Notes under the pieces: model-generated
Databases searched by the model: none
The model's input: the letters and a program-made list of their open reading frames with translations, nothing else
Told to the model about the DNA's origin: nothing
IMG/VR virus record: IMGVR_UViG_3300006133_000325
DNA length: 64,000 nt
Reading direction: 5' to 3' (one strand)
Source of the DNA: a virus
Lineage: Duplodnaviria; Caudoviricetes
Program-made: the position numbers and the translations under genes
Part shown: one piece after another, positions 1 through 64,000 of the stretch
Layout of the letters: each line of letters opens with the position of its first letter
How positions within the stretch are numbered: position 1 is the first letter of the stretch

Positions 1-431
1 ATTTCTTCATATTCATCACCTCTTTCTTTTAAACGGATACGTATAACATCATTTGATGACTTTATCTGACAAATGAATATTTTTTTTGCTACTAATTCTT
101 TCTCTTTTAAATACAATGCTTTGATTTGTTTTATTCCTTCTGGATTTGAGACCAGGACACGATTTACTTGATTAAATAATTCATTTATAGGAGTACCATA
201 ATACCATATCATTCCATTTTTAATAGAATGGCATGTTGTTTCTGCAAAGAACCCTTTTTTTTGCAGCGCAATGAATTTTTCCTGTGTTACAAAGTGATAA
301 TCTATTCCATTTATTTCTCCTTTTCTTGCAGGTCTTGTAGTATATGTAATCACTCTTTCCAGTCCAAGTTTTTGGAGGGCTTTGGCAACAGTTGTCTTGC
401 CTGTTGCCGTTTTTCCGCATAAAATTAACAT
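1..431 (-). CDS. gmk: Guanylate kinase (partial, runs off window start; absent from ORF track)
   Basis: Manual translation from ATG 431: MLILCGKTATGKTT...VITYTTRPARKGEINGIDYHFV...WYYGT; P-loop and TTR..R.GE..G.DY.F signature; start overlaps thyX stop. Confidence 0.9.
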   Translation of the reverse strand, partial: MLILCGKTATGKTTVAKALQKLGLERVITYTTRPARKGEINGIDYHFVTQEKFIALQKKGFFAETTCHSIKNGMIWYYGTPINELFNQVNRVLVSNPEGIKQIKALYLKEKELVAKKIFICQIKSSNDVIRIRLKERGDEYEE

Positions 432-1108
432 AATTGCTCCTTTTTAGGTTTTCTCCCACAGGATTTCTTTTCCGGGCAAAATCCAAACCATTCACACTTT
501 GGCATAAAACAGTGTTCTACTAAATAAAGCCATTCAGGGGAATAATTTTTCAGAGCTTCACCTACATCATAAAATAATTTTCTATATTCCCAATACGCCC
601 TTGAACACATACGTTGCTTAGACATATCTGCTAAATTTCTAAAATTATGCTTGCAAGCAATTCTTGTTGTCATGCCAAGAGGAAGTGCCAAAGCAAAGTC
701 TTCTCTTGGAATATTTAATGCTTCCAGTTCTTTTAATGACTGGTTGATACTTTGCATCAAGTTTTTATAGATCTGTGCTGCAGCCTCGTTCTGACGAACA
801 GAGTGCGGAATAATATAATCAAATCCCTTTTGATAGTTGATATATCTTGTCGAAGCCTGTAATCTTGTAGGAGAGCCGCCAATATGGGTATACCATTCCC
901 GAATCACGCGGGCAGAATACCCATCTAATATCATGTATACATCTGGAAATTCCCATGTTCTGCCATGGTTTGTTTCAATACAATCTAGCCCTCTTTTATA
1001 ATTTCTTTCTTCACTATTTGTATCTGCCCCATAACATTCTCCGGCTTCCCTACCGATCAATGTGATAGGCTTTTTTGTTGTTTCTTCTTGGATGATTACT
1101 TTTCCCAT
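425..1108 (-). CDS. thyX: FAD-dependent thymidylate synthase ThyX
   Basis: H..T.EF, SARVIREWYTH...QASTRY, NFRNL, RMCSRAYWEYR and C-terminal C..FGFCPE..SCG motifs. Confidence 0.85.
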   Translation of the reverse strand: MGKVIIQEETTKKPITLIGREAGECYGADTNSEERNYKRGLDCIETNHGRTWEFPDVYMILDGYSARVIREWYTHIGGSPTRLQASTRYINYQKGFDYIIPHSVRQNEAAAQIYKNLMQSINQSLKELEALNIPREDFALALPLGMTTRIACKHNFRNLADMSKQRMCSRAYWEYRKLFYDVGEALKNYSPEWLYLVEHCFMPKCEWFGFCPEKKSCGRKPKKEQLC

Positions 1109-1119
1109 ATTATGTTCCT

Positions 1120-1854
1120 TTACTTATAAAAATTATGCCCGACACCATCTTTAAATAAAAATTTTGCTCCATTGAATGTCTTTGTGGTCTGATTACTATG
1201 AAAATACAAAGCGCCTTCTGTTGTATCTCCAAATATGGACACATATTCTAATGCTAAAATGCTATCTTCTTCAATAGATTTTCTACCATATGCAAATTGA
1301 TTTGGAGATGTAATGATATCCGTTATTGTTTCTCCAAATCTTCCATCTTCCAACCGGTTTAAAATAACAGAAGCGATATTACATTTGCTATCAAAGTCTG
1401 CCCCAAAACATTCCGTTTCGATACATCGTTGCATTAGATAGACTTCCCCTTCTGTAAACTTGTCGTAAACCGTTTCTGGTGGATCTAGATGTTCTTCATA
1501 TTCTTGATATAGTTCTTTATACGCAAGAAAACGTTCTTTGTTATTTTCGATAGATTTAATCTTTTCCAATCTAGCCTTTAATCGCTTTTTTATTAACTTT
1601 TTTGTATCTTTACTTTTTGCTTTATGCTCTGTTTCTGCTATCTTTGTCTGTTTTTCGGACTTAATATTTTTCACTTTACCGGACTGTTTTGACTCAATTT
1701 CATGAGCCAAAACAATTTCAGTATTTTTCTGTTTCATATCGTTTTTGGCTCTATTATGTTCTTTTCCTATCATTATGTAAAAAGAACCTATAAACAACAA
1801 AACCATTATTAAGATATTCCTCATTTTATAAACTCCCTTAATCACAAGATTCAA
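1120..1854 (-). CDS. Cell wall hydrolase, SleB/Hydrolase_2 family, N-terminal membrane anchor
   Basis: IETE, VILNR, NQF, GALYF, GHNFYK motifs; hydrophobic N-terminus. Confidence 0.8.
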   Translation of the reverse strand: MNLVIKGVYKMRNILIMVLLFIGSFYIMIGKEHNRAKNDMKQKNTEIVLAHEIESKQSGKVKNIKSEKQTKIAETEHKAKSKDTKKLIKKRLKARLEKIKSIENNKERFLAYKELYQEYEEHLDPPETVYDKFTEGEVYLMQRCIETECFGADFDSKCNIASVILNRLEDGRFGETITDIITSPNQFAYGRKSIEEDSILALEYVSIFGDTTEGALYFHSNQTTKTFNGAKFLFKDGVGHNFYK

Positions 1855-2044
1855 ACCGTTCCCAAGTCACCATATATTCGCCATTAACTACCCTAAAATT
1901 TGGTTTATAAAAACCATATGCGTTTGGCGGAAATAAAGAATTATTCGCGATGTTTCTTACATAATCATTAGTCTCTTCTTTTGTTGCGCGTAATAGCATC
2001 ATATAATCCTCTTTTGAAATAATCCTACTTTCTTCTATATACAT
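1838..2044 (-). CDS. Hypothetical phage protein
   Basis: ORF with RBS in co-directional operon. Confidence 0.6.
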   Translation of the reverse strand: MYIEESRIISKEDYMMLLRATKEETNDYVRNIANNSLFPPNAYGFYKPNFRVVNGEYMVTWERFESCD

Positions 2045-2055
2045 ACTTCTCTCCT

Positions 2056-2295
2056 TTATTGAAATTCAGCCATCAAATTGCCAAACCTTTTAATTTCCTC
2101 TACATCGTCAGAATGAAACTCTACAATCACTGGGATAGATAAATCTAAACTAAAAAGACCCATAATAGATTTTGCATTTACAACATATTTACCTCTCACC
2201 AAATCTACATCGCCCTCCAGTTTCATCATTTCTGATACGAATTTCTGTGCCTTTCCTACCTCATTTAGATTGACTACTATACTTGTCTTCTTCAT
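2056..2295 (-). CDS. HPr-family phosphocarrier-like protein lacking His15
   Basis: VNAKSIMGL Ser46 motif; 79 aa; no N-terminal GLHARP. Confidence 0.8.
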   Translation of the reverse strand: MKKTSIVVNLNEVGKAQKFVSEMMKLEGDVDLVRGKYVVNAKSIMGLFSLDLSIPVIVEFHSDDVEEIKRFGNLMAEFQ

Positions 2296-2369
2296 ATTTC
2301 TTACTCCTTTTCTATTTTTGTTTTTATTTTAACTATCAGACATACATCCAATAGTGTTTCACATTGTTC

Positions 2370-2543
2370 TTATTGTTTTCTACATTTCAATACGCAATAG
2401 GTTTGTGTTCCATTTGGATATTTTTTACGCTTAATAGCTTCAATTATCATTTCATTTCCATTTTCATCTTCCACCACGACAAATGTTTCATCCAAAAACA
2501 AACGTTTTATCTCGCGTATCAAATGATGTGTATTTACTATCAC
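2370..2543 (-). CDS. Small hypothetical protein (57 aa, not in ORF track)
   Basis: GGAGG RBS then GTG: MIVNTHHLIREIKRLFLDETFVVVEDENG...CRKQ. Confidence 0.55.
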   Translation of the reverse strand: MIVNTHHLIREIKRLFLDETFVVVEDENGNEMIIEAIKRKKYPNGTQTYCVLKCRKQ

Positions 2544-2622
2544 TTGCTATTTCACTACCTCCAAATTATATTGTTGTTTTTTTCACTGGGATTTTTCAGA
2601 TTTCTACATTTACTTAGAAGGA

Positions 2623-3447
2623 TCAAGATATCATATTAGTAAAATCAACTACACTTATGATCGGAATATTTAGTTCTCTTGCTTTCTTATTTTTTCTACT
2701 GTTGTTCCATCAATTTCTACAAGCTCAAAATTTGCTACTGGAGTAATCTCACCTGTTTTTCCTATAGATCATTCACTATCTTTTAAAACAGTTGTTTCTT
2801 CTTCATAAAACTTAAATGCTATACTATGTTTCGGGTGGTGTTCTGTCACACCTAATAATTTCCCATAACGAATATCATTATAAGTCATTACTAATCCATC
2901 AATTGGATATTGTTTTTTCTTTGCATATTCTTTCAGTGTTTCTATGCTTTCTTCTATATCAGAAGAATTATCTACTCTAAGAAACGGAACAATGTTAAAC
3001 CCTATTGATAACGGAATATTCTCAAAAACTTTGGCGTTATGTGTTACAACTTCTCCAATCTCTCCATTTCCTCTCATTTCTGCTAATACCAGTTTTCCTC
3101 CTTCATACACCATTAGAATTGCTAGTCCATCCATTTTACACATAAGTAATCCCTCTTTGTTTTTTATGAATTCCTTTAATTTTGAAGAGGATTTCGTTTT
3201 ATTTAAAGAAAGCATAGGATAACTATGTGTTACTTTCTCTAATTTTGACTTTACTTCGTACCCTACTGTATGTGTAGGAGAATCCGACATGATAATATTG
3301 GTTTCTTCCTCTAACTGTTTTAATTCATCAAATAAATTATCGTACTCATAATCTGATACTTTCGATACTTACTTGTTATAATAAGAATCCCTATATTCAT
3401 TTAATTTTTTGTTAATTCTATAATTTTTTTACATTTTCCAATCGCAT
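2623..3447 (-). pseudogene. ligA: NAD-dependent DNA ligase pseudogene
   Basis: SYYNK*VSKVSDYEYDNL, SPT..VG, HSYPMLSL, KMDGLA, RGNGEIGE, IDGLV, IAFKF, E*SIGKTGEITPVA, then out-of-frame BRCT tail KARELNIPII; stops, frameshift and large deletions. Confidence 0.9.
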
Positions 3448-3453
3448 TCCCCC

Positions 3454-3726
3454 TTATAGTCTCATTACAAATTCTTTAAATTCCTCTAATTCGCTTGGCT
3501 CAATTAAAATATCAAAATAACAATATTCTTTATTTCTCAACACACTCCAAAGACGTTTCCATTTTTCCTTTATCATAGTATGTATATTCTTTTGATTAGT
3601 ATAAAAATTATCACTTACTAGTTGTAAGGATACTCCCCAATCCTTGTCATCATCAGCCTTTATAATTATTCCATTTCCACAACCGCATTTACAGAACATT
3701 GTTTTATATGATTTTTTTGTTTGCAT
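3454..3726 (-). CDS. Hypothetical phage protein
   Basis: ORF with RBS, CxCGC motif. Confidence 0.6.
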   Translation of the reverse strand: MQTKKSYKTMFCKCGCGNGIIIKADDDKDWGVSLQLVSDNFYTNQKNIHTMIKEKWKRLWSVLRNKEYCYFDILIEPSELEEFKEFVMRL

Positions 3727-3727
3727 T

Positions 3728-3949
3728 TTATCCTCTCTTACTTCTTAAAAATACTTTTTCTTGTTTTAATTTCCACTCACTTGGAATATCACTTACAATT
3801 CCACACTCATCACTATTTTTCCTTAATGGGCAACGTTCGCAAGTATCATATTCAGAACATACTTCTTGCAAAGCTTTTATCGCTTTAATGATTTTTTCTA
3901 CTTTCACAACCATTCCCTCCATTTTTATCTCAGTAGCTGCTAAGCTCAC
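3728..3949 (-). CDS. Hypothetical Cys-containing protein (start uncertain)
   Basis: C..C..CPL...C pattern in operon context. Confidence 0.5.
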   Translation of the reverse strand: MSLAATEIKMEGMVVKVEKIIKAIKALQEVCSEYDTCERCPLRKNSDECGIVSDIPSEWKLKQEKVFLRSKRG

Positions 3950-4065
3950 TTATTCAAAGTTATATAAAATACATGCAAGACATACTTTTGTATATGTCCT
4001 TCCTTCTACTAGAATATCACTTTTGCCATAACTAACATCTTTTATAACAACAAGAGACCTTATTT

Positions 4066-4277
4066 ATGATTAATTCAAATACATATAACTATATTGATGT
4101 TCTGAATAATTCTGCTAAGCCAAATCATATGATGTATAAGTCCTTTAAAACAATATTGCTAATGTCGATACTCCAAGTTATAAGCAGAAGGACGTCCAGT
4201 TTAAAGAGTATCTGATGGACACAATGACGAGAGATGCTTTATTGGAATATTATGTAAGCTTCATCTATTTTAACTAA
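4066..4277 (+). pseudogene. flgB: Degenerate 5' fragment of flagellar basal-body rod gene flgB
   Basis: MINSNTYNYIDVLNNSA then, in a shifted frame, NNIANVDTPSYKQKDVQFKEYL (rod protein N-terminal signature NIAN.DTPGYK). Confidence 0.75.
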
Positions 4278-4676
4278 AATAAATCATTACTATAAAATTG
4301 ATTTTATTCATTTTATCTATATTTACAAGTGGACATGTTGCTATTTTGACAGAATATTTATAATTTATTTTCTCATATTTTTTATTTTAAAAATATTCTT
4401 GCCCTTACACTCTCTTAAAAAAAATACAATATAGTTTCTTATATTTCCCTTTTATTATTTTATTTTTCCAAAAAAACAGCAAAGAATTATTATTTATTTT
4501 TTTCAAAAATGAGTTGCATTTTTCAGGAAATATATGATAATTATATTAAGGAAATAGTTATGCCATATCAAAATCTCTATATGCTATATAGCTAATATCT
4601 ATTATTTAATTTTGCAAAATTATAAAAATATTTTGACAGTTACTTTATAAATATAGCTCATAACAAGTATAAGGAG

Positions 4677-5504
4677 TTGATATCTATGAATAAAAAGCTA
4701 CAAGTCTTTATTTCGTCCACATTTACAGATCTTATTGAAGAACGACAGGCTGCTGTTGAAACAGTTCTTGATGCAGGTCATATCCCTGCTGGTATGGAAC
4801 TTTTTAAAGCTGGTAAGTCACAGATAAAAACTATTCACAAGTGGATAGATGAATCTGATGTATATATACTTATTCTCGGTGGTCGCTATGGATCTATCGA
4901 AAAGGAATCTGGTTTAAGTTATACGGAGCTTGAATATAAATACGCGCTTTCAAAAAACATGCCTGTTTTTGCTATTATTCTAGAAGATAACTTCTTATTT
5001 ACAAAAGCTGCTTCTAAAGTGGAAGATGTTATTTTTGAAAAAGACAATATTGCTAAATATGAAAAATTTAAGGAATTTGTCAAAACAAATGTAGTTCGTT
5101 TTGTCGATAACAGTGATAAAATAGCTTCTGTTATACATTCCCATTTAAATCATATATTAACAGATAGTGATTATCATCTTAATGGTTGGATAAGAAACAC
5201 TACTAAACAAAATGAAAAAATAGATTTTAAAACATTGTCAACTGTTTTTAGTAAAATTACTATTTTGGAACAAAACGATATTAAGAAAAATGCAAATGTT
5301 TTCTTTTTAGATAATATCCCTTATTTTAATATCGGTGTTAGTGAATCATTTCAAGCATATACTTATTTTCACTATTCAAAAATATATTTATTATATGGGC
5401 TTTTAGAAAAAGTTAAAAATGAAAATAATAAAGATATGTTGCAACTTTCAAAATTAGGCTCAGAATATTGTGCTTATTTAGTTACTAATGTTCTTTTCAC
5501 ATAA
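4677..5504 (+). CDS. DUF4062 domain protein (TIR/NDT-like fold)
   Basis: VFISSTFTDLIEERQA, PAGMELF, ILGGRYGS, SYTELEYKYA. Confidence 0.85.
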   Translation: MISMNKKLQVFISSTFTDLIEERQAAVETVLDAGHIPAGMELFKAGKSQIKTIHKWIDESDVYILILGGRYGSIEKESGLSYTELEYKYALSKNMPVFAIILEDNFLFTKAASKVEDVIFEKDNIAKYEKFKEFVKTNVVRFVDNSDKIASVIHSHLNHILTDSDYHLNGWIRNTTKQNEKIDFKTLSTVFSKITILEQNDIKKNANVFFLDNIPYFNIGVSESFQAYTYFHYSKIYLLYGLLEKVKNENNKDMLQLSKLGSEYCAYLVTNVLFT

Positions 5505-5518
5505 GTCCTCTTTTACCG

Positions 5519-5568
5519 CCACTACATACAATACCCCATTAAACATAATATTGTATGTAGTGGTATTT
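5519..5568. terminator. Hairpin between convergent DUF4062 and macrodomain genes
   Basis: 15-bp inverted repeat CCACTACATACAATA / TATTGTATGTAGTGG. Confidence 0.6.
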
Positions 5569-5588
5569 TATCACCCTCCTAAATCTTG

Positions 5589-6041
5589 TTATCCTTCCTT
5601 TAACTTACATACCAAAATTTCAATATCCATATTATCAAATATAGACATAATCTGCTTTCTTACATCCTCCCACTCTAGTTTGTCAAGTCCTGCCCCAATT
5701 GTTGGCATAGCAATTTTAGTAATGTGATTTTGAATACAAATTTTCTTCATTTTTACTAACGCTGCTTCCATATTTGCCTTTGTTGGTTTTTGAAAATATC
5801 TCTCTTTCGTAATAAGGTTTAGTACACGTCCTTCTAAAATACAGTCTCCATGATATCTTTTGCTATGCCATTCATTTACATAGTTTGGATATTTAGTTTG
5901 CATCTTATTTTTCATATCAAATCTTTTATTGAATTCTACTACTATCCCTCTACCCATACCAAAATCTGCACTAATACAATGAGCAAAATAATAACTATCT
6001 GAAACAGAAAATAAGTCTTTGACTTCTTCTTTATATATCAA
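5589..6041 (-). CDS. Macrodomain protein (TARG1/DarG-like ADP-ribose hydrolase)
   Basis: AHCISADFGMGRGI, NLITK, AMPTIGAGLDKLEW. Confidence 0.85.
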   Translation of the reverse strand: MIYKEEVKDLFSVSDSYYFAHCISADFGMGRGIVVEFNKRFDMKNKMQTKYPNYVNEWHSKRYHGDCILEGRVLNLITKERYFQKPTKANMEAALVKMKKICIQNHITKIAMPTIGAGLDKLEWEDVRKQIMSIFDNMDIEILVCKLKEG

Positions 6042-6113
6042 AAATCATCGCCACCAATCTCATATCTTATTTTAATTCCACCAAATATCGTATTGTACTC
6101 TGTTCCTTCTTTA

Positions 6114-6440
6114 TCAATCATATTCTACATTTAAACGATACGCCTGTGTAACATCTACAACATCATCCATACTGCAGCCGCTCTTTGCCATAAAATAAAT
6201 CAACTCTTCCCTAGTTGGTTCATGATCAAAAATCTCTTCCGCCACAAATTCAAGTCTATTCCCATCTCTCACACCTCGTCTCCTTAAATCCTTTTGGCAT
6301 GTAGCAATCCAAATATCTTCCAGACACACTCCATCTGACATCATTGTTACCCTATCAATGCAGGGAATATATGAATTCTCATAATCCAATTTACTATCAT
6401 CCACACAAAGAGTTTCCCCTGATTTTAATATAATTTTCAT
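6114..6440 (-). CDS. Hypothetical phage protein
   Basis: ORF with AGGAG RBS. Confidence 0.6.
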   Translation of the reverse strand: MKIILKSGETLCVDDSKLDYENSYIPCIDRVTMMSDGVCLEDIWIATCQKDLRRRGVRDGNRLEFVAEEIFDHEPTREELIYFMAKSGCSMDDVVDVTQAYRLNVEYD

Positions 6441-6471
6441 TATGGTAATCTCCTTTATATTTTTTCTTGAT

Positions 6472-7005
6472 TTATTTTATCAAATATCTTAAATAGTACT
6501 GGAACGTTGCCAATATAAATATCGGGCTTAATTCTTTTTGTGGCATAAAGACCATCTCTAATCCATATTTAGCATTAAAGCTATGTAGCGATCCTAAAAA
6601 ACTTTTAGAGTTATACTTTGTATTATAATTTCCCTCTATCAAGTCTTTGTAAGTAGCATTTTCTATCAAAAGATATTTTCTTTTCGCATAGCAACGGCTC
6701 CATTCATCATTAAAACGTTCTCTTGTTTGAGCAAGGCATCCTGATAGTTCTTCTAAAGAATTCTTTCTCTCTAGGATAATGTCATTATAGAAAAACTGTT
6801 TGAATGGTAAATCTAATTCTGGTATTGCTTCCAAGCAGAAGCTATAATCTCCCGCTGGAAGTCCCATTACTTCATACTGAATTTTGTGTTTATCCCAGTA
6901 TTCTAGTAAATGCAAATTTGCTTTTTCGCGACTATCGACTAAGATAATCATCTTTTTCAAAATCTTTTGAATCTCTGCGTCTGTATATTTTCTTCTATTT
7001 AACAT
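6472..7005 (-). CDS. ERCC4/XPF-family nuclease
   Basis: VDSREK, GDY, ERK...EL motifs. Confidence 0.85.
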   Translation of the reverse strand: MLNRRKYTDAEIQKILKKMIILVDSREKANLHLLEYWDKHKIQYEVMGLPAGDYSFCLEAIPELDLPFKQFFYNDIILERKNSLEELSGCLAQTRERFNDEWSRCYAKRKYLLIENATYKDLIEGNYNTKYNSKSFLGSLHSFNAKYGLEMVFMPQKELSPIFILATFQYYLRYLIK

Positions 7006-9011
7006 ATCTTATATTCACTCACCCACCACTCCTTTTCGTCCGTTTCTATAAATTTAGTTCCCACTTTCTTCATTTTCGGTTTTCTATATTGCTGCTCAAC
7101 CTTAATGATATCTCCACGTTTAATAGGATTTTGTGCAAATATTTTCTTGCTTATCTTAATTGGTATCGTATTCCCATTTGCCAGAGCATATAAAGTTACA
7201 CGCGGCGAATAGTCTACATTTAAATCTGTCGCCACACAATATCCAGCATACTTCTTATCTATGATATCTATATACCCAAGTACATCCAATCTTCTTTGTA
7301 CTATTTCTTTAAAAGAATCTTTTTTTGTTTCAATTTTTGAAACTATCTCTTTTAAAATAGCCTTGGAATCCATTTTCATAAACATTTTTACGGTTTCAGA
7401 TTTGCAATGTTTTCTAATAATATCAAAGTCTATTTTATTTTGAAACATAGATTCTTTCTTACACTGTTGGAGATACTTTTTATTTTTGTAAAATATCTTA
7501 AAATATTCTACGCTTTCTGTTAAAAATGACATGCTTCCAAAATCACTAAAGTAATTCATAGAAATAAGATCTCTTATTCTATTTTCTCCAATTCCATTAT
7601 TTATCAGCTCTTCTAATAGTTCGATAAAATCTTCATAATGTTTTAATCCAATCCTGTAAAGGGTGTCTGCCATATTTTGTGAAAATGACTTAATAGATGC
7701 CAAAGACGGGTTTATACATCTATGTTCCTTGTCGATTGAAAATTCTCTGTTATCTAAGCCAAATTTGTAATCTCCATTCTTTATCCCAAAAGCACGTTGC
7801 ATTTCCTGTTTATAAGCAGTTACTTTATCTTTTTCCCCCTTTTCTGATAAATGCTGCATCATTACAGCATAAAATTCATAAGGATAATTTGCTTTTAAAT
7901 ATGCACCATACACACTATCATAAGCATAGGAATAAGCATGAGAAGCATTAAACGCATATTTTGAAAAAGCTTCTACAATATCCCATGTTTTTTCAAATCC
8001 TTCTTCCTTCCCTGTGTGCGCTATCCATCCTGTCAACAGCTTTTCTTTAAGTTCTCTCAACTCTTTATCTTTAAATTTCTTTTTACTTATTTTTTTAATA
8101 ATAGCATAGGTTTCTGTTTGCTCTATCCCAAGCCAGCCTAAATATGTCATAACATTTTCTTGATACATAATATAATGAAAACTATCTTCTAATATATTAT
8201 CCAATTCTTGGATGCCAGTAGAATATGGTTTTCGGTCTAAAAAATTCTGTAATTGTGTTTTAAATCCTGGTCTAAGAGCTGCTACCAATGCCGTCAATTC
8301 CTGCATATTTTGAGGCTTATATTTTATGCAGCATTGCCGTCCAAAATCAGATTCACATTGATTTATTCCAAGCGTATAACCATTTTTATATACCTCCCAT
8401 GTCTTATTATCTTTTTCTACTATTTTTGTTATTTGCGGAACTGTATAGGTCGAGATTCCAATACGTTCAAAGATTTTATTTATCGTAAGCCAAATATCAA
8501 CTTTTAATAAATCATTTTTAACAAACTTATAGTTTTCAGCAACCATTCCGTCTATAACAGTTGTTATAACACTATTATTAACATCGCTTCCATCATCATT
8601 TCCAGACACGCAGCGAATAAGCCCTATTTCTCTTTTTATGTTTCCGCCATAAATCAAGTAACCGCATGGTGCTTGTGATTTCGCGTTGATAATACCCTGA
8701 TATTTTTTGCTTTCATCTAAATAGCCATGATACTTTTTATCAACGAAGCTATAAATATCTATAGCTTCTTTTTCTTCTTTTGAATCTGCCTGTTTTAACG
8801 CTTTTTCATATAGGTTAATTTGAGAGGTTACTTCATTTGCAATATCAAAATCTAGTCCTTGTGACTTTGCATATAACTTAAATGCAGATGATTTTTGCAA
8901 TGGTTTATAGGAAATCATCGGATAGGCATGTCCACCATCCCCATATATCTCTGTCATTATCTCATCTTGTGCTTCTGCAAACACTTCTGGATTACCTAAG
9001 TTTAGATCCAA
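6999..9011 (-). CDS. dnaE: DNA polymerase III alpha (DnaE-like), exon 2
   Basis: GINQCES, AALRPG, MYQE, YAFNASHAYSY, YLKANYP motifs. Confidence 0.92.
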   Translation of the reverse strand: MDLNLGNPEVFAEAQDEIMTEIYGDGGHAYPMISYKPLQKSSAFKLYAKSQGLDFDIANEVTSQINLYEKALKQADSKEEKEAIDIYSFVDKKYHGYLDESKKYQGIINAKSQAPCGYLIYGGNIKREIGLIRCVSGNDDGSDVNNSVITTVIDGMVAENYKFVKNDLLKVDIWLTINKIFERIGISTYTVPQITKIVEKDNKTWEVYKNGYTLGINQCESDFGRQCCIKYKPQNMQELTALVAALRPGFKTQLQNFLDRKPYSTGIQELDNILEDSFHYIMYQENVMTYLGWLGIEQTETYAIIKKISKKKFKDKELRELKEKLLTGWIAHTGKEEGFEKTWDIVEAFSKYAFNASHAYSYAYDSVYGAYLKANYPYEFYAVMMQHLSEKGEKDKVTAYKQEMQRAFGIKNGDYKFGLDNREFSIDKEHRCINPSLASIKSFSQNMADTLYRIGLKHYEDFIELLEELINNGIGENRIRDLISMNYFSDFGSMSFLTESVEYFKIFYKNKKYLQQCKKESMFQNKIDFDIIRKHCKSETVKMFMKMDSKAILKEIVSKIETKKDSFKEIVQRRLDVLGYIDIIDKKYAGYCVATDLNVDYSPRVTLYALANGNTIPIKISKKIFAQNPIKRGDIIKVEQQYRKPKMKKVGTKFIETDEKEWWVSEYKIC

Positions 9012-10283
9012 CCTTTTGTACCGTTACTTTCGTAATACTTTAACACTTTTATCATTTAAAAGTCGGAGTAGACTATACCATCATCGTTGATATTATCTCG
9101 GATGTCCATTGGTAGTCGTTGCGAGCTTCCCATGTCTATAAGATTTAGGGCTATCTCTCAGGATTATCCAATCCTTATTCTTGTTACCATACCATTATAT
9201 TTAGTAATGCCACATTTCGATTTCTCTAATGCTTGGTAAATAAGGCTCTAAGAACTTTCCCTGATATTCTGGATTTTCTATACATATCACTATGTATAGC
9301 GACTTAAAAAATCTTTTACATACAAATATTCATTATTATCAATTACATATTTTCCTATTTGCGAATAAATTTTTTTGAATTTTTTTATTCCAATTTCTTT
9401 TTTTGTTAAAAAATCTTTTCTATTATTAAATGTTTCTTTGGTTTGTGGAGAACAAATGGGGCATTTTTCTGACGTGTATAATGCTTTTAGTAATTCAAAA
9501 AATCGGACATCATCATCCAATAGCGATGAATCGAAATAGCGCCAATGCATGTCTGCTGCTAATCGCTTTTTGTCTCTCAAAGCTATTGATAAACTGCTTT
9601 CGCTTTTAATTCCATATTTTATTTGCGCGTTTGAAATCATATCAAATACTTCTCCAGTCTCTAAGCATATTATAGCTGTAGCCCTTGGATTGTTTGTTCC
9701 AACAGCTAACTTGTTTGTTTTTCTCATTTGACTAAGATGAGCTTTTTGCTCCTGACTCCATTTGTGGTTGTAATTTGGATTTTTGCATCCGCTTACCAAT
9801 TTGCTCATTTTATCTCTGAATTCCTTTGATTGATATACACTATCTGGAGCATTTCTCAAATCAATCATCTTTTGTCTAAATTCATCATTCTTCCATAGCT
9901 TTTTTGAACTATTGGATATAATTTTTCTCTGAATATCATTCATTTTATATCCTGATATTCCTTCTCCTCCATCAGTTCTATTCGTAAGCCTATAATTTGT
10001 ATTGTTTCTATAATATGCAATCAATTCCTTTTCTTTATTAAAAGCTTCACTTTCAAATAAACTATCTTCAACTATTCGGACATCACATTCATGAGTATTA
10101 TACATATCCATAAAAAATTTATTTCTTTTTAATGTTTTGTACCGATTATCTTTCCCTTTCCCAACATAAAAAACTTCCCCAGTTAGTTTTATAAACCATT
10201 CGTAAACATAGTAAACATTTTCTATTTATTTAACATCCCCCTTCAATAATATGTTTAATATATATGTAAAGATTTTTTTGTTA
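9012..10283 (-). mobile_element. Group I intron in dnaE carrying a homing endonuclease
   Basis: Exon 1 ends in U (GAT^), intron ends in G (9012); P UCAGGGAA / Q AAUCCUGAG, R CAACGACUA / S UAUAGUCU; splicing restores SLPD-LDLN in frame. Confidence 0.88.
9290..10225 (-). CDS. GIY-YIG homing endonuclease with NUMOD3/NUMOD1-like repeats (probable ATA start at 10225)
   Basis: Frame open upstream of track start: YYVYEW...FYVGKG..NR, then E..A..E..LI, LTN..DGGEG, HKWSQEQKAHLS, IICLETGEVF. Confidence 0.88.
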   Translation of the reverse strand: MENVYYVYEWFIKLTGEVFYVGKGKDNRYKTLKRNKFFMDMYNTHECDVRIVEDSLFESEAFNKEKELIAYYRNNTNYRLTNRTDGGEGISGYKMNDIQRKIISNSSKKLWKNDEFRQKMIDLRNAPDSVYQSKEFRDKMSKLVSGCKNPNYNHKWSQEQKAHLSQMRKTNKLAVGTNNPRATAIICLETGEVFDMISNAQIKYGIKSESSLSIALRDKKRLAADMHWRYFDSSLLDDDVRFFELLKALYTSEKCPICSPQTKETFNNRKDFLTKKEIGIKKFKKIYSQIGKYVIDNNEYLYVKDFLSRYT

Positions 10284-11618
10284 ATCGGGTAACGATCTTG
10301 TCTGTAAAATTCTGGTTTTTGACATAAATCTATCTGGATAAAGCTTAACAGGCGAGGCAAACCTATCTATATTGCTAAATCCCAAAAGCGAGTTGACATA
10401 ATAAGAGACACCACTACCTCTACCAGTTTTTGTTACTATTCCCCCTTTCTCAATTCCTCTTTTGACTAATTTATAATCAATCAAAAAGTAATCTGCCATA
10501 TGTGTTTCTATAATTGCATCTAACTCATATTTAATTCCTTCTTCGTAAAGCTTTCTTTTTTCTTCTGGAATAGTATTTTGGATATCATTCCATTTTTCAT
10601 AAACCAAATTTGTCAACGCAGCATCTTTTTCAGATTGACTCATGGAAAGATTACTGGATGGTAATTTTATTTCTTTGTCAAAAAATAATTCATCAAAAGT
10701 AAGAATGAGATCTGTATTTTTAATGCATCTATCTATTTCCCTTTCTGTAAGAACACCCTGCTTTTTTAATCGCTTCCTTACTGTTTCTTCATCAGGATAA
10801 TCCATATACCATCCAGTCTCTTCATCCTCTTCTTTTGTATATCCCTTTCTTCTTGTAGAAACATAATTGTTCCGTTCTATATAATCACTTTCTAATATGA
10901 AATGGCTGTCATATCCAAAAATAATGTCGATTCCATATTTTTTACTTATAGAAATAATTCTTTTGTTTAATTTTTTTTGCTCTGGCGTATCATGATATTG
11001 TATCTCCAGAAAAAAATTCTCGCCAAAATGTTGATGTAATTTTTCGGTAATTTCCTCAATATCATCATATTTCCAATAGGCAATGCAGGCGGTTGTCACG
11101 AATACATTTTCAGGTTTAATTCTAAGAAATAATTCTAGATCCAATCTTGGTTGACCATAATACCCATCAATATTAGCATCAGATAATGCCTCGTTGATGT
11201 CTCTTCGTCCCTCTTCATTTTTCGCAAGTAGTATAATATGACAATTGCTTCTATCTTTTTTTAAAAGAAGGTTTCCATCCTTATCTTTTTTATATTCTCC
11301 TGTTTCTTTATCTATAAATGGATATTCTTTCTTTCTATCTTTTACCCAATATGCCTCTGCTCCAAATACAAATTTTAAAAGTGATTTTTCATATTCTTCT
11401 TTTGTTATTTCTCCTTTTTCAAATCTTTCCTTTGCCTTATTATTATTTTCTTGTACTAATTCATATGGTTCATAATAATTCGACTGAAATCCATGCTCTA
11501 CGCTTGAGATTACTTTCTGTCCTAGGTCTTTCGCCCTTTTTATGTAATCTTTATAGGAAACAGCACAGTCGGCTACTAGAACATTAGAGTACCAAGTATG
11601 CTTATGATAATTCTGGAT
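10284..11618 (-). CDS. dnaE: DNA polymerase III alpha (DnaE-like), exon 1 with PHP domain (probable ATC start)
   Basis: Frame open 158 codons upstream of track start: IQNYHKHT, VEHG, GAEAY, HIILLAKN, DSH, GRGSG. Confidence 0.9.
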
Positions 11619-11647
11619 ATCTTATCACCACCTCTCTGATTGGAATT

Positions 11648-12436
11648 TTACGGCTTATACTCGCAAGCACAGTTTCTCATATCGCAAATATTCCAACAAA
11701 AATATTTTGAAGGATTTGGCAACCATGTTGTTTCATTTTCAATGGCTTTTACTGTAGCTGCTGCCCATTTTTTTGCCTCTTCAAATTCATTGTCGTTAAA
11801 TTCAACCGTAAGCCATTTTCCTTCCTTAAATAGATTCCATTTTAAGAATTTTGGTTTCTTTCCATATTCCTCTATCACAGCAATTGAATATAGGTAAAGC
11901 TGTCTTTTAAAAGACAAAACATGCCCTTCATCTGTTTTACTCACGTCACCATTTTTCTTGAACTTGAGACTTGCACTTTTATGATCCAGTACAGCAATCT
12001 CACCTGTTTTCTTATCTTTTAATAATAGGTCGATATAACCAATTAGTTCGTATCCACCAATTTTAAATTTTACTTCCTTTTCTACTCCTAAAATCTCATA
12101 TGTGTCCAGCGCCAAGTCAATATTGTCCAGGTACTCAAGCCCTTTCTCATAGTAAGACTGTCTAACATCCACATATTTATTACTAGGCGCAGCACATGTT
12201 ATCGCCTCGTTAAAATGTTCTTCGTAATACCCTGAAATTTCAAATAGCGATAATTCTCCTTTTTCGTATTTTTCTAAAATACTATGTAAAAAGCTTCCAT
12301 ATTGTCCAAAAAAATTTGATTCACCTTCGTTACACTGAACGTATTTCAACCAAAACCCATATGGACACTGATGGTAACTTTGCAGCCTCGAGAATGACCA
12401 AACCATAGTATCAATCACAAATCTGTCTTCGTTCAT
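11648..12436 (-). CDS. PD-(D/E)xK nuclease (Cas4/AddB-like, Fe-S cysteines)
   Basis: SFSRL...CPY, FGS..H, E, GYIDL, DHKS, QLYLY, C-terminal Cys cluster. Confidence 0.85.
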   Translation of the reverse strand: MNEDRFVIDTMVWSFSRLQSYHQCPYGFWLKYVQCNEGESNFFGQYGSFLHSILEKYEKGELSLFEISGYYEEHFNEAITCAAPSNKYVDVRQSYYEKGLEYLDNIDLALDTYEILGVEKEVKFKIGGYELIGYIDLLLKDKKTGEIAVLDHKSASLKFKKNGDVSKTDEGHVLSFKRQLYLYSIAVIEEYGKKPKFLKWNLFKEGKWLTVEFNDNEFEEAKKWAAATVKAIENETTWLPNPSKYFCWNICDMRNCACEYKP

Positions 12437-12448
12437 ATTTCACCCCCA

Positions 12449-14374
12449 TTATTTATCTGGAAAAATATCTTCAGGACTTGGATGCAAACGATCTGTATAG
12501 GGAAGCCTATCCGCATAAACCTTCTTATCCCAGGCAAATTTCTTATCATATTCGGCATAATCCGTATAAAATCTTCTTGATGTTATGTCATACCATAATC
12601 CTAGCTGAAAATCGGTTTTCCCTAACAATCTGTCTTTGATTACAGTTAAAACAACATCATATTTGCCCCATTTTGCTTTTGGATCTTCCTTTTCTTTTTT
12701 GGATGTTCTACGTAAACCGATTGACCGCATAGCAAGATTGATAATATTAGATGAACCAGAAATATCATACATTTCGATATCAGAATTAGTATCCTGTGTC
12801 TTTCTTGGATGGGCAATCAATACTACCGCAACATTAAATTTCGCTGCAAATTTTATCAGGCGGTTAATAAAATTCGTTTGTTCTGTATTTTTATCGCTTT
12901 CCGAACAATTCAGGTCGATCATCATAAGATTATCCAAAACAATCAATTTGCACCCGAACTTCCTAACACATTCTTCCGCAGATTTCATAACAGAATCTAC
13001 GTCGTTCGGCTCATCATCCCTATAAATAAACAATTTTTTATTATAGAAATCCTGTAATATCTTTTTTGTCTTATAAGGGACTATATAATATTTCTTGCCT
13101 TCTGAAGTAGAATGTTCCTCCATATTTCTTCGCCCAGCAATGATAGTGTTAAACCAGTTGGCAGACATCCTTTCTGGCATTTCTTTTGAAAAGAGAAATA
13201 CAGCACTTCCGCTATCTATGGTTTCTGCTATTGTTTGATCTATAATACTTGTCTTTCCACTTCCTGGCCTGCCAGACAATATTGTTAATGTACCATAAAA
13301 TATTTTCAGTAATTCGTTATCTAAAGGCTTAATTCCTGTTTTTACCCCTTCCATTTGGGATATATCCAACTCTTCAATTTCGGAATAATCAATCACGCTT
13401 TTTACCGGAACATCTTTTGCTTCTGATATTAAGCCCATTACATAACTAGCTCCTCCAGCCTGCAAACAATCATTGATATCATTAAGCAAAAACTTCTTGC
13501 CATCCTTATCTATGTAGTGAGTAGGAGTTTCGATATATTTCGTTCGCCATGTCCCCAGCCTATAGATACATTCTTTTCTCATCTTAATTCCGGCCTCATC
13601 ATTATCAGACCAAATTATGATGGAATCAAATAAATCTAGCCAGTCCCAATTTTCTTCAATCCAATGAAGATTCCCAGCCCCAAGAGGTACGCTAACGGTA
13701 TTCAAATATCCGGCTTCAATAGCACTGGCACAGTCTGTCTCCCCCTCTGTAATAAGCAAAGGCTTTGCTGGATTTACTCTGTTCATATTAAACAATATCG
13801 AGGAAGTGTCGGAATCTTTTTGACACCATGTTTTACTTTGTCCAGAATGTTTATCAATTGTTCTTGCAGGACGATATTTTACCATTGTCAAAACATCGTT
13901 CGTATCATAAAAATTAAAAACGCCATTCCCATGTTTGTCCTCTCGTATATCTAAGTAGTCAATCACGTTTTTTGATATGCCGCGCCTTCCCCAGTACTCA
14001 AGTACTTTCCTTCTATCATTGATAGGTTCTTCATGTGGATATCTATAGTTATATTTTGTTTTTACATTTTTCTCTCCAAAACTGTATTCGATTCCTACTC
14101 TTTCAAATAAGTATTTTGAAGCCTCTAAAAATGTATTACCCTTTTCCATTAACACATCAATAATATCCACAGTCTTGTTACAACCAAAGCAATGCCAATT
14201 ATACTTTTTCTTGTTATAAATAAAGCTTGCAGTATCTTCATCATGATAAGGACAACATGCTTTTAAATTTTTTCTATCAAAATCATCAAGCTCCAGTAAT
14301 TCTGCCATAATAAATGCGTTTTCGTCGCCTAATTTCTCTTTTGCCTTTTCTATTTCATTCCTTTCAATGATCAA
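12449..14374 (-). CDS. DNA primase-helicase (CHC2 zinc finger, TOPRIM, SF4 helicase)
   Basis: CPYH..CFGC, TEGETD, DND.AG, GRPGSGKT, VLDNL, AHPRK. Confidence 0.9.
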   Translation of the reverse strand: MIIERNEIEKAKEKLGDENAFIMAELLELDDFDRKNLKACCPYHDEDTASFIYNKKKYNWHCFGCNKTVDIIDVLMEKGNTFLEASKYLFERVGIEYSFGEKNVKTKYNYRYPHEEPINDRRKVLEYWGRRGISKNVIDYLDIREDKHGNGVFNFYDTNDVLTMVKYRPARTIDKHSGQSKTWCQKDSDTSSILFNMNRVNPAKPLLITEGETDCASAIEAGYLNTVSVPLGAGNLHWIEENWDWLDLFDSIIIWSDNDEAGIKMRKECIYRLGTWRTKYIETPTHYIDKDGKKFLLNDINDCLQAGGASYVMGLISEAKDVPVKSVIDYSEIEELDISQMEGVKTGIKPLDNELLKIFYGTLTILSGRPGSGKTSIIDQTIAETIDSGSAVFLFSKEMPERMSANWFNTIIAGRRNMEEHSTSEGKKYYIVPYKTKKILQDFYNKKLFIYRDDEPNDVDSVMKSAEECVRKFGCKLIVLDNLMMIDLNCSESDKNTEQTNFINRLIKFAAKFNVAVVLIAHPRKTQDTNSDIEMYDISGSSNIINLAMRSIGLRRTSKKEKEDPKAKWGKYDVVLTVIKDRLLGKTDFQLGLWYDITSRRFYTDYAEYDKKFAWDKKVYADRLPYTDRLHPSPEDIFPDK

Positions 14375-14730
14375 TTACGTTTCCACCCGCCTCTATTTTT
14401 CTCCCAGAAAAGTTTTCTAATGCCATATAAAATTTGCACAGGCTTATCGGAATAATATTTCTTTGATGTTTCAATATTTTTCTTAATAAATTCTAGTGGA
14501 ACCTGATTTTTAAATACCAAAATATTGATAATTCGCATTGCTATTGGATATTGTTCTTTATCTTCTATATATTCCATATACATAGCAACGCAATCCTTTA
14601 TCTCCTGTTTTATTGCTGCACAATCCCAATGATAATGCTTTTTGTTCATTACCACGGATTCAGAGGCTTTTACTCTGTTTCCGTGGTGTAAGCAGTATTT
14701 GTATGCACAGACATATTCTTTATCTGCCAT
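14371..14730 (-). CDS. Hypothetical replication-region protein with putative Zn finger
   Basis: C.Y..C...H..C motif; sits between ssb and primase. Confidence 0.65.
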   Translation of the reverse strand: MADKEYVCAYKYCLHHGNRVKASESVVMNKKHYHWDCAAIKQEIKDCVAMYMEYIEDKEQYPIAMRIINILVFKNQVPLEFIKKNIETSKKYYSDKPVQILYGIRKLFWEKNRGGWKRN

Positions 14731-14738
14731 ATTTTCTC

Positions 14739-15158
14739 CTAATTAAATGGTAATTCCTCATCAATACCATCTGGAATATTGAAAAAACCATCCGAAGGTT
14801 GAGTTGATGTATTACCTCCTGTTCCATTAGAAGCATTATTATTCTTGCTTTCAACAAACTCTGCTTCCTCTACAACAACATCTGTCGTATATACCTTGGT
14901 TCCGTCTTGCTTTGTATAATTGCCGGTTTGAATACGACCAGAAATACCTATCATCATACCTTTTGTAAAGTATTTGTTGATAAATTCCGCAGTTTTATGA
15001 AAAGCCACACAACTAATAAAATCTGCGTCATAATTACCTTCTGAATTTTTAAAACGTCTGTTTACTGCAATGGAGAAGCGTGTTACCACGCTATCCCCTT
15101 GAGTGTTTCTGCTTTCCGGATCTCTTGTTAAACGTCCAACAATCATTACTTTATTCAT
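14739..15158 (-). CDS. ssb: Single-stranded DNA-binding protein
   Basis: MNKV.IVGRLTRDPE...acidic DEELPFN tail. Confidence 0.95.
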   Translation of the reverse strand: MNKVMIVGRLTRDPESRNTQGDSVVTRFSIAVNRRFKNSEGNYDADFISCVAFHKTAEFINKYFTKGMMIGISGRIQTGNYTKQDGTKVYTTDVVVEEAEFVESKNNNASNGTGGNTSTQPSDGFFNIPDGIDEELPFN

Positions 15159-15177
15159 AAATTAATTCCTCCTCTAA

Positions 15178-16140
15178 TTACGCAATCGGCTTTAATGTTT
15201 TTAGTTTTTCCAAACAATCTTTTGCCTTATCAAAGTCACGAAGTGCGTTTGGATTCCCACTAGCGGTAAATTTTTTCAATTCAGCCATAAGTTCTTCGTT
15301 CTTAGTACCTCCCAAGTCAGTACATAATGCAACAATTTCTTTTTTTACAGTAGCAAGATCATCTTGATATGTAGACTGTGTGCCTCCTTCAGATTCATCC
15401 CTTCCTCTTACTGGCGGGGTATATCCTTCACCGGAATTCGCCCATTTAATAATTCTTTCTCCATAATCTTCACTTAAAAGAGTTGCAACCTCATTCTCAA
15501 AAATATGAGTATTATCTTTTTGAGCTTCCGCCATGCTTGTTTTTTGATCGATTAGAAATGTGCAAGTAAACTCATATTCAAATCCATCACGCTGTTTCGC
15601 ACCAACTCCAAGTTTCTGCACAGATGTTTTTCCGTTGTTATCCTTTGTCATCTCATACTGGTCTTTTCCTCGCATGGTAGCAATAATATGTAGTGGAGAA
15701 TCTGCGATTGCTTCGATAAATTTATTATGACGAGGAGTAATGTTTTTCCAGTTCTGGTATTGCCCGCCAGCTTGTTGATGAAGTTCAAGACATCCGCCTC
15801 TTCCTTCCCATTCGTGTGAGGATGAATCAATAATTAAAATATCGTATCCCTTTTCTACGGCAAAATTGATAAAGTCAACATACTTCTCTGGATTATGAGG
15901 AGCTTCAATGTCTACGATATCGTATTTAAACTCATTTGCATAATAATACCCACGTTTTTGCTCCGTATTCCCTAGTAAAATTTTTGCCTTCTTTCCGGTT
16001 TCTTGTTCAATTTCACGAGCCATCCCAGTTGCAAGCCTAAGTGCTGAATAAGTCTTTCCTCCACCGCTCGGAGCCATTAACGCAATTTTACAATAGATCT
16101 TTTCTCTTTTCGCTTCCTTAATTTCAAAACTATATCCCAT
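15178..16140 (-). CDS. AAA_24/Sak4-like recombination ATPase
   Basis: APSGGGKTYSAL, IIDSSSHEW, QRDGFEYEF; adjacent to ssb. Confidence 0.8.
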   Translation of the reverse strand: MGYSFEIKEAKREKIYCKIALMAPSGGGKTYSALRLATGMAREIEQETGKKAKILLGNTEQKRGYYYANEFKYDIVDIEAPHNPEKYVDFINFAVEKGYDILIIDSSSHEWEGRGGCLELHQQAGGQYQNWKNITPRHNKFIEAIADSPLHIIATMRGKDQYEMTKDNNGKTSVQKLGVGAKQRDGFEYEFTCTFLIDQKTSMAEAQKDNTHIFENEVATLLSEDYGERIIKWANSGEGYTPPVRGRDESEGGTQSTYQDDLATVKKEIVALCTDLGGTKNEELMAELKKFTASGNPNALRDFDKAKDCLEKLKTLKPIA

Positions 16141-16164
16141 TCCATTTCCTCCTATAAAATAATT

Positions 16165-16340
16165 GTTTGCCTATTTTTTATATGAACAGCCTTTTAAGCT
16201 GGAACATAAAGTAACTCTATATAAAAATCTATCTAAACAGTGATTTTTGGCATAACTTAACCAAGGGTATGCTGTTTTACCACCCAACGAATACAGCGAT
16301 TCAGTTGTCACAATAGAGAGTTTTACGATATTAGATAGAA
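16165..16340 (-). ncRNA. Candidate structured leader RNA upstream of the replication operon
   Basis: 9-bp outer stem 16228-16236/16331-16339, GGGU...ACCC hairpin, possible GCAUA/UAUGC pseudoknot. Confidence 0.35.
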
Positions 16341-16356
16341 ATTATGTTTTCCTTAT

Positions 16357-16388
16357 CCGCTTTGTAGCTATAAAAATCTACAAAGCGG
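16357..16388 (-). terminator. Strong hairpin after phosphoesterase gene
   Basis: Perfect 11-bp inverted repeat CCGCTTTGTAG/CTACAAAGCGG; no clear U-tract on minus strand. Confidence 0.45.
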
Positions 16389-16400
16389 TTTTGATAAGAT

Positions 16401-17162
16401 TCAAAGAATCCTTATAATCTGTTCGTAAATGCAGGTAGCTCTCTCCCAATAGAAATTAACATTTTCGTGCATATGCCCAAATATCCATTGCTTATATTCA
16501 ATCGTTTGTTTAATTTTCTGTAAATAGTCTGTAAATCTATCTCTCTCGTACAAACCAGAACCGCCATCCATTTGACTTAGCAATGATGTGTAAGGGCTAT
16601 GAGTAATAATGTAATCTACCTTGTAATTCTGCTTTTTGAGGTTATTTAGTCCCTCTTCCATTTCTTCTTCATTTGGCAACTCTCTTTCCCACCAGCTCAC
16701 ATGATTGATCCGATACAAAGCAAAAGGATCTTTATCTAATCTTTTCTTCTTTTCTTTAAAGCTTGGATCATCTGGTTCTAAGATACCTGCAGAAATATCA
16801 TGGCTGCTTGCTCCACCAAAGGTAAAGAATGATTTTCCACTGATATTAAAAATCTGTCCTCTCATAAGGTGAATTACTGATGGACGAATAAAATTAACTT
16901 TTCCTCCATACCATTCTTCCACTGGTAAGCTATCTAAAATGTCATAATTCTCATGATTTCCTGATACGAACAATGTAGTAAATGACTTATTTTCCAACCA
17001 ATCTAAATTGTACTTCTCTCTATTAGAATTATCCCAAATACCAAAGTCACCTGCTATTATAACATAATCATCTTTTGACATTTCCTTTTGTTCCGGAAAA
17101 GAATCCATCTTCAATCTGTTCATCCAGTCACCATGTGTATCTCCTGTAACCCAAACCGCCAT
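16401..17162 (-). CDS. Calcineurin-like metallophosphoesterase
   Basis: GDTHG, GDFG, GNHE, ITH, FGHMH. Confidence 0.9.
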   Translation of the reverse strand: MAVWVTGDTHGDWMNRLKMDSFPEQKEMSKDDYVIIAGDFGIWDNSNREKYNLDWLENKSFTTLFVSGNHENYDILDSLPVEEWYGGKVNFIRPSVIHLMRGQIFNISGKSFFTFGGASSHDISAGILEPDDPSFKEKKKRLDKDPFALYRINHVSWWERELPNEEEMEEGLNNLKKQNYKVDYIITHSPYTSLLSQMDGGSGLYERDRFTDYLQKIKQTIEYKQWIFGHMHENVNFYWERATCIYEQIIRIL

Positions 17163-17232
17163 TTTATTTAACTCCTTTTACTCTATAATTCAAATTCCTA
17201 TAATATTTTCATTATCTTTTTCTCTCTTCTTC

Positions 17233-17634
17233 TTAATCAATTCTTTCTACATTCACTGGAAGCCACATATTCGGATTGAAATTTAAAGTATATCTATATT
17301 TTGAAACAGCATTTGCTCCTAAATTTAGATCTTCAACAATATAAGTCACATTATCACTTAACCCCACAAAGTGCTTTACATATGTACCACCATCTTCAAC
17401 GAGGATTTCGAGCTGATTATCATCTACATCTGCCGTGATCGACATTTTTCCAGTCATTTGAAACAATACGTCTCCTTCTATACAGTTAATAACGGTCAAC
17501 TGCCGCACCACATTAAAATTATCCGCCTGTTTGGTCAAGTTATAATTAACTCTATCCGCCTCTGAATCACATCCTGCTAACAACCCTGTCATCATAAACA
17601 CTAACAAAACTAAAAAACAAAGATTTCTTTTCAT
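17233..17634 (-). CDS. Phage lipoprotein
   Basis: Signal peptide with LAGC lipobox. Confidence 0.75.
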   Translation of the reverse strand: MKRNLCFLVLLVFMMTGLLAGCDSEADRVNYNLTKQADNFNVVRQLTVINCIEGDVLFQMTGKMSITADVDDNQLEILVEDGGTYVKHFVGLSDNVTYIVEDLNLGANAVSKYRYTLNFNPNMWLPVNVERID

Positions 17635-17650
17635 GACATAATTTCTCCTT

Positions 17651-17856
17651 TTATCTTGTATTTTTACAAAAATGTTACTAATTCATTTTGATACGGATAA
17701 ATGGATTCAGTGCTTGTATATGTTCATTTCTATTTCCGACACGCCTTGCTAGAGGTTATGCGCACTAACTCAAAGGAGTGTATCGTTCGTGTTTATATTT
17801 TTGCGTCTTATCCTGCTATTATCCGTATCCGTTTTGGCTGAATGAGTACAAGATAA
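17651..17856 (-). ncRNA. Candidate ~200-nt multi-stem ncRNA
   Basis: Nested perfect stems 17651-17660/17847-17856 and 17690-17700/17819-17829 enclosing further hairpins; strand inferred from operon. Confidence 0.5.
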
Positions 17857-17955
17857 TTTTTCTATCTTTTAGAAAAACTAAATTGAGCCTTAAATTTCAT
17901 CCATTTAATCATGAGGAACTTACTTCATGAACCAGTTAGATTTTGATACTTACTT

Positions 17956-18669
17956 CTAGTAAATAATACCAATACTACGCATATATCCCTCCTCTAAATC
18001 TAAAACAGTTTCAATAGCTGACTTGTCCACGTTACATCTTTCTGCAATGAAGTTAATTGCTTCACCAAAATCATATACAATTTCTTTATCTTCTACATTA
18101 TCCATTTTATTATCCTCTTTTCCTTCTTTGTTTTTCTTCTTGTTACTATACTTATCCCCATACAAATGAAATTTGAGTTCCATACGTTCATTATCTTCAA
18201 TATCTTCTAAACTAAAGAAATCTTCTATTTTCTTTCCGTCTGCAATTATAAGATACAAATTCCCTGGTTTACTTAGATATGTTTTTTGTGCTTCATTTGA
18301 ATTATCGTCGTCTCCTACCCAATTAGCCAAATAGTCATAAGACTCTATACAGGCCATTTGCTCTTCTTTTGCATATGGTTTCTCAAATTCAAGCCGAATA
18401 CTTGTTATGTCATTATATTCTTTAATCCTGTCAAATGTCATTTGCTTAAAGTTCTCAACTTCATTCCCGAATTCATACCTTTCCTTATTTGCATCTTTAT
18501 GTATTTCAATAATTATCGTATGCGCTATATTGATTTTATCTATTGAATTACAAGCAATTCTTCTAACAGAAGGCCTAATATCTTCTACGCAAAATTCACC
18601 TATATATTTGCCATCTATTTTTATGGTGTCGCAATTCTCAAATGTTAATTCTACATATTTTAACCTCAA
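17956..18669 (-). CDS. Hypothetical phage protein (possibly two fused ORFs)
   Basis: Long ORF; internal GAGG RBS before MDNVEDK. Confidence 0.65.
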   Translation of the reverse strand: MRLKYVELTFENCDTIKIDGKYIGEFCVEDIRPSVRRIACNSIDKINIAHTIIIEIHKDANKERYEFGNEVENFKQMTFDRIKEYNDITSIRLEFEKPYAKEEQMACIESYDYLANWVGDDDNSNEAQKTYLSKPGNLYLIIADGKKIEDFFSLEDIEDNERMELKFHLYGDKYSNKKKNKEGKEDNKMDNVEDKEIVYDFGEAINFIAERCNVDKSAIETVLDLEEGYMRSIGIIY

Positions 18670-18686
18670 TTTTTATCCTCCCTATA

Positions 18687-19001
18687 TTACCCAATTGTAA
18701 ATCCACAAAAACTCTCTACAAAATCAGGCTCTTCAATTTGCTTATACTGTTCTTCTTCTTGCTTATATTCAAACCACCATCTTTTATGTGATGGATTATA
18801 TATCCCTTCATCACATTCTTCGATAAGTGCATATTGATAACAAGTTTCATTTATGTCGCAATTATTTTCTATTACAGATGAATAAGCATCTTCAAACTTA
18901 GAATACCATCCTACTAACCTGCTCGAGCCAAATTCCGGAAATTTTGACGTAGCATTGAAGCTTAAATCGGTCATTACCATAATAGTATATATTTTACTCA
19001 C
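18687..19001 (-). CDS. Hypothetical phage protein
   Basis: ORF with GAGGAG RBS. Confidence 0.65.
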   Translation of the reverse strand: MSKIYTIMVMTDLSFNATSKFPEFGSSRLVGWYSKFEDAYSSVIENNCDINETCYQYALIEECDEGIYNPSHKRWWFEYKQEEEQYKQIEEPDFVESFCGFTIG

Positions 19002-19013
19002 AATATTCTCCTC

Positions 19014-19256
19014 TTAATATCTAATATTCCTTTCAAGATTCACTGTTCCACTCCATTTCTTACAGCAAACTTTAGTCTCTATAAACACATTCTCTCTTTC
19101 TGAAATTTTTGAGATATCGTTTAATGCTTGTTGTATTCCTTTCTTATATCTACACACATCTTCTTTGTTACAAGTATCACATACCTTATTGCTTTTTGTA
19201 GACGGAAAAACTCTGGGTGGTACTGGAATATTTATATTGCGAATATCAAATGCCAC
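19014..19256 (-). CDS. Hypothetical protein (C..C....VC motif)
   Basis: ORF with GGAGG RBS. Confidence 0.55.
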   Translation of the reverse strand: MAFDIRNINIPVPPRVFPSTKSNKVCDTCNKEDVCRYKKGIQQALNDISKISERENVFIETKVCCKKWSGTVNLERNIRY

Positions 19257-19358
19257 TTAACATACCTCCTCATAGATATATTCTCTTTTTATTTCATGTT
19301 TATAATAGAAATTGAAATTGAAGTTATCATTTAAGTCGCCATGAAGAATATTTAATAA

Positions 19359-19574
19359 CTATCTATTTCCATCTATTAAATCTTCAATAAAGTATCTTAT
19401 ATCCTGATATGAGGCAGCCTGAAGCATACATTGTATATTTTTATTACTTCCTAACTCATGCTCTCCATTTTCAATAGGTTTATAAAAGTAATTCTCTTTC
19501 GCGGTTACATATTCTAAAACCTTATTCAGTTTTTCTTTATCCGACATATCTCCTCCTAATTTTTTACTATCCAA
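19359..19574 (-). CDS. Hypothetical protein (true start probably the internal ATG)
   Basis: AGGAGG RBS before MSDKEK. Confidence 0.55.
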   Translation of the reverse strand: MDSKKLGGDMSDKEKLNKVLEYVTAKENYFYKPIENGEHELGSNKNIQCMLQAASYQDIRYFIEDLIDGNR

Positions 19575-19642
19575 CTGTTGAATATTTTACATCATATAAC
19601 AAAACCTACATTGGAATATTTAACATAATTTCTGGTTTTAAC

Positions 19643-19867
19643 CTACACTGATAAATCATGATTTCCCTTAACTTTCTTTTTACCACACTTTTTCATATGT
19701 TTTCTATTTGGTTTACATTGATTACAGTTGTTCCTATTTTTACAAAACCAGCATCCGTCTTGTCCCCACCAATACCAATCTGGCATAGCAGGTCTTGGTT
19801 TTCTTTTTGCTTTTCCCATATAGTAGCCCCCTATTAAAAACTTTTCTTTCTTATAGCATTCTGGCAT
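19643..19867 (-). CDS. Small basic Cys-rich protein
   Basis: CWFC....CNQC; RBS before MGKAK. Confidence 0.55.
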   Translation of the reverse strand: MPECYKKEKFLIGGYYMGKAKRKPRPAMPDWYWWGQDGCWFCKNRNNCNQCKPNRKHMKKCGKKKVKGNHDLSV

Positions 19868-19869
19868 CC

Positions 19870-20283
19870 TTATGACAATTCATATATTATTCTTCTGCCA
19901 CTGTAACTCTCCTCATCCCATCCTTTCTTCCATTCCTCATACACTTCCTTATTCACTGGTACTCTAATTCCTATTCGTAGTTGTGCATAATAGGAATTGT
20001 CATCCAAAAAGCCATCTTTATTGCCTACATACCAACCATCCAATAGCAACTCTTGAAAATGAGGTACATAGCATTTGCAGCATAACTCTTTTTGATTTCT
20101 TACCTTACATCCTTTTGTAGTATCTCTATCAGAACATTCAAGTATAAAAATTTCAGATAAGTCATATGGAGTTATTCGAGCAATTTTCAAAATATCATAT
20201 GCGAAGAATGTTCTCTCATGATGGCTCTGCTTTAGATGAAATTCTTGGTGTATATTCAATTCTTTGTCATCTCCTAATAACAT
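19870..20283 (-). CDS. Hypothetical phage protein
   Basis: ORF in co-directional operon. Confidence 0.55.
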   Translation of the reverse strand: MLLGDDKELNIHQEFHLKQSHHERTFFAYDILKIARITPYDLSEIFILECSDRDTTKGCKVRNQKELCCKCYVPHFQELLLDGWYVGNKDGFLDDNSYYAQLRIGIRVPVNKEVYEEWKKGWDEESYSGRRIIYELS

Positions 20284-20309
20284 CCAAGAAAGTTTATTTT
20301 ACAATAAAT

Positions 20310-20600
20310 CTACAAATCAAAAAGTTGAATATTCGGTACTTCAATAGAATTATTTTCTTTTTCCTCCTCTACAATTTCTATCCCGTATTTTTCTACCACT
20401 CCCTCTGGATATTCTCTCATCCAAAGTTTAGCGCTTAATGTATTACCACAATTTTTACAAGCGCAACTTTCACAATCTTCCCATTTACTAAAAATTCCAT
20501 TTTGACTTCTATACTGTTCCACCAAATCTAAGTTCCATTCAATTTCTGACACGTTCCCACAATTTCCACATATCCATTTTGACTTGTCTGTTAAAATCAC
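20310..20600 (-). CDS. Zn-ribbon protein
   Basis: CGNCG...CKNCG; overlaps stop of radical SAM gene. Confidence 0.6.
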   Translation of the reverse strand: MILTDKSKWICGNCGNVSEIEWNLDLVEQYRSQNGIFSKWEDCESCACKNCGNTLSAKLWMREYPEGVVEKYGIEIVEEEKENNSIEVPNIQLFDL

Positions 20601-21733
20601 TTTTTATCACCATCCGATCTATTTATTTTACTATAGTTCATAAATTTCATATCAAAATATCTATATGCCAGTTCTGGGATCTCTTTTTCAATCTGTTTCA
20701 GGTATCTCATTTCCGAACACTCTTTTTGATGTCTTGATTGCTGATACTCCACAAATTCTCTATAAGATTTTTTCTTAAAAGCACTGGGCTGATTACACCA
20801 CGCAGCAAGATTTATATATGTACCCCTATAAGGAGATTCCTCATATCGGTTAAATCTCATAATATATGGTAAACACTGATATTTCATAAGCAGTTCGATT
20901 CGTTTCCATAAATCCCATATATCTTGCCTCCAAAATTTATCATCCCATTTATCTTCTCTATCAAAACCGCAAAAAGTATAAAATTTTAAGACTTTATCTG
21001 TATACCTTCTCAATAGCTGCAGCTTATTTTCGATCAGTTCGTAATCAGCTACATTGTCAAATGCAAATATATAATCACCATCATATTTACTGTTAAAAAT
21101 CACGTTACATTTTTCGTCTGTAAGAAGCCGTTCATCCATGCCTTGCTTATATTGAAATGGTTTTCTTGTATTTTGCAATTCTCTAAATATTTCTTTCCAA
21201 TAAGGACTTCCGAGAATATTATCATCCAATAAACATATCTTCTTTCTTGAAGGATCGAGAAACTTACTTAATGGACTATGATAATCAACTTTTTTATAAT
21301 TACGATTCACGCAAAATTCACATTGTCTAAAGCAACCTCTCGTCGTGTAGCCAATCGAATAATCAAGATAATACTTAAAATCATTTCTCTTTTTGCCACT
21401 CTCAATTTGTCGATTTACCCATGTATCATATAAATGGTAATCTGGCATATAGTGTTCTACTTCGTCAGGAAGCTTTGGAGCTTTGTCATAGAAGAATCCT
21501 GTTCCGCCATATTTTACATTAGGAAGTTTCAAAACTTCTTCATCTATTGGTGTATCAGTAAATACTTTAGAAATGAATACTTTGTCATATGTTTCCAAAT
21601 CTTCATAATCCATTTTTAATTCAACATCAGTACCAAGTCCTTTGTAGTAACCGGATAGTTTCATACAAACCAGATTGGGGAACCTGTGCTTGTCTCTGCC
21701 TATTAGATCTGCATCTATAATTGCTATTCTCAA
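20597..21733 (-). CDS. Radical SAM protein
   Basis: TTRGCFRQCEFC; FPNL..MKLS, GGTG, LDDNIL. Confidence 0.85.
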   Translation of the reverse strand: MRIAIIDADLIGRDKHRFPNLVCMKLSGYYKGLGTDVELKMDYEDLETYDKVFISKVFTDTPIDEEVLKLPNVKYGGTGFFYDKAPKLPDEVEHYMPDYHLYDTWVNRQIESGKKRNDFKYYLDYSIGYTTRGCFRQCEFCVNRNYKKVDYHSPLSKFLDPSRKKICLLDDNILGSPYWKEIFRELQNTRKPFQYKQGMDERLLTDEKCNVIFNSKYDGDYIFAFDNVADYELIENKLQLLRRYTDKVLKFYTFCGFDREDKWDDKFWRQDIWDLWKRIELLMKYQCLPYIMRFNRYEESPYRGTYINLAAWCNQPSAFKKKSYREFVEYQQSRHQKECSEMRYLKQIEKEIPELAYRYFDMKFMNYSKINRSDGDKK

Positions 21734-21844
21734 TAATCAGCACCAAAGTGGTTGCAACCTTTAAAGCTAGCTACTAATTATCCTTTCTTAATCATCTTAT
21801 TGTTTTAAAAGTTCTTGACATATCATCGGAATGCTATGATATTA

Positions 21845-22396
21845 TTAAATAACTGTATACCAATAATCAAATATTTTTCTATAGCTATTTCCGCTCTTAA
21901 TATCCCCCTTATATTGCCTTACTCGACCATTAGCATACTTTTTATAATACTTATATCTATTTGGTTTACGCCTTCCTCTATGTATTCTTTTATAATAAAC
22001 AGTTCCTACAGGATCATCGAAATTATACTTACCATTTTCACCAACAGGTATAGCAAGTGGTGGATAACCACTATATGTTTGCGCCAAAAATTTAACATGT
22101 GCTTTATATTTGAAATCTCTTTCTCTTTTACTTCTTCTCTTTTGTTTAGAATAATTTTGTGAAATTTCAGATTGTATATATGCATCTTCACATCTGCCAA
22201 CTCTGAAGGTCTTACCGCCTACTTTATCACACCATAAGAATTTTTCAAATTCATCTGCAGCATCTTCTGGCTTTAAATCATGATATATGTCATTTGGCAT
22301 TCCCTTTTCTGTAGCAGTTATTTCATACCAGCTCATCATCTTCTCAAAATCTTCTTTTCCGTAAGGACATTCCCTACAATACATGATATCCACCAC
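21845..22396 (-). CDS. Hypothetical phage protein
   Basis: Long ORF, basic C-terminus. Confidence 0.65.
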   Translation of the reverse strand: MVDIMYCRECPYGKEDFEKMMSWYEITATEKGMPNDIYHDLKPEDAADEFEKFLWCDKVGGKTFRVGRCEDAYIQSEISQNYSKQKRRSKRERDFKYKAHVKFLAQTYSGYPPLAIPVGENGKYNFDDPVGTVYYKRIHRGRRKPNRYKYYKKYANGRVRQYKGDIKSGNSYRKIFDYWYTVI

Positions 22397-22406
22397 CTAT
22401 CCATTT

Positions 22407-23165
22407 TTATAAAATAATACTATTCCATTTCTTATTCTTCTCGTATTTCCATTGAATGCTTCCATAATAAAATCTTGTTTCTATATCTTCTACACGTTCC
22501 ATAGACAATATCCATTCACGATATTTTACCGCCTCTTCTTTTGTGGCATCATAGTATGCCTTCCACATACTGATCGTTTTCTCTATTTGCTCTACAGACC
22601 ACTCATAATCAGATAAGGAAGCTTGTCTCTTAAATTCTGCTATATACTTATCCCTCTCCTCTTTCGCCTCTTTATATGTAAAATAGACTTTATCTGGTCT
22701 AATGCTTACCCTATCTACATGATGCTGCCATATCGGATATTTTTTTACGATACAAAATCCATCTTTTGTAATATCTTCTTCTATATTCCCATGAAAAATT
22801 TGATTCGATTTTACTAATAATCCTGACTCATATGCCTTTTTAATAGAATCTGGATTATCTATGGAAACATGTAAACTATCGAACAACTTTACATCTTCAG
22901 AATTTGGCTTCTGTTCTAAATGGAATAATTTAGTGTTATATGTCCATCCTTTTGGAAGTTTTCTTCGCTTTTCTTCGTTTTTGAATACATCTATTGGTAT
23001 TCCATCAACATATCTTGTTTCTTTTGGTTCCAATAGATCAATACAAACCGCATCGGAAAATTGCTCGTCTACTCGTCCGTATTTTACAAAATATTCACAA
23101 CCGATTTTCTGACACCAGTAAACGATATCACCATGATTAAATCGCTTTTCAAAACCTTTTTGAAT
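22407..23165 (-). CDS. Hypothetical phage protein (probable ATT start at 23165)
   Basis: Frame open upstream of track start; GGAGGTG RBS precedes ATT ATT CAA. Confidence 0.65.
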   Translation of the reverse strand: MQKGFEKRFNHGDIVYWCQKIGCEYFVKYGRVDEQFSDAVCIDLLEPKETRYVDGIPIDVFKNEEKRRKLPKGWTYNTKLFHLEQKPNSEDVKLFDSLHVSIDNPDSIKKAYESGLLVKSNQIFHGNIEEDITKDGFCIVKKYPIWQHHVDRVSIRPDKVYFTYKEAKEERDKYIAEFKRQASLSDYEWSVEQIEKTISMWKAYYDATKEEAVKYREWILSMERVEDIETRFYYGSIQWKYEKNKKWNSIIL

Positions 23166-23201
23166 AATTTCACCTCCTCTAATGAAAACGATATTTCATA
23201 A

Positions 23202-24083
23202 CTAATAGTTTGTAATCAATACTTCTATATCCTGGCTCTTATCCTTCTTTTGGTAATTGCAATTGTTATAATTACCATTTAAATAATGTACGTGATATCT
23301 ATCCTTCCATTCTTTCAGCATTGGATTGTCATATTTTAAATTGTTACTTAGTGCAAACCTCCCGCCCCTAAGATTGATGCCATCCAGTAAATTTAATAAA
23401 TCTCTCTCATCATTCTTCGTCCAGCCACCGTTTTCATTATAAGAAGCAACAGAATTATAATACGGCGGATCACAATACACAAAGTCCCTGTTTTGAAAGA
23501 CGCAATCTCTAAAATCTTTATTATGAAACTCAATATCCTTCTTATGTAATTCTTCTACAAACTCTTTCAGTTTCTTCTGTAATGCTATATTGTAATCTCG
23601 TTTTCCGTATGGTATATTGAATTCTCCTTTTGAATTAAAGCGTATCTGATTATTAAAAGCACATGCAATCAACGTATAAAACTTTATCCAATTTGGATAC
23701 TTATTATAGTCTTCCCGTAATTTTAAGTATTTAGTTTTATTATAATTCCCTAGACCATTACTTGAATTACAACCATAACTTTTATATCCATTTATATCAG
23801 ATCTGCTTAGCCCATAGCTCGTAATTGTTTCAAGGATTTTCTCATGAATATCTTTGTAATCAATTTCATAAAAATGTTTTAATAAATCTACTACTTGGGT
23901 ACATATATCATTATATATAATATGTTCTGCTTTTACATTTACGCCTACATTAAATCCACCGCCAAACAAATCAATAAATGTATTCATATCATCTGGGAAG
24001 AGATGTAAAATCTCCCCCAGCAATTTATATTTCCCACCGACATAATTCAAGCAAGATTTTATGTATTTTTCACTCATTATCAA
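23202..24083 (-). CDS. dam: Dam-like N6-adenine DNA methyltransferase
   Basis: NYVGGK, DLFGGG, R.N.KGEFN.PYG, DPPY, EVLITNY. Confidence 0.88.
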   Translation of the reverse strand: MIMSEKYIKSCLNYVGGKYKLLGEILHLFPDDMNTFIDLFGGGFNVGVNVKAEHIIYNDICTQVVDLLKHFYEIDYKDIHEKILETITSYGLSRSDINGYKSYGCNSSNGLGNYNKTKYLKLREDYNKYPNWIKFYTLIACAFNNQIRFNSKGEFNIPYGKRDYNIALQKKLKEFVEELHKKDIEFHNKDFRDCVFQNRDFVYCDPPYYNSVASYNENGGWTKNDERDLLNLLDGINLRGGRFALSNNLKYDNPMLKEWKDRYHVHYLNGNYNNCNYQKKDKSQDIEVLITNY

Positions 24084-24084
24084 C

Positions 24085-24124
24085 TAGGAGTAAACGCGCA
24101 TTTAAATGGTATACCAAACCTCAT
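24085..24124 (-). promoter_or_regulatory. Two-palindrome leader element, copy 1
   Basis: ATGAGGTTT-GGTATACC-ATT-TAAATGCGCGTTTA-CTCCTA. Confidence 0.6.
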
Positions 24125-24164
24125 TTTCCTCCTTGTTTATTTTATAAATCGTTTTATTATTCCA

Positions 24165-25034
24165 TCAATAATTAGTTAGGCAATCTCTCAACATTTCATC
24201 TTTTGCTCTTTGATAAAACGTGAGGTCAATCTCAAATCCGTATGCACTTCTTCCCAATTCAACCGCTGCCCTCAAAGTCGTTCCAGACCCACAGCAGGGA
24301 TCTATGACAACATCTCCCTCATCTGTAAATATCTCAATCAACTTTTTAAGGACTGATACGGGTTTTTGTGCAGGATGAATTTTAGGTATTTCTTTTCCAT
24401 CTCGCTCCCAATTAAACCAATTAAAAACCATATGACCTGTACCTGGAATATTTTTACCATTTTCATCAATTTGCAATCCATTTCTAAACTTAGGCAATCT
24501 GTCTCGATATAAAAGCAGTGCATATTCCGTTGCTCCTACAACACGCATATTTGCCTTTAGGACTTGAGGGCTGTAATTTTTGATGAATACTAAAGGTATG
24601 TAGTGGATAAAGCCATGTTTTGTCGCCGCGCTAATGAGCGTCTGTATCTGCTCAAAGCTGCAAAACACAATCATACAGGGAGAATTGCTACTCCTGCCTC
24701 GTGGAACTGGTTTTGTATCGTCTTTCTTTAACATTTTGTGACAGAAATTAAACATTTCATAAAGATTAAAATTGAAATCCGAATTAAAAGCCGCTTTTTT
24801 TGCATATTTACTTTCACCATTTTTGTTATTTCCCTTTTCGTACCACATAGGATTACTACCATAAAAATTTGTTCCAATGTTATAAGGACAATCGCAAATT
24901 ACCAACTGCGCTCTCGGTATGTTATAGCCTTTAAAATTCTGAAAACTATCTCTGTAAATCTCGAATTTAATTTTCTTTTTATATTCCATTTTTATTAGGA
25001 GTAAATCATGATTTATCCCGCGCGGAAACCTCAT
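24165..25034 (-). CDS. N4/N6 DNA methyltransferase (beta class); alternative start at 24989
   Basis: DCPY (DPPY-like), HPAQKP, DPCCGSGTT, GFEID. Confidence 0.88.
   Translation of the reverse strand: MRFPRGINHDLLLIKMEYKKKIKFEIYRDSFQNFKGYNIPRAQLVICDCPYNIGTNFYGSNPMWYEKGNNKNGESKYAKKAAFNSDFNFNLYEMFNFCHKMLKKDDTKPVPRGRSSNSPCMIVFCSFEQIQTLISAATKHGFIHYIPLVFIKNYSPQVLKANMRVVGATEYALLLYRDRLPKFRNGLQIDENGKNIPGTGHMVFNWFNWERDGKEIPKIHPAQKPVSVLKKLIEIFTDEGDVVIDPCCGSGTTLRAAVELGRSAYGFEIDLTFYQRAKDEMLRDCLTNY
24996..25034 (-). promoter_or_regulatory. Two-palindrome leader element, copy 2
   Basis: ATGAGGTTT-CCGCGCGG-GA-TAAATCATGATTTA-CTCCTA. Confidence 0.6.
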
Positions 25035-25081
25035 TTCCTCCTTGATTTTCTATTATTTCTATCTCATTTATTCCCTTGTAA

Positions 25082-25409
25082 TTACTCAATTTTTACATTG
25101 ATAAACCCAAGAACTTCCTTCATTCCAAGACCACCATCTTCCCATGGTTTCATACAATATTCCCATAATTTCGGATGTGTTTGCTTTAGCCGTTGAAATC
25201 TGTTTGGTTCTTTCTCTAAATGACACCCATATCCGCAAAAGGAGTATCCTGTCCTACTACAAGCAGTTGTATAATACTTTCCAGACTTCAAGCCTGCATT
25301 GTTTTTAGATCTTCATTTGTATATGCTCTTTGCTCTGAATTATAATCAGAAGGAGATAAAATGTCAGAATCATTATACCCCCTCTGGTTATTTTGCGTTT
25401 ATTATCCAT
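25082..25409 (-). pseudogene. PAPS-reductase-family gene remnant (N-terminus joined to C-terminus)
   Basis: YTNEDLKTMQA*SLE abuts RTG..FCGYGCHLEKEPNRFQRLK.THPK. Confidence 0.65.
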
Positions 25410-25535
25410 TACCTTATTGACATACGGCGTGTAAACACTTAATAACCGATTACTTTATGTACTTCTCCTTTTTCTTTTTTTGTATTTTCAGATTGTACTT
25501 TTCTGATTTATGGTACGTCTGCCGTCTTGCTCAAA

Positions 25536-26334
25536 CTACTTCTTTATTTCTTTTTCTTTACTACAATACTCATCACTTTTTAAGTGCTGTATAACTCGAT
25601 TTTTACCAGCTTCAAAATATTTTTCATCTTTTTCAATACAAATCACCTTTCTGTTTAAGTTACTTCCTGCAATTGCACATGTCATACTTCCTGCAACAGA
25701 ATCTAATACAACATCTCCTTCATCTGTATATGTTTTTATAAAATACTCATAAATTTCTACTGGCTTTTGAGTTGGATGAATCTTTTTTGATTGATCTGCA
25801 TTACTAAAAATCTGCACATCCAATGGGTATCTATCTGTACTGTCATATAAGGTATTTCGTATTTCTCTGCCATAACAGCTATTCCCATCTGCCTCTTTGA
25901 CATATTTTGTTTTTGCAAATTTTCTTTTATGTCCATGTGTCATCTGTGGATGATAAATTGGTGGTCTTTTATAAAACACTTCTATATTTTCATGCGCCCG
26001 CATTGGCATTTTTTTAGCGTTTAGATGTCCTTTGGGGTGTGTTTTCTGCCATATCCATTCATACTTAAACATCTTAGGATTACTCATTACCAAAGCAGAC
26101 GTAAATGGTTGACTACTAAATAGTAAAATCGCCCCATTGTCCTTAATAATTCTATTGTATTGTTTCCACAAAGGTTCAAACGGAATAATAATATCCCATC
26201 TACATTGAGTGGTACTAACCATACGGAAGATCGGAAATAATGCAATCTATGGATTTATCTGGAATATAACTCATAACATTCAGACAATCTCCGCGAATCA
26301 GCATATTATCACGAAAATCCGTATTGCTCGGCAC
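25536..26334 (-). pseudogene. N4/N6 DNA methyltransferase frameshifted by a 4-nt insertion
   Basis: GDCL..M...SID.I.SDLPYG* then TTQCRWD...HPTQKP...GS in another frame. Confidence 0.8.
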
Positions 26335-26399
26335 CTCCTCTTCATTAAATATTTTATATATATCTGTCAAAGCAAAATCCTTTCTTTATTTACAGGTTA

Positions 26400-26543
26400 A
26401 GTTTTTCTTATGTTGTAATATTCTATCATATCCCTTTTTAAATATTTTTTCTCTTTCTTAATACAAATACCTTTTTTCCTGATTTCTTAATGGCTATTGA
26501 TGAGATCTAAACAATCACCACAAAATAATTCAATACCTTTCAT
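26400..26543 (-). pseudogene. DNA methyltransferase remnant (internal deletion)
   Basis: MKGIELFCGDCLDL joined to a degenerate C-terminal segment. Confidence 0.5.
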
Positions 26544-26556
26544 TTAATATCTTCTC

Positions 26557-27285
26557 CTATACAAGCCCTAATCTTCTTTCTGCTACATCAAAATATTTTT
26601 TATCAATTTCATATCCTAAGAAGTTTCTTCCTAGCTCTGAAGCTGCTACCAATGCAGAACCCGTACCGCAGAATGGATCGAAAACTACTTCTCCTTCTTT
26701 GCTGGAATTTAATATATAGAATTTTAATAGATCTACTGGTTTTTCACATGGATGTGTCTTGTTTCCTATAATATTAGAAAATTGATGAACAGTTTTACTT
26801 TTTCCTATGTTATTGATATATTTTGCTTTTCCTTTTCTTAAAAACAAAATATATTCACAATTCTTCATATAATATTGGGAACAGACACAATTATTCTTCT
26901 CCCATACCAATAGATTATGTAGTTTAAAACCTACTTTTTGCGATTCGTTTAACATATCTGTCAAATTCAAGACATTCGTAAAAATATAGGCATGGCTCCC
27001 ATTCTTTAGAACTCTATATACATCCGACATCCAATCTGATATTTTTACATTTTGGTAGGAAAATAACCTTCTGTTGCCACTCAACATCCCCTTCGGACGT
27101 TCCGAATTCCTACCATTATGATTTCCTCCTGTAATAATTCTATATGGAGGATCTGTAATCAGTAGGTCTACACTTTCTGATTCCATGTTTCTCATTGCTA
27201 CAATAGAATCATCATTTATGATTTTATTACATTCCATTCTTTCTTTAGGGGTAAAATATACTTTATTGGAATTCCAAATCCCCAC
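26557..27285 (-). CDS. N4/N6 DNA methyltransferase (beta class); alternative start at 27237
   Basis: TDPPY, HPCEKP, DPFCGTGS, GYEID. Confidence 0.9.
   Translation of the reverse strand: MGIWNSNKVYFTPKERMECNKIINDDSIVAMRNMESESVDLLITDPPYRIITGGNHNGRNSERPKGMLSGNRRLFSYQNVKISDWMSDVYRVLKNGSHAYIFTNVLNLTDMLNESQKVGFKLHNLLVWEKNNCVCSQYYMKNCEYILFLRKGKAKYINNIGKSKTVHQFSNIIGNKTHPCEKPVDLLKFYILNSSKEGEVVFDPFCGTGSALVAASELGRNFLGYEIDKKYFDVAERRLGLV
27246..27285 (-). promoter_or_regulatory. Two-palindrome leader element, copy 3
   Basis: GTGGGGATTT-GGAATTCC-AA-TAAAGTATATTTTA-CCCCTA. Confidence 0.6.
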
Positions 27286-27294
27286 TCCCTCTAT

Positions 27295-27720
27295 TTATTT
27301 ATCGCTACTACTAAACTCATCTAAATCGGTATTGATTTTTGTTTGATCAATATCCCTTAAAAGTATTTCATAATCAGTATCACATAATCCCAAATAATCT
27401 TGTAAACACCAAGGAGTATTTTTTGGAGTTAGCTCTATCCATTTGTTAATCTTTTCAATCCATTCTTCCTCTTTGTAATCTTCTAATACATGCGTCTCAT
27501 ATTTCGCTTGTAGCCAAGCCAATTCTGCAGCAATCGCCTTCTCATATGTTATATAGTGTCTTGGTAAGTCAGGAGAGGTATAATAATACCCTAATCCAGA
27601 AGAGCGATATACCCGTTCTTTTGCAATCCTACTAATATTTCTTTGATTTAACTTTTCTATATTTGTAATAATATCCCAGCTTTCTATATTTGGAATCACC
27701 TTGCATAGTAGGAAAACCAT
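27295..27720 (-). CDS. Hypothetical phage protein
   Basis: ORF in operon; start uncertain. Confidence 0.5.
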   Translation of the reverse strand: MVFLLCKVIPNIESWDIITNIEKLNQRNISRIAKERVYRSSGLGYYYTSPDLPRHYITYEKAIAAELAWLQAKYETHVLEDYKEEEWIEKINKWIELTPKNTPWCLQDYLGLCDTDYEILLRDIDQTKINTDLDEFSSSDK

Positions 27721-27839
27721 GCAAGGCTATGTTTATTATTCCTTGTTTTTACGATGCCTCCCAGCTATATAACCTCCAATAAAGGATGCAATCAAACAAA
27801 CACTAAGATACAATAAAAAACTCCCAATTTGTAACATAA

Positions 27840-28586
27840 TCATATCTTTCCACTCTTTCTCTTTGCCTTCATCTTTGATAGTTTCCGCTCAATCTCTTCT
27901 TCCTTCATACGTTTGTCTAATCTTTGTTGCTGAACATCCGAAGAATTCTCATAAGCCACTTTATGACCATCTGCCTCCTCTTTTGTCTTGCGAACACCAT
28001 CACGAACTTTTTCTAGCATTTTATCTTCTTCCTTGTTAGAAATCCCAGGTGTGGCTTGTAATGATTTCGTAACCTGTGCTGTTTCTAATGTAAGTACCGC
28101 ACTTTCTTTCTCAGATTTTAAATCAGCCAATTCATTAAAAAGCTGATCTACTGTTTCTTTTTGTAAAGAGGAATTTTCTCTTAATTCTTTTAATGCACTT
28201 TTGATAATATCGATTTTTTCCTCTATTTCCTGTTGGCGTTTTAAATATACCTTGGCTCCCTCATCATCTTCTTTTTCCATACAAGAATCAAGATTGATGC
28301 CTAATTGCATATTGCCTTTCTGTAAACTTCTTAACTGTTCTTCGTAGTTTTGAATCTTGCCAAGCATTTGTGTATAAACCGAATATGCCTGCCTATAATC
28401 TTCTTCCTTTTTAGTAATTGCAGTATTGTAATAAGCCTTTGCCCCTTCTGGAGTAGATGCATCTTTTGTTATTATCTCATCAGCAGTTCCAACCATCCTA
28501 AGGCGTAATCTTTTCCCGATTCTTGTGACGAATAAAAAGACAATTACCATAATCAATAATAGTATCATTGCTACAATTTTAGCCAT
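27840..28586 (-). CDS. Membrane-anchored PspA/IM30-like coiled-coil protein
   Basis: N-terminal TM helix, long coiled coil, L..MK tail. Confidence 0.6.
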   Translation of the reverse strand: MAKIVAMILLLIMVIVFLFVTRIGKRLRLRMVGTADEIITKDASTPEGAKAYYNTAITKKEEDYRQAYSVYTQMLGKIQNYEEQLRSLQKGNMQLGINLDSCMEKEDDEGAKVYLKRQQEIEEKIDIIKSALKELRENSSLQKETVDQLFNELADLKSEKESAVLTLETAQVTKSLQATPGISNKEEDKMLEKVRDGVRKTKEEADGHKVAYENSSDVQQQRLDKRMKEEEIERKLSKMKAKRKSGKI

Positions 28587-28588
28587 AC

Positions 28589-29227
28589 TTAATCTCTCCC
28601 CTCATCAATCGACAAACCAAAATTCTGAAATAATTCTGTCATTCCATTTCTGTACCCAGAGCCAAGTGCCTGGAATTTAAACCCATTGTTATAGCGATAT
28701 AATCTACCCATTTCTACAGCATTTAGATTTTCAAAATTTTCATTTTCTGATAAATCATATTTATAACACTCTCCGGATGGATTATCATAATCACAGATTG
28801 TCATAGTTGCATTGCTTACCATGCCAAAATTTTGCAAACGCTGTACTGCCCTAAAAATAGTTAAACATACTGTAAAATCAGTTCTGTTTGTCGGAAACTT
28901 ATCGGCATGAATGATAAAATACTCATCAAAGTGTTCCCTGTTAAAAGTAATCCCTTGTGAATCATCTCCTGTTCGATTATCTCCCGAATACTCGATCCAC
29001 GGATATGAGCTGCCATCACCATATGTATTGTAATTTACAATATCATTTGGATATGCTACTTTTCTATCAGAGTTTGTCAAGAAGCCATGAATATCAAAAT
29101 CTATATCTGCTTCTCCTGCATATCTGTTGGCATCCCAATTCACCCCAATAAATACATTTGCAATAGCGCTTCCATCTTCTTTTGTCATATTGATTTTTTG
29201 GTTCTTACTCATGTTAATTACTTCCAT
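28589..29227 (-). CDS. terD: TerD-family stress protein
   Basis: GVNWD, D.D, GDNRTG, QNFGMVSNA, YDLSE, FQALGSG. Confidence 0.9.
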   Translation of the reverse strand: MEVINMSKNQKINMTKEDGSAIANVFIGVNWDANRYAGEADIDFDIHGFLTNSDRKVAYPNDIVNYNTYGDGSSYPWIEYSGDNRTGDDSQGITFNREHFDEYFIIHADKFPTNRTDFTVCLTIFRAVQRLQNFGMVSNATMTICDYDNPSGECYKYDLSENENFENLNAVEMGRLYRYNNGFKFQALGSGYRNGMTELFQNFGLSIDEGRD

Positions 29228-29244
29228 AATTCCATTCCTCCATT

Positions 29245-30033
29245 TTATTTATTGTTGAGCCAATCCTTATATTGGCGCAAAATTTCAGTATATAACTCCT
29301 CATCACTCATACCATCCATATCGCAAACGGCAGTAAATCCTGTATTGTCATTTTTTCTTCCTTTCATATCATCCAAAGAACGTAAATAAGAAAAATTGTC
29401 ATTTCCGATACCAATAAACTGCACAAACATATTGTAATTGGAAAGTTCCTTAATGATTTCATTTGTTTCCGTCTTATCCCAATTATCTCCATCTGTAATA
29501 AAAATGATAAATGCCGGAATGCAACTTGGTTCTACGTCTTTATAGTACTTCACGATGTCTTTTAAAACTGGCGCATAATTTGTCCCGCCCATATTCATAC
29601 GGGATTTCATCATAACCTCCCTTACATAATTCTTATAGTTTTGAATTGTCACAGCTTCCACTCGTTTTTGACTATCTGAAAACAGCCAAGATTCTAATTC
29701 GCCGTTATCATCAAATCGTAAAGAGATTGGAAGCAGCCTGGTAATAGTATTCTGCACAGATCCATCTGCAAACAGCCCGGACATACTACCGGAATAGTCC
29801 ATTGCTAATGCCACTCTTGCAACATGTTTTGACATATCAATTTTTCCTGTTTTAGACATATCAATCAATACTTTATCTAAGTTTTTTGCCGACTTAGACA
29901 TATCAATCGTCCCTACCATTTTTTCAGTTGATTCCTTTTGCGGTATTTCTCTACTTTGTGCTGGAGTACCGGAAATATCCGGATACTCCTCTTTGTTCTT
30001 GCTAAAAAGATTCTTAAATAGTCCCATACTCAA
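29245..30033 (-). CDS. vWA domain protein (Ter-associated)
   Basis: MIDAS DYSGSM, GGTNYAP, FITDG, QFIGIG, DNTGF. Confidence 0.88.
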   Translation of the reverse strand: MSMGLFKNLFSKNKEEYPDISGTPAQSREIPQKESTEKMVGTIDMSKSAKNLDKVLIDMSKTGKIDMSKHVARVALAMDYSGSMSGLFADGSVQNTITRLLPISLRFDDNGELESWLFSDSQKRVEAVTIQNYKNYVREVMMKSRMNMGGTNYAPVLKDIVKYYKDVEPSCIPAFIIFITDGDNWDKTETNEIIKELSNYNMFVQFIGIGNDNFSYLRSLDDMKGRKNDNTGFTAVCDMDGMSDEELYTEILRQYKDWLNNK

Positions 30034-32662
30034 ACTCCTTTTCTTTTATATTATTTCTTTTTACAATCGCTTTTCTAATCAAATCTACTGGAATTACCAA
30101 AAGAGAAAGACCTATAACGATAAGCCATTGAATCAGGTTCAATGAAGTAAGTTTCAATAATTCTCCTAAAAACGTACAAGCAATCATAACTCCAACAAAG
30201 ATTCCAATTGCTATCTCAACAAATAATTTATTTTTTTTCAAACCATGAAATAGATTAAAATGTTCTGTCCGAATATTAAATCCATTAAATACAGCCATGA
30301 AGCAAAGTATCGTAAATCTAGCAGTCAAAAATTCCAAATCACTCGTAAAATATCCGTGTAGAGATGTAAACATCATAAGGAAATACACCCCGATAAAAGT
30401 ACATGCGGCAATTGCGATTCTTCCCTTTGCTCCTCTGATAAATAAGCCAGAGCCTTTTTTAATAGGAACCTCACATATATATTCTTTTTTAGAAGGTTCT
30501 CCGCCAAAGGAAAGAGAGTTTAAAGAATCCATAATAATATTTACGATCAATATTTGAACAGATGCTAAAACAGACATACCAGAAGCAAAAATTGGATACA
30601 AAATACCTAAAATCAATAATGAAATATTGATAGGAAGTTGGAACTCTAAAAACATCATAATGTTGTGCATAAATGTCCTGCCAAGTTCTACTGCCTTTAC
30701 AGTGGAAGCAAAATTATCATCTGTTAAAACAATATCACTTGCTTCTTTTGCAACATCGCTTCCGCTTTGCATACCAAAACCAACATCTGCTCTCTTTAAG
30801 GCAGGTGAATCATTTACTCCATCCCCTGTCATCGCAACCGATTTATCAATTTCCTGTGCCAATGTCACCAAACGCAATTTTGTATTTGGAGAACATCTTG
30901 AGATAACGCGAAGAGAAGGAAGAACCTCTTTTACTTCTTCATCCGTCATTGCTTCAAATTCGTCATTTGTCAATGCAACCTCTCCATCTTTATAAATACC
31001 ACATTCCTTTGCCACAGCTACGGCAGTTTCAATACAATCTCCTGTAATTTCGATTACTTGTATCCCTGCTTTTTGTGCTGTCTTTACTGCTTTTGGCACC
31101 TCTTCTCTTATCGGATCTACCACTCCTATAACCCCTAAAAGCGTCATTTCATGTGGCAGATGATTTTCTATCAATGCTTCATTTTTAACTGCCAGGGCAA
31201 TACACCTCATAGATTTCGAGGTCATTGTTTTAATTGTATCACTTAGATTGCTTTTCATTTCTTTTGTGAATTCAAATACCGTTCCATTCTCCTGCATGTG
31301 TTGCGAACAAAAATCAATAATTCTCTCTGGTGCGCCTTTATAATATGTAATGCCATTTTCTGCGGTAAAGGCAGAGTATTTATTTAAGCTACTAAATACT
31401 TGCTTGTCCTTCATTTTGTTGTTTTTTACAATTTCTGAGTAATTCGACGGATTTACAAGGCTTAATACTGCTCGGTCAATAGAATTACCTCCTATTATGC
31501 TTCCTTCTCTGTCAAAGGTTGCACTATTATTTAGTACTATATTTTTCTGAACAGTATCCCAAAGAGTAGAATTTTTTAACAACTCTTTTCCACTTCCATC
31601 TATCACTGTTTTAGGAGACATCATTCCTGTTGTTAAAGTTCCAGTTTTATCTGTACAAATGATATCAACATAGGCTAATTCTGGAATCTTATTTGGATTT
31701 TTGGCAAGAATATTGAATCTTTCCATAGTTTTTACATTTTGCTTTGTAACCAATTTCACAATCAAAGGAAGCCCTTCCGGAACTGCTGCTACGATAATGG
31801 TTAATGCCACAGAAAAGTTTTGTGCAAATTTTTGTGCCAAGCTAAATACATTATCTGAAAAATAATTCTCAAATCCTACCTTTAAAATTCCCGAAGTCAC
31901 CAATACGATAAATGTTAAAATAGCAGCCGCGGTTCCCCATTTTGATATAAAATCGCCTAAATTATCAAGTGCAATATTTAATGCTGTTTTAGGTGATTCC
32001 AGCGTTTGCATTTTTACCATTGTATCACCATTAATCGTATTCACTCCAACATCTGTTACTACCATCTTCCCTTCGCCTGACATTACTGTTGTACCAGCAA
32101 AGAGACAATTTTCATTTGTATAAGCATCGGTTGATGTCGTTTTCTTATGAATATATTCATCTACTGGCTTTTTCTTACACTCTTTTGTTTCTCCATTGAT
32201 AGCAGCATTATTAACCGAAATTTTTCCTTCTACTATATACCCATCTGCAAAAATTTCATTTCCTAATCCAAGGCATACAATATCTCCTACTACAATATCA
32301 TCTTTATTGATGGTTTCTAATTTCCCATCTCTAATCACATCGCAATACCTTACAGATGTTTTTTCTCTTAACTCAACTGCAGATTTTTGTACTCCAATCC
32401 CTGTTTTTACGGCAATTCCTGTCACGATTCCAAGCACAACCATAATCATAGCTGGCTCTGAAAATTCCATTACTCCAACAAAAGTTAGTCCAAATTGTAA
32501 AACAGCGATAGAAATAAGGATCATTGTAATTTTTTCACTTAATGCTTCCTTTGCAAACTCATACCATTTTTTTAATTTTGGCTCTGGTAGTTTATTGCTG
32601 CCGTATTTCTTTCTGCTTTTTATAACCTCATTTTGAGTTAAACCTTTCATTTTTTCCTCCAT
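30014..32662 (-). CDS. Ca2+-translocating P-type ATPase (PMCA-like)
   Basis: VPEGLPL, DKTGTLT, KGAPE, DP.R, MTGDGVNDSPALK; multiple TM helices. Confidence 0.92.
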   Translation of the reverse strand: MEEKMKGLTQNEVIKSRKKYGSNKLPEPKLKKWYEFAKEALSEKITMILISIAVLQFGLTFVGVMEFSEPAMIMVVLGIVTGIAVKTGIGVQKSAVELREKTSVRYCDVIRDGKLETINKDDIVVGDIVCLGLGNEIFADGYIVEGKISVNNAAINGETKECKKKPVDEYIHKKTTSTDAYTNENCLFAGTTVMSGEGKMVVTDVGVNTINGDTMVKMQTLESPKTALNIALDNLGDFISKWGTAAAILTFIVLVTSGILKVGFENYFSDNVFSLAQKFAQNFSVALTIIVAAVPEGLPLIVKLVTKQNVKTMERFNILAKNPNKIPELAYVDIICTDKTGTLTTGMMSPKTVIDGSGKELLKNSTLWDTVQKNIVLNNSATFDREGSIIGGNSIDRAVLSLVNPSNYSEIVKNNKMKDKQVFSSLNKYSAFTAENGITYYKGAPERIIDFCSQHMQENGTVFEFTKEMKSNLSDTIKTMTSKSMRCIALAVKNEALIENHLPHEMTLLGVIGVVDPIREEVPKAVKTAQKAGIQVIEITGDCIETAVAVAKECGIYKDGEVALTNDEFEAMTDEEVKEVLPSLRVISRCSPNTKLRLVTLAQEIDKSVAMTGDGVNDSPALKRADVGFGMQSGSDVAKEASDIVLTDDNFASTVKAVELGRTFMHNIMMFLEFQLPINISLLILGILYPIFASGMSVLASVQILIVNIIMDSLNSLSFGGEPSKKEYICEVPIKKGSGLFIRGAKGRIAIAACTFIGVYFLMMFTSLHGYFTSDLEFLTARFTILCFMAVFNGFNIRTEHFNLFHGLKKNKLFVEIAIGIFVGVMIACTFLGELLKLTSLNLIQWLIVIGLSLLVIPVDLIRKAIVKRNNIKEKEFEYGTI

Positions 32663-32820
32663 TTCTTTTTATTTTTTGCTTTCTATATAATCTATCACAC
32701 AATCCCTGATAGTAGAAAACAAAACAATTAAACCAATTCCAATAACAATCCAAGCAGTTTCTTACATTTTATTACTCCTTCCTAGCATCCAAACATATTG
32801 TTCATCATCTTGTAAATTCA

Positions 32821-33717
32821 TCACTTCCTTAACCTAATTTTCTCAAACATATCATCAACTGATTCAAGTAAATCAAATCTCTCATCTAAAGGAGATGTTG
32901 AACTTTTAGAAAACTCCTTTTCTACCATATCAATAAAATAGGTAAATTCCGAATCCTCTCCCATATAAAACTCATCCCATTCTTCACTACTCATCAGCCG
33001 TCGGACTTCAAGCTGTTCTAAGGCTAAATTATCAAAGCTTACTACTTTGAAATGTTCGATGATGGCACCAATGTTTTCTTTCAGCCACATTTGTTTAGCA
33101 ATAATATTTTCACACTCCGCCCTATACCATTCATTTCCACGTCTTAACTGTTTATATCCAAGGATAAGTATTTTTAAACCTTTATCAGACAATATCTTTA
33201 CGTCAGATGGTTTAAATATACCGTTTATTACATGAATAACTGCATTTGGATACTGTTTGACCAATGATATAAATTCATCTGTTGGATCTACAAGTGATAC
33301 CCCAAGACCATATATCAATTTTTCTTCAGCTAATTTTTTAATCAGTTCCTGCTTCTGTTCAAAATGTTTTTGATTGACTGTAACATTTGCAATAACCCTT
33401 TTATCTTTTAGCTTATGTAAGAACGGAATCAGATCGGGATGGCTTGTTACGTCACCCCCTCCAAGTGCAACCTCCTGATACGGATGTAAAGTTTCAATAA
33501 AATTTTGGTTTAGGATATCTCCATGTTTACCATTTTTTGTACTTCCCTCATGACAAAAAGCACAAGACATGTCGCAATAATTGCTTATTTTAATATCATT
33601 ATTCTCTGCAAAATCAGGAATGAATTCATCCTCTTGCGTTTCTCTAATTTTAGTTCCGTCTAAAATATTAAATTTAACTGTGTAATTCCCATTTTTATAA
33701 ATCTTCCAACTGTTCAC
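32821..33717 (-). CDS. Radical SAM protein
   Basis: CDMSCAFCHE, ALGGG, NVTVN. Confidence 0.85.
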   Translation of the reverse strand: MNSWKIYKNGNYTVKFNILDGTKIRETQEDEFIPDFAENNDIKISNYCDMSCAFCHEGSTKNGKHGDILNQNFIETLHPYQEVALGGGDVTSHPDLIPFLHKLKDKRVIANVTVNQKHFEQKQELIKKLAEEKLIYGLGVSLVDPTDEFISLVKQYPNAVIHVINGIFKPSDVKILSDKGLKILILGYKQLRRGNEWYRAECENIIAKQMWLKENIGAIIEHFKVVSFDNLALEQLEVRRLMSSEEWDEFYMGEDSEFTYFIDMVEKEFSKSSTSPLDERFDLLESVDDMFEKIRLRK

Positions 33718-33732
33718 CTGTAAACCTCCATA

Positions 33733-34038
33733 CTATATACTCCCACTCAAACCCCATTCTTGATTAACTATCATATCCATAACATTCTCATCATCGTTCC
33801 AGCCAAAATCCCCATCTGGAGGATATTTACTAGACTTTTCAAATGCTATTGCTTCTTCTTTCGTATAAAAATGTTTGATTAGTGGTTTATTATTTTCTGG
33901 ATAATGCCATCCTGAACCAGAAAGCAATAATGCTTCCCCTTTATCTCACTTATCATAATCAGACTCTATACACATAACTAAGAAATGTAAGCTACTACTA
34001 TTAATCTCAAAAATTTCACGTCTTACTTGCTTTTTCAT
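33733..34038 (-). pseudogene. Third FETNSSS-family paralog, interrupted
   Basis: MKKQVRREIFEINSSSLHFL...DK*DKGE (internal TGA). Confidence 0.65.
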
Positions 34039-34051
34039 AAAATTTTCTCTC

Positions 34052-34537
34052 CTAATCACAATCTGTCTTTAATGACACATATTTATTGAATACAAAGTTA
34101 ATAATTGCATCCTCATCATAAATATCTATGATGTTGATTTCACTATAAGGCTGCGACTGATGATCAATATCCGGATCTTGTTCTCCTAAAATTTTGATTC
34201 CCGTTGCCCCAGAATATTTACATACCGTCTCCTGAATTCTTTTAAACTCCCACATATCATAAATATTAGAAATATCATCATATTCAGATAAATAATACAG
34301 ACAAGTAATTAAATAAGAAAGCTTGTCATACTGGGAAGTATAAAAGCATAAGTCTTTACCGAACTGTCCAAAATCAATTTCTATTTCTCCATCTTTATTC
34401 AGTTTAAACTTGCTCGCTTCCCTTCCGTCATTAGAAATAACCAAGCTGTGGGCGGAAGACGAGTTTGTTTCAAATACATCTTCTCTAATTTTTCTTCTCA
34501 TTCTATTCCCAATCCTCTTCTGGATATTCATGGTCAA
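34052..34537 (-). CDS. FETNSSS-motif phage protein
   Basis: IREDVFETNSSSAHSL; IDHQS. Confidence 0.75.
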   Translation of the reverse strand: MTMNIQKRIGNRMRRKIREDVFETNSSSAHSLVISNDGREASKFKLNKDGEIEIDFGQFGKDLCFYTSQYDKLSYLITCLYYLSEYDDISNIYDMWEFKRIQETVCKYSGATGIKILGEQDPDIDHQSQPYSEINIIDIYDEDAIINFVFNKYVSLKTDCD

Positions 34538-35219
34538 TTGTCTCCATATTTACTAATCCTGTTCGCTTCATATCTTTCCAATAACAGTACTCATCACCAT
34601 CCTGAATTACTATATATTTCTTATTGATAAGATATTCTTCAAGAGAGATATTCTCCTTTTTTAAAAAATTACTCAAAATATCTTCATCTACACATCCTGT
34701 ATATGGCTCTTCATAATGCCACCATCCACTTGCTTCCCAATATCCGACTGCAATCTCCCAATCATTTCCTTTTTGTAATAAATATTCTTTTAATTCTTCT
34801 TCAGTCTTTCCATGTATTTGATAATAATCGTTATTTTCATGTATTTTAGAATCTTTATTCGCAATTATACGATTACCCATCGGAAGTTTAATCTTCTTAA
34901 GACCTGGTATGTATTTCAGCGCGAGTGAAACAAGTTCTTTATAAACCTCATCATTGTATTCATGAACCAAAGATGCACAAGCATACAGCCATTTATCTGC
35001 AAATGTTCCTATAGCCCTAAATGGGCTTCTCCCAAACTCCATATCATGAATCCATGGTTTCCAAACACAAGACACCTCTCCTGTATCTGCATCCCTTTCT
35101 AGGTATATTCCATTTAGAATTTCTTCTTTAGTATATTTATCTTCTCGTTTCATAACCGTAAAAGAGTGCATACTACTTGAGTTTGTTTCAAATACACCTC
35201 TTCTAATTTGTGTTTTCAT
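34503..35219 (-). CDS. FETNSSS-motif phage protein
   Basis: IRRGVFETNSSSMHSF. Confidence 0.75.
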   Translation of the reverse strand: MKTQIRRGVFETNSSSMHSFTVMKREDKYTKEEILNGIYLERDADTGEVSCVWKPWIHDMEFGRSPFRAIGTFADKWLYACASLVHEYNDEVYKELVSLALKYIPGLKKIKLPMGNRIIANKDSKIHENNDYYQIHGKTEEELKEYLLQKGNDWEIAVGYWEASGWWHYEEPYTGCVDEDILSNFLKKENISLEEYLINKKYIVIQDGDEYCYWKDMKRTGLVNMETIDHEYPEEDWE

Positions 35220-37413
35220 ATTTTCCCCTTTCCTTATAAAAAAGCCTTCTTAACGTACAAATATCTCTTGGCATGCTACTCAAATCTTCTATATCATGTA
35301 AATTTCTAACCCAAGCATAAAATTCATTTGCTATTGGTGTGGTTAATCCAGAAGTTTTATAAATGTATCCGTTTTTAATTGTCTCATGAGCTACGCTTCT
35401 CATAAATTTCCAGAAATGATAATATGTCAGCTTTAGCTTGACCATATATCCAGAACTGTCTTCAATTACAAAACCTTCAATCTTGTTATTGTTGTATTCG
35501 TAGTCTTCCTGTAAAACATCATAATACCAATCAAAAAAATCTTGCCAATTTGCAATCTCAAACGCTTTTTCTTTGTGTTCTAATCCAAACTGCTCTGCAA
35601 TATGGCACATCTCACCATATTCATATTTAGCAAACTTCATTTGATTGTAAACAATATCTAATAATACCAACTTGTTTTCAGAATATTCGATAATATGCGG
35701 ATCGTTCTTCCTATCAACACATTCAAACACGAATGATACATTATGTTCTTTTATATAATTCTTCATTTTCAGTATATTTTCTTCTGATACTTTCTCATAC
35801 AACATATCTTTAAGCCAGCCAGCAAATTCACTGTCAATTGTAGACTTACTTGCAATAAATAAATCATCTTCATATTCGTTATAGCTGATAATTCCCAGAA
35901 AACCATTCTCTTTCACATATGCTGTTACAGGAAATTGTAGTTTATGCTGCAACATATCAAATTTCGTTTCAGAACGTTCATTGACATTAAAAAATTTTGT
36001 ATATGCTCTTGCTACTACTTTTCCTTTCATTGTGTCAAGATATAGTCCTCTTGCTTTCGTAGTCTGTTCGTCCCATATTTTATTGTAAAATACTTTAGGG
36101 GTAAAATTAAAAGATGAAATATTACCGAACTTCTTTTCTTGAATATACTTATTAGAACGCAATGCAATAATGACATCTGCTATCGTACTGCCTGTTACAG
36201 TTTGCTCTTTTTTGATTTCTGGTGTTTTAAATACCTCATTCTTTACTTCTATTGTATGAATCCCATTTTTATCAATCTGAACACACCTGAGATAACCTCC
36301 AAATTCTACTTGTCCTTCTAAATTGAATACCTTGTCATTTACTTGAATTGGCAATTGTTTCGTATTTCTATGTCCATGAACCTGGTAATAATTTTCTGGC
36401 GTAGTATTCAAATACGTCTCTGCCATTTTCTCAAAATCATTGTAATTGCCTACTCCATGAATCATTTGATCGGTTGCTACAAATGATAAATTGTTAGGAA
36501 CTGTACTGAGTCCAGCATGAGTAACCAAGAAAACTTTATCTTCATATTTATAATAAGCACACTGTCCAAATCTTCTATATAACTGTCTGATATCTTTTTT
36601 ATCAATTCCAGCCTCAATAAGTGCTGGTTTTGTTACTAACTCAAATTCTTTTGATTGGCTGAGACAATCATTAGCGTATAACCATAACCATTTTTCATGG
36701 TTCCCTTCTAACATCAATACATTTCTCTTATCTTTAATCGAAATAAGAAACTTTACAACTTCGGCATTTTCAATTCCTCGATCAATATAATCACCTGTAA
36801 AAATGAAAAACTCATTATCTTTCATTCCACCATTATCTGATAGATATTTCTGCAACACAGTATTGCAGCCATGGATATCTCCAATATGATGAATTTTTTC
36901 ATACTCTGACAAATCAATCATTTTCATCCAAATAGTATCTAATTCATCTGGTTTGATAATCTTTACTCCAGATGGAATCTTTTGCGTAGCAAATCTGGAA
37001 TACATTTTATCTATCACTTCTTCAGGTACTCTCTTTAATGGTACTCTGTTTGCATTTCTCCTTTTTACTTCTTCAATTGGAATATCTGTAAAATCAACAC
37101 AATAAATCCGATATCTATAGGTATCACACATTTGTTTATATCTGTTGATTTCTGATGTCTTGGAATTAGTTGCATCTACTACTGTAAATTCTCCTTTTTT
37201 CATCCTTGTTTCTAACAAGTTGAATAAAACCTTCCATGCAATGCCATCATTACTTTGACTGATTTCTTCCCTACCATCCAGCCGCATAATAGGACTCTGG
37301 CATAATAATCTGATATCATCTACTGATAATGTATAGGATTTTAACCCATTCTTTTCAATCCATGTGGATTTACCACATCCGGCAGAACCTCTTAATAAAA
37401 GTAAAATTCTCAT
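35203..37413 (-). CDS. Trifunctional RNA repair enzyme: polynucleotide kinase + metallophosphatase + Rnl1-like RNA ligase
   Basis: GSAGCGKST/DD.R/DATN; GDIHG, GDYIDRG, GNHE; ARGL, KFFN, KENG, FE, EGFV, KLK. Confidence 0.88.
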   Translation of the reverse strand: MRILLLLRGSAGCGKSTWIEKNGLKSYTLSVDDIRLLCQSPIMRLDGREEISQSNDGIAWKVLFNLLETRMKKGEFTVVDATNSKTSEINRYKQMCDTYRYRIYCVDFTDIPIEEVKRRNANRVPLKRVPEEVIDKMYSRFATQKIPSGVKIIKPDELDTIWMKMIDLSEYEKIHHIGDIHGCNTVLQKYLSDNGGMKDNEFFIFTGDYIDRGIENAEVVKFLISIKDKRNVLMLEGNHEKWLWLYANDCLSQSKEFELVTKPALIEAGIDKKDIRQLYRRFGQCAYYKYEDKVFLVTHAGLSTVPNNLSFVATDQMIHGVGNYNDFEKMAETYLNTTPENYYQVHGHRNTKQLPIQVNDKVFNLEGQVEFGGYLRCVQIDKNGIHTIEVKNEVFKTPEIKKEQTVTGSTIADVIIALRSNKYIQEKKFGNISSFNFTPKVFYNKIWDEQTTKARGLYLDTMKGKVVARAYTKFFNVNERSETKFDMLQHKLQFPVTAYVKENGFLGIISYNEYEDDLFIASKSTIDSEFAGWLKDMLYEKVSEENILKMKNYIKEHNVSFVFECVDRKNDPHIIEYSENKLVLLDIVYNQMKFAKYEYGEMCHIAEQFGLEHKEKAFEIANWQDFFDWYYDVLQEDYEYNNNKIEGFVIEDSSGYMVKLKLTYYHFWKFMRSVAHETIKNGYIYKTSGLTTPIANEFYAWVRNLHDIEDLSSMPRDICTLRRLFYKERGKYENTN

Positions 37414-37829
37414 TCTTCACTTACCGTCGTAAGTTGCACGTGCTTTTCACCTATAGGAACTTTTCATTTTATCCTTTCTTTATTTCTATTTTTAATATGC
37501 TTTCATTTCAAACCATTGCTCACCACAATAATTCTCTTTTTTAATAGCATCTATAATCTAGACCGTAATATATGTACATAATCGCTATTTTGTTCTCTTT
37601 AATTACTATCTATTTCATGTCTATTTTTAATTATTGTTCTCATTTTATTTCTCCATATATAATTTCCATAAAACTGTAAGATTGACTAATAAAATTATTG
37701 ACTTACTGTAGAATTCGTTATATTCTATATGTGTCCCAGGTGCAGAATACCAGACTTAGATCCTCATAACGAGTAGTGAGAAAAACCTATGGGACATTAT
37801 GCTCACTATTTCAAACGGAGGTGTTGCCT

Positions 37830-37928
37830 ATGGTATCAGATATCGCAACGATTATTTCATTCATATCCCTATTACTCATGAAACTTAGTTGTTTACATTA
37901 TCTAAGTCTGGTTGCCGACCTTATATAA
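37830..37928 (+). CDS. Small hydrophobic peptide, candidate type I toxin (32 aa)
   Basis: GGAGG RBS; MVSDIATIISFISLLLMKLSCLHYLSLVADLI; own promoter and structured 5' UTR. Confidence 0.45.
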   Translation: MVSDIATIISFISLLLMKLSCLHYLSLVADLI

Positions 37929-38028
37929 ATAACAGAGCTATTTGTTATTTACCCAAAATTATTTCTGTATGTTCTATTTCGTGTTTCTTAATTTAAGCCC
38001 AACTTTACTGTTTCAGGTATTTCTATGT

Positions 38029-39000
38029 CTAATATTCAGTAATATCTTCCTCTATTTCCGGAATTTCGATAAACTGTGCTAATAATCCTTCATGATAAAA
38101 TACTTTATCATTTTCCGTAATATCTTCTTTTAAAAACCTTCTGATTACAAACGGCAACATATAATTATCTAAACATTTAAACTCAATATCTTTTTCTCCA
38201 TTTTCTTTTATAATCTCTTTATAAAATCCTTCTGTTCCATGAATTACATAAAGGCGAAACAGTTCTACTCTAAATGGAACTGGAATAAGACAATCATTTC
38301 CATAAATCATATTATTTATATTTTTCTTGATCCAGCTTACAAGTAAATAATTTAACCCATCCTCCCTATCAGAAACATCTATTACAATTTCATCGTTAGA
38401 GAAAAATACTACTCTATCAATTGAAATTACTTCTTTTAAGTGTATTAAAAGTTGATCCATTATATATTTCTCATAGGTAATATGCCTTTTTGGATTACAG
38501 TTTCCCAAAATCACCTGGCGAATATATTTGCTGTTTATAATATGCTGATTTAGAGTATATCTCCCAATAAATTCTTCCCATGTATCCGCGTTACCAAAAA
38601 TTTCAGAACTATAATTCTGCAAAGCTGAAAAATTCGCTTTTCTCATATCAATGCTAATAAAACACTTTCCATTATTAGAAGGCTTAAATATGTCCTTACT
38701 CGGAAGATCTATATGTGTAATCCGGTACTTATTCATGTCTTCCTCATTAAAACGTTTATAGGAGCTTGATTCTTTAATGGATAAAATAGCAGAATCTTTT
38801 ATACGATTATATTCTTCAAAGTAATCTTGCTCACAATGATACTTCTCTAACTCACTTACAAACAGATTCCATTTTTCATTTGTTCCATAAAATTTATCAT
38901 ATAACTTTATCCTGTCACTAAAATATGGCTCCTGGAAAATACGTAACGGAATATTACAATCTTTGCAAAAGCGTTGTTTTGCTACTACAGATACTTCCAT
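38029..39000 (-). CDS. Hypothetical protein with possible polymerase-palm motifs
   Basis: 323-aa ORF; FISIDMRKANF and FSNDEIVI. Confidence 0.7.
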   Translation of the reverse strand: MEVSVVAKQRFCKDCNIPLRIFQEPYFSDRIKLYDKFYGTNEKWNLFVSELEKYHCEQDYFEEYNRIKDSAILSIKESSSYKRFNEEDMNKYRITHIDLPSKDIFKPSNNGKCFISIDMRKANFSALQNYSSEIFGNADTWEEFIGRYTLNQHIINSKYIRQVILGNCNPKRHITYEKYIMDQLLIHLKEVISIDRVVFFSNDEIVIDVSDREDGLNYLLVSWIKKNINNMIYGNDCLIPVPFRVELFRLYVIHGTEGFYKEIIKENGEKDIEFKCLDNYMLPFVIRRFLKEDITENDKVFYHEGLLAQFIEIPEIEEDITEY

Positions 39001-39054
39001 TTTAAATATCCCCCTTTATAATTCTTTCATTTACATATATTTTAGACTCATATA

Positions 39055-39576
39055 CTAATTCTTCATTTCTAAAATTTCATTTAACGTTTTTGGAAAGAAT
39101 CCAATAATATCTACCCCTACATTATAAGCATTTTTAACCTTAGACATATATTGATTCGTTTCATTGTTAAAGTTATTATGAATATGCCCGTAAAAATGTA
39201 GAACATTTCTATAATAACCATTCCATTCCACCATTGGATAATGACAACAAACAATTTGCCTTCCGTTATCTTGAACCATCTTTATATCAACAATTTCAAC
39301 AAAATACTTTTCACAATCAGGGCTTTTCAACAATTTACCATCATGATTCCCTACTATTAAATGTTTTCGCCCTTTTAACTGTTTAAGGTAAGAAATCGGA
39401 TCTTTGCCTTTATAGGAAAAGTCGCCTAATATATAAATATCATCATTATCTGCAACCCTACTATTCCAATTATTGATAATAACCTCATCCATTTCTTCTA
39501 CTGTATTAAATGGTCTGTTAGATAACTTACGAATATTGTCATGTCCCAAATGTGTATCTGCTATATAGTAATTCAT
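39055..39576 (-). CDS. Calcineurin-like metallophosphoesterase
   Basis: ADTHLGH, LGDF, GNHD, HYP, GHIH. Confidence 0.9.
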   Translation of the reverse strand: MNYYIADTHLGHDNIRKLSNRPFNTVEEMDEVIINNWNSRVADNDDIYILGDFSYKGKDPISYLKQLKGRKHLIVGNHDGKLLKSPDCEKYFVEIVDIKMVQDNGRQIVCCHYPMVEWNGYYRNVLHFYGHIHNNFNNETNQYMSKVKNAYNVGVDIIGFFPKTLNEILEMKN

Positions 39577-40154
39577 TTAACTACCTCCTCATAAAATGTA
39601 AGTTTCATTTCTACTTATTTCGTTTTCTTCTTCCTAATCTAAACTAGTATAAATATCATATATATGTAGCTGAAACCCCACATTGTTTTTACAGGATAAA
39701 CAATTCTTAATTTCTCCTTTATTTTCTTATCTCTTTTCTCTAGTAACCCAACAATATCTTTTATTGGTGTATTCATATCTTTCTAATTCATACTTCACCA
39801 ACCTACCCTCCACATTCACAATCCAGAACTGCTATATCTATCTCATAAGCATTCCATCCATACTTTGTATTTTTTTATATGCCAATAAATGCACATATGT
39901 CATACATTTTTCTCCATGTCATAATAATTTTTATAAATATCTTGTGTTATATCTGTATTTATTATATACTTCTGTGAAAAATTTTTCACCACTAGTATAT
40001 TTCCGTAGAACCATTACTACGATTTTACTCATAGGTTCTTTCATTTCTGGTAAATTCATAAAAATTAATTCTTCCTTATTTTTTATTTTATATTTGCATT
40101 CTCCTTCTATTGTGTTATAATAGTAATAATCATTTTATAAGGGAGGCTTGATTT

Positions 40155-40292
40155 ATGCCAAATATAATTATGGCAATATGTCCAAAGTGTAAAAAGGAAG
40201 CTCGCGGGAAAGATGAAATAGACAAGTTGTTTGGATGGCGAACAATAAATGGAAAAACAGTCCCCCAATCACAATGCAAAAAATGCAGATAA
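40155..40292 (+). CDS. 45-aa zinc-finger protein (not in ORF track)
   Basis: GGAGG RBS; CPKC...LFGWR...PQSQCKKCR; promoter upstream, hairpin downstream. Confidence 0.7.
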   Translation: MPNIIMAICPKCKKEARGKDEIDKLFGWRTINGKTVPQSQCKKCR

Positions 40293-40448
40293 CTATAGCA
40301 TGTTGCTACCAGATTTTTACAAATCAAGAGGCTGTTTATATAATAGTCTCTTGATTATATAATTTTTTTAATAAATATTACTGAAGGCATTATTCCGAAC
40401 ATCTATTAAAATCAGATACTCCTTTTTATTAGATCCTTCTTATAATCT

Positions 40449-41145
40449 TTATATTCTGTTATCCTTCATTCTCTCCTTTGCTATATCAAACCATTTCTTT
40501 TCTTTTTCTATTCCAATAAAATTTCTTCCTAGCTTCAACGCTGCCACACCTGTTGTTCCTGTTCCCATTGTAAAATCTAAAATTGTATCACCTTCATTTG
40601 TCCAGATGGTTACACATCTTTCCATAAGTTGCAATGGTTTTTGCGTCGGATGCCCCATTCCTTTCTGGACTCCATGGAACAATAGGCGAAATATCATACC
40701 AAACATTTGTAAGCGCTCTACATTCTTGTCCGTTCTTCCTTCCCATTCCTCCTGTTTTCTTTGGAATATTAGAATAGATTTTTTGATATGTAGGAGTTTT
40801 TCCTTTGCAATACCACAAGATATCTTCTCTTGTAGAAACAAAATTCTTTTTCGAGCCACGTCCTTTAATTCTGTCCCATACAATCCAATTTTGCATAATA
40901 AATTTCTCATCCAACAAACATTTTGTATCGGCTACATTAGACCAACCCTGGAACAAAACTAAGTTTCCATTATCCTTTAATAAATTATAACATAGCTGTA
41001 TAGCTATTGGCATATTAAAACTATTATCCCATTCTGTGTAATTGATATTATAGGGTGGATCACAAATAATTGCTTCTACTTTCACTCCTTTTGCTATTAG
41101 TGATTTCATCACTTCAAAGCAATCTCCATTAAATAATTCCTGTAT
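40449..41145 (-). pseudogene. N4/N6 DNA methyltransferase with +1 frameshift in a G run
   Basis: NGDCF, DPPY in one frame; HPTQKP, DFTMGTGTT, GIEK in another; junction AAT GGGG CAT near 40653. Confidence 0.8.
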
Positions 41146-41538
41146 TTTATCTCCCTCCTAAAACTTTACACCTACACAATATCTTTCATTAGTACAGGTA
41201 TACTCATTATTATATTGGGCTTTATATAGATGCTCTGCCAGCAATGCACAACAATTTGTGATAATTCTATTGCCTTCTTTTTTATTCACATACTGCTCTA
41301 TAATAGCTCCTTTCTAATAATTTGCCTCATGCAACATCCCAATAGCCTTATCCATTTTCTTTTCTGAAATCATCAATCTCAATGTTTGAAGAAGATAAAT
41401 CAAATTCGACATCAACATCTGTTTCCTCTCCCTCTTTTACATCTTCCTCAACCTTCTATTTCTTCATCTGTTGTACCATCATCAAATTCCATAATTTCTT
41501 CATGACTGCACGTAGGATACCCAGTTCCTAAATAAAAT

Positions 41539-41961
41539 TTAACCTTTCTCATTTTCCTTATTTCCTCCCTCCAAAATCCCATGTATCGCCCTCAATTGTT
41601 CTAAGGAAATATCCCTTTGCAAACCGAATCTGAACCGCTGTTCAACCTCCATAAACAGTCTGCTTTTCTCGTGCTTTTCCTCAATCTCATGCCTTTCCAG
41701 ATAGAGAATGTAATCTACGCAGCAATCAGTTTTCTCAACAAATCTTTTATAGTTTTTTCTATATTCAAACGTGGTTTCAAATCGAAATATTCCGTTTTGT
41801 TTCTTGTAAGCCTTTATGTATTTTCTCCCAACGGAAGTTATCTCCCATTCCTCAATGCACTGTTCAGGTGTCTTTCCTCTGCTTGCATTACCTGTCAGCT
41901 CAACATAAACCGTCTGACCGACTTTGAAATCTTTTATGTTCATGTCATACCCCCACTTCAT
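41539..41961 (-). CDS. Hypothetical beta-barrel phage protein
   Basis: FKVGQTVYV...SVGRKY. Confidence 0.65.
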   Translation of the reverse strand: MKWGYDMNIKDFKVGQTVYVELTGNASRGKTPEQCIEEWEITSVGRKYIKAYKKQNGIFRFETTFEYRKNYKRFVEKTDCCVDYILYLERHEIEEKHEKSRLFMEVEQRFRFGLQRDISLEQLRAIHGILEGGNKENEKG

Positions 41962-42277
41962 CGTCAGCCGGAAACTGAAAATAGAAATTATCCAAAACTT
42001 CTACTCTTGGTTCGCTCATGCTCCAAACCCAATCATCGCTTCTCATTTTTGGCATTTCCTTTTGAATGGGTTCTTTTATTTTAATGTTTGGAGAGTAGGC
42101 ATTTCTCAACATCTCCATAGCCTTATCCATTCTTTCAGTAGAAGAATAAACCGCCATTTTGAACGGCTGTCCTGTGCCTGTATAGGCGTAAATCGTGTTG
42201 CAATCCATCATTTTCTCTAAAACTATATTTTCATACGGCAAATCGTACTTACCCTTGTCCTGTGACAAAATCCTCAT
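41945..42277 (-). CDS. Hypothetical phage protein
   Basis: MRILSQD...FQFP; RBS. Confidence 0.65.
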   Translation of the reverse strand: MRILSQDKGKYDLPYENIVLEKMMDCNTIYAYTGTGQPFKMAVYSSTERMDKAMEMLRNAYSPNIKIKEPIQKEMPKMRSDDWVWSMSEPRVEVLDNFYFQFPADDEVGV

Positions 42278-42297
42278 ATCGGTTAAGCCTCCTTAAT

Positions 42298-42585
42298 CTA
42301 TTTCCAACCATACCTGCGTTTCATCTTCCGATATTTCTTCATGGCAAGTTTCATTTCTTTGTATGTAAGACCGACAGAATTATTTAACTTATCAGAATTA
42401 ACACCCTCTTGATACGAAATAATCAAGTGTCTGCCGTTTGCCTTGTGGTATATATCAAGCCTTTGATAATATCCAAACTGCTCAACTTTTCTTCTGTAAT
42501 AAACTCCATATTTACTTTCTTCATCTTCTCCATGAAGTTTCACAAATCCAATCTTTTCTAATTTCATATCAATGCTTTCAAACAT
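42298..42585 (-). CDS. Hypothetical phage protein
   Basis: ORF with RBS. Confidence 0.6.
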   Translation of the reverse strand: MFESIDMKLEKIGFVKLHGEDEESKYGVYYRRKVEQFGYYQRLDIYHKANGRHLIISYQEGVNSDKLNNSVGLTYKEMKLAMKKYRKMKRRYGWK

Positions 42586-42598
42586 TCTTAAATCCCTC

Positions 42599-43003
42599 CT
42601 ATTTCAAATCATCAATTCTGAACACAATCCCTCTGCAATAAGGCTCTCCGCCCTCATAAATCATAAAGGTTTCGTGCGGTATCTCGGTTTCGTAAGTCCA
42701 GCAGATAGGCTTTCTGTTTTCCTCGTTTTCGCGCCACAACGCCTTTATACAGTTGCTATAATTGTCAAATGCAGAACGGTCTGTTTCGTCCTGGCATACT
42801 TCCGTTTTATTGAAATAAACATTTCCTCCGTCAAAACAGCCGCCCTCGTCTTGTATCGCTCCCTCAAATTCCATAAGGTCATCAGAGCAACCATATACAA
42901 TGACAAATCCGTTTTCTTTCGCTGTTTCGATTTCTTCTTTGGTAAACTGCGGATGGTCGTATTCTTTTCCGCTGATTGACTTTGCAAATTCTTTTATGTC
43001 CAT
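42599..43003 (-). CDS. Hypothetical phage protein
   Basis: YGCSDDLMEFEG...YCRGIVF; RBS. Confidence 0.7.
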   Translation of the reverse strand: MDIKEFAKSISGKEYDHPQFTKEEIETAKENGFVIVYGCSDDLMEFEGAIQDEGGCFDGGNVYFNKTEVCQDETDRSAFDNYSNCIKALWRENEENRKPICWTYETEIPHETFMIYEGGEPYCRGIVFRIDDLK

Positions 43004-43016
43004 GCGTTAAACCTCC

Positions 43017-43208
43017 TTAATCTGGAATTTCAAATGTAAATCCCATTTCTTCGCTGATTAAAACTGCATTTCCCATTTCAACAACAACCTTTTCGTGTGG
43101 GTCGCAATTCGCATTTACCCAATCAATGAGCGGCTGTACTGCTTTCTTAAATTCTTCCATGTTTGGCATTTCTTTTCTATGTTCAATACACACTCTATCC
43201 ATTCCCAA
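43017..43208 (-). CDS. Hypothetical phage protein
   Basis: ORF in operon. Confidence 0.55.
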   Translation of the reverse strand: MGMDRVCIEHRKEMPNMEEFKKAVQPLIDWVNANCDPHEKVVVEMGNAVLISEEMGFTFEIPD

Positions 43209-43272
43209 ATCCTCCTAACTCTCCAAGCAATAAACATTCTCCAAATTCACAATCACAAAGCGGTTTTTCTCT

Positions 43273-43458
43273 TTAATCCTTTAGCAATCTTTTAGTAAGT
43301 TCCTCATTCAATTTCCTGCTCTCCGATATTTCCTTTTCAAGCTTTTTAATCCGTTCCTCATACTGTTCTCTTTCTTTTTTATCCATGTGTACATATTCTG
43401 TTTTTGTTGAACAATTACAGTTACAAGCTCCACAATTACTCCCATCACAACTAGGCAT
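43273..43458 (-). CDS. Cys-rich peptide with C-terminal coiled coil (candidate radical SAM substrate)
   Basis: MPSCDGSNCGACNCNCST; start overlaps SPASM gene stop; GGAGG RBS. Confidence 0.65.
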   Translation of the reverse strand: MPSCDGSNCGACNCNCSTKTEYVHMDKKEREQYEERIKKLEKEISESRKLNEELTKRLLKD

Positions 43459-44458
43459 TTTTATTCCTCCATTTCTTCAACATATAAAGAATTACCGCTT
43501 TCAAAATATCGCAAGTATAATTCTTATTGATTTCCTTGTTATTCTCTTTGCAGCCGCCACCGCAAATATCGCTTATAGGACAACCCTTACATTTTTCTGG
43601 CAATGAATAGTTATATCCAAGCCGATATTTCTTCTGTTTCTTAAATTCCTCTACAATGCTTTTATCATCAAAAATATTGCAGATTTTTTCTCCATAAACT
43701 GTTGTTTGACAAGGGAAAATATCTCCGTTCACATATATTGCAATCAATTTCTCTCCTGCTGTGCAACCCTCGTAACTTGAATTTATGCTGATATTGGAAA
43801 ATTTCATTTTGTTGTAAATGTCATATCCTTTATTGCAAAGAATATCTATAACCGAAATCATCTTCTCGACAATCAAATCCAATGGCATTTCCCCGCAAAA
43901 GAAATGGTCTAAATAAATCCCCCAGTTCAAATCCCTGTCAGCTATCCATTCCGCCAATTTTTCAATATCCGAAAAGCTGTTCTTATCAATGACGGTAGAA
44001 ATATCAATGTTTCTATTCTTGTTTCCAATCAGTCTCTCTATGTTTTCTTTCACGATTTCAGCAGATGATTTTCCGTTATGGAATGGTTTGGAATAAGAAA
44101 ATCCGTCAAGTGAAACGCCAAAACTGTATCTCGTATCTTTGAAGTATTTCAGCATTTCGTCTGTCAGAATAGTTAAATTTGTAATAACGCTTACATGACC
44201 GTTTCCGTTCGCCTTATCAATAAATTCTTCTGCGTGTGAAATCCATTTATCAAATACAGTTAGCGGCTCTCCACCTGCAAGCCTATAAATAACAGTTTTC
44301 TTTTCTCCGCTCTCAAGCATTTTCAAGAAAACATCATTTATCCTTTGATATGTACCGCTTTTCATATCCTCATTTCCTTGTTTCACATAACAATAAGGAC
44401 ATTTCAGATTGCACCTTGTTGTAGTGAAAATCCAAGGGGAAATATAACTCATTTCCAA
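43451..44458 (-). CDS. Radical SAM/SPASM domain protein
   Basis: CNLKCPYC, GGEP, SLDG, CTAG...GDIFPC, CKGC....CGGGC...C. Confidence 0.9.
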   Translation of the reverse strand: MEMSYISPWIFTTTRCNLKCPYCYVKQGNEDMKSGTYQRINDVFLKMLESGEKKTVIYRLAGGEPLTVFDKWISHAEEFIDKANGNGHVSVITNLTILTDEMLKYFKDTRYSFGVSLDGFSYSKPFHNGKSSAEIVKENIERLIGNKNRNIDISTVIDKNSFSDIEKLAEWIADRDLNWGIYLDHFFCGEMPLDLIVEKMISVIDILCNKGYDIYNKMKFSNISINSSYEGCTAGEKLIAIYVNGDIFPCQTTVYGEKICNIFDDKSIVEEFKKQKKYRLGYNYSLPEKCKGCPISDICGGGCKENNKEINKNYTCDILKAVILYMLKKWRNKNA

Positions 44459-44515
44459 ATTCCTCCAATCTCATATTATTTGCGGACTTCCCATGAAAGA
44501 AAGTCCGCTGTGTGG

Positions 44516-44692
44516 CTACCTCCAATGCGTAGGCGTGTAATAAACATACATACTTCCATCTGGAAAGAACCATAACCTCCCTCTGCGTTTTAGTTTCTGC
44601 ACATTCCTACGTCCTTTGCCATCATCAATCTTTGTTTCAACAACGGTTTCTTCCGGCGGTAACTGTTCTGATACTTTTATCCAATCACTCAT
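44516..44692 (-). CDS. DUF551-like small phage protein (58 aa, not in ORF track)
   Basis: MSDWIKVSEQLP...PTHWR. Confidence 0.7.
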   Translation of the reverse strand: MSDWIKVSEQLPPEETVVETKIDDGKGRRNVQKLKRRGRLWFFPDGSMYVYYTPTHWR

Positions 44693-44695
44693 AAT

Positions 44696-45082
44696 TTACC
44701 CCAACTCATCCAACATCTTTTCAAGTTCCTCAATAGACTTGCCCTGCAACGCTTCGTCTTGCTTGCTCGCTAGAATGGACATGATTTTTTGTTTCTGTTC
44801 CTTGCGCTCCTTTGCCATTTCGACGGCTTTCTTTTCTTCCAGCTTCACGGACACAATATACTTGATAATCTCAATCTGCACCGCCAGTTCTTCGTCCTCG
44901 CTGGTCTTAACCTCCAGAAGGCTTTCTTCCTGTGCCTGTTTTGCTTTTGCGTTCAGTGACTTGTAGATTTTGTCAAGTTCCGTTACAGACAAATCCCATA
45001 AGTCCTCAACCGTTGCCAATCCTTTGAACGGAAACCGCATTTTCTCCCTGCTTGCCTTGATAAACATTTCTTCTCTGCTCAT
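44696..45082 (-). CDS. Hypothetical phage protein
   Basis: RFP..G...VEDLWDL, helical C-terminus. Confidence 0.7.
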   Translation of the reverse strand: MSREEMFIKASREKMRFPFKGLATVEDLWDLSVTELDKIYKSLNAKAKQAQEESLLEVKTSEDEELAVQIEIIKYIVSVKLEEKKAVEMAKERKEQKQKIMSILASKQDEALQGKSIEELEKMLDELG

Positions 45083-45107
45083 AATTTTTATTCCTCGCTT
45101 TCTTTAT

Positions 45108-45374
45108 TTATTGTGTTTCCACGACGTTCAAAATCTTTTCAACTGCCTTTTCCCAGAATATGCGAACAAAATCGTCAAGCGTTGCAAACTCTTTATCATC
45201 AGTAAGACCTATTTCGTCAGCACTTCTCATGATGGTTTTCATTCCTGACTTGTCCATTTCTTCTAATGTGTCATGCACAAGTTCGGAAACAATTTCTTCT
45301 GTACCGCTGTATTCACATCCAAGAGAACAGGTTTCTCTAAGTTCTTCCATGTCTTTCTTGCTTAATTTTCCCAT
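45108..45374 (-). CDS. Hypothetical phage protein
   Basis: ORF with RBS. Confidence 0.6.
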   Translation of the reverse strand: MGKLSKKDMEELRETCSLGCEYSGTEEIVSELVHDTLEEMDKSGMKTIMRSADEIGLTDDKEFATLDDFVRIFWEKAVEKILNVVETQ

Positions 45375-45388
45375 TTTTATTTCCTTTC

Positions 45389-47440
45389 TTAAAACTTCAC
45401 TTTGACAACCCTCTCGCTTGCTCCCCTGACCTTTACAACTAGGTCATTCCGCTTTGTTGCCGAAAATCCAACGCCGGATAATTGGTCTGCCACATCTTCA
45501 ACGTGCATTTTGCTTCCAAGTGCTTCAAACACACGCTTATGCTCCGTCAGTTCGTTTTTCAGAAATTCGTTATAAAAGCCATTGGGCATTTCCTCATTGA
45601 TACAGCCTTTCAACATGAATAAGTAATGCCTATGCCCGATTCCGTCCTGCTCATCCCAATAATTCGGGGAATACATGATAACCGATACCGGAACAAACTG
45701 ATTTGTCTTTACGCCCCACACTTCCCTTACGGACATATTAGACGGCAACAGTTCCTTGATTGAGAAATTCTGTCCGTCAAAAGTTACTTCTGCAACTGGC
45801 ACATTCTCATTCTGCCGCAACTCTTTCTGATAATCGAAACGGTAAATGTTTCCGTCACACTCAATCTCCGCCCGAAAACCGTTCTTGCCGCCACGGTTAG
45901 CGAACTGATGAACAAAGAATAGATACTTGCCTTTCTGCATGGTGTTCTTGCTCGCCCATGTGATATTTTCAACAGCAGGAGTATTCTTGTTGGGGTTAGT
46001 TATGTCAATATCAAGTTCTCCCTTTGTCCAGCTTCTCTTATGGCTATACATAATTTCCTCGCCGCTCGGTTCTTTACAATGTGCGTCAAGGTCGTTTCTA
46101 TCCCAATCGCCCATATCGTTCCACTGGATCGAGAAACGCAAAACTCCGTCTACTGCGCCGCCTGCTGACTTCACATTTTCCCGAATATCGCTGTCTGTGA
46201 TGTTTCCGGCATACGCCCAAGAAAAGCCATTATTCCATTTGAACATTGTAGGCGCATCCGCATTTTTCGGTGCAATCAGCGACACCATGTTTGATGAATG
46301 TCTGTTTTCAAGGAATACTTCAATTTCTTTTGCTGTAGGCAGCACATTTTTCACAAAATCTTCTGCCGATACTTCCTCAGCCTTAGAAAACTTCTTCGGG
46401 TTGACTGCAATATCCTTTTCCATACTTGCAAACACATCATCTGCGCCCGATATGCGCCGCTGCGCATCCTTATTTGAGAAAAGAATGTTGTTGATAGAAA
46501 TATCATCAAGCGCGGCGAATCTGCGCTCTAAGGACGGCATATATCCTAATTCCTCAATCTTTTTCTTTGCCTCCTCCAACATCTTCTTTGTAAAGATTGC
46601 CTTTGGACGCTTGTAATTTGCCGGAGCGACAATCTGCTCATATTTCTTAACTGCCGTGTCTAACTCCATTCCCTCGCTGATATTAACAAGCAGTGTTCCG
46701 ATACTGTGATTCCTTATCCTGCCAATAGCGGCTCCTGCGGCAATAGATTTCTCCCATGCGAAGCTTTCCTTTTCCTCTGCCGCTGTCAGTTTGTCGTAGG
46801 CTTTCTTGTACCTCAAAAACTCTGTTAAAACGGCTTTCCATTCCTCACCCTTGTAAAGAGAGTTCTGTGAAATCAACTCCAATACAGTCATAATACTTTC
46901 TTCTGAAATTTCATCCAGTGACCGTTTGAACACATTCCTTGTGTCTCTAAATGTCCCTTTAATGTCGCCTGCGGAACGCCGCTTGCCAAAAACAAACTTG
47001 TCCGGCAATTCCAGATAAAAATGCTCGTAGGTGTTAATCTTTCCGTTTTCAAGCTGCTCATGGTTCTTGTCTGTACCGATTTTCTTCTCTTGGCTGACAT
47101 ACACATCCGTAACCGCATGGGATTCTATGTAGTTTGCCATAGCGTTTGCAACAGTCTGAAATGCCGGGTCATCTATTGCCATATCCCATATAGAGTAGAC
47201 TGTGTTGTTTTTGATAACTACCGCATTTCCGATAGCCTTAATGAAGTGCCTGCAACAGCTACAATCGTATTCCCTGCGTTCTCTATAAATCTCGTTCGTT
47301 CCTGCCGGAAAGCTGTCCAGATACAGATTCCACAGCTCGTCCTTGTCTACCGCAACCTCAAACAAATGTGTTGCGTCCTTTGTTATCTCTGCAAAACGCT
47401 TTTGCAGTGCTTTCTTAAATTCATTAAATTCCATTGACAA
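45389..47440 (-). CDS. Large phage protein with C-terminal YfaP/DUF2135-like domain
   Basis: DCSCCRHF; DLDAH...LDIDI...AVENITW. Confidence 0.7.
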
Positions 47441-47477
47441 AATCCTCCTTGAATTTGATATATGTTGATTTTTATTG

Positions 47478-47693
47478 CTACCTAAAGAACAAAAGGTATA
47501 TTGCGCTTGCGAAAATTCCGATTATATCAATCACTACAAGAAAAGAAAGAAATATGGCTGATTTGGGAAAATACCCTTTATCAAATGTGATTTTGAACGC
47601 TTCTCTTGGGTTTTGAGAAAGCCAGCTTTTGTACAGAAAAACATAAATCGCAGTTACCATAACTGCCAAAACTGTCAATTTTACAATAATCAT
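47478..47693 (-). CDS. Small membrane protein
   Basis: Two hydrophobic segments; RBS. Confidence 0.55.
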
Positions 47694-47694
47694 G

Positions 47695-48037
47695 TTATCC
47701 CTCCACTTTCATAAAATCTGGAAGCTCCTGTTCGCCCTCAACTTTAAAAGGCTCTTTCTCTTTTGCCTGTGCCTTTGGCATGGTCGGCGGTGCTGGCTTT
47801 TCTTCGATTTCCTGGAACGGTACGGAATTGGCGCTTTGTTCAATCTCATACGCCACATCTTCTGCGACAATATCCACGTTCTCAAATTCCTCGTCACGCT
47901 CATATTCATTCGCAACGTCTGGATCCCCGTGCGTGCGGATAATGTGCTTAATCAGACGGTTTTTAACGGTCTTTTCGCACATCTGGTCTGTAAATTTCTG
48001 GTGTGTTCTGTGCTGCTACCTCATTCTTTGTTGTCAT
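47695..48037 (-). pseudogene. RecT-like recombinase remnant (internal deletion)
   Basis: MTTKNEVAAQ joined out of frame to THQKFTDQMCEKTVKNR and an acidic tail. Confidence 0.6.
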
Positions 48038-48069
48038 AGTTTTATTCTCTTTTTCTTTTATTTGATTTT

Positions 48070-48435
48070 CTAAATACAACCGCCACAACTTCCATGTCGC
48101 CAATCAGAAGCGTTGATTGCATAGAAAATATCAGATTGTGTGTTGCGGTCTGTTGAAATGGTGTCAAGCCAGTATTTATTCTCTTTTATCCATTCCTCGC
48201 ATTCTAAACCGTCATGATAACTTTCCCATTCAACTTCCCAATCGGCTCCCAAACGCCACTTTTGATAACCTCCATAGGTGTTCATTTCTGATTTTCTCAA
48301 TTCCTCTGGAATTTTGTCAGAAACATCTTTTCCGTCAACTATCAAAATCCATTCTCCCGAACACAAATTTGGATAAGAACCACTCCATTTTGCCTCAACC
48401 ATTTTTTGCACTCCTTCCTTTAAGCTATTCCACAA
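48070..48435 (-). CDS. Hypothetical phage protein
   Basis: YPNLCSG...SCGGCI. Confidence 0.7.
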   Translation of the reverse strand: MWNSLKEGVQKMVEAKWSGSYPNLCSGEWILIVDGKDVSDKIPEELRKSEMNTYGGYQKWRLGADWEVEWESYHDGLECEEWIKENKYWLDTISTDRNTQSDIFYAINASDWRHGSCGGCI

Positions 48436-48453
48436 GGGAACTAATTTTTGCTT

Positions 48454-49332
48454 TTAATCTCCTTCTCCTATATACACTAATTGTTCAATATATTTCCTTC
48501 CTTCTCCTTTGAAAATTGGTATTTCCTTATCAATAATCCACTGGCTTCTCAATACGCCAGATTCTACCTCATTATTTTCATAAGATGTAGTGCATCCTTC
48601 AGGAGATTCAGTAAAGTTTCTATTATCATTTCTCGCAAAATATTTTTCTCTGACTACTCCACTACCATGTTTTTGATACGTAGGAAAACCATTCCAGTTA
48701 ATTTCTTTTTGTTTCATAAGCATATCTTTAATATCATTACATGATTTTTCCTGTAGTTCTTTATGGCTAAAATTAGCTTGTCCAACCACCTGAATACTAT
48801 TTCTGGTAGCATCAAGTTGTCTCCAATAAAAGTAGTTTGCCACTTCTTCTTTTGGAATGTTGAACACTCTGGCATCAAACATAGCTTTTCCAAGAACATT
48901 GAGATAAACTTCGTAAAACTTTGTATGTTCTTTTAATACTTCATTCTGAATATTTTTAAAAAAGAAACGATTAAAAGCCATTGTCGCCATACTTGCGGAA
49001 ACAGAACACATCTTCTGTACTTCATAGTCAAACCATGCCGAACTTTCTAATCTTTTATAATCTATCAATAACAACGATATCTCATCCGATTGTGTATATG
49101 CAAACATACATCCCATAATATTTTCACAAAGATATTTTGATGTCTCTTGCATCGTCTTAATCAAAAGTTCGTCGAATGGTCGATCAAATCCTCTTGTATA
49201 AGTATGAAATGCCTTCCCATCAATCCTAATGACTACAGGACAACGCCTCATCAGTCTTGTTTTAGGAATCGTCTCATAGAACTCCTTCATCCGATTCGAT
49301 AAATCATCCCTTAAAATCTTTTTTTTACTCAT
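48454..49332 (-). CDS. thg1: tRNA(His) guanylyltransferase Thg1-like protein
   Basis: RMK.YE, RIDGKAFH, YTQSDEISL, FDAR, WRQ.DA.RNS. Confidence 0.92.
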   Translation of the reverse strand: MSKKKILRDDLSNRMKEFYETIPKTRLMRRCPVVIRIDGKAFHTYTRGFDRPFDELLIKTMQETSKYLCENIMGCMFAYTQSDEISLLLIDYKRLESSAWFDYEVQKMCSVSASMATMAFNRFFFKNIQNEVLKEHTKFYEVYLNVLGKAMFDARVFNIPKEEVANYFYWRQLDATRNSIQVVGQANFSHKELQEKSCNDIKDMLMKQKEINWNGFPTYQKHGSGVVREKYFARNDNRNFTESPEGCTTSYENNEVESGVLRSQWIIDKEIPIFKGEGRKYIEQLVYIGEGD

Positions 49333-49507
49333 ACTTTTCTCCTTTTATTTTTCGCAATCAACTCATCAATCTTTATTTTAGCATAATGAATATTAGTATC
49401 TTCTATCCTTTTCACTAGGAATCTATTATTGTCATAAATATACAGATTATCTTTTGTTCTTTGAATGAAATATCCTCTATATTCTTCTTCATATCGCTTC
49501 ATGTTAC

Positions 49508-50935
49508 TTATGCACTTTCTCTTGTTTCATTATTCATAAACTTATCCAAATCTGCTTTCATATGTAAAAAATTCTGCTTTTGATCGAACGAGTACATATT
49601 GGTTCTTTTAAAGTAATCTACAATCCAATCATCCAAATCGATCTCCTTATCAAAGGAATATGCAACCATGGCAATTAAAGAAGGATGATTTCTCTTATGT
49701 AGCAGCTTTGAAGTATTATCAACATTTAAAGTCAGTACTTCAAAAACCTCTTCGTATTGCTCTAAATCATCTTTAGTTACGCCTTTGTCTACAACTTCCT
49801 GAATAAACTCTAATTCGTTGATATCTTCTGTATCTTCCTTTTTGATATGAAAAAACTCATGCAAAAGCTCCTCTAATAAAGCCAGCTTCTGAGAAACAAC
49901 AGATTTATCTTTGGTCGAACGGCTTCCGTTTATTTCCAAAAACTTCTTTCCGTTTTCTGTGCCAAATAATTTACCATTTTTAAAGGCATATAAAAATTCT
50001 AAGAATCTCTCCTCCGCCAATTCAAGTGCGGTAAATTTATCATAGACAGTAAACCAAATAAAAGAATCTTTGCTTGTAAAAAGTTTCTGCAATTCTTCAT
50101 CTTCGCCTACAATTTTTTCAAGTTTAACCAAATTTTGTTCTAATTTATCAAATTCTTTTTTAGAGGAATTTTTATTTAAAAAAGCCCCCATTTTTTTGCT
50201 TTGTTTATTCCACTTATCAAAGTGAAACATACACATTACAGATTCTATGATGATTCTCTCTATTGTTCCATTATTCCGTTCCTTTGCACTATATGTTCCG
50301 CAATCCTTAAAAAAGCGATTATGGAGAGAAATTCTTTTCACTTCCTTTGCCATATTATCCATATATGTCACGGCACTTTGAGACATGTTCATAGATTTTT
50401 GCTTATTATATCTTCTGATATGGTATCCAATTTCTTCATCGGTACAATCTAAGTGTTTGACAATATCAATTTTGAAATTATCAAATTTCTCTTTCAATTC
50501 AGGTGGCAAATCTGAATATCCCTTTCCACGCAAATCATACTCTACATTTTCATATTTGTATTCCCCATATTTATCCTTAGTAATATTTCCGTCCGAATCT
50601 CTTATAGTTTTTTGATATACAATAATTGGAAATTCGATATTACTTCCAACTTTAAAAACTCCATTCTTATATTCGTTTAATGTAGATACTCTTTGCACTC
50701 CATCAATTAGCCACAATACAACGCCGCCATCCCGAAGCTGCTCACATAATTTAATCGAATCAATATCTTCACCTTTAATTACACTGGCAATCAAACCATC
50801 CTTATCTGTTTTTGTCCACTGATCTGGTTTTCTTTGTAAAGGATGATCTTTTCTCAGTTCACCTCTGTCAAACATTTTCTGAATTGTATCATTCATATAA
50901 GCATCTTTTATCCGCTTATCCCTTACTAAACACAT
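49508..50935 (-). CDS. DUF262 (ParB/Srx, GmrS-like) domain protein
   Basis: HPLQR...W, LI.S, LIDGVQR, RRYN. Confidence 0.75.
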   Translation of the reverse strand: MCLVRDKRIKDAYMNDTIQKMFDRGELRKDHPLQRKPDQWTKTDKDGLIASVIKGEDIDSIKLCEQLRDGGVVLWLIDGVQRVSTLNEYKNGVFKVGSNIEFPIIVYQKTIRDSDGNITKDKYGEYKYENVEYDLRGKGYSDLPPELKEKFDNFKIDIVKHLDCTDEEIGYHIRRYNKQKSMNMSQSAVTYMDNMAKEVKRISLHNRFFKDCGTYSAKERNNGTIERIIIESVMCMFHFDKWNKQSKKMGAFLNKNSSKKEFDKLEQNLVKLEKIVGEDEELQKLFTSKDSFIWFTVYDKFTALELAEERFLEFLYAFKNGKLFGTENGKKFLEINGSRSTKDKSVVSQKLALLEELLHEFFHIKKEDTEDINELEFIQEVVDKGVTKDDLEQYEEVFEVLTLNVDNTSKLLHKRNHPSLIAMVAYSFDKEIDLDDWIVDYFKRTNMYSFDQKQNFLHMKADLDKFMNNETRESA

Positions 50936-50954
50936 ATTTTATTACCATCCTTTC

Positions 50955-51506
50955 CTAAAATAATAATGAGATATTTTCATATGCGTGAATTCCTATCATA
51001 ATATCTTGATATTCCCTCTCGCTTATGTGTAGCATTTCCTGAATTTCCCCTGCTCGAAAAGAAGCTGCCAAAAGTTCTACAACTTTTCTCTCTTTCTTTG
51101 ATAATGAATCAAGATAATATTCTATTTTACTACTTCTTTCATCCTCCCATCCTAACACCTCTCTTTCCACATTAAAGTCACTTGCTATAATGTCTGCCAA
51201 TGTGACACTTCCATCTCCAATAGGAGAATCAATAGGAACTGATATTCGATCTATTTTTCTTTTTTCTCGATTCCTTCTTGTTACTTCACTCTTAATTTTA
51301 TTAGACAAGCAACTATACAAAAATGGATCAAACGGTTTTTTATCATCATATCTTTGCATAACATCAACAAATACTTCATTAGCTAAAGAATAAAAATCAT
51401 CTACATCTTTATTTGCCAGCCCCCCAAAATGCAAAAGAATTTTATCTACTACCAAGTGCAATCTTTTTGCATTATTTTCATAATATGAATTTAAAATCTG
51501 TTCCAT
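50955..51506 (-). CDS. Phage sigma-70-family sigma factor
   Basis: Region 2-like DFYSLANEVF..YD, region 4-like LSKKERKVVELL...EIQEML. Confidence 0.7.
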   Translation of the reverse strand: MEQILNSYYENNAKRLHLVVDKILLHFGGLANKDVDDFYSLANEVFVDVMQRYDDKKPFDPFLYSCLSNKIKSEVTRRNREKRKIDRISVPIDSPIGDGSVTLADIIASDFNVEREVLGWEDERSSKIEYYLDSLSKKERKVVELLAASFRAGEIQEMLHISEREYQDIMIGIHAYENISLLF

Positions 51507-51546
51507 TTTCTCTTCCTCCCATTGGAATATTTACTTAATATTTTTT

Positions 51547-51714
51547 CTATTTCTTAGTAAAATCCTCATCAAATATTCTTTTGAAATCAAGCCTATTTAT
51601 ATACTTTCTTTCATGGCACCTAGGACACTCATTATACTTGTTACTCTTTATACCTCCTCTTTTTTCATACCTTGTACCACTTTTCATTTTTATGCCACAT
51701 CTTTTACATAACAT
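51547..51714 (-). CDS. Small Zn-ribbon protein (55 aa, not in ORF track)
   Basis: MLCKRCG...ECPRCH. Confidence 0.6.
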   Translation of the reverse strand: MLCKRCGIKMKSGTRYEKRGGIKSNKYNECPRCHERKYINRLDFKRIFDEDFTKK

Positions 51715-52327
51715 CCTCGCTTTCCTCCTCTACAATCCTATACGTATATTTTCTCTTAAAGAGTCCATCTATGGCTCTCTTAATCATTTCTCTATCCAAA
51801 TATGATACATCTACATTTCCCAATACATTTCTTATAATCATTATTTCATCCTTTGCTTCCCTTCTTTTTTTCCTATTTTCTCTAATTCTATTATATATTT
51901 TCCAAGCATCATACAGCCCTTTTGCAGATTCTAGCTCTATCTTATGTAGTATATCAACCAGTTCTGTATCTGTATCTTCTAAAACTTTTATTAGATACTC
52001 TGAACGCTGTTTTGCCTCTTTAAAGATATCTGAGCATGTGCCAAACTTATCAATCCATATTGAAATATCCTTAGATAATTCATATTCTTCCGCTTTTATT
52101 ATTTTCTTTTGAATATTTTCTTTTTTTGTCTGAACCATTTGCACATTTTCCGGAAGTGGATATATTTTAAAATTAAGCCTCTTTAATGTTTTGGGTAGGC
52201 TATTTAAAATATGCTTTGCCTTTTCTTCTGAAAATATCCCTTTTTTCTTCTCCGAACATGTCTCCACTCTACCATTTTTAGTAAGCATAATATATAACTT
52301 TTTATGATTCTTAATAACATATTCCAT
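51704..52327 (-). CDS. Hypothetical phage protein
   Basis: DILHKIE...RKKRR..KDE. Confidence 0.7.
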   Translation of the reverse strand: MEYVIKNHKKLYIMLTKNGRVETCSEKKKGIFSEEKAKHILNSLPKTLKRLNFKIYPLPENVQMVQTKKENIQKKIIKAEEYELSKDISIWIDKFGTCSDIFKEAKQRSEYLIKVLEDTDTELVDILHKIELESAKGLYDAWKIYNRIRENRKKRREAKDEIMIIRNVLGNVDVSYLDREMIKRAIDGLFKRKYTYRIVEEESEDVM

Positions 52328-52619
52328 ATGATTTCATATCCTTTCTTTAAAAGATGAGTATAAGAAATACACATTCATATCACATAAAAAATGAATACTC
52401 TAAAATAGCTTTAAAAATGTATTTTATAAAGCCACTGTCTTTATATTTTATTTTATAAGTGAAAAATTTGACGAAACGTCTGAAAAACTGTTTGACAATG
52501 ATATGTAAATATGTTTTAATATCAATAGACGGTTCGCCGTTGTTCTGCTAAAGCCTGTCCAACCAGAGGTGTTCCAGCACCGTTTGTATGGTTCGGATAG
52601 GTTTTTTCTTGTAAGGTAC

Positions 52620-52671
52620 ATTATAAAACATACGTTTGTTTTTGTCAATACTTTTTCAAAACATCCGTTTG
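52620..52671 (-). promoter_or_regulatory. Consensus sigma-A promoter overlapped by two LexA-box-like sites
   Basis: TTGACA-17-TATAAT; AAAC-N4-GTTTG at 52625-52638 and 52658-52671. Confidence 0.6.
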
Positions 52672-52696
52672 ATTATTTTTTGTCCTTTTTTATCTA

Positions 52697-52885
52697 TTAA
52701 AAAAATTCCCTCATAAAATCATCATTTAACGCTGTTACTGTCTTGATATCTTGAAATATATTGTAATCTTCTTCCCGGTATTTAGGCGCGAACATAATAT
52801 CGCTATCTTCGTTTTCTTTTTCCAAATATTGTACGAAAATCAATACATTAGTACGTCTACTACAATATTCCTTTTCCTCTTCCAA
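52697..52885 (-). CDS. Hypothetical protein
   Basis: Short acidic ORF. Confidence 0.4.
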   Translation of the reverse strand: MEEEKEYCSRRTNVLIFVQYLEKENEDSDIMFAPKYREEDYNIFQDIKTVTALNDDFMREFF

Positions 52886-52921
52886 TGTCGTTTTTACATA
52901 TCACATAATATTCTCATCTCC

Positions 52922-53159
52922 TTAATCTTCAAAATTTGCTTCATAAACGCGACAAATAGCGTCTCTTTGTCTTGTTAGAGTATGTGTCGGCTGATTTAAG
53001 TTTTTTAATTTCGTAGAAAATGGCATTACAATAGTTGTGGAACTGTGCAGATTTCCAACATTATTTTGTATTACTAAAACAGGACGTACTCCTCCTTGTT
53101 CTGATCCTATCGCTCCATTTAAATTTGCTTCTACTACATCATATTTTTTTTATATCCAT
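52922..53159 (-). pseudogene. mazF: MazF/PemK toxin pseudogene
   Basis: GSEQGGVRPVLVIQNNVGN; extra A in an A run after the start; internal deletion. Confidence 0.8.
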
Positions 53160-53210
53160 ATATACATCCTTCTCTCTCGTAACCTCTTTCTGTTTCGTAT
53201 TATATCACGC

Positions 53211-53270
53211 ACAATAAATATTGTTAACAATATTTATTGTACAAAATATTTATTGCAAAAAATATTTATT
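53211..53270. promoter_or_regulatory. Operator-like repeat array
   Basis: 30-bp perfect palindrome ACAATAAATATTGTTAACAATATTTATTGT plus two more AATATTTATT copies. Confidence 0.6.
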
Positions 53271-53294
53271 TCTGATAATATGTAATCATCACAC

Positions 53295-53561
53295 GTGAAA
53301 GGAAGGAATCTTATGCAAGTAATGTTACGTGAACTTCTTGATAAGAACGAAAAATCCATATATTGGCTCAGTAAGGAAACTGGTATAACTCAAGCTGCTT
53401 TGTCTAATCTTTGCAATAATAAAACTAACCGGATTGATTTTTCTGTATTAGACAAGATTTGTATTGCACTTGATTGCAAACCTAATGATATTCTAATTCC
53501 TAAACATCAAATGGCTTTACTAACGTCAGAGCCTAATAATCAAGACGATACTTCCAAATAA
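53295..53561 (+). CDS. Xre/Cro-like HTH regulator
   Basis: LSKETGITQAALSNL...LDKICIALDC. Confidence 0.9.
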   Translation: MKGRNLMQVMLRELLDKNEKSIYWLSKETGITQAALSNLCNNKTNRIDFSVLDKICIALDCKPNDILIPKHQMALLTSEPNNQDDTSK

Positions 53562-53612
53562 AGTATCGTCTTGAAACAGTCCTTTTATCAAAATACAATT
53601 ACATTATGTAAG

Positions 53613-54383
53613 TCATCTTACATCTGGAGAGATATCATAATATCCATTTTTCCTAAGCAATTTACGAATATAATCTAATCCAATCTTAGTTCCGTAGGTA
53701 AGGCTTCTAATTTTGCCATCATGACATGTTGTTTCTTTAACCGCAAACTTTCCCTCTTTCCGGAAGCGTTCATACGGAACATTTACCATATCTTTATCAT
53801 AAAATAATACCCTCTTGTCTCTAAGAAAAGCAAATAATTTATATTCACCAATACCAAGCTCCTTGGTCATTGTATTAATACTCATCAGCCCTTCCGTGTT
53901 CATTAGATCGTCGTAAAATTGCTTTAACTCTCTATTCTGCCGGTTCAAATCATTCACCATTTCCGTTTGTACTTCTTTTGAAAAGGAAGGAAAATAATTT
54001 CTAACCATTTCTTCTTCTCGACCTTCTGGCATTGCTGCACCTGTAAGGCGGATGGATTTTAGATATTGTTTGATTTCTTTTTTCATTTCTTTAGCGATAT
54101 GTTTAGTAGATCTCATACAACATTCATATAAACCATCTTCCGTTAAAGCCCATGTCTCTTGAATTCCTCCAAGGGTCTTAAAACTTTTAAGTCCCTTTTT
54201 ATTGTCATCAATTTTCTTTACCATATTGGTAATTTGATATTTCCCATTACTTCCTTTAGAATAATCAATCCACTCTGCTACATCTTTTGCCATAAATAAT
54301 GGATTTTCAATACTTCCATACATCTGAATCTTCTTCCCAAGAATTTCAGTCTCTTGGATTACTGTTAAAACTTGTTCTGCCAT
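53613..54383 (-). CDS. Phage antirepressor (BRO-N + KilAC)
   Basis: PLFMAKDVAEWI, LTEDGLYE, LFAFLR, T..G..YI. Confidence 0.85.
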   Translation of the reverse strand: MAEQVLTVIQETEILGKKIQMYGSIENPLFMAKDVAEWIDYSKGSNGKYQITNMVKKIDDNKKGLKSFKTLGGIQETWALTEDGLYECCMRSTKHIAKEMKKEIKQYLKSIRLTGAAMPEGREEEMVRNYFPSFSKEVQTEMVNDLNRQNRELKQFYDDLMNTEGLMSINTMTKELGIGEYKLFAFLRDKRVLFYDKDMVNVPYERFRKEGKFAVKETTCHDGKIRSLTYGTKIGLDYIRKLLRKNGYYDISPDVR

Positions 54384-54552
54384 AATTCAGTTCCTTTCTT
54401 AGACATATTTCATTGGTTAATAGTTCCAATACTTACTTCTCCAAAAAATCGACATCCTATAAATTTTTGCGATACTCGCTATTTTATTTTCAATGTACGA
54501 TTTGATTTTGAAATTTGACTTGAAATAGTCCATGAAATAAGATAGAATATAT

Positions 54553-54626
54553 CTGACTTTGGATTATTCCAAGTCTTTGGTTAATGACGGCTCTAAACTT
54601 TGGTCGGTGGAGAGCCGTCATTTTGT
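54553..54626 (+). ncRNA. Candidate antisense sRNA to the antirepressor leader
   Basis: TTGAAA-17-TAGAAT promoter, two hairpins, the second of 12 bp followed by Ts. Confidence 0.45.
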
Positions 54627-54695
54627 CTTGACTTATGAATTATTTTCATATATAATAATTTTAATCTTGTATACGAAAAATAATTTTATATATGT

Positions 54696-54724
54696 ATTAT
54701 ATACTTTCAATATATGAATGTCAA
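54696..54724 (-). promoter_or_regulatory. Perfect consensus promoter toward the antirepressor
   Basis: TTGACA-17-TATAAT, divergent from the repressor. Confidence 0.7.
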
Positions 54725-54769
54725 TACATATATAGGAAAATTTTCTTTTATATGTAAAGGAGAATATAT

Positions 54770-55579
54770 ATGGATAATGAACAATTAGTTACTTCAATAA
54801 AAGTTCTGTGTAAAGCTAATGACATAACTGTCACAAAACTTGAAGAAGTTCTTGGGATGAGTCAAGGGTTAATTAGTCGTTGGAACAAATCTGATCCATC
54901 ATTAAGTAAAATCATAGATATAGCAAATTATTTTAAAATATCTGTAGATACCTTAATAAATTCCAAAAAAATATTAAATGATAAATTCTTGTGCAAACTT
55001 TTAGCAGATACTACTAGACGAAAGCTAATTTGGCATCCTTATGATGATGAGATTACTGTACCAAAAAAACATAGTGATCCCGATGCACCGAAAATTTATC
55101 GCGATTTTCCTCCATCTGGAGGAGTATCTGTCTTAAATGGAGTAGAAACATCATTTTATACATGCATAAATAATGGATATATTTCCCTATACAGTTTCCA
55201 TTCACAGAATAATACCCAAAAGAATGCTATTATCCTTTTATATATACAACCCGAACCTGATTCCAATCTTATTCAACAATCCTATCAAACAGATGACTTA
55301 AAAGATTTATGGCAAAATGTATTGCTTAATCTTGATGAGAATGCTCCTGATGATATAAAAGCAGAAAAATTAAAATTTTCTTATATTTCTGATATAGAAA
55401 ATGAATTTGAATCAACTTCTAAAAATACTAATATAAAAGATGTTTTAAATAATCAGTCTCTCGCAGAAGTAAACAGGCTAGTAAAAACACCAGAATTTCA
55501 AGAAGTACAAAAACTTTTTTCCAATCCAGAATTTCAAAAAGTTATAGAAATTGCTCAAAAGACTATAATCAATCAATAA
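54770..55579 (+). CDS. Xre-family HTH repressor with C-terminal extension
   Basis: ITVTKLEEVLGMSQGLISRW...IANYFKISVDTL. Confidence 0.8.
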   Translation: MDNEQLVTSIKVLCKANDITVTKLEEVLGMSQGLISRWNKSDPSLSKIIDIANYFKISVDTLINSKKILNDKFLCKLLADTTRRKLIWHPYDDEITVPKKHSDPDAPKIYRDFPPSGGVSVLNGVETSFYTCINNGYISLYSFHSQNNTQKNAIILLYIQPEPDSNLIQQSYQTDDLKDLWQNVLLNLDENAPDDIKAEKLKFSYISDIENEFESTSKNTNIKDVLNNQSLAEVNRLVKTPEFQEVQKLFSNPEFQKVIEIAQKTIINQ

Positions 55580-55590
55580 TATAAATTATC

Positions 55591-55627
55591 AAAGGCGCTA
55601 TATGCTATTTCATATAACGCCTTTTTA
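55591..55627 (+). terminator. Intrinsic terminator (probably bidirectional)
   Basis: AAAGGCG..ATATG/CATAT..CGCCTTT plus T-run. Confidence 0.6.
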
Positions 55628-55656
55628 TACATTATTACCAGAACAATTTATGAATA

Positions 55657-56013
55657 TTATCTACAATACTTCCTTAATAATTCCTTTACTTCACTTTGCT
55701 TTAAATTTTCCACTTCTTTTTTAGCATAAACAGCTAACAAATAAATCAATTTATCATTTTTTATAACATAATATATTACTCTAAAGCCATTTTTAGGACT
55801 TCTATTAGCATCAATATTTGCAACCATAACTTTATAAACATCTTCGCTTTCTGGCAGCCCTAAATTATCATAAGCAACTCCAATTAAATTGCCATGTTCT
55901 AATTGTAGAAAAACTTCTTCAAATTCTTCTTTAGACTTTGGATATTTCTTCAAAAGTCTCTTAAATTGATTTTTAAAATTAGATGTATATTCTATATCAT
56001 ACAATTTGTACAC
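55657..56013 (-). CDS. RelE/HigB-family toxin
   Basis: F..QFKRL.KKYP, GFRVIYY, IYLLAVYAK. Confidence 0.8.
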   Translation of the reverse strand: MYKLYDIEYTSNFKNQFKRLLKKYPKSKEEFEEVFLQLEHGNLIGVAYDNLGLPESEDVYKVMVANIDANRSPKNGFRVIYYVIKNDKLIYLLAVYAKKEVENLKQSEVKELLRKYCR

Positions 56014-56196
56014 CTACTCTTCCTCTAAAATAAACAAATCATGCCAGGAAGGTTTCTTAGACTTTTTACTTTTTTTACTTTTCATTTCTTGCATCTCTTT
56101 CAAGGATTCTTCTAATTCTCTCAAAAAAATTTTTTCATTATAATTAATAGTAGTTGTAGTCATAGAATAGCCCTCCTTTTCTTTATCTTCATTCAT
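56014..56196 (-). CDS. Putative cognate antitoxin
   Basis: Small ORF abutting toxin; ELEESLKEM...SWHDLF. Confidence 0.6.
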   Translation of the reverse strand: MNEDKEKEGYSMTTTTINYNEKIFLRELEESLKEMQEMKSKKSKKSKKPSWHDLFILEEE

Positions 56197-56221
56197 ATTA
56201 TATCACCCCACAATCTGAAAA

Positions 56222-56533
56222 TCAACTATAGCTTTCAAATTCATTATATCCACTATATTCTTTCTTTAATACCTTTTCTCTTGACCTTTCTCTCTCATCT
56301 CTCACTGTAGGCAACCCATATTTCTTACCAAACTTACACAATCCACATCCACAATGAATCTTCCCTTTTGAATATTGTCCATCATATTTATACCAATCAT
56401 AACCATATTTTCTATTGGCTATTTTCTTTTTCCTTTTTATAGCACACTCTCTAACATGTCTATAATATACCCTATCTCTTCCAACTTCTTTTTCATAAGT
56501 ATTCCTCCTACCCAAATGATTAAAGGATACCAT
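56222..56533 (-). CDS. Hypothetical basic protein
   Basis: SKGKIHCGCGLC. Confidence 0.55.
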   Translation of the reverse strand: MVSFNHLGRRNTYEKEVGRDRVYYRHVRECAIKRKKKIANRKYGYDWYKYDGQYSKGKIHCGCGLCKFGKKYGLPTVRDERERSREKVLKKEYSGYNEFESYS

Positions 56534-56616
56534 ATATTTCTATATGATATCCTTTAGACAAAATGTTGCACTTAATATCTTCTATGTAATCCTGTTATAA
56601 TAACATGTTTAAACTA

Positions 56617-57175
56617 TTACTCCAAATGTTCCAACAGTTTTTCTCCCCTAGGATGATTTCTGTTTTCTATAATCTGAATTATACGTTGTTTTTCTTTATC
56701 ATTCAGTTCATAGCACTCCTCCGTCTTTTGTCCAAATTCACCATAACCTAATTGCCAAAAAAACATATAAAATACATCATCATTAAATTTTTCTACCTTA
56801 CTGAATATCTCATCTACTGTAAAGATATCATATGTCCTAGTAAAAAGACAATATAACAACCATTTAGCCTTTATTTTATCATCATTCCATGATAAAACTT
56901 TTTCACCCATATTTAAAAACATCCTTTGTATCTGGGGAGAAAACATATATATCTGAACCACAATACACAAAAATATTTTCAATTCCTTTTGCGACAGTCT
57001 TTACTGTTTCTAAATATGGAATTTTAATAATTGAATCTTTTTCGATATAGTCAGCTAAGATATTATCCGCCGTTTCAACAAATATATTAGTTATGTCAGA
57101 TTTAGCTTCTTGTAAATAATTATTATCCATCTCAAGTTTCTTTCTGCTTAAACTAAAATAAAAGTAACAAATCAT
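56617..57175 (-). pseudogene. Hypothetical gene downstream of TIR, apparently frameshifted
   Basis: Overlapping ORFs 56903-57175 and 56617-56982. Confidence 0.4.
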
Positions 57176-57199
57176 TACTATAAATAAATATGTGATACT

Positions 57200-58150
57200 C
57201 TATTTTTCCAATAAAAAGTCAAAGCCTATTCTACATACATTGTTATTTTTATTATATGTATTATCTGGCACATAAGGGCTATCTAACAATATAATAACCC
57301 ATTCTGAATATGGTATAAATATACAACTCGCAGGAATCGTCTCTTGATAGTCAGAAATAACAACATACCTTTCAGCAGTTTTCTCTTTAATAATCCATTT
57401 TTCTAAATATGTGTATGGCTTAACTTTTCCGTTCAAAATAAAATAGACTCTATCTAACACATCACTAATTGTTGTGGTATATTCGATTTTAATATATTCT
57501 ACGATTTGTTTATTATAGTTATCTTTATATTCTATTGACACTTCATATTCTATTTGGGAGATGTTGTAGTTCAACTTAAACTTCATTATCATTTCGAAAT
57601 AATTATCTAACTTTTGTTCTAACATTTTATAAGAATTTTCTTTTTCAAGAGATTTTTGTTTTTGTGAAACAAAACAATTTCTCATATCATTTAAACTTTT
57701 TACAATTAAAGCATGAAAAATTTCTTCATCAAATACTACATCAAATACGTCAAGAATTTTTTTCATTAATATATTTGCCTCATCTATATTTGAAAACCCA
57801 AAAATTTGTTTTTGTTGTAAAGGAGTAGATACTTGTCCAATGTTAATTAAAAACTTTACTGGTATTAACTTACTATCTCTTAATGCTTCGGCATATCCAC
57901 TTTCATATAAAATCCATGGTTGATCGTTACTATTTGGAGTAATAAAAGATACAACTGCTTGACTACATTTTAAATTATTCAATATAGTTTCAAACCAGTT
58001 ATCTCCTCCCATAAACCCCCCATGTACCTCTGTATCATTTGAAAACCAAATATGGATTTGATTTAATGAAACTCTATTTATTAAATCCGCAAATATCTTA
58101 ACAACTTCTTTATCCAAACTAGAATGACTTATAAATAAATTTTTATTCAT
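57200..58150 (-). CDS. TIR domain protein
   Basis: LFISHSSLDK, ITPNS..QPWILYESGYA (catalytic Glu). Confidence 0.85.
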   Translation of the reverse strand: MNKNLFISHSSLDKEVVKIFADLINRVSLNQIHIWFSNDTEVHGGFMGGDNWFETILNNLKCSQAVVSFITPNSNDQPWILYESGYAEALRDSKLIPVKFLINIGQVSTPLQQKQIFGFSNIDEANILMKKILDVFDVVFDEEIFHALIVKSLNDMRNCFVSQKQKSLEKENSYKMLEQKLDNYFEMIMKFKLNYNISQIEYEVSIEYKDNYNKQIVEYIKIEYTTTISDVLDRVYFILNGKVKPYTYLEKWIIKEKTAERYVVISDYQETIPASCIFIPYSEWVIILLDSPYVPDNTYNKNNNVCRIGFDFLLEK

Positions 58151-58465
58151 GTTGACTATTCTCCTCTTTATTCATATTGTCCTCCAAAATATTTTACAAC
58201 TTCTCTATTTTTGCATGATATATCATATTTTCCAATTCACACATACATTCAAAACATAAATCCACAATGCAATCTTTCAGGGAATTCTCAAAACAAAATT
58301 TGATACAAGTCTTCCTCATTACTTCGCTTCCCACAACTGATACAATCTCCAAATCCTTCTGCACCAGTTAATTCACTCTATTTCGTATCCAATTTCCTCC
58401 CATTCCAATAAAATCAATCATATATCCACATATGACTAACGGACTGGAAAAACACAATCCTCCAA

Positions 58466-58915
58466 TCATATATTTCTCTTTACATTTAACACACTCATTA
58501 ATGCTTCCTGTAACACCCTGGAAACATTTATTCCTGCACGTTCCGCTTCATAATTAAGCCAACGAGGAAGTGCCACATTTCTTCTGACCGTTTTTGTATC
58601 AATTCTTTTTCTGTACTCAGAAAAATCAACATCTACATAAGTCAAAATGCCTTGAGAGAAGTCAATATCTTCTGTATCCTGCTTTACTTTTTCAATAGCA
58701 GCATTTTGGTCTGACGGTACAGGAAATTGTTCTTTATTATCTTCCATTGAAATTCCCGCAAGTCCAATAGCATCCCTTGCCATCTCAATAGCGTCTGCAA
58801 AAGTATCACCTTCAGTGAATATTTCCATATCAGGAACACATACTAAAAAAGAATGTTCGGAATCATCATTTGTATTTAATATAAAAGTTGGATAAACTTG
58901 TTTCATATTATTCAC
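58466..58915 (-). CDS. hicB: HicB antitoxin
   Basis: YP.F, VPD...TEG.T..DAIEMARDA, LP.WL...A...GIN.S.VLQEAL. Confidence 0.92.
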   Translation of the reverse strand: MNNMKQVYPTFILNTNDDSEHSFLVCVPDMEIFTEGDTFADAIEMARDAIGLAGISMEDNKEQFPVPSDQNAAIEKVKQDTEDIDFSQGILTYVDVDFSEYRKRIDTKTVRRNVALPRWLNYEAERAGINVSRVLQEALMSVLNVKRNI

Positions 58916-58918
58916 TCC

Positions 58919-59125
58919 TTATAATAATTTCCATTTTCTAAGTATCATTCTTGCCAAATTCTCATTCACTTCTTTATGTCTTGGGATTTTTTCTATATCA
59001 CTACCCCTTCTGTATATATCATAATTTCCTCCATGTCTTTCAAATGAAAATCCAGCATCTTCAAGTTTTTTAATCAAATCCCTTTGTTTCATTAGTGTTC
59101 CTTCTTGCAATATTATTATACACAC
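58919..59125 (-). CDS. hicA: HicA toxin (catalytic His position reads Tyr)
   Basis: MKQRDLIKKL...RHGGNYDIY...IPRH.EVNE.LA. Confidence 0.88.
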   Translation of the reverse strand: MCIIILQEGTLMKQRDLIKKLEDAGFSFERHGGNYDIYRRGSDIEKIPRHKEVNENLARMILRKWKLL

Positions 59126-59181
59126 TAATTACACAATCGTCAATATAATTATACGCTCGTTTATTCTTATAAATGGATTGC

Positions 59182-59439
59182 TTAATGGTTTTTTATTTTC
59201 TCATATTGCTGAAAATATTTCTTACACAAATTTTTGTTATAGAAATGAATATTACTTTTTCTAATTTCTGTATCATAGTCCATATCCTGTTCATATTTTC
59301 CGCATAAACTTTTACCAATGTTAATAAATTTTGAATCCTTCTTATCATTGCCAATAAAACAATGATATTTTGCATTTTGAACAATAAAAGGTTCCTTGTG
59401 ATTATCGCTATTGCAAGCTTTTAACATCCATTTTATCAT
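59182..59439 (-). CDS. Hypothetical protein
   Basis: ORF in operon. Confidence 0.45.
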   Translation of the reverse strand: MIKWMLKACNSDNHKEPFIVQNAKYHCFIGNDKKDSKFINIGKSLCGKYEQDMDYDTEIRKSNIHFYNKNLCKKYFQQYEKIKNH

Positions 59440-59473
59440 TGCTACTTCTATTTCTTTTTTTTCACCCTTCTTA

Positions 59474-60472
59474 TTATATCATACATTGTTCTGCTATGCT
59501 AATAATTTTGTTAATTCCTTCAAATTTGTCAACACCACTTTTCGCCATTTCCCAACACTGACTAAGAAGTTCTCTAAAATCTTCCGATTTTAATGGAATA
59601 ACCGGAGAATTTGATATCTCAATTTCTTCTCCATTTTTCTTTCTAAGCATATAATTAGCATAATCAATACCATATTTATCTGCTTTTCTATCAATTTCAT
59701 TTATATAAATTTTTGTTGTTTCTAGATCAGAATGTCCCATCATAGTTTGCACAATCATAAGATTATCAGCATCTTGTGGATGTAATTTATATATTGTATT
59801 TGCGTAATATTTCCGAAAACTATGTGTACTAATTGGATATGCTAATCCAGTCATTTGTACAGCTTGCTTTAACATTTTACGAAATGCAGCATTAGAATTC
59901 AAAAAAATTTTTTCTTTATAATGTTCCATTGGATTTATTTTTACCAATTTGCAATATTCCTCAATATAATTTTTTGCAAGAGCATTTAATTTAACTCCAA
60001 CCACTTTTCCAGTTTTCTCTTCTTTTAAAGTAGTAAGCCTTTCACGATATTCTCCATTTGACAAATATAGATCTGACCATTTTAATGACAAAGTATCTCC
60101 AACGCGACGCCCAAGTGAAACCATTAAACAACTTGTAAGCCAATGGTGATACATATGATTATCTTTAAAATAATTTAAAACCTTTTCCAAATCTTCATAT
60201 GTTCTAAAAGGATCAACTCTCGTTGATTCATGATTGGTATTTGCAATACTTTTTAAATTTATTACAAGAATATTATTTTCATAATCTGTTTCGCATTCTA
60301 CCCATATCTGGGACTTATAATTAGTAAATTTAATTAAATTTTTTGTTTCGTCTGATTCATTTATTCTGAATCCATATTCATACATATAATTTTCCAATTC
60401 TGTTGGAGAAATAACTTCTCCAATTATATCCTTTTTCATTCTATCAATTTTTTTTGCCATATTCATTAACAC
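59474..60472 (-). CDS. Tyrosine recombinase/integrase
   Basis: GRRVGD, EEKTGK, HSFRK, MGHS...TKIY. Confidence 0.9.
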   Translation of the reverse strand: MLMNMAKKIDRMKKDIIGEVISPTELENYMYEYGFRINESDETKNLIKFTNYKSQIWVECETDYENNILVINLKSIANTNHESTRVDPFRTYEDLEKVLNYFKDNHMYHHWLTSCLMVSLGRRVGDTLSLKWSDLYLSNGEYRERLTTLKEEKTGKVVGVKLNALAKNYIEEYCKLVKINPMEHYKEKIFLNSNAAFRKMLKQAVQMTGLAYPISTHSFRKYYANTIYKLHPQDADNLMIVQTMMGHSDLETTKIYINEIDRKADKYGIDYANYMLRKKNGEEIEISNSPVIPLKSEDFRELLSQCWEMAKSGVDKFEGINKIISIAEQCMI

Positions 60473-60739
60473 ATCCTTTTTTGCAGAAAATAATCTATCA
60501 TATTCTTAATATCTTCCATATACCAAAATGAACATACTTCTTTGTATTACGATAAATATAGCCCCTAATTCTAGTATATTATACGAAAATATTAGGAAAT
60601 ACAATACTATTCTTTTTTATTATCCTGATTTTTCTCATATTATTAGTCGCTTCTTTAATTCCCAATTTTTTAAAACATTCTTTCAACAACTTCCTCCTAT
60701 CATTCTCCATAATATTTTCCAAAATGATATAAGCAATTT

Positions 60740-62362
60740 TTATACATCTGTTTCAATCATCTTGATGGAATTCATAGGATTATATATAAAATAATCTGCA
60801 TTAGCAACCGTTTTCTTATATTCCTCATATCCTTCAAAATCATCTACTACTTCTCTTTCTTCTTTTGTCATATCTTTATAAGATTTTTTCCCATATCCAG
60901 GTGGAAGCCATTTCTTTTTCTGACTTCCGAAAATATTGAGTTTCTTTAAAAGTTCCGCATTGATAAATTCTATATGACATGTACCTTTTTTATAAAAAGT
61001 GACGTAAAAATATTTGAGTTGTATCTTCTTGGTTTGCTTTTCTTGTTCTGCTCTTCTTAAAGTAATTTCTATATCTATACTTTCTGTAATTCCTCCATCT
61101 AAGTAATTCAAAGCTTTCTCTATATCTTTTAATGGTTCCACCACAGTATAGTTAGGCTGAAACTCTCCACTCCATTCTGAAAAAGCATTCATATAGGGTA
61201 AAATAACCTTTTTATTTATATACCATGCCTTATTTGTTTTCCACCCATTATAGTAATGGATATTCTTAGAAAATTCATCACTATAAGAATATTGATGAGA
61301 TAGTTTATCAAATAACTCAATGATACAATCTTCAATCCCTTTAACCAACTCTTGGCTTATTTGTAGCTGTATGCACTTAATATTATAAATGGAAAAATCA
61401 TAATCAGATAGTTCCTCCACTTTCGCAAAATATTGTTTTGCTAAATTAGATGTCATTTTTCCAGTAAATTTTGTATTACAAAACAAAGCATTCCAATATT
61501 TTCTCCTAACACGTCTCACAAAAGAATTTGTTGATAAGTTACTTTCATTTTTTATAGTCAAGCATAAAATGGGACTTTTATGACTGTCATTTCTTAGATC
61601 ATCTAATATATAGGGAGACATTGCTTTATACTCTTGAATCAGTCTTATTCCTGCCTCGACTTCCATCTCATACATTTTAACGGCAGCTTCTATAAAATCA
61701 TTTGGAACTAAATCTGTTATATTTTGATAAATATTCTCCTGATAAGACTTTTTCTTTAAATCCTCAAAAATAAAGCTTTTACTCTCTTTATAAGGAATAC
61801 ATACTTTAACAACTGCAATCTCTACATCTGTTCTCCGTTCTGCTTTTATAAATTCATTTTCCATATATTGAATATCTGCCTCTAACTCTTTCAGACGGTT
61901 AATCAATACTTTCCGTTCATTTGTATATGGATTTTTGATAGTTTCCGCATTAAGAATACAAAGGATATCTCCACCATCTTTTTGTAAATCTAATGCTTTC
62001 AACAAATGTGCTGCACCACTACTAAACGGCGGATTCATGATAATCAGTCCATATCTCTTATATGTATGAAACGTTAAAAAATTGTCATGTATTACTCTGA
62101 AGTTTTTTCCGATTAAAATACTTCTTAATTCTCGATCTATTTCTATACAATCAATATCTAACCCTTTTTCGCTCCATATTTCACTTTTATATTTTTCTTT
62201 AACATATTCTGCAATATCGCCTTTCCCAGCAGATGGTTCCAAAACAGTTCCAACTTTATCCCATTCAAAACCTTTTGTAATTTTATCTAGCAGCTCTATT
62301 GGAGTAGGATAAAATTCGTCTACACTGTATTTCATATTTAGTTCCCTCCTGTTAATTTTCAA
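60740..62362 (-). CDS. DUF4942-type class I SAM-dependent DNA methyltransferase
   Basis: FYPTP, LEPSAGKG, MNPPF, YKKGTCH, WLPP.YG. Confidence 0.85.
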   Translation of the reverse strand: MKINRRELNMKYSVDEFYPTPIELLDKITKGFEWDKVGTVLEPSAGKGDIAEYVKEKYKSEIWSEKGLDIDCIEIDRELRSILIGKNFRVIHDNFLTFHTYKRYGLIIMNPPFSSGAAHLLKALDLQKDGGDILCILNAETIKNPYTNERKVLINRLKELEADIQYMENEFIKAERRTDVEIAVVKVCIPYKESKSFIFEDLKKKSYQENIYQNITDLVPNDFIEAAVKMYEMEVEAGIRLIQEYKAMSPYILDDLRNDSHKSPILCLTIKNESNLSTNSFVRRVRRKYWNALFCNTKFTGKMTSNLAKQYFAKVEELSDYDFSIYNIKCIQLQISQELVKGIEDCIIELFDKLSHQYSYSDEFSKNIHYYNGWKTNKAWYINKKVILPYMNAFSEWSGEFQPNYTVVEPLKDIEKALNYLDGGITESIDIEITLRRAEQEKQTKKIQLKYFYVTFYKKGTCHIEFINAELLKKLNIFGSQKKKWLPPGYGKKSYKDMTKEEREVVDDFEGYEEYKKTVANADYFIYNPMNSIKMIETDV

Positions 62363-62583
62363 TTAAAAAAGCACCTGGATTATATTTCTCCAAATGCTTT
62401 TCATTTTCACTACTATATTTCATTTACTAATTTTACTATTTGCCTCAATATATCTTATCATATTATTCAACGTTTTTTTTTGGGAATTCGTGAATTATTA
62501 TTGCAAAGTAATGCCTTTCCTGAACTTGTTATCCAAATTTTTGTTGCCTTTGTTGTCGCTTTTCCCTCTGCTATGAACCAATC

Positions 62584-62856
62584 CTAAAGATTTGAGGCAT
62601 TTAAAATACCCACTTCTTTGGAAAATTCCATTATTAAATGAGCATTATTACGAATAAATTCTTTAAAATAATCCATTTCCGTATCAGAATATCCTTTTAT
62701 ATCTTCCCAAAAATAATCTGGCAGATAACATGTGGCGTTATGGAATCCATCTTTTAAATCAGGTGTTTCTATATATACCCTTACTCTACCATCTGATAAC
62801 ATTTCTGAATGTGTAATCTCTGTATCATCATTCAATGTTACATACGGATACATCAT
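62584..62856 (-). CDS. Hypothetical protein
   Basis: GGAGG RBS; MMYPYVTL.D.TEITHS. Confidence 0.7.
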   Translation of the reverse strand: MMYPYVTLNDDTEITHSEMLSDGRVRVYIETPDLKDGFHNATCYLPDYFWEDIKGYSDTEMDYFKEFIRNNAHLIMEFSKEVGILNASNL

Positions 62857-63141
62857 AAATATACCTCCCTATATCGTCAAGTGATTTCCCTTAAAAAATC
62901 AAGGAATTTATAGTTTCATATCTCAGACGAATGAGCCAAGGAGATGGGCATTTCTCTGTATCTCCTTTTTTATAATTCTATTATAATCTCCTTCTGTCAT
63001 AACATGAGCTGATACTTTATCTATTATAACAGTAACCATAACATTTCTACAACACTTAAATTTTGATATTTTCTTCAAATTTCCATCATATTTTCCCCTA
63101 ATTTAAAAAGCCACTAGATTCCCTAATGGCTTTTATTCTAG

Positions 63142-63348
63142 TTATTTGCCTTTTGGCTTATCATATGCCCCGCGAATCATCTTTTGATTGATTTGTTGCT
63201 TTGACATACCAGATCCAATATCCTTTTGCAATAACACCCAGTCAATCTCCATCCCTTCCGGCGGAAGATAATGATGCGCTTGCTGTTCTAATGACTGGCG
63301 GCACACATAAGGAATTAAAATAATGATAAGTATAATCAAAATTGCCAT
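63142..63348 (-). CDS. Small membrane protein
   Basis: N-terminal TM helix, GGAGG RBS, downstream hairpin. Confidence 0.6.
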   Translation of the reverse strand: MAILIILIIILIPYVCRQSLEQQAHHYLPPEGMEIDWVLLQKDIGSGMSKQQINQKMIRGAYDKPKGK

Positions 63349-63818
63349 AATAAAACCTCCATTTCTTTAGATTTTTTGTAAGCATATATTTATCATTTAT
63401 CCATTCCCATTACTTCTTTAAAAATTGCCTTGTCAAAGTTTGGGATTGTTATAATAATTGCTTTTCTGACTATCAGAAAACTAAATGTATTCAAGTACGC
63501 CTTTACTTCTGCAATCTTATCTTTCACATAATTCATATTTTTTATATTTACCTTCATACCATATTTCATTAGTATCATACAAGATATCTTTTATCGTTCT
63601 ATTTCAAGATTATACAATATATAATCTGCGATGTATTCTATTATATCATCTTCATCCTTAAAAATCTATCCCCAAAATTTTTGCAAAACTTCTACGTCTA
63701 ACTTATATCAACTATCAAATGTATTATACCTTTTACCTAGAAATGCTTGCTTCTTCTCATTCCATATTTTTCTCCAATCTTCTTATTTTTCATCATTAAA
63801 TACATTTTATCCTTTTCC

Positions 63819-63859
63819 AGCAAGAAGACTCCGACCTCTAAGGTTGGAGATGAATTGCC
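63819..63859. mobile_element. Probable IS200/IS605-family terminal hairpin
   Basis: GCAAGAAGACTCCGACCTCTAAGGTTGGAGATGAATTGC resembles subterminal palindromes of Firmicutes tnpB elements; no transposase in window. Confidence 0.5.
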
Positions 63860-64000
63860 TTCCTCTTGCCTTTTTCCAAAAGTTCTGCTATACTAAGCAC
63901 AATGATTAGTACATTGACAACTAGGATATAGCAGGTTGCACAGAGAAAACCAATATGCGAAAACCAAGCGTCCTTCTGTGCGTAAAATATCCAAGGTACG

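Follow-up and report, generated by a model that had tools for sequence, protein, structure and literature searches.

A conserved, lineage-restricted non-coding region with one conserved long-range helix ahead of a Phage_VG64 lipoprotein gene in an uncultured gut phage

The 64,000-nt stretch of phage DNA analyzed here (the window) contains, between two genes read from the - strand, an intergenic region of 321 nt (17635-17955) which is a real, conserved and lineage-restricted non-coding region with at least one selected long-range helix. Judged by comparison of homologs, it consists of a constrained 5' block, a constrained part close to the ribosome-binding site (RBS) of the downstream gene, and a core that drifts and is enclosed by a single selected helix. 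The reading that we tentatively favor, while granting it somewhat less than an even chance, would have the region serve as the structured leader, or as an intercistronic segment, of an early mRNA of - strand sense and control translation of the Phage_VG64 lipoprotein; in this reading we infer the transcript, its strand, the Shine-Dalgarno (SD) pairing and the translational effect. A preliminary description had placed a candidate RNA of about 200 nt in a narrower interval, 17651-17856. This 206-nt span does not behave as a conserved unit: its closing stem is lineage-specific, its core is near-neutral and the most constrained sequence lies outside it. Homologous regions were recovered in three lineages by way of the 237-254-aa upstream proteins and one lipoprotein cluster. 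Lineage A comprises the window and L104-L106, which are identical to it in this region; lineage B comprises L084, L103 and L095-L100; lineage C comprises L114 and, for the first 105 nt only, L086. The region, its segments and its neighbors are the following.

17956-18669, - strand: upstream gene (in gene direction), encoding a 237-aa hypothetical protein, phrog_2349.
17635-17955, - strand: whole intergenic region, the conserved unit, with full-length homology in the lineage B loci listed above and in L114 of lineage C.
17943-17972, - strand: candidate promoter over the upstream stop codon (TTGGTA, 18 nt, TATCAA; TATAAA in B and C), read by eye, the consensus scan being silent.
17862-17952, - strand: 5' block, about 90 nt after the upstream stop codon; 82% identity (A versus B) and 89% (A versus C), the best-conserved part.
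17909-17916 and 17923-17930: hairpin unit 1 of the 5' block, TCATGAGG/CTTCATGA, palindromic, arms invariant, loop variable.
17890-17895 and 17903-17908: hairpin unit 2 of the 5' block, TTAAAT/ATTTAA, palindromic, arms invariant, loop variable.
Helix-bounded core: 67-70% identity (A versus B).
About 60 nt ahead of the start codon: 78% identity (A versus B), with 83-87% over the last 30 alignment columns.
17233-17634, - strand: downstream gene, encoding a 133-aa lipoprotein-like protein, Pfam PF25682 Phage_VG64 / phrog_478.

Nearly all large open reading frames (ORFs) of the window, both flanking genes included, lie on the - strand, and genes for a metallophosphoesterase, an AAA_24 ATPase, a single-stranded DNA-binding protein (SSB) and a primase-helicase are found farther downstream. 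The 133-aa Phage_VG64 product carries a textbook lipoprotein signal peptide and lipobox (...LLAGC; MKRNLCFLVLLVFMMTGLLAGC); the JGI gene call for it begins 36 nt later, and the signal peptide is thereby lost. In Pfam the family (PF25682) nonetheless bears the name "Mycobacterium phage VG64", and the annotation given to phrog_478 is recombination directionality factor; the gene usually adjoins one for a metallophosphoesterase. The window belongs to a large phage genome, and a 170,050-bp contig on record encodes a protein identical to the 237-aa upstream one. The closest deposited relative is MT835469, an unannotated 176-kb phage from human feces with a primase-helicase 82% identical, which lacks this whole module. 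In L008, a related phage from the same JGI sample, a gene of about 66 aa (2726-2925) replaces both the 237-aa gene and the 321-nt region, a comparison that marks the early module as a mosaic hot spot. In other phages (L107-L109, at about 1880-2800), a TIR-domain protein (PF01582/PF13676, weak ThsB_TIR) is encoded two genes past the lipoprotein gene and looks like a defense or counter-defense function in the same early module. Elsewhere in the window, the next long intergenic gap, which precedes the AAA_24-SSB-primase genes (16141-16400, 260 nt), contains a hairpin with 11 perfect base pairs and a 10-nt loop (CCGCTTTGTAG; 16357-16388), and overlapping perfect palindromes with 15-nt arms around ACAATAAATATTGTT (53211-53270) form the densest inverted-repeat cluster of the window.

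The distance between the flanking genes is held at about 316-326 nt in all three lineages, and the alignment of the core requires only three small indels. As a neutral benchmark we took the four-fold degenerate sites of the two flanking genes, which are 62-64% identical between A and B. Persistence of a non-coding region of this size at such divergence is unusual for a gene-dense phage. Measured against the benchmark, the 5' block is under purifying selection and the interior of the core drifts at close to the neutral rate. The strongest constraint falls at 17862-17952, outside the span singled out by the preliminary description. The candidate promoter at 17943-17972 is at best a weak one, proposed from its sequence.

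Distribution sets the region apart from the gene that it precedes. Although the lipoprotein gene is widespread (102 viral loci; 6,305 protein clusters or relatives at E<=0.001), the region is absent from more than 80 other loci carrying it (80 viral loci and two closer lineages), where the gap upstream of the lipoprotein gene is usually 5-90 nt in the viral loci and 18 nt in the two closer lineages. The region is linked to one form of the upstream gene and not to the lipoprotein gene. This form encodes 237-254 aa and includes a 45-aa C-terminal extension (residues ~190-237) found only in the region-bearing lineages; 194-aa relatives have neither the extension nor the region, and at their loci other genes follow directly. 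The co-occurrence of extension and region may reflect a functional link or simply shared ancestry. Further copies were not found by any other route. Blastn of the region against 50,697 phage records gave no homolog, and a pattern scan of IMG/VR returned only its own contig and one chance match, L088, within a tail gene of high GC content. Two such scans of JGI metagenomes gave no match, and one of GTDB genomes a single chance match in an Acidobacteria MAG. Nhmmer and covariance model R1 detected no further copies over all collected loci, and R1 found no second copy among 83 sources totaling 0.5 Mb. There is likewise no second copy within the window, where the 5' block and the TCATGA pair are each unique; an apparent similarity at 4443-4474 is AT-rich low complexity. 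A MITE or other small transposable element was discarded on the same grounds (window, 83 sources, IMG/VR, JGI metagenomes and GTDB patterns).

The features noted in the window itself are largely as first reported. The perfect inverted repeats of 10 nt (17651-17660/17847-17856) and 11 nt (17690-17700/17819-17829) and the GGAT/ATCC pairing (17703-17706/17810-17813) are all there, and the G+C content of the core is above that of its flanks (0.39-0.40 versus 0.22-0.31). The 3' arm of the outer stem, read on the - strand, does stop at the lipoprotein RBS, ending at 17651 with AAGGAG adjoining at 17649-17644. The claim that no credible ORF exists also holds: none of at least 30 aa occurs on the - strand, and the two found on the + strand, of 46 and 50 aa, match no family and are lost in homologs. 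No coding potential emerged with genetic code 4 or TAG=Q, by tblastx, or from Pfam searches of small ORFs; the ORFs of the window are not kept in L084, and no protein-level similarity was seen in any frame.

Taken alone, the nested stems are not significant, since nested repeats are common in shuffled sequence, folding energies are only modestly low and those of homologs are weaker. The window has 45 perfect inverted repeats of at least 10 nt with a span of up to 300, against 37.6 +/- 6.3 in shuffles, and properly nested pairs of perfect repeats occur in 53% of shuffled windows. For the 206-nt span, the minimum free energy gives z-scores of -2.4 (- strand) and -2.0 (+ strand), and homologs give values from -0.6 to -2.1. 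The case for a structured element depends instead on what homologs retain. The helices considered are listed here; where no strand is given, the feature is not tied to one.

17690-17700: first arm of P1 (GATACGGATAA), half of a perfect 11-bp inverted repeat.
17819-17829: second arm of P1 (TTATCCGTATC), partner of the first arm.
17703-17713: 5' side of the P1 extension, GGA (17703-17705) and UGC (17711-17713); columns 93-96/202-208 and 102-104/194-196 of alignment A7.
17803-17816: 3' side of the P1 extension, GCG (17803-17805), UC (17811-17812) and C17816.
17651-17660: first arm of the outer stem, perfect in the window; B and C keep 4-5 of 10 pairs.
17847-17856: second arm of the outer stem, likewise perfect in the window, with 4-5 of 10 pairs kept in B and C.
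17720-17730, + strand: 5' arm of the candidate helix P2, forming in all lineages only as + strand.
17775-17786, + strand: 3' arm of P2, partner of the 5' arm.

P1 was defined from the window alone beforehand, and its test in homologs is therefore unbiased. No other part of the region has diverged as much as its arms (59% identity, A versus C), and the helix survives nonetheless: read as + strand, the 11 pairs number 11 in the window, 11 in L114, 10 in L084 and 9 in L095; read as - strand, 11, 8, 9 and 9. Changes in the arms across the tree amount to 11 transitions and one transversion (p ~0.01), as compared with 43 transitions to 35 transversions in the rest of the region between the window and L084. 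Three pairs are compensated, A-U to G-C twice and G-C to A-U once. The extension is mostly invariant, with one or two more compensated pairs (U-A to C-G at A7 104/194; A-U/G-C at A7 94/207). We take P1 together with its GGA/UCC and UGC/GCG extensions as a selected long-range helix. The other elements of the proposed fold fared differently. The outer 10-bp stem, whose changes in B and C are mostly transversions, is either a chance feature or specific to the lineage of the window. Neither the ACACG/CGUGU pairing nor the AGUGC/GCACU pseudoknot can form in lineage B, and most of the inner pairings are not kept in homologs. Comparison of homologs supports P1 and its extension and leaves the outer stem, the pseudoknot and the ACACG/CGUGU pairing without support; what remains of the structured element first described is the presence of its stems and the conservation of the 11-bp helix with its extension.

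The poor conservation of most of the fold raises the question of whether the 206-nt part has any function at all. Only the ends of the region might matter, the 5' block as a promoter, operator or RNA signal and, at the other end, the RBS region, with a drifting spacer in between in which chance repeats partly survive; such a spacer could descend from an old insertion or from a gene since lost. Chance alone would produce nested perfect repeats as long as these, core identity is barely above neutral, the structure conservation index (SCI) of the window versus lineage B is just 0.39-0.51, and decay of the kind seen in neutral sequence has affected the outer stem, the pseudoknot and the ACACG pairing; moreover, L008 has a small gene at the same position and most relatives manage with a lipoprotein gap of 5-90 nt. 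Yet the P1 arms, which change fastest, do so at an 11:1 ratio of transitions and are still paired, unlike the outer stem, which serves as a control and decays by transversions. Nor would one expect a core kept in length but for three small indels, with no protein-level similarity in any frame to betray a former gene, or a useless 140-nt spacer that lasts in a phage across saturated synonymous divergence. We regard a drifting spacer with functional ends as somewhat unlikely.

The palindromes of the 5' block and the position of the region, which precedes the genes for the AAA_24 ATPase, SSB and primase-helicase by 2-5 kb, invite a different interpretation, that of a DNA-level or single-stranded DNA element of the replication module (an origin, a primosome or priming signal, or a looping operator) using the P1 repeat and the two palindromes as protein-binding or hairpin sites. 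Invariant arms with variable spacers are operator-like, and the C-terminal extension of the upstream protein, predicted as two helices, is confined to region-bearing lineages. However, confidence in the model of the extension is low (pLDDT 53-62) and its match to a helix-turn-helix is not significant (E 0.08). A distance of 118 bp separates the P1 arms, five of the eight changed pairs have lost their DNA symmetry through one-sided transitions, a transition-only pattern is unexpected for a protein-binding repeat, and the region contains no iterons or direct repeats. A DNA element is, on balance, improbable.

If the conserved element acts as RNA, the evidence on its strand conflicts: wobble pairs favor the + strand, whereas gene orientation, purine-rich loops and the predicted SD pairing favor the - strand. 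One-sided transitions in P1 and P2 create G.U pairs on the + strand in eight cases and on the - strand in two, a difference that reaches only p ~0.05. In L114, P1 forms 11 of 11 pairs on the + strand, three of them G.U, and 8 of 11 on the - strand, with three A.C mismatches. P2 (A7 columns 111-121/166-177) has 98% of its cells paired on the + strand, four pairs switching between G.U and A-U; its - strand reading meets C.A mismatches in both L114 and the window. The core scores better on the + strand both in column-shuffle z (-2.35 to -2.77 versus -0.11 to -2.56) and in SCI (0.50-0.78 versus 0.39-0.61). The hairpin signal of the 5' block is found on the + strand only (z of -2 to -3 versus -0.3 to -0.8), where one G.U pair of the block is conserved and an A-to-G change in L095 leaves its pair intact. 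Overall, the + strand structure has 95% of cells paired and seven pairs changed on both sides (slid controls, 32-56% and 0-2 pairs), and the - strand structure 91% and six pairs (slid controls, 36-48% and 0-1 pairs); these counts rest on three lineages and are indicative only.

One could envision from these figures a separate structured RNA transcribed from the + strand, antisense to the surrounding genes, and acting in cis on the lipoprotein leader or in trans. Its layout would be a domain closed by P1 (P1, the extensions and P2) followed by hairpins at 17834-17853, 17890-17908 and 17909-17930. The wobble argument is weakened, however, by L095, by loop composition and by the strand skew itself, since an A-rich sense strand would push one-sided transitions toward G.U on the + strand. 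Purines make up about 70% of the unpaired core positions on the - strand; the + strand has about 70% pyrimidines there and a G content of 8-13%, an unusual composition for a functional RNA. P2 and the small inner hairpins, being derived by consensus folding from the very five sequences in which they are scored, carry less weight than P1. A consensus scan of 17400-18200 for promoters of the sigma-70 type and for terminators found no such site on the + strand, alignment A7 shows none conserved, and no + strand genes lie nearby; the promoter and terminator of its own that a cis-antisense RNA gene would have on the opposite strand were not found within that scope. We consider a + strand RNA of this kind unlikely, and quite unlikely the more specific proposition of an undescribed RNA of ~150-270 nt in a small clade of ~170-kb human-gut phages, with P1-P2 kept through G.U intermediates and the Phage_VG64 gene as its antisense or trans target. 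Classical cis-antisense RNAs, such as P22 sar, lambda OOP and CopA/CopT of R1, are 70-100 nt long, have clear promoters and terminators and usually overlap an RBS. The + strand candidate would resemble them in being a structured RNA opposite the leader of the regulated gene, with stem-loops in both RNAs; it differs in that no promoter or terminator is seen and in that the structured domain lies upstream of the RBS.

On the - strand, consensus and single-sequence folding predict a long-range pairing between two segments of the region.

17914-17931, - strand: candidate anti-SD/anti-start segment (UUCAUGAAGUAAGUUCCU), inside the 5' block, predicted to pair with 17630-17649.
17630-17649, - strand: SD (AGGAG) and AUG of the lipoprotein gene (AGGAGAAAUUAUGUCAUGAA), predicted partner of 17914-17931.

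At most positions of the RBS the pairing probability is 0.44-0.89 in the window and 0.5-1.0 in lineage B, and the mean long-range probability in L114 is 0.63. The duplex energies between RBS and 5' block, -14.1 and -13.5 kcal/mol, are in the top 2-3% of the 60-nt segments of the window. Eight substitutions, every one a transition, have occurred in the arms of the SD helix; three of them preserve a pair, two disrupt one and the remaining three are located in internal loops. Four G.U pairs are possible only on the - strand, and the three pair-preserving substitutions proceed through such pairs; the helix has no compensated pair. Occlusion of the RBS is ordinary in extent (mean P 0.62 versus 0.56 +/- 0.15 over 57 genes of the window, rank 24 of 57), and what stands out is its long-range share, for which the gene ranks eighth of 57. 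Long-range occlusion of the lipoprotein RBS is a coherent idea that these predictions weakly support.

The leader reading would combine these parts as follows. The 5' block, just past the upstream stop codon, would supply the anti-SD/anti-AUG sequence that pairs with the lipoprotein RBS ~280 nt downstream, and P1, by closing off the fast-evolving core, would bring the two ends together. Release might come from ribosomes finishing the upstream gene, from formation of the local TCATGA hairpin instead, or from processing of the long helix. The first route resembles coupling of the RNA-unfolding type, an established mechanism in which an inhibitory structure over a downstream RBS is opened by upstream translation; MS2 coat-lysis, f1 genes VII/IX and E. 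coli rpmI-rplT are examples of such coupling or of long-distance RBS occlusion (PMC12548453). The likeness lies in co-oriented phage genes and a downstream RBS predicted to pair with distant sequence near the end of the preceding ORF. The present case differs in the ~280 nt of non-coding RNA, in a partner that is not inside the upstream ORF and in an occlusion that is predicted, and no stronger than for the average gene of this phage. In the window the anti-SD partner begins about 25 nt past the stop codon, so that a ribosome terminating there would get no farther than the helix base; in lineage B this distance is 4-20 nt. The "Min Jou" interaction of MS2 coat and replicase is another instance of long-distance RBS occlusion. 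Structured RNA ahead of early phage genes is also known from the N-leader of phage lambda, with its RNase III site, and from the RNase III hairpins of the T7 early intercistronic regions; the region studied here shares with them a predicted long helix, formed by sequences on either side of a non-coding stretch ahead of an early gene, and a predicted structure over the RBS, and differs in that its helices are AU-rich and interrupted.

Several observations lead us to favor this leader reading: the - strand orientation of the genes and the lack of a predicted terminator-like site within the region; the kept length, the identity of the 5' block (82-89%) and the compensation and transition bias of P1; pairing of SD and AUG with the 5' block in the - strand ensemble of every lineage, with G.U pairs possible only there; the rank of the duplex energy; and the purine-rich unpaired core, as in known structured RNAs. 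Against it stand the unexceptional RBS occlusion, the SD helix devoid of compensated pairs, the A.C mismatches of P1 in L114 and the breaks of P2 in the window and L114 on the - strand, the better and steadier core z-scores and SCI on the + strand, and a core interior not measurably conserved above neutral.

The region belongs to no described RNA family. No Rfam 15 family (4227 models) reached its gathering score anywhere in the window; at E up to 10, matches in 17500-18100 were at chance level (14-18 bits), and the homolog loci gave nothing relevant. The ribozyme envisaged in the preliminary description found no counterpart among Rfam models (hammerhead, twister, pistol, hatchet, HDV-like) in the window or homologs, and a 6S-like decoy finds no support either, given the absence of a 6S model from the matches at E up to 10 and the unconserved interior. 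With 6S RNA and self-cleaving ribozymes the region has in common a size of ~150-200 nt and a closing helix; it differs from them in having no conserved internal core, its interior being near-neutral. Only the third suggestion made there, a riboregulator, fits the anatomy, as a predicted role. Like a riboswitch or other cis-acting leader, the region shares the (-) strand of the lipoprotein gene and immediately precedes it; a highly conserved ligand- or factor-binding core is not seen (67-70% identity versus 62-64% neutral). As an expression platform, no terminator was found, and the SD-sequestering long-range helix predicted in all lineages shows no covariation and has ordinary strength. A retron msr-msd was rejected, no reverse transcriptase being present among the neighbors (hypothetical protein, Phage_VG64, metallophosphoesterase).

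Whichever strand is used, the fold first proposed is mostly lineage-specific and the constrained sequence adjoins it rather than lying inside. Should the + strand reading be true, the region would encode a new phage antisense RNA. If the - strand reading is correct, an uncultured gut phage would provide a natural case of very long-range (~280 nt) RBS occlusion, with a closing helix around a freely drifting spacer, and the gene so controlled would be a member of Phage_VG64/phrog_478, a family present in thousands of phages and elsewhere tightly coupled to its upstream neighbor.

Follow-up and report, generated by a model that had tools for sequence, protein, structure and literature searches.

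Split ribosome-binding sites (RBS) and palindromic RNA dimerisation sites are the described elements that come nearest to the leader analysed here. Genes 38 and 25 of bacteriophage T4 have split RBSs, in which an intervening structure bridges 22 and 27 nt (PMC3014915; Nivinskas et al. 1999; Malys and Nivinskas 2009). In the retroviral dimerisation initiation site and other palindromic kissing loops, a purine-flanked palindrome is found in a stem-closed loop, and its sequence is free as long as self-complementarity is kept (PMC7357161). The cases covered by this review of RNA dimerisation are retroviral, oskar, bicoid, phi29 pRNA and ribozyme ones only, and no mRNA leader of bacteria or phages whose self-complementary tracts are under selection was found in a full-text literature search.

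The leader described in this study precedes a radical SAM gene in a 64,000-nt stretch of phage DNA (IMG/VR record IMGVR_UViG_3300006133_000325; the whole stretch is referred to as the window). It is nearest to the T4 split RBS in behaviour and to the retroviral dimerisation site in its palindromes, and belongs to neither of them. As in T4 genes 38 and 25, a phage gene has a distant Shine-Dalgarno sequence (SD), and a predicted RNA structure adjoining both the SD and the start would join the two. On the other hand, the insert is 47 nt instead of 22 and 27 nt, the sequences are not similar, the helix extends into the start codon, and the leader combines two dyad-selected tracts with the behaviour of a mobile cassette of unrelated genes. 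With the retroviral site it shares a tract that covaries so as to keep self-pairing, the centre included. However, kissing-loop dimers function in the packaging of genomes or the localisation of mRNA in eukaryotic viruses or cells, whereas this leader precedes phage genes, contains two tracts together with an SD-to-start helix, and its dimerisation is predicted from energies only.

Leaders that sequester the SD (SAM-III/SMK box; hairpins of lysis and homing-endonuclease genes) are also comparable, given that the sister methylase-type leaders likewise pair their SD and the genes use SAM. In contrast, the SD of the radical SAM leader is predicted to be open, and a search of this leader for an anti-SD (UCCUUUC-like complement) found none. 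It has no ligand pocket, because the central sequence is hypervariable, and the sole results of a cmscan search of positions 20,000–38,000 against Rfam 15 (E-value limit of 10) were two weak, unrelated matches elsewhere. The hypervariable core and the lack of an Rfam match rule out a SAM riboswitch.

The leader represents one subfamily of a phage leader that is widespread but uncatalogued, and in kind it is a structured translation-initiation region. The comparative data establish an RNA-level cassette with two tracts selected for self-pairing and a helix predicted to join SD-proximal and start-proximal bases. Beyond this, we favor, with slightly better than even confidence, the reading that positions 21,731–21,788 encode a modular mRNA leader providing the RBS as well as the start, in which the helix would bridge or mask these elements and the two tracts would pair between mRNA copies.

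Layout of the leader

The gene upstream ends at position 21,845, which leaves an intergenic gap of 111 nt before the radical SAM gene. The last 58 nt of this gap consist of AGAAAGGA, UAAUUAGU, AGCUAGCU, UUAAAG, GGUUGCAACC, ACUUUGGUGCUGAUUA and UUG, where the first G of GGUUGCAACC is at the same time the last base of the UUAAAG spacer (Table 1). All of the elements listed in the initial annotation, namely the GAAAGGA SD, both palindromes, the UUAGUA/UGCUGA stem and the TTG start, were found in the sequence. The distance between the SD and the start, estimated there at about 50 nt, is 47 nt when counted from the last base of the SD to TTG, and the closing stem is not only present but is lengthened by RNAfold to 10 bp, with an 11th pair possible.

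Table 1. Coordinates of the radical SAM leader, its gene and the sister leaders in the window.
Feature	Position	Strand	Sequence or remark
Whole leader	21731–21788	−	SD-to-start cassette copy before radical SAM gene
Shine-Dalgarno sequence	21781–21788	−	AGAAAGGA; 5' edge of conserved module
Closing helix, 5' arm	21773–21782	−	GAUAAUUAGU; RNAfold, leader alone; shares last two SD bases
Tract P1	21765–21772	−	AGCUAGCU (DNA AGCTAGCT); self-complementary
A/U-rich spacer (third palindrome)	21759–21766	−	CUUUAAAG (DNA CTTTAAAG); overlaps P1 and P2
Tract P2	21750–21759	−	GGUUGCAACC (DNA GGTTGCAACC); self-complementary
Small hairpin	21742–21752	−	ACCA-CUU-UGGU; predicted, RNAfold; overlaps 3' end of P2
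Closing helix, 3' arm	21732–21741	−	GCUGAUUAUU; includes first two start-codon bases
Start codon	21731–21733	−	TTG; 3' edge of conserved module
Radical SAM gene (378 aa)	20597–21733	−	phrog_9298, E = 1.6e-45; CX3CX2C at C134/C138/C141
Methylase-type leader, D12-class methylase	24077–24136	−	GGAGGAAAAUGAGGUUU, GGUAUACC, AUUUAAA, UGCGCG, UUUACUCCUA, start
Leader before N6_N4 methylase	24987–25042	−	GGAGGAAAUGAGGUUU, CCGCGCGG, GAUAAA, UCAUGA, UUUACUCCUA, ATG
GAAAGGAUAA-type leader, kinase-phosphatase-RNA ligase gene	37411–37478	−	CCUAUAGG, UGAAAA, GCACGUGC, ATG at 37413

The SD core GAAAGGA (21,787–21,781, minus strand) is preceded by an A that completes the octamer AGAAAGGA, which we take to be the 8-nt complement of the 3' end of Firmicute 16S rRNA. 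No variation of this octamer was observed across nine distinct copies of the leader, and homology to other contigs begins with it. Two tracts that are self-complementary as RNA are present, AGCUAGCU and, beyond UUAAAG, GUUGCAAC or GGUUGCAACC, and the order of elements is that of the family: SD, palindrome, A-rich spacer, palindrome, start. The SD forms the 5' edge and the start codon the 3' edge, about 45–55 nt apart, with no well-placed proximal SD between them. The only proximal candidate, GGUG, is found 7 nt from UUG in three copies, including that of the window, where it might add to initiation; in most copies it reads GGUA. The spacer CUUUAAAG, the counterpart of the A-rich spacer in methylase-type leaders, happens to be palindromic. 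This third palindrome and the ACCA-CUU-UGGU hairpin are additions to the elements listed earlier.

Statistics calculated within the window alone do not beat chance, and the reality of the leader rests on comparative data. P1 as DNA (AGCTAGCT) occurs once in the window against 0.35 expected, a count equalled by 30 of 100 shuffles. For P2 (GGTTGCAACC, allowing at most one mismatch), the two occurrences compare with an expectation of 0.74 and are equalled by 17 of 100 shuffles. The window has three cases of two G/C-containing palindromes, each 8 nt or longer, located within 32 nt of each other, where Markov simulations give 2.1 ± 1.4, and the stability of the cis folds gave z-scores of −0.24 and −0.40 relative to shuffled sequences. 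The predicted homodimer gain of −13.1 kcal/mol compares with −7.7 ± 2.8 kcal/mol for shuffled sequences (z = −1.95; equalled by 8 of 200 shuffles), and some gain is to be expected whenever a hairpin is turned into an extended duplex. Over the window as a whole, palindromes 8 nt or longer are rarer than expected (257 vs. 354 ± 20), so those of the leader run against the general trend.

Distribution of the leader

In an exact-pattern scan, two contigs had the 23-nt palindrome core in front of a D12-type methylase, and a flank-anchored scan recovered about 20 contigs with the leader. In total, the same leader was found in about 20 IMG/VR phage contigs and in one Lachnospiraceae MAG contig (L013), where it serves at least three unrelated genes: radical SAM genes (the window, L013, L156 and L161), D12-type methylases (L019, L020 and L141) and, in about 14 contigs, a gene for a 268-aa protein that has no Pfam match. 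In the alignment of these copies (A2), identity runs from AGAAAGGA to TTGA, and the flanks on both sides are unrelated. Judging from this alignment, the conserved and mobile unit is exactly the stretch from the SD to TTG, which can be swapped and is not tied to one gene. A relaxed flank pattern (AGAAAGGATAA, 36–54 nt, RATTATTG) gave about 70 new matches, all of them at ordinary gene starts, and no further variants of the leader.

These chance flank matches serve as a negative control in weighing whether the leader has any function at all. If it had none, the palindromes would be chance occurrences in an AT-rich spacer, as the statistics for the window alone would allow, and the gene would start on the weak proximal GGUG. 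However, about 20 contigs share a conserved block of 55 nt although their flanks are unrelated, the tracts covary across the family (see below), the roughly 70 control matches contain no such palindrome pairs, and GGUG is replaced by GGUA in most copies. The comparative data thus disfavor this explanation, which we consider highly improbable.

Members of the leader family occur widely among phages of gut Clostridia, where they precede genes for DNA modification and RNA repair. The genes found behind its members encode D12 and N6_N4 methylases, an SNF2-methylase fusion, a PAPS-reductase-like protein, a double zinc-ribbon protein, the radical SAM protein and a kinase-phosphatase-RNA ligase. If our reading holds, a portable RBS-to-start cassette plugs acquired counter-defence genes (methylases, the radical SAM enzyme, RNA repair) into the operons of gut Clostridia phages, and RNA structure alone would set their expression level.

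Start codon of the radical SAM gene

The radical SAM protein has no Pfam or NCBIfam match, and the cysteines of its CX3CX2C motif are invariant in the orthologs (alignment A1). An in-frame TGA (21,739–21,737) is located two codons 5' of the TTG, almost all of about 80 IMG/VR orthologs share the same start codon, with an N-terminus of M[KR]IAIIDADLI, and residues I6, D7, A8, D9 and L10 are invariant among them. Most orthologs have an ordinary GGAGG SD located 5–10 nt 5' of an ATG. Since this arrangement is found at the same codon in distant orthologs, and in view of the upstream TGA, the ortholog starts and the invariant residues 6–10, the start is assigned to the TTG at 21,733. The start proposed in the initial annotation is therefore retained, and no different one is used. 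In all copies of the leader TTG is invariant, whatever gene follows. A blastn search of the phage GenBank collection gave no match to the leader, and only one distant pair of neighbouring radical SAM and methylase genes.

The initiation at this codon could also be explained by reinitiation, given that a UUG at 21,757 opens a short frame (MQPLWC-stop) that is in frame and ends one codon before the UUG at 21,733. This mini-ORF is open in both the window and L013, despite changes of UGC UGA to UAC UAA and of CCA to CCG, and in L156 its start becomes AUG. However, it has no correctly spaced SD, as AAAGG abuts the UUG, and a 1-nt insertion ends it earlier in L019, L020 and L156. The second change in L156 is located exactly at the mirror position, as predicted by a palindrome model. 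In methylase-type leaders the upstream ORF is inconsistent as well, being in frame once, out of frame once, and absent in L001. Reinitiation is, in our estimate, very unlikely. Translational bypass (hop) or upstream-ORF coupling as a general mechanism was rejected on account of upstream frames that are inconsistent between copies.

Covariation of the self-complementary tracts

The covariation set comprised 30 distinct leaders (24 of the methylase type and six of the radical SAM-leader variant), which were anchored on their dyad centres; the distinct 14-mers among them number 23 for P1 and 22 for P2. In P1, 90 of the 92 cells formed by the four innermost pairs hold Watson-Crick combinations and the other two hold G·U, while the 110 cells of the five innermost pairs of P2 include 101 Watson-Crick, seven G·U and two other combinations. 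All four Watson-Crick types are seen at each core position, with the exception of P2 positions 4–5, where there are three, and this includes the central pair, which is impossible in any hairpin. When the partner was slid by one column, the variable core positions fell to about 10–25% Watson-Crick, and the A/U-tract positions 4–5 of P2 still paired. Inside the radical SAM-leader variant alone there is too little variation for such an analysis (61 of 500 shuffles match).

The exceptions in the core are distributed asymmetrically: on the sense strand, nine are G·U and none is A·C, which corresponds to about 6–7 independent events. Examples include GCUGGC, ACUGGU, GUCGGC, GUGCGC, UGCGCG, UUGGUCGGCCAA and AGCUGGCU, the last being from the variant studied here. 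This asymmetry argues for RNA pairing rather than for a dyad in double-stranded DNA, and strand-biased mutation could add to the 9:0 bias. The tracts are not cis hairpins either, because the four bases at the centre of a hairpin have to stay unpaired; a separate cis hairpin for each palindrome was ruled out, as the central pairs covary.

In most relatives P1 is AGCUGGCU, where a central U-A pair has become U·G and self-pairing is kept, and P2 of L156 is GGAUGCAUCC, a compensatory double change from GGUUGCAACC. Compensatory steps between near-identical phages comprise UGGUCGACCA to UGACCGGUCA, GCCGGC to ACUGGU and the above-mentioned GGUUGCAACC to GGAUGCAUCC. U-tract and A-tract flanks lengthen the tracts to 12–16 nt. 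Wholly different palindromes are found between phages that are 90–97% identical in the 150 nt upstream and about 88–94% identical in the downstream gene, indicating that the tracts turn over faster than their surroundings while self-complementarity is kept. Taken together, these comparisons point to selection of the palindromes through the dyad centre, with tolerance of G·U, at the RNA level, which a looped-out cis hairpin does not explain. Among the bacterial and phage mRNA leaders in the literature searched, selection for self-complementarity that includes the dyad centre has no described counterpart.

The palindromes might instead be a DNA-level element, that is, sites of dimeric DNA-binding proteins (phage methylases, host restriction-modification or a regulator) tying expression to methylation or occupancy. 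The genes served are mostly DNA methylases, every palindrome of 6–8 bp is a potential type II site, and the avoidance of palindromes elsewhere in the window (257 vs. 354 expected) indicates that restriction pressure exists. Nevertheless, the palindromes differ in every leader, even where the downstream gene is about 88–97% identical, and often this gene does not encode a methylase; a dyad symmetry common to the sites of one DNA-binding protein was not observed. Moreover, one leader serves unrelated genes, the unit is bounded by an SD and a start codon, and the symmetry of the imperfect copies depends on counting G·U, which works on the sense strand only (9 vs. 0). We regard a DNA-level role as unlikely. 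The recognition site of the methylase itself was ruled out, as the same gene is found with different palindromes and the same leader with different genes. An integron attC-like site is presumably distinct from the leader as well, since no GTTRRRY core is present and G·U is tolerated on the sense RNA strand.

Closing helix and predicted folding

When the leader is folded alone, RNAfold predicts a closing helix of 10 bp between G21782–U21773 and G21741–U21732, on which A21772–U21742 could stack as an 11th pair; with this pair included, the helix alone has an energy of −7.4 kcal/mol. In alignment A2, 97.8% of the helix cells are paired and the only changes are from A-U to G·U (UACUAA, UGCUAA, UGCUGA), which is weak evidence for the helix because the search pattern fixed much of it. 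The 3' arm reads UACUAAUUAU or UGCUAAUUAU in relatives. A sister subfamily retains a helix at the corresponding position, where the inner sequence differs (AUAAGAGUACC with GGUACUUAU). The small hairpin becomes ACCG...UGGU in relatives, an A-U to G·U change that is one-sided only and lends weak support to it.

In the predicted ensemble, the SD is unpaired with a probability of 0.72–0.98, and the UUG with a probability of 0.08–0.15. The fully formed helix pairs the last two bases of the SD with UU of the UUG, so that zero spacing is left. According to this model, the helix could repress as well as bridge, and its net effect is possibly repression and not activation. In a longer context the minimum-energy fold shifts and uses codons 3–4 of the radical SAM gene; this fold is not regarded as conserved, since copies of the leader in front of other genes lack these codons.

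The helix of 10–11 bp is thus predicted and conserved, but it would leave zero spacing if fully formed, and the fold is no more stable than shuffled sequences. In a purely cis explanation, the closing helix of a split or masked RBS would do all of the work. The palindromes would then be filler, their symmetry being produced by template-switch or snap-back replication errors, or by exchange of small cassettes, with no selection for intermolecular pairing. It is consistent with this that the conserved helix directly adjoins the SD and the start, that T4 genes 38 and 25 show that an SD-to-start hairpin can work, and that no natural dimerising bacterial mRNA leader was found in the literature search. 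However, mutational origin alone leaves the stepwise compensatory pair changes in near-identical phages unexplained, and the same is true of the exceptions, all of which are G·U on the sense strand, and of the U- and A-tract flanks that extend the tracts to 12–16 nt. We judge the cis explanation to be rather improbable.

Dimer energetics and possible mode of action

The self-duplex energy of P1 was calculated as −11.4 kcal/mol (−9.8 kcal/mol for the variant AGCUGGCU), and that of P2 as −16.3 kcal/mol (−17.1 kcal/mol for the variant GGAUGCAUCC); the self-duplex of the spacer CUUUAAAG is weak (−5.0 kcal/mol). For the four leaders of the window, predicted gains from self-dimerisation range from −9.8 to −15.1 kcal/mol, while hetero-dimers gain only −0.1 to −3.2 kcal/mol, so that these leaders look mutually orthogonal. 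For the radical SAM leader, the predicted self-dimer gain of −13.1 kcal/mol compares with −0.1 to −3.1 kcal/mol in hetero-dimers.

Under the reading that we favor, the helix would bring an SD located 47 nt away beside the weak UUG start, similarly to T4 genes 38 and 25, and if fully zipped it would mask the UUG, resulting in low, tunable output. The two tracts cannot self-fold, as no loop would be available to them, and their likeliest partners are therefore the corresponding tracts in another copy of the message. Translation or stability of the message may thereby become dependent on transcript concentration, and dimers could activate the message, silence it or expose it to cleavage. The RNA would have to stay palindromic while palindromic DNA is a restriction target, and we speculate that this conflict may result in the fast turnover of the tracts.

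A more specific proposal, which we put forward tentatively and with clearly less than even confidence, is that the leader is a protein-free switch that responds to transcript concentration. In such a model, the orthogonal tracts would pair copies of the same mRNA, and this would either change the SD-start geometry or make a double-stranded RNA target, with restriction driving the change of tracts. If true, the amount of message would set the output of potentially toxic DNA-modification enzymes, and the leader would provide bacteria or phages with their first natural example of a translation leader that dimerises. An RNA of 60 nt makes regulation by RNA-RNA dimerisation directly testable.

Related leaders in the window and in orthologs

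Four leaders of the family are located inside the window (Table 1). The flanks typical of the methylase type, GAGGUUU ... UUUACUCCUA (anti-SD), are absent from the radical SAM leader, and within the window they were found only at 24,085–24,132 and 24,996–25,041. The flanks of the radical SAM leader are GGAUAAUUAGUA ... UGCUGAUUAUUG, which makes it a separate subfamily; it belongs to the GAAAGGAUAA subfamily, without an anti-SD. Methylase-type leaders have an SD:anti-SD helix of 8–11 bp, in which GGAGG pairs with a conserved CUCC just 5' of the start. In this subfamily, one leader is found before two methylase families, and one zinc-ribbon gene is found with three palindrome pairs.

The radical SAM gene itself is found behind several leaders. 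Orthologs in L013, L156/L170 and L161/L167 have the same leader as the window. Close orthologs (78–89% identity) in L001–L004, L012 and L181 carry the methylase-type leader instead, with the order GGAGG, GAGGUUU, GUCAUGAC, AGAAAA, GUGCAC/GUAUAC/GUGCGC, UUUACUCCUA, 7 nt and UUG. A third kind, found in L005–L007, L011, L195 and L196, has a GGAAAGGAUAA prefix, CUCAUGAG or CCAUGG, and then GCUGCGCAGC. Palindromic leaders are confined to the close, low-GC relatives of the radical SAM gene. The architecture had initially been likened to that of the methylase leaders, a view borne out both by the orthologs that carry the methylase-type leader and by the exact variant that precedes methylases elsewhere; paired palindromes, which were expected in orthologous leaders, are indeed carried by the close orthologs.

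Gene callers will mis-start or mis-annotate genes behind such leaders, as TTG and even ATT or ATA starts are located 50 nt from the only SD. Spurious N-terminal extensions arise in this way, for example MRFPRGINHDLLLIK on the N6_N4 methylase of the window, the true start of which is probably the ATG at 24,989.

Methylase-type leaders and methylase genes

The gene most frequently found after the methylase-type leaders, at many loci from other contigs in IMG/VR (L023–L140), is not a methylase gene; its product, 203 aa long, is a double zinc-ribbon protein with the sequence MIKDKYSRQRYE...CVLCGK. In the window, the N6_N4 methylase that follows such a leader was extended by the ORF caller by 15 residues (MRFPRGINHDLLLIK; 24989-25034, minus strand), because the leader happens to be open and in frame. 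The true start of this methylase is probably the ATG at 24989 (minus strand), which lies 6 nt downstream of UUUACUCCUA, with the spacing seen in the sister leaders.

A third N6_N4 methylase is broken into two pieces. The N-terminal piece, with GAAAGGA ahead of its UUG start at about 26369 (minus strand), stops at about 26216, reading ...SDLPYG-TAG, and the remainder (VSTTQCRWD...) continues from 26222 in a different frame. The break is a frameshift, and a pseudogene, a sequencing error and a programmed event are the alternative explanations for it.

Possible non-canonical start codons

The 208-aa ORF at 22407-23033 (minus strand) is listed with a TTG start, and its open frame reaches about 44 codons further upstream (23034-23180), where a strong AGAGGAGGUG is followed, after 5 nt, by AUU AUU. 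The start of this ORF is probably a non-canonical AUU.

Two loci from other contigs, L195 and L196, carry radical SAM orthologs (match at position 2501 of each locus) preceded by a palindromic leader, with CCAUGG and then GCUGCGCAGC, the 3' end of which reads ...GGUACUUAUU AUA AAG. The conserved first codon of these two orthologs is not an ATG, GTG or TTG, and none of these lies close by, so their start may be AUU or AUA.

Other sequence elements

Additional features of the window
Feature	Coordinates	Strand	Location or basis
Third N6_N4 methylase, two pieces	26216-26370 and 25536-26222	minus	reading frames in window
Two G/C-rich 8-nt palindromes, UUCCGGAA and GCUCGAGC, 4 nt between	18921-18940	minus	inside ORF 18687-19001
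Promoter-like match, good: TTGACA, 17 nt, GATATT	21815-21843	plus	sequence match
A/U-rich inverted repeat: AUAUCAU, 9 nt, AUGAUAU	21819-21841	minus	sequence

The palindrome pair lies about 60 nt into a coding region, outside any leader, and is possibly due to chance. The promoter-like match is antisense to the 183-aa gene and directed away from the radical SAM leader; promoter-like sites in the region showed no excess over the shuffle expectation. The inverted repeat is situated immediately past the stop of the upstream gene and is devoid of a U-tract.

Follow-up and report, generated by a model that had tools for sequence, protein, structure and literature searches.

The window analysed here, a 64,000-nt stretch of viral DNA, carries three DNA methylase genes on its minus strand, each directly preceded by a copy of the same leader. 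Pfam assigned the first gene (23202..24077) to the D12-class (Dam-like) N6-adenine DNA methyltransferases (PF02086, E 1.7e-32), and the second (24165..24989) and third (26557..27237) to the N6_N4 DNA methylases (PF01555, E 2.6e-25 and 2.2e-36, respectively), in agreement with the initial annotation, which had placed the elements in front of three methyltransferase genes. Read from 5' to 3', the leader consists of a strong Shine–Dalgarno sequence (SD), a second purine tract, a palindrome of 10–12 nt, a palindrome of 14 nt, an anti-SD (CUCCUA), about 7 nt and the start codon. Copy 1 (24075..24134, minus strand) has the SD AAGGAGG (24134-24128), the purine tract GAGG (24122-24119), the palindromes TGGTATACCA (24116-24107) and TAAATGCGCGTTTA (24104-24091, with one U.G), the anti-SD CTCCTA (24090-24085), a 7-nt spacer and the ATG at 24077-24075. 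Copy 2 (24987..25043, minus strand) has AAGGAGG (25043-25037), GAGG (25032-25029), TTCCGCGCGGGA (25027-25016, with one U.G), TAAATCATGATTTA (25015-25002), CTCCTA (25001-24996), a 6-nt spacer and the ATG at 24989-24987. Copy 3 (27235..27291, minus strand) differs slightly in its purine tracts, with GAGGGAG as the SD (27291-27285) and GGGG as the second tract (27283-27280), followed by TTGGAATTCCAA (27277-27266), TAAAGTATATTTTA (27265-27252, with one G.U), the anti-SD CCCCTA (27251-27246), an 8-nt spacer and the ATG at 27237-27235. The three elements therefore lie where they were originally reported, on the minus strand, which is the coding strand; the palindromes, reported as 8 nt long, extend to 10–12 and 14 nt, and the RTG noted after the SD reads AAG, TAG or ATG in the family and hence is not conserved.

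A covariance model recovered the three copies with E values of 2.9e-13 (copy 1), 2.9e-16 (copy 2) and 7.1e-12 (copy 3), the next match within the window having E 0.13, and the exact 3' motif occurs in the 64 kb only at these three sites; the copies are thus not chance occurrences. When copy 1 was compared with DNA contigs from sequencing runs, the differences listed affected the junction near the SD, the stretch linking the two palindromes and the spacer before the start codon; none of those listed fell within a palindrome. No conserved start follows the SD (ATG, AAG, TAG or GTG across family members), and an upstream-ORF attenuator was rejected because this start is not conserved and because frame and stop vary among the window's own copies. 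The leader was likewise rejected as an N-terminal extension of the enzymes, since it is in frame in copies 2 and 3 only. Scans for promoters and terminators performed no better than on shuffled sequences, and megablast of the window against a phage collection gave no match.

Two more, divergent two-palindrome leaders (type B) are located in the window, at 21772-21750 and 37457-37436. The first (21733..21790, minus strand) consists of AAAGGA, AGCTAGCT (21772-21765), ttaaa, GGTTGCAACC (21759-21750) and about 14 nt before a TTG start at 21733, without CUCCUA, and precedes a gene for a 378-aa radical SAM domain protein (20597..21733, minus strand; PHROG 9298, E 1.6e-45), whose ortholog in a related locus, L028, has a canonical leader. 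The second (37411..37482, minus strand) consists of AAAGGAT, AAGTT, CCTATAGG (37457-37450), tgaaaa, GCACGTGC (37443-37436), AACTT and 17 nt before an ATG at 37413, and precedes a gene for a polynucleotide kinase-phosphatase/RNA ligase fusion of 736 aa (35203..37413, minus strand; Pfam AAA_33, Metallophos and RNA_lig_T4_1, E 3.1e-43). A palindrome pair at 18940-18921, inside an ORF, was taken as chance.

Searches beyond the window revealed a leader family whose copies number about 170 in contigs of gut phages, with further ones in prophages of Lachnospiraceae and other Clostridia. The leader is invariably on the coding strand, its anti-SD is followed after 6–9 nt by the start codon, which is ATG, TTG or GTG, and nearly all of the genes behind it are for DNA modification: D12, N6_N4, C5 and SNF2-fused methylases, Mom (one family member sits before a Mom-family gene), PAPS reductase, radical SAM enzymes and the PHROG-757 methylase. 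The copy-2 methylase is preceded by a two-palindrome leader of some type in all 80 of the closest relatives inspected, which were viral contigs. As the initial annotation had suspected, no known RNA family was matched: Rfam 15 gave no match at E<=1 in the window region 20000-31000 (SAM-II, SAM-V, SAM/SAH, SAM-III, SAM-VI and int-alpA included), nor at E<=0.1 in six related loci spanning leader types A, A2, C and D, and the int-alpA motif (RF02996) differs in fold and target genes. No description of the leader motif was found in the literature; one catalogue of 10,006 viral RNA candidates (PMC10690425) mentions four that lie upstream of N6-adenine methylase genes, one of which may be this motif.

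Analysis of 39 distinct leaders revealed that 99.8% of cells were paired across both palindromes and that the central adjacent positions were never unpaired, so that the homologs retain the palindromy on which the initial annotation depended; slid controls reached 24–44%, and 0 of 500 shuffles reached the observed value. These statistics count distinct sequences, which are not independent evolutionary events. Seven of the 11 palindrome pairs vary on both sides, and pattern matches without an SD exhibited no palindromy. When leaders were retrieved without regard to palindromy, the non-Watson–Crick cells comprised 13 G.U and one A.C, and the wider leader set contained 32 G.U and no genuine A.C (the one A.C cell was a mis-parsed 11-mer); exceptions on the coding strand are thus G.U rather than A.C, which bears out the earlier proposal of a structure at the RNA level. 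Of the 16 possible palindromic tetramers we counted 14 at the palindrome centres, with no particular loop favoured. Pairing through the centres is explicable by two RNA copies pairing with each other, but not by a hairpin. The centre of the second palindrome in type C leaders is mostly GA, which is not self-complementary and could enter a duplex only via tandem G.A pairs. By our reading of these alignments, palindromy itself, and not the letters, appears to be what is constrained. The sequence stays palindromic while its letters change, as in retroviral sites of the DIS type, the dimer itself being predicted here by thermodynamic models.

The palindromes are hypervariable and switch quickly among close relatives: different ones precede methylases 78–86% identical to the window's gene, and likewise near-identical zinc-ribbon genes. 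Two different leaders with an identical 10-nt self-complementary core were found in 8 of 16 related phage genomes; in another group the core was shared in 9 of 22, and assortment looks independent. Since the leaders of one genome often share a palindrome, mixed pairs would form, and the copy-specific (orthogonal) homodimerisation originally suggested is not supported.

Computed energies of the isolated hairpins ranged from 0 to -2.1 kcal/mol, and those of the self-duplexes from -8.8 to -21.1 kcal/mol. Modelled dimerisation of leaders gave -10 to -17 kcal/mol against a shuffle mean of about -6, corresponding to a Kd of 2e-12 to 1e-7 M, while the z-scores of single-leader folds were unremarkable (-1.2, -1.9 and +0.8). 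The monomeric three-way junction with palindromic loops that had been envisaged fared poorly, a forced two-hairpin junction being 3–7.5 kcal/mol worse than other monomer folds, and a loop–loop contact within one leader was rejected because the loops of its two hairpins are not mutually complementary. The change from GAG/CTC to GGG/CCC, which had been read as covariation of the closing stem, fits two registers equally well and so proves no particular stem. In contrast, the suggestion that the 3' CUCCU could sequester the SD held, since the anti-SD changes along with the SD in unrelated types: the pairs are UAGGAG/CUCCUA, AAAGGAA/UUCCUUU, AAGGGAGCC/GGCUUCUU and AAAGGAGC/GCUUCUUU, from different, sequence-unrelated leader types of orthologous genes, and RNAalifold selected the SD/anti-SD helix for type C. 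The extended clamp reaches up to about 9–10 bp and takes in the 3' arm of palindrome 2. A complementary downstream segment whose pairing is kept when the SD changes is what marks SD-sequestering leaders; the SD, however, lies about 50–55 nt upstream of the start rather than the 5–10 nt usual for a sequestered SD, and no SD adjoins the start codon.

Taken with the energy models, these features suggest, tentatively and with a likelihood we put somewhat below even, that the leader is a cis-acting 5' translational control element in which mRNA copies pair with one another and this pairing is coupled to an SD clamp. Some 45 nt separate the strong SD from the start codon, and this module ends in an anti-SD, which in the main type is UUUACUCCUA and can clamp the SD plus the bases following it; by the computed energies, the two self-complementary segments in between are too weak as hairpins but stable as a duplex of two leaders. 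Because the 3' arm of the second segment is common to the extended SD clamp, self-pairing and clamping would compete, and the state of the clamp, hence translation, would follow the local concentration of leader-bearing transcripts. The leader would then act, without any protein, as a dosage or threshold device for enzymes whose mis-expression does harm. We infer that dimers form in cells and affect translation. Nearest-neighbour models have the SD paired in monomer and dimer alike and so do not fix the sign of this effect; we slightly favour activation, with the clamp loosened when transcripts are abundant, over repression.

A broader reading, possible although we hold it with more doubt, is that messages for counter-defence enzymes gauge their own concentration, a two-fold symmetric transcript dimer resetting the SD/anti-SD clamp, and that host restriction drives the swapping of palindromes. 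Stray transcripts in the lysogen would remain silent and abundant lytic ones would be translated or, in reverse, output would be capped at high genome copy number. As the RNA must on this reading remain palindromic, the DNA would inevitably bear restriction-type sites, and host restriction enzymes would then drive fast palindrome swapping between near-identical phages. Among the closest known systems are palindromic RNA dimer sites (reviewed in PMC7357161), including the dimer-linkage palindromes of retroviruses (HIV-1 DIS, MoMuLV PAL1/PAL2), which are also variable between lineages yet palindromic, stand side by side as a pair, and form weak hairpins against stable extended duplexes; here, however, the palindromes lie in phage mRNA leaders, the proposed output is translation rather than packaging, and the dimer is predicted only.

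Through the leader, a single control element is common to a whole functional class of genes in abundant gut phages and Lachnospiraceae prophages; the class takes in four DNA methylase families, Mom, PAPS-reductase-type enzymes and radical SAM enzymes. If self-pairing is true, mRNA–mRNA pairing would here form a translational switch that senses concentration without a protein, and our literature searches found no such switch described in bacterial or phage messages. The leaders, about 60 nt in length, are present in prophages of cultured strains (Lachnospiraceae bacterium A4, Roseburia sp. 1XD42-69 and Robinsoniella peoriensis CCUG 48729), which makes the proposal testable, and they could serve as a marker of counter-defence genes in metagenomic phage contigs or as a compact dose-dependent control part for Firmicutes.

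A rather unlikely alternative, although the most serious one, is a conventional SD-clamp leader that works as a monomer and is read by a factor in trans, either a small ligand (e.g. SAM or SAH) or a Com-like phage or host RNA-binding protein, that binds the junction bases GAGGUUU, UAAA/UUUA and CUCCUA, with the palindromes merely short scaffolding stems. In the family alignment about 25 junction-proximal bases are conserved and the stems vary, riboswitch expression platforms typically contain mutually exclusive pairings, and many of the target enzymes use SAM; however, Mom, PAPS reductase and the RNA-repair enzyme have, to our knowledge, no dependence on SAM, and neither a SAM riboswitch nor any other Rfam family was matched. 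The SD-sequestering platforms of the SAM-III (S-MK box) kind are alike in their anti-SD:SD pairing, mutually exclusive helices, small size and nearness to the start codon, but differ in that here some 50 nt separate the SD from the start codon, which in those platforms adjoin, and the variable parts are gapless and self-complementary. As for a protein, a 203-aa double zinc-ribbon protein is encoded after the commonest leader variant, but it is limited to the phage group of about 58 kb and has no homolog in the window, and among the leader lineages compared no regulator gene is common to all, only modification enzymes being shared. Phage Mu com-mom similarly keeps a harmful DNA-modification gene under translational control through a leader structure, but Mu has a single hairpin opened by the zinc-finger protein Com, whereas the present analysis found neither a homolog of Com nor a partner gene that is conserved. 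Aca1 and Aca2, which bind 5'-UTR hairpins of phage anti-defence (anti-CRISPR) operons, offer a precedent in which leader RNA limits translation of a counter-defence gene, also at high genome copy number (PMC13551039); those hairpins are sequence-specific and bound by a co-encoded HTH protein, in contrast to the hypervariable stems and the lack of a linked regulator here. A trans factor would also leave unexplained the complementarity of the central adjacent bases and the weakness of the hairpins, and the two-hairpin junction it would use is the costly fold noted above.

T4 genes 38 and 25 have split ribosome-binding sites, with a structured insert between SD and start codon. A constitutive site in the style of gene 38, in which a compact fold holds the distant SD near the start at a low fixed rate, is an improbable explanation of the leaders. 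It would account for start codons without an adjoining SD and for the short inner helix (GAG/CUC, AGG/CCU, AGCC/GGCU or AAGTT/AACTT) that in every type lies immediately on either side of the palindrome pair, and where the window has its insert of about 49 nt, orthologs of the RNA-repair fusion gene in two other phages show just a plain ribosome-binding site. However, the insert is larger than in the T4 genes and contains an anti-SD, and looping it out by closing the inner helix would leave 12–15 nt between SD and start, longer than the usual span of about 5–9 nt; the bridging of SD and start raised in the initial annotation may apply, at this long spacing. The inner helix is just 3–5 bp and is mismatched in several members (L035, L129, L191 and L221), the SD would be buried in the SD/anti-SD helix, the stronger of the two, and the palindrome centres are left unexplained.

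It is very improbable that the palindromes act as symmetric DNA sites, whether operators of dimeric regulators or methylase or restriction targets that sense the modification state. Gapless palindromes of 8–14 bp do look like type II sites and operators, the downstream genes modify DNA, and the palindromes change quickly between close relatives; but recognition of double-stranded DNA does not predict the 13:1 excess of G.U over A.C on the coding strand, nor a fixed distance to the start codon always on that strand. The palindromes were also rejected as the enzymes' own targets or as avoided restriction sites, because closely related genes stand behind differing palindromes and because the leader hexamers of the window show no avoidance in the rest of the genome (GAATTC, 21 copies; TCATGA, 27; GTATAC, 7). 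No controller-type gene is linked, and operators of C proteins are opposed by the hypervariable palindromes and by the sharing of no gene other than modification enzymes between lineages. A selfish miniature palindromic insertion without a regulatory role is less probable still: orthologs differ in its presence or absence, there are several sequence types and the ends are inverted repeats (UAGGAG ... CUCCUA), but target-site duplications were not seen, the constraints are of an RNA type, and the leader occurs only between SD and start, almost only before DNA-modification genes, and, in the 4 of 151 sampled Lachnospiraceae-family genomes that have it, each time on the coding strand directly upstream of a long ORF.

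Analysis of the minus strand of the window revealed three intergenic leaders with a common layout (24075..24134, 24987..25043 and 27235..27291), located upstream of one D12-class methylase gene (23202..24077) and two N6_N4 DNA methylase genes (24165..24989 and 26557..27237), respectively. From 5′ to 3′, each consists of a strong Shine-Dalgarno sequence (SD; AAGGAGG or GAGGGAG), 2–5 nt, a second purine tract (GAGG or GGGG, then UUU), a gapless palindrome of 10–12 nt (palindrome 1), 0–2 nt, a 14-nt palindrome of the form UAAA-N6-UUUA (palindrome 2) and C(U/C)CCUA, followed by 6–8 A-rich nt and ATG. The exact 3′ motif occurred at just three sites in the 64 kb, all at these leaders. A covariance model built from relatives detected the three copies with E-values of 3e-16 to 7e-12, and the remainder of the window gave E ≥ 0.13; the coordinates and letters reported in the initial annotation were correct. 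Across the family, the start codon (ATG, TTG or GTG) lies 6–9 nt (mostly 7) past CUCCUA. An upstream ORF was rejected as a conserved feature, since the ATG/GTG located after the SD in the window's leaders is AAG or TAG in most family members and its frame varies between the window copies too.

A scan of IMG/VR with the conserved flanks fixed and both palindromes unconstrained recovered at least 112 loci, nearly all genuine copies, and additional scans brought the family to at least ~170 copies, corresponding to 80 distinct sequences. The viral carriers were mostly gut phage contigs of ~55–60 kb and ~110–165 kb, and the window's phage was repeatedly present in mouse gut metagenomes. Among species-representative genomes, 15 of 38 pattern matches were genuine; these carriers were Lachnospiraceae and other Clostridia (Roseburia sp. 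1XD42-69, Lachnospiraceae bacterium A4, Robinsoniella peoriensis and several MAGs), and one genuine copy was in a Treponema MAG. The covariance model found the leader in 4 of 151 sampled Lachnospiraceae-family genomes, with up to three copies per prophage. No leader type matched an Rfam family, in agreement with the earlier failure to recognise a known one, and our literature search found no description of the motif, which may be present as an uncharacterised candidate in the PMC10690425 catalogue. The downstream genes are mutually non-homologous and share a common theme: they encode D12, N6_N4, C5, gamma-like and PHROG-757 DNA methylases, SNF2 helicase-methylase fusions, a Mom-family protein, four PAPS-reductase-domain proteins, a DruA-like protein, a radical SAM protein and, in ~58 kb phages, a 203-aa double zinc-ribbon protein. 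Among genes preceded by the leader in ~58 kb gut phages, the one for this last protein (L002:4805-5413 and relatives) is the most frequent; the protein had neither a PHROG match nor a homolog in the window.

Loop palindromy was kept in the homologs: 99.8% of palindrome cells in 39 distinct leaders were standard pairs, with changes on both sides in 7 of 11 pairs, versus 24–44% pairing when partners were slid by 1–3 columns, and none of 500 shuffles attained the observed values. In a palindromy-blind set, for which loci were sorted only by the presence of an upstream SD-like run, the non-Watson-Crick cells comprised 13 G.U versus 1 A.C, and pattern matches without an SD, an internal control, showed no palindromy at all. 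In a wider set, 32 cells were G.U and none was a genuine A.C, the sole A.C cell deriving from a mis-parsed 11-mer. Because a coding-strand G.U becomes A.C when the opposite strand or duplex DNA is considered, it is the sense strand that is constrained; the sequence evidence favours palindromes constrained as RNA rather than as DNA, as the initial annotation had proposed from its G-U pairs. Against this G.U excess, a role of the palindromes as DNA operators or modification-sensing sites is difficult to maintain, the more so as different palindromes precede near-identical zinc-ribbon genes and methylases 78–86% identical to the window's gene, and the hexamers of the window's leaders are common elsewhere in the genome. 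In the whole window, GGCC (4 seen, ~53 expected) and GATC (90, ~190 expected) were scarce, which suggests restriction-site avoidance, and neither occurs in any of this phage's leader palindromes.

Relatives 78–86% identical to the window's second methylase carried other leader types, whose sequences bear no relation to that of the main type. The SD and the segment after palindrome 2 (anti-SD) were UAGGAG and CUCCUA in the main type (A), AAAGGAA and UUCCUUU in type C, AAGGGAGCC and GGCUUCUU in type D, and AAAGGAGC and GCUUCUUU at locus L304. In every type the anti-SD complements its own SD, and RNAalifold recovered this helix (the clamp) in type C leaders, supporting the earlier suggestion that the 3′ CTCCT could sequester the SD. 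The main-type clamp can be extended to ~9–10 bp, e.g. AGGAGUAAA with UUUACUCCU, by drawing on the 3′ arm of palindrome 2, and the second purine tract beside palindrome 1 (GAG, AGG or AGCC) is an alternative partner for the start of the anti-SD (inner helix); the clamp is therefore mutually exclusive with palindrome 2 plus the inner helix. The change from GAG/CUC to GGG/CCC described previously is real and fits both registers, so that it does not prove a single closing stem. In Lachnospiraceae prophage loci L219-L222, GAGAUUU ... UUUGCUC replaces GAGGUUU ... UUUACUC, the G-to-A before palindrome 1 being always coupled with the A-to-G after palindrome 2, which may reflect a purine-purine contact or shared descent. 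Type C leaders (L241 and about 60 related loci) have an extra outer helix, ACUAAAA / UUUUGGU with G.U variants ACUAGAA and AUUAAAA, around the SD and module; it overlaps the anti-SD, creating an additional alternative pairing.

Complementarity of both palindromes was continuous across the centre, where the adjacent bases formed CG, GC, AU, UA or UG in all alignment sequences; by our reading of several sequence sets, 14 of the 16 possible palindromic tetramers occur at the centres. Bases that are direct neighbours cannot form a pair inside a single hairpin. Computed energies were 0 to -2.1 kcal/mol for isolated hairpins versus -8.8 to -21.1 for self-duplexes of the same segments, and a forced two-hairpin junction cost 3–7.5 kcal/mol relative to other monomer folds, contrary to the three-way junction with palindromic loops initially envisaged. 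Fold z-scores of single leaders were ordinary. Modelled whole-leader dimerisation reached -10 to -17 kcal/mol versus ~-6 for shuffles, with a Kd of 2e-12 to 1e-7 M, which corresponds to between one and a hundred molecules per cell. On sequence and models, the simplest physical reading is that the palindromes would pair between two RNA copies. Such behaviour resembles that of retroviral dimer-linkage sites (PMC7357161), leader dimers here being a model prediction; structures have been determined for symmetric assemblies consisting of RNA alone, formed by three large ornate RNAs of bacteria, ROOL, GOLLD and OLE (PMC12286853).

Copy-specific homodimerisation, as proposed in the initial annotation, was not supported. 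Many ~58 kb phages combine a type A leader with a type C leader; where the type A core was GTGCGCAC, the type C leader had the same core in 8 of 16 genomes, and where it was GGTCGACC, the type C leader had GTGCGCAC in 9 of 22. The cores thus assort independently and identity is not avoided; mixed leader pairs would also form, if dimers form. Independent assortment implies that palindromes are swapped quickly between close relatives, and we speculate that host restriction pressure on sites that the RNA keeps palindromic drives this exchange.

The best account is a translational control leader in which two-segment self-pairing would compete with or reshape the SD clamp, so that transcript concentration would set translation of the enzyme. 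Stabilising palindrome 2 would remove the clamp extension and favour the inner helix, leaving the SD free and nearer the start codon, and activation at high transcript level would keep prophage copies silent. For these reasons we lean towards activation as transcript concentration rises, with repression at high dose almost as probable; the energy models do not separate the two. Control by self-pairing competes with four other readings: a monomeric clamp recognised by a ligand or protein, a split ribosome-binding site that acts constitutively, the DNA operators or modification-sensing sites discussed above, and a selfish insert. SD-sequestering leaders share the same working principle, but their usual geometry is not found here because this SD is far from the start codon. 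The biological logic resembles that of Mu com-mom and of Aca1/Aca2 leader control of anti-defence genes (PMC13551039).

The window contains two additional two-palindrome leaders without CUCCUA. One (21772-21750) precedes a radical SAM gene, whose ortholog at locus L028 has a canonical leader. The other (37457-37436) precedes a gene for a 736-aa RNA-repair enzyme (35203-37413, minus strand) in which polynucleotide kinase, phosphatase and T4 Rnl1-type RNA ligase are fused. Two other phages have orthologs of this gene with a simple AAAGGA-N-ATG ribosome-binding site, so the ~49 nt present in the window appear to have been inserted between the SD and the start codon; the module is thus optional. 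Two 8-nt GC-containing palindromes, TTCCGGAA and GCTCGAGC, are separated by 4 nt within a 104-aa ORF (18940-18921, minus strand), probably by chance, as shuffles yield 0.43 such pairs per window.

Among the leader-bearing methylase genes sits a fourth N6_N4 gene (25536-26370, minus strand), which is without a two-palindrome leader and is broken by a frameshift, reading ...SDLPYG, TAG, then onward one base out of frame (STTQCRWDIIIP...). Between this pseudogene and the third methylase gene, a short remnant (26490-26543, minus strand) looks like the N-terminus of a methylase (MKGIELFCGDCLDLINSH, followed by a stop). Another N6_N4-type methylase (40449-41160, minus strand) is split across overlapping frames 40594-41112 and 40449-40910; its conserved N-terminus runs from ATA, 7 nt past AGGAGGG, an ordinary ribosome-binding site without the module. 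In the second methylase gene, 89 nt (24271-24361) are replaced by 1079 other letters in phage relatives (contigs from three metagenome runs), which could reflect either the exchange of a target-recognition part or the insertion of an element.

Follow-up and report, generated by a model that had tools for sequence, protein, structure and literature searches.

The locus analysed here raised the question of why a virus would carry a full-length P-type ATPase beside genes of the Ter and PspA families, and what these proteins could do together in an infected cell. The locus lies in a viral DNA stretch of 64,000 nucleotides, the whole of which is called the window below. An earlier note, made from the sequence alone, had read it as a phage-encoded, Ter-type module acting at the cell envelope in a calcium-dependent manner.

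Gene order and protein families of the module

ORF calls on the window gave five intact genes on the minus strand (27736-32662), overlapping or near-abutting, in the order ATPase, vWA, TerD, TM-anchored PspA and TM micropeptide. The features were as follows.

30014..32662, minus strand: predicted P2-type Ca2+-transporting P-type ATPase (PMCA/LMCA1-like), 882 aa; Pfam, NCBIfam and PDB matches, motifs
29245..30027/30033, minus strand: TerF-type vWA protein, 260-262 aa; PF10138 (1e-58), Copine (8e-10), alignment, AF2
28589..29227, minus strand: TerD-domain protein, 212 aa; PF02342 (1e-36), alignment
27840..28586, minus strand: predicted TM-anchored PspA/Vipp1 (ESCRT-III superfamily) protein, 248 aa; profile search against the PDB, AF2 and Foldseek
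27736..27843, minus strand: single-TM micropeptide with a basic C-terminal tail, 35 aa; homologues adjoining the PspA stop
32669..32767, minus strand: possible remnant of a gene for a small TM protein; direct reading of the sequence, weak evidence

The ATPase and vWA genes overlap by 14-20 nt, the vWA-TerD and TerD-PspA gaps are 17 and 2 nt, respectively, and the PspA stop and micropeptide start share an ATGA overlap. Hence, the tight operon of five intact ORFs described in the earlier note was borne out by minus-strand ORF calls with overlaps or with gaps of at most 17 nt. Its gene identities (P-type ATPase, MIDAS vWA, TerD, TM PspA-like and TM peptide) agreed with the families, motifs and fold given below. 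The term "Ter-type" stood for the TerD and TerF-type vWA domains but not for the rest of a Ter system, as TerB, TerC, TerZ/A/E and TelA had no match among the module ORFs. This Pfam and NCBIfam scan covered all module and flanking ORFs and, in part, the rest of the window; the flanking ORFs likewise added nothing beyond TerD and TerF-type vWA. A 141-aa ORF downstream (27295-27720) was rejected as a module member, having no family match and no conservation beside the module. A promoter and terminator scan gave counts not above the shuffled expectation and no minus-strand terminator-like site flanking the module, a result that says nothing on operon boundaries.

The ATPase contained the Pfam domains E1-E2_ATPase, Cation_ATPase_N/C and Hydrolase. 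Among all P-type subfamily models of NCBIfam, the best was the PMCA-type TIGR01517 (505.0 bits, cut-off 507.05), and the top PDB matches were ACA8 (8qmp, 7e-103) and LMCA1 (6zhf, 1e-93). The motifs DKTGT, PEGL (M4), N in M5, VNIIMDS (M6), KGAPE and GDGVND were kept in 67 module and 9 chromosomal relatives. The window ATPase itself carried ICTDKTGTLT, KGAPE and MTGDGVNDSPALK, conserved in 66-67 of the 67 module relatives, and TGDN read TGDC. Its site-II ligand segments AAVPEGLPL, QLPINIS and VNIIMDS aligned with PEGLPL, TVNVA and VNLIMDT of ACA8. The A-domain motif TGES was NGET or NGES across the whole ATPase clade, with the glutamate kept; since the chromosomal Ruminococcus copies had the same change, it was regarded as a clade trait and not as decay. 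The alignments showed that the ATPase has every predicted catalytic and site-II ion-binding residue of the single-site PMCA/LMCA1-type Ca2+ exporters, and from this homology we infer Ca2+ specificity. The ten-TM P2 architecture, all phosphorylation motifs and the single-site M4/M5/M6 ligand pattern were common to the window ATPase, LMCA1 of Listeria, PMCA/ACA8 and the chlorovirus Ca2+ ATPase. However, identity was ~30%, NGET stood for TGES and TGDC for TGDN, and the calmodulin-binding tail was absent.

The vWA protein began with an invariant MG(L/F)F.KLFG, a putative amphipathic membrane helix, followed by a variable linker, three IDMSK repeats and a vWA domain (PF10138, 199 bits against 29.4). 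The MIDAS elements DxSxS (DYSGS in the window), GGT and TDG were invariant (alignment A2), and the AF2 model (pLDDT 68) had a Rossmann-like vWA core, with residues 1-40 disordered. The TerD protein scored 126 bits with PF02342 (gathering 25.3). Its residues D43, D45, G82, D83 and E102 were invariant across both module architectures described below (alignment A3), and the window TerD belonged to a divergent subtype whose GDNRTG...DE calcium loop carries an 8-aa insert. These alignments showed that the acidic residues of the predicted Ca2+ loop are retained in TerD and a complete MIDAS motif in the vWA protein. As their Pfam names indicate, the domains of TerD and of the TerF-type vWA protein have their origin in tellurite-resistance clusters, and the module could accordingly be cargo for resistance to metals or toxic anions (tellurite-type), to the advantage of a lysogen in the gut. 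We regard this as very unlikely, since TerB, TerC and TelA were missing from the module and the ATPase is of the P2 Ca type rather than the P1B heavy-metal type (TIGR01525, 189 bits against a cut-off of 346).

The PspA-like protein scored 20.2 bits with PF04012, below the gathering threshold of 33.9, and its relatives 27-31 bits. A profile search against the PDB (A1) matched PspA/Vipp1 at E 4e-4. The AF2 model (pLDDT 80) had helices at residues 46-104, 108-177, 185-214 and 216-245, the top 15 Foldseek matches in the PDB were all Vipp1/PspA (from E 6.5e-5), and the E. coli PspA hairpin (4whe) superposed on the model at an rmsd of 1.8 A. The predicted structure confirmed a PspA/Vipp1 fold, its coiled-coil body comprising the alpha1-alpha2/3 hairpin and then alpha4 and alpha5. 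In place of the amphipathic alpha0, a hydrophobic TM helix (residues about 4-22) and a K/R-rich stretch were present in 22 of 22 aligned relatives. As in the Psp/Lia and Vipp1 systems (PspA-PspBC, LiaIH), a protein of this fold was encoded next to a small membrane partner, whereas the covalent TM anchor, the absence of PspB, PspC, PspF and LiaI/F, and the sub-threshold Pfam score set the window apart from them. No recurrent natural fusion (Rosetta stone) of the PspA-like protein was found, and five singleton long versions were discarded, as they most likely reflect read-through between neighbouring genes or errors in gene calling.

The micropeptide was 35 aa long from the first ATG, which is supported because homologues begin MIVLNIG; the 33-aa version of the earlier note starts at the third codon. 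Of 169 testable loci, 126 had a homologue of 27-31 aa, with the consensus start MIVLNIGVF and the end GKRKK, at -3 to +4 nt from the stop of the PspA gene. The micropeptide was missing in about a quarter of loci, the window's closest relatives included, and truncated remnants were seen at some others. Judged from these sequences, it is a conserved but dispensable peptide, with predicted translational coupling to the PspA gene.

Phage context, distribution and history of the ATPase

The window encodes phage replication, RNA-repair and methylase genes, and its 683-aa protein shared 65% identity with proteins of Bacillus Herelleviridae. The module runs in the same direction as the methylase, radical-SAM and RNA-repair genes that flank it. 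The many pseudogenes reported in the earlier note were not confirmed: minus-strand ORFs of at least 60 aa covered 80.5% of the window, three plus-strand genes occupied some of the gaps between them, and the clearest "broken" gene, DNA pol III alpha, was interrupted by a NUMOD3 homing-endonuclease ORF.

A synteny survey in phages, suggested by the earlier note, showed the module order to be conserved in IMG/VR, on at least 130-184 contigs with lengths of 100-250 kb. A module-bearing element was also found in an isolate assembly, on a 499-kb scaffold of Ruminococcus sp. AM36-2AA, where phage-type genes, for a split NAD ligase and for the 683-aa marker protein, flanked the module. A host-chromosomal region or a mis-binned bacterial island, to which the occurrence of some relatives in MAG bins and on this one isolate scaffold might point, is exceedingly improbable: the whole 64-kb window was phage-like, the contigs with the module were viral and numbered at least 130, and even the isolate copy had phage-type flanks. 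Phage genes across the window and the recurrence of the module on viral contigs upheld the description "phage-encoded". Megablast of the region against GenBank phages gave no match. A tblastn search of the same phages with the ATPase gave only matches of at most 37% identity, many on host-contaminated records, and with the PspA-like protein one weak match; no cultured phage there had the module.

Two architectures were distinguished, one with vWA and TerD and the other with three TerD paralogues (TerDx3). Essentially every one of the 80 IMG/VR loci found via the ATPase kept the order ATPase-(vWA+TerD or TerDx3)-PspA-peptide. When loci were found independently by a PspA profile, the ATPase was present in 76 of the 76 with enough upstream DNA, and some of these had an ATPase only 46% identical while vWA, TerD and PspA stayed at 55-82%. 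Among 185,579 species-representative genomes, the TM-PspA subfamily occurred only beside the ATPase module. The dN/dS values of all module genes were 0.02-0.17. It was shown that the module genes travel together under purifying selection, and the strict co-occurrence and order, which hold for both ATPase lineages and both TerD/vWA architectures, argue for functional coupling rather than chance adjacency.

Chromosomal Ruminococcus ATPases were 66-70% identical to the phage ATPase, and a tree and an AU test nested them inside the phage clade. This suggests, as far as phylogeny can indicate, that the ATPase was transferred from phage to bacterium, and a recent phage capture of the gene from Ruminococcus was rejected on the same grounds. 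Among 221 sampled genomes of two Clostridia families, no other chromosomal ATPase homologue above 39% identity was found.

The chromosomal copies show that the ATPase can work alone. Ca2+ export might by itself reprogram the host, the ATPase being an auxiliary metabolic gene that steers metabolism, stress responses or sporulation, and TerD, vWA and PspA being independent neighbours. Such a hypothesis was given for the Jug phages, in which the ATPase and TerD-pspA lie in separate operons (Sci Adv 2026, PMC12880540). For the module described here it appears decidedly unlikely, in view of the strict order and co-occurrence (76/76) across both ATPase lineages and both architectures.

Proposed function in the infected cell

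The idea of a calcium-linked envelope module held, and the interpretation given in the earlier note was, overall, partly supported. We proposed that this phage operon serves "calcium plus membrane integrity" at the membrane of the infected cell, with productive infection as the most likely stage of its action, and we judge the chances of this reading to be about even. If the envelope is perturbed, whether by genome injection, by membrane proteins of the phage, by holin leakage or by membrane-active compounds of the gut, Ca2+ present outside at millimolar levels would leak in. This Ca2+ would be bound, and thus buffered or sensed, by TerD and by the vWA protein, which its N-terminal helix would hold at the membrane. 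A permanently anchored PspA polymer could seal or stabilise the membrane and keep the proton-motive force, the P-type ATPase would export the leaked-in Ca2+ again, and the host would be kept energised until virions are complete. The micropeptide may assist the PspA anchor as an accessory partner; the ATPase is its less likely partner.

Superinfection exclusion or lysogenic conversion was also considered, whereby a resident prophage or episome would protect the lysogen from phages or bacteriocins by a low cytosolic Ca2+, by sensing the ion leaks of injection or by closing the membrane to incoming genomes. The classical IncHI2 ter cluster gives phage and colicin resistance (cited in 10.1101/2022.05.11.491447), but the phenotype of R478 has been mapped to a cluster that includes TerB, TerC and TerZ/A, none of which the module contains. 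Prophage expression of the module is possible because an integrase-family gene (59474-60472) and a Cro/CI-type HTH in divergent orientation lie in the window, and because module-bearing elements occur in isolate assemblies such as the AM36-2AA scaffold. However, none of the five module proteins matched PADLOC 2.0 defence models at E 0.01 or better, and the module is no stand-alone "moron" with its own terminator, being embedded co-directionally among replication-phase genes. Exclusion was therefore considered unlikely; membrane protection during infection fits better with both the anatomy of the module and its co-directional embedding among early/replication genes.

A further reading would be a self-contained, Ca2+-triggered membrane-repair machine. 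TerD and the tethered vWA protein would read Ca2+ and recruit or switch on the anchored PspA, tuned by the micropeptide, while the pump, which would also have been donated to Ruminococcus chromosomes, would reset Ca2+. This reading is tentative and on balance unlikely. The operon would be the counterpart, in a virus of prokaryotes, of the Ca2+-triggered ESCRT-III membrane repair of eukaryotes (ALG-2/annexin recruitment, PMCA reset), by a works-like analogy. In both, sensors that bind Ca2+ are combined with a polymer of the ESCRT-III superfamily and a pump for Ca2+, but the sensors are not homologous.

If the proposed function is true, a large and abundant group of Clostridia gut phages actively controls the calcium and the membrane integrity of the host, by linking an ESCRT-III-superfamily protein to Ca2+-binding proteins and a pump. 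The module would then be a tractable system for the role of TerD and for the triggering of PspA-type polymers, and the ATPase would be a case of a phage-evolved transporter domesticated by bacteria. Since a module element is present in the cultured Ruminococcus sp. AM36-2AA, experiments are feasible.

Relation to described systems

The bacterial ter genes are represented by terZABCDEF of the IncHI2 plasmid R478, and yceCDEFGH of B. subtilis is an envelope-stress operon. The module resembles these clusters in its TerD paralogues (three in TerDx3, cf. yceCDE), its TerF-type vWA protein and the link to membrane stress. It differs in having no TerB, TerC, TerZ/A or TelA, and PspA and a P-type ATPase are not known as members of those clusters.

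The module type is not new. In a survey of phages above 200 kb and of IMG/VR PspA matches, a preprint (10.64898/2026.10.24.761521) reported 42 PspA/Ca2+-ATPase neighbourhoods with TerD or vWA genes between. The window and its relatives fit its phage cation-associated membrane-stress module, defined by PspA near a Ca2+ ATPase with TerD/vWA between. As presented there, components, order, occurrence in gut phages of Bacillota and proposed function are the same, and the reading of the earlier note essentially coincides with it. The TM anchor of PspA, the micropeptide, TerDx3, the ATPase lineage replacement and the nested chromosomal ATPases are absent from the main text of the preprint. The present analysis adds the TM anchor in place of alpha0, the coupled micropeptide, the strict co-occurrence of ATPase and TM-PspA, and the nested Ruminococcus ATPases. 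At the descriptive level, the discovery was pre-empted by two 2026 papers, this preprint and the report on Jug phages (PMC12880540). The latter described the Ca2+ ATPase and TerD-pspA-like operons as highly transcribed in situ in gut samples. The Jug phages have, like the window, a Ca2+ P-type ATPase and a TerD gene adjoining a pspA-like gene, but in separate operons, whereas the type studied here has one operon in 100-250-kb phages of Clostridia.

In Jug phages a small protein is co-transcribed with the ATPase (PMC12880540). A conserved small TM gene upstream of the ATPase was rejected for the present module, as it was seen in only some relatives and the window holds a relic at best: at 32669-32767 an SD and an ATG are followed by an immediate TAA and then by a 30-codon hydrophobic stretch in frame. 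The relatives concerned have a 64-100-aa two-TM ORF at this position, which overlaps the ATPase start in loci L070, L081 and L097.

Organization of the operon and its proteins

Five intact open reading frames were found on the minus strand within 27736-32662, and the gene identities assigned to this region by the earlier note were correct. The genes form a tight operon, as had been claimed: the ATPase and vWA genes overlap, gaps of 17 nt and 2 nt follow, and the stop codon of the PspA-like gene and the start codon of the micropeptide share an ATGA overlap.

Genes of the module (window positions, strand, product and supporting matches)
30014-32662, minus, P-type ATPase of 882 aa; E1-E2_ATPase, Cation_ATPase_N, Cation_ATPase_C and HAD hydrolase core
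29245-30027/30033, minus, vWA-TerF-like protein; PF10138 (1e-58), also Copine (8e-10)
28589-29227, minus, TerD protein; PF02342 (1e-36)
27840-28586, minus, PspA-like protein of 248 aa with a hydrophobic N-terminus; weak PspA_IM30 match
27736-27843, minus, hydrophobic peptide of 35 aa with a basic tail; open reading frame

The best NCBIfam subfamily model for the ATPase was the PMCA-type Ca2+ ATPase TIGR01517 (505 bits against a cut-off of 507), while the heavy-metal, Mg2+, K+ and H+ ATPase models scored far lower. The closest solved relatives were plant ACA8 (8qmp, 7e-103), Listeria LMCA1 (6zhf, 1e-93) and SPCA1. A residue-level alignment located DKTGT, PEGL in M4, the M5 Asn and VNIIMDS in M6, which corresponds to VNLIMDT of ACA8; the ligand pattern is single-site (site II), as in the PMCA and LMCA1 pumps. 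In the window ATPase, TGES of the A-domain is changed to NGET and TGDN to TGDC. The catalytic and ion-site motifs were all kept in 76 aligned ATPases, and NGET appears to be a clade-wide trait, not a local defect.

The vWA protein begins with an invariant MG(L/F)F.KLFG motif with hydrophobic residues spaced i, i+1, i+4, i+5. The motif resembles the N-termini with which PspA and Vipp1 bind membranes, and may have a membrane-binding role itself. A variable linker, disordered in the AF2 model, follows the motif and leads to three invariant IDMSK repeats, which echo the INMSK/INMTK strands at the TerD N-terminus. The MIDAS motif is conserved in full. In TerD, both Ca2+-binding motifs still have their invariant acidic residues, and the window subtype carries an 8-residue insert in the long loop.

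A PspA/ESCRT-III-like fold was assigned to the fourth protein on the comparisons that follow, despite a score below the Pfam threshold. A profile of 21 sequences matched cyanobacterial PspA and Vipp1 in the PDB (E 4e-4, profile positions 56-196). The AF2 model (mean pLDDT 80, above 90 across the hairpin) consisted of a TM helix, a linker helix, a 59/70-residue helical hairpin and two more helices. The top 15 Foldseek matches of this model in the PDB were all Vipp1 or PspA (best E 6.5e-5), and the E. coli PspA hairpin 4whe superimposed with an rmsd of 1.8 Å. All relatives lack the usual amphipathic helix alpha0 and have in its place a TM helix, after which comes a K/R-rich segment; an N-out, C-in anchor was therefore predicted, which would place the PspA body in the cytoplasm.

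Homologues of the micropeptide are 27-31 aa long, start with MIVLNIGVF and end with GKRKK. The peptide gene was located within -3 to +4 nt of the end of the PspA gene in 126 of 169 testable loci, and only a truncated remnant was present in some loci, including the closest relatives of the window (L003, L109 and L114). Since the micropeptide is found alongside either ATPase lineage and invariably goes with PspA, it was read as a probable accessory to the PspA anchor; a role as a regulin-type regulator of the ATPase was considered less likely.

An additional small frame was observed directly upstream of the ATPase start at 32669-32767 (minus), where SD-ATG-TAA is followed by an in-frame hydrophobic stretch of 30 codons. 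Some relatives (loci L048, L035, L053, L070, L081 and L097) have a two-TM ORF of 64-100 aa at this position, and the frame in the window may be a relic of a decayed small TM gene. This recalls the Jug phages, in which a small protein is co-transcribed with the ATPase (PMC12880540).

Conservation of the module and history of the ATPase

Scanning IMG/VR with back-translated patterns revealed at least 130 viral contigs, mostly of 100-250 kb, encoding an ATPase 63-78% identical to that of the window. Of the 80 loci fetched, practically all had the TerD and PspA-like genes downstream in the same order, with varying flanking genes. An independent scan with the PspA profile recovered at least 184 IMG/VR viral contigs; 80 loci were fetched, and the ATPase was present in all 76 that had enough upstream DNA. 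The module was found in 0 of 50,697 GenBank phage records. In close pairs, dN/dS was 0.08-0.17 for the ATPase and 0.02-0.06 for vWA, TerD and PspA. The operon is real, well conserved and under selection.

Two architectures were distinguished: ATPase-vWA-TerD-PspA-peptide, as in the window, and ATPase-TerD-TerD-TerD-PspA-peptide, with three canonical TerD paralogues (228-280 bits). In three IMG/VR loci (L115, L117 and L123) the ATPase was only 46% identical to that of the window, while vWA, TerD and PspA were 55-82% identical, which points to a probable replacement of the ATPase within a conserved module. A deeper module with three TerD genes and a 46% identical ATPase was found on GTDB MAG contigs (L105 and L108). 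The partnership thus persists across ATPase lineages and TerD/vWA make-ups, and this persistence is the strongest computational argument for functional coupling.

One 250 kb contig, IMGVR_UViG_3300029402_000234, carried two diverged copies of the whole module (loci L069 and L078), with ATPases 65% and 63% identical to that of the window. Two phages may have been assembled into one chimeric contig, or the module may truly be duplicated.

Among species-representative bacterial genomes, the full module was found in a few MAG contigs and in Ruminococcus sp. AM36-2AA, where its flanks were phage-like. Eleven Ruminococcus or Oscillospiraceae genomes in GTDB (L087-L096 and L098) encoded the ATPase alone, 66-70% identical to that of the window; no gene for TerD, vWA or PspA lay within 8 kb of it. 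In L092, the stand-alone gene lay among the ordinary chromosomal genes for BlaR1, TetR, a CDF transporter and RsgA. When 101 and 121 genomes of the two relevant families were sampled, no other chromosomal homologue exceeded 39% identity.

In a maximum likelihood tree (LG+G4, quick search, 57 rows, limited outgroup sampling), one clade with a support of 99 united all module ATPases and the stand-alone copies. The latter formed a single subclade nested deep within it, sister to the module ATPases L036 and L077 (support 99). Constraining the phage ATPases to monophyly cost 121 log-likelihood units (AU p = 0.0013, for a group defined once the tree was known). The nested position of the chromosomal ATPases suggests a transfer from phage to bacterium and domestication of the pump. 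The likeliest history would be an old, phage-maintained ATPase lineage with one transfer to a Ruminococcus lineage.

Genomic setting and proposed role

The window was confirmed to be phage DNA by its primase-helicase, DNA polymerase III alpha, RNA-repair and methylase genes, and by a 683-aa phrog_1735 protein that is 65% identical to Bacillus Herelleviridae proteins. It has 32% GC, and nearly all of its genes lie on one strand. The earlier note had also described many pseudogenes, which did not hold: 80.5% of the window lies within minus-strand ORFs of at least 60 aa, and part of the space between them is taken up by plus-strand genes.

The function proposed in that note, a membrane stress module serving superinfection exclusion or membrane protection, seems plausible as a proposal. 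The domain logic points to a probable coupling of calcium handling to membrane maintenance, because a predicted Ca2+ exporter, two putative Ca2+/metal-binding proteins and a putative anchored polymer of the ESCRT-III superfamily, all membrane-tethered or tetherable, are strictly linked. The operon is co-directional with the surrounding methylase, radical-SAM, RNA-repair and replication genes, and no minus-strand terminator-like site flanking it was found in the scan. On these two grounds, action during productive infection was favoured, with about even confidence. Superinfection exclusion or lysogenic conversion, ranked next, was considered unlikely: an integrase-family gene, a Cro/CI-type HTH and carriage in isolates speak for it, but the module proteins had no PADLOC match, and the absence of TerB and TerC weakens the analogy to the classical ter cluster of plasmid R478. 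Reprogramming of the host by the ATPase alone was regarded as more doubtful still.

As a bioinformatic observation, the operon has been published before. A recent preprint (10.64898/2026.10.24.761521) reports 189 PspA genes in huge phages, with a Ca2+ P-type ATPase as their commonest membrane-protein neighbour (42 cases); the finding of the earlier note was therefore a rediscovery. The TM anchor, the micropeptide and amphipathic elements are all absent from the preprint's main text, and the incremental additions made here are anatomy and evolutionary detail.

Other genes of the window

The DNA polymerase III alpha gene is split at 6999-11144 (minus) into ORFs 10281-11144 and 6999-9011, with a NUMOD3 homing-endonuclease ORF (9290-10111) between them; the arrangement has the appearance of an inserted intron or HEG, not of a pseudogene. 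The window has five or more DNA methyltransferase genes, at 23202-27285 and 60740-62362 (minus), namely one D12/Dam-class, three N6_N4 and one MTase-DUF4942 fusion; four of the methyltransferase genes follow one another immediately on the downstream side of the module. Two radical SAM proteins are encoded at 32821-33717, directly upstream of the module, and at 43451-44458 (both minus), the second with a SPASM-like tail.

An RNA-repair toolkit at 35203-37413 and 48454-49332 (minus) comprises a Pnkp-phosphoesterase-Rnl fusion and a Thg1-like 3'-5' nucleotidyltransferase. The kinase-phosphoesterase-Rnl1 ligase fusion is a single protein of 736 aa (phrog_8238, 2e-221). A temperate or episomal lifestyle is hinted at by a phage-integrase-family recombinase (59474-60472, minus) and by a Cro/CI-type HTH protein encoded on the opposite strand. 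The plus strand encodes a DUF4062 protein as well, and the two plus-strand genes lie at 54770-55579 and 4677-5504. Finally, a 475-aa protein at 49508-50935 (minus), which matched GmrSD_N weakly and PADLOC NsnA at 1e-10, may be a phage-borne nuclease or a defence-type gene product.
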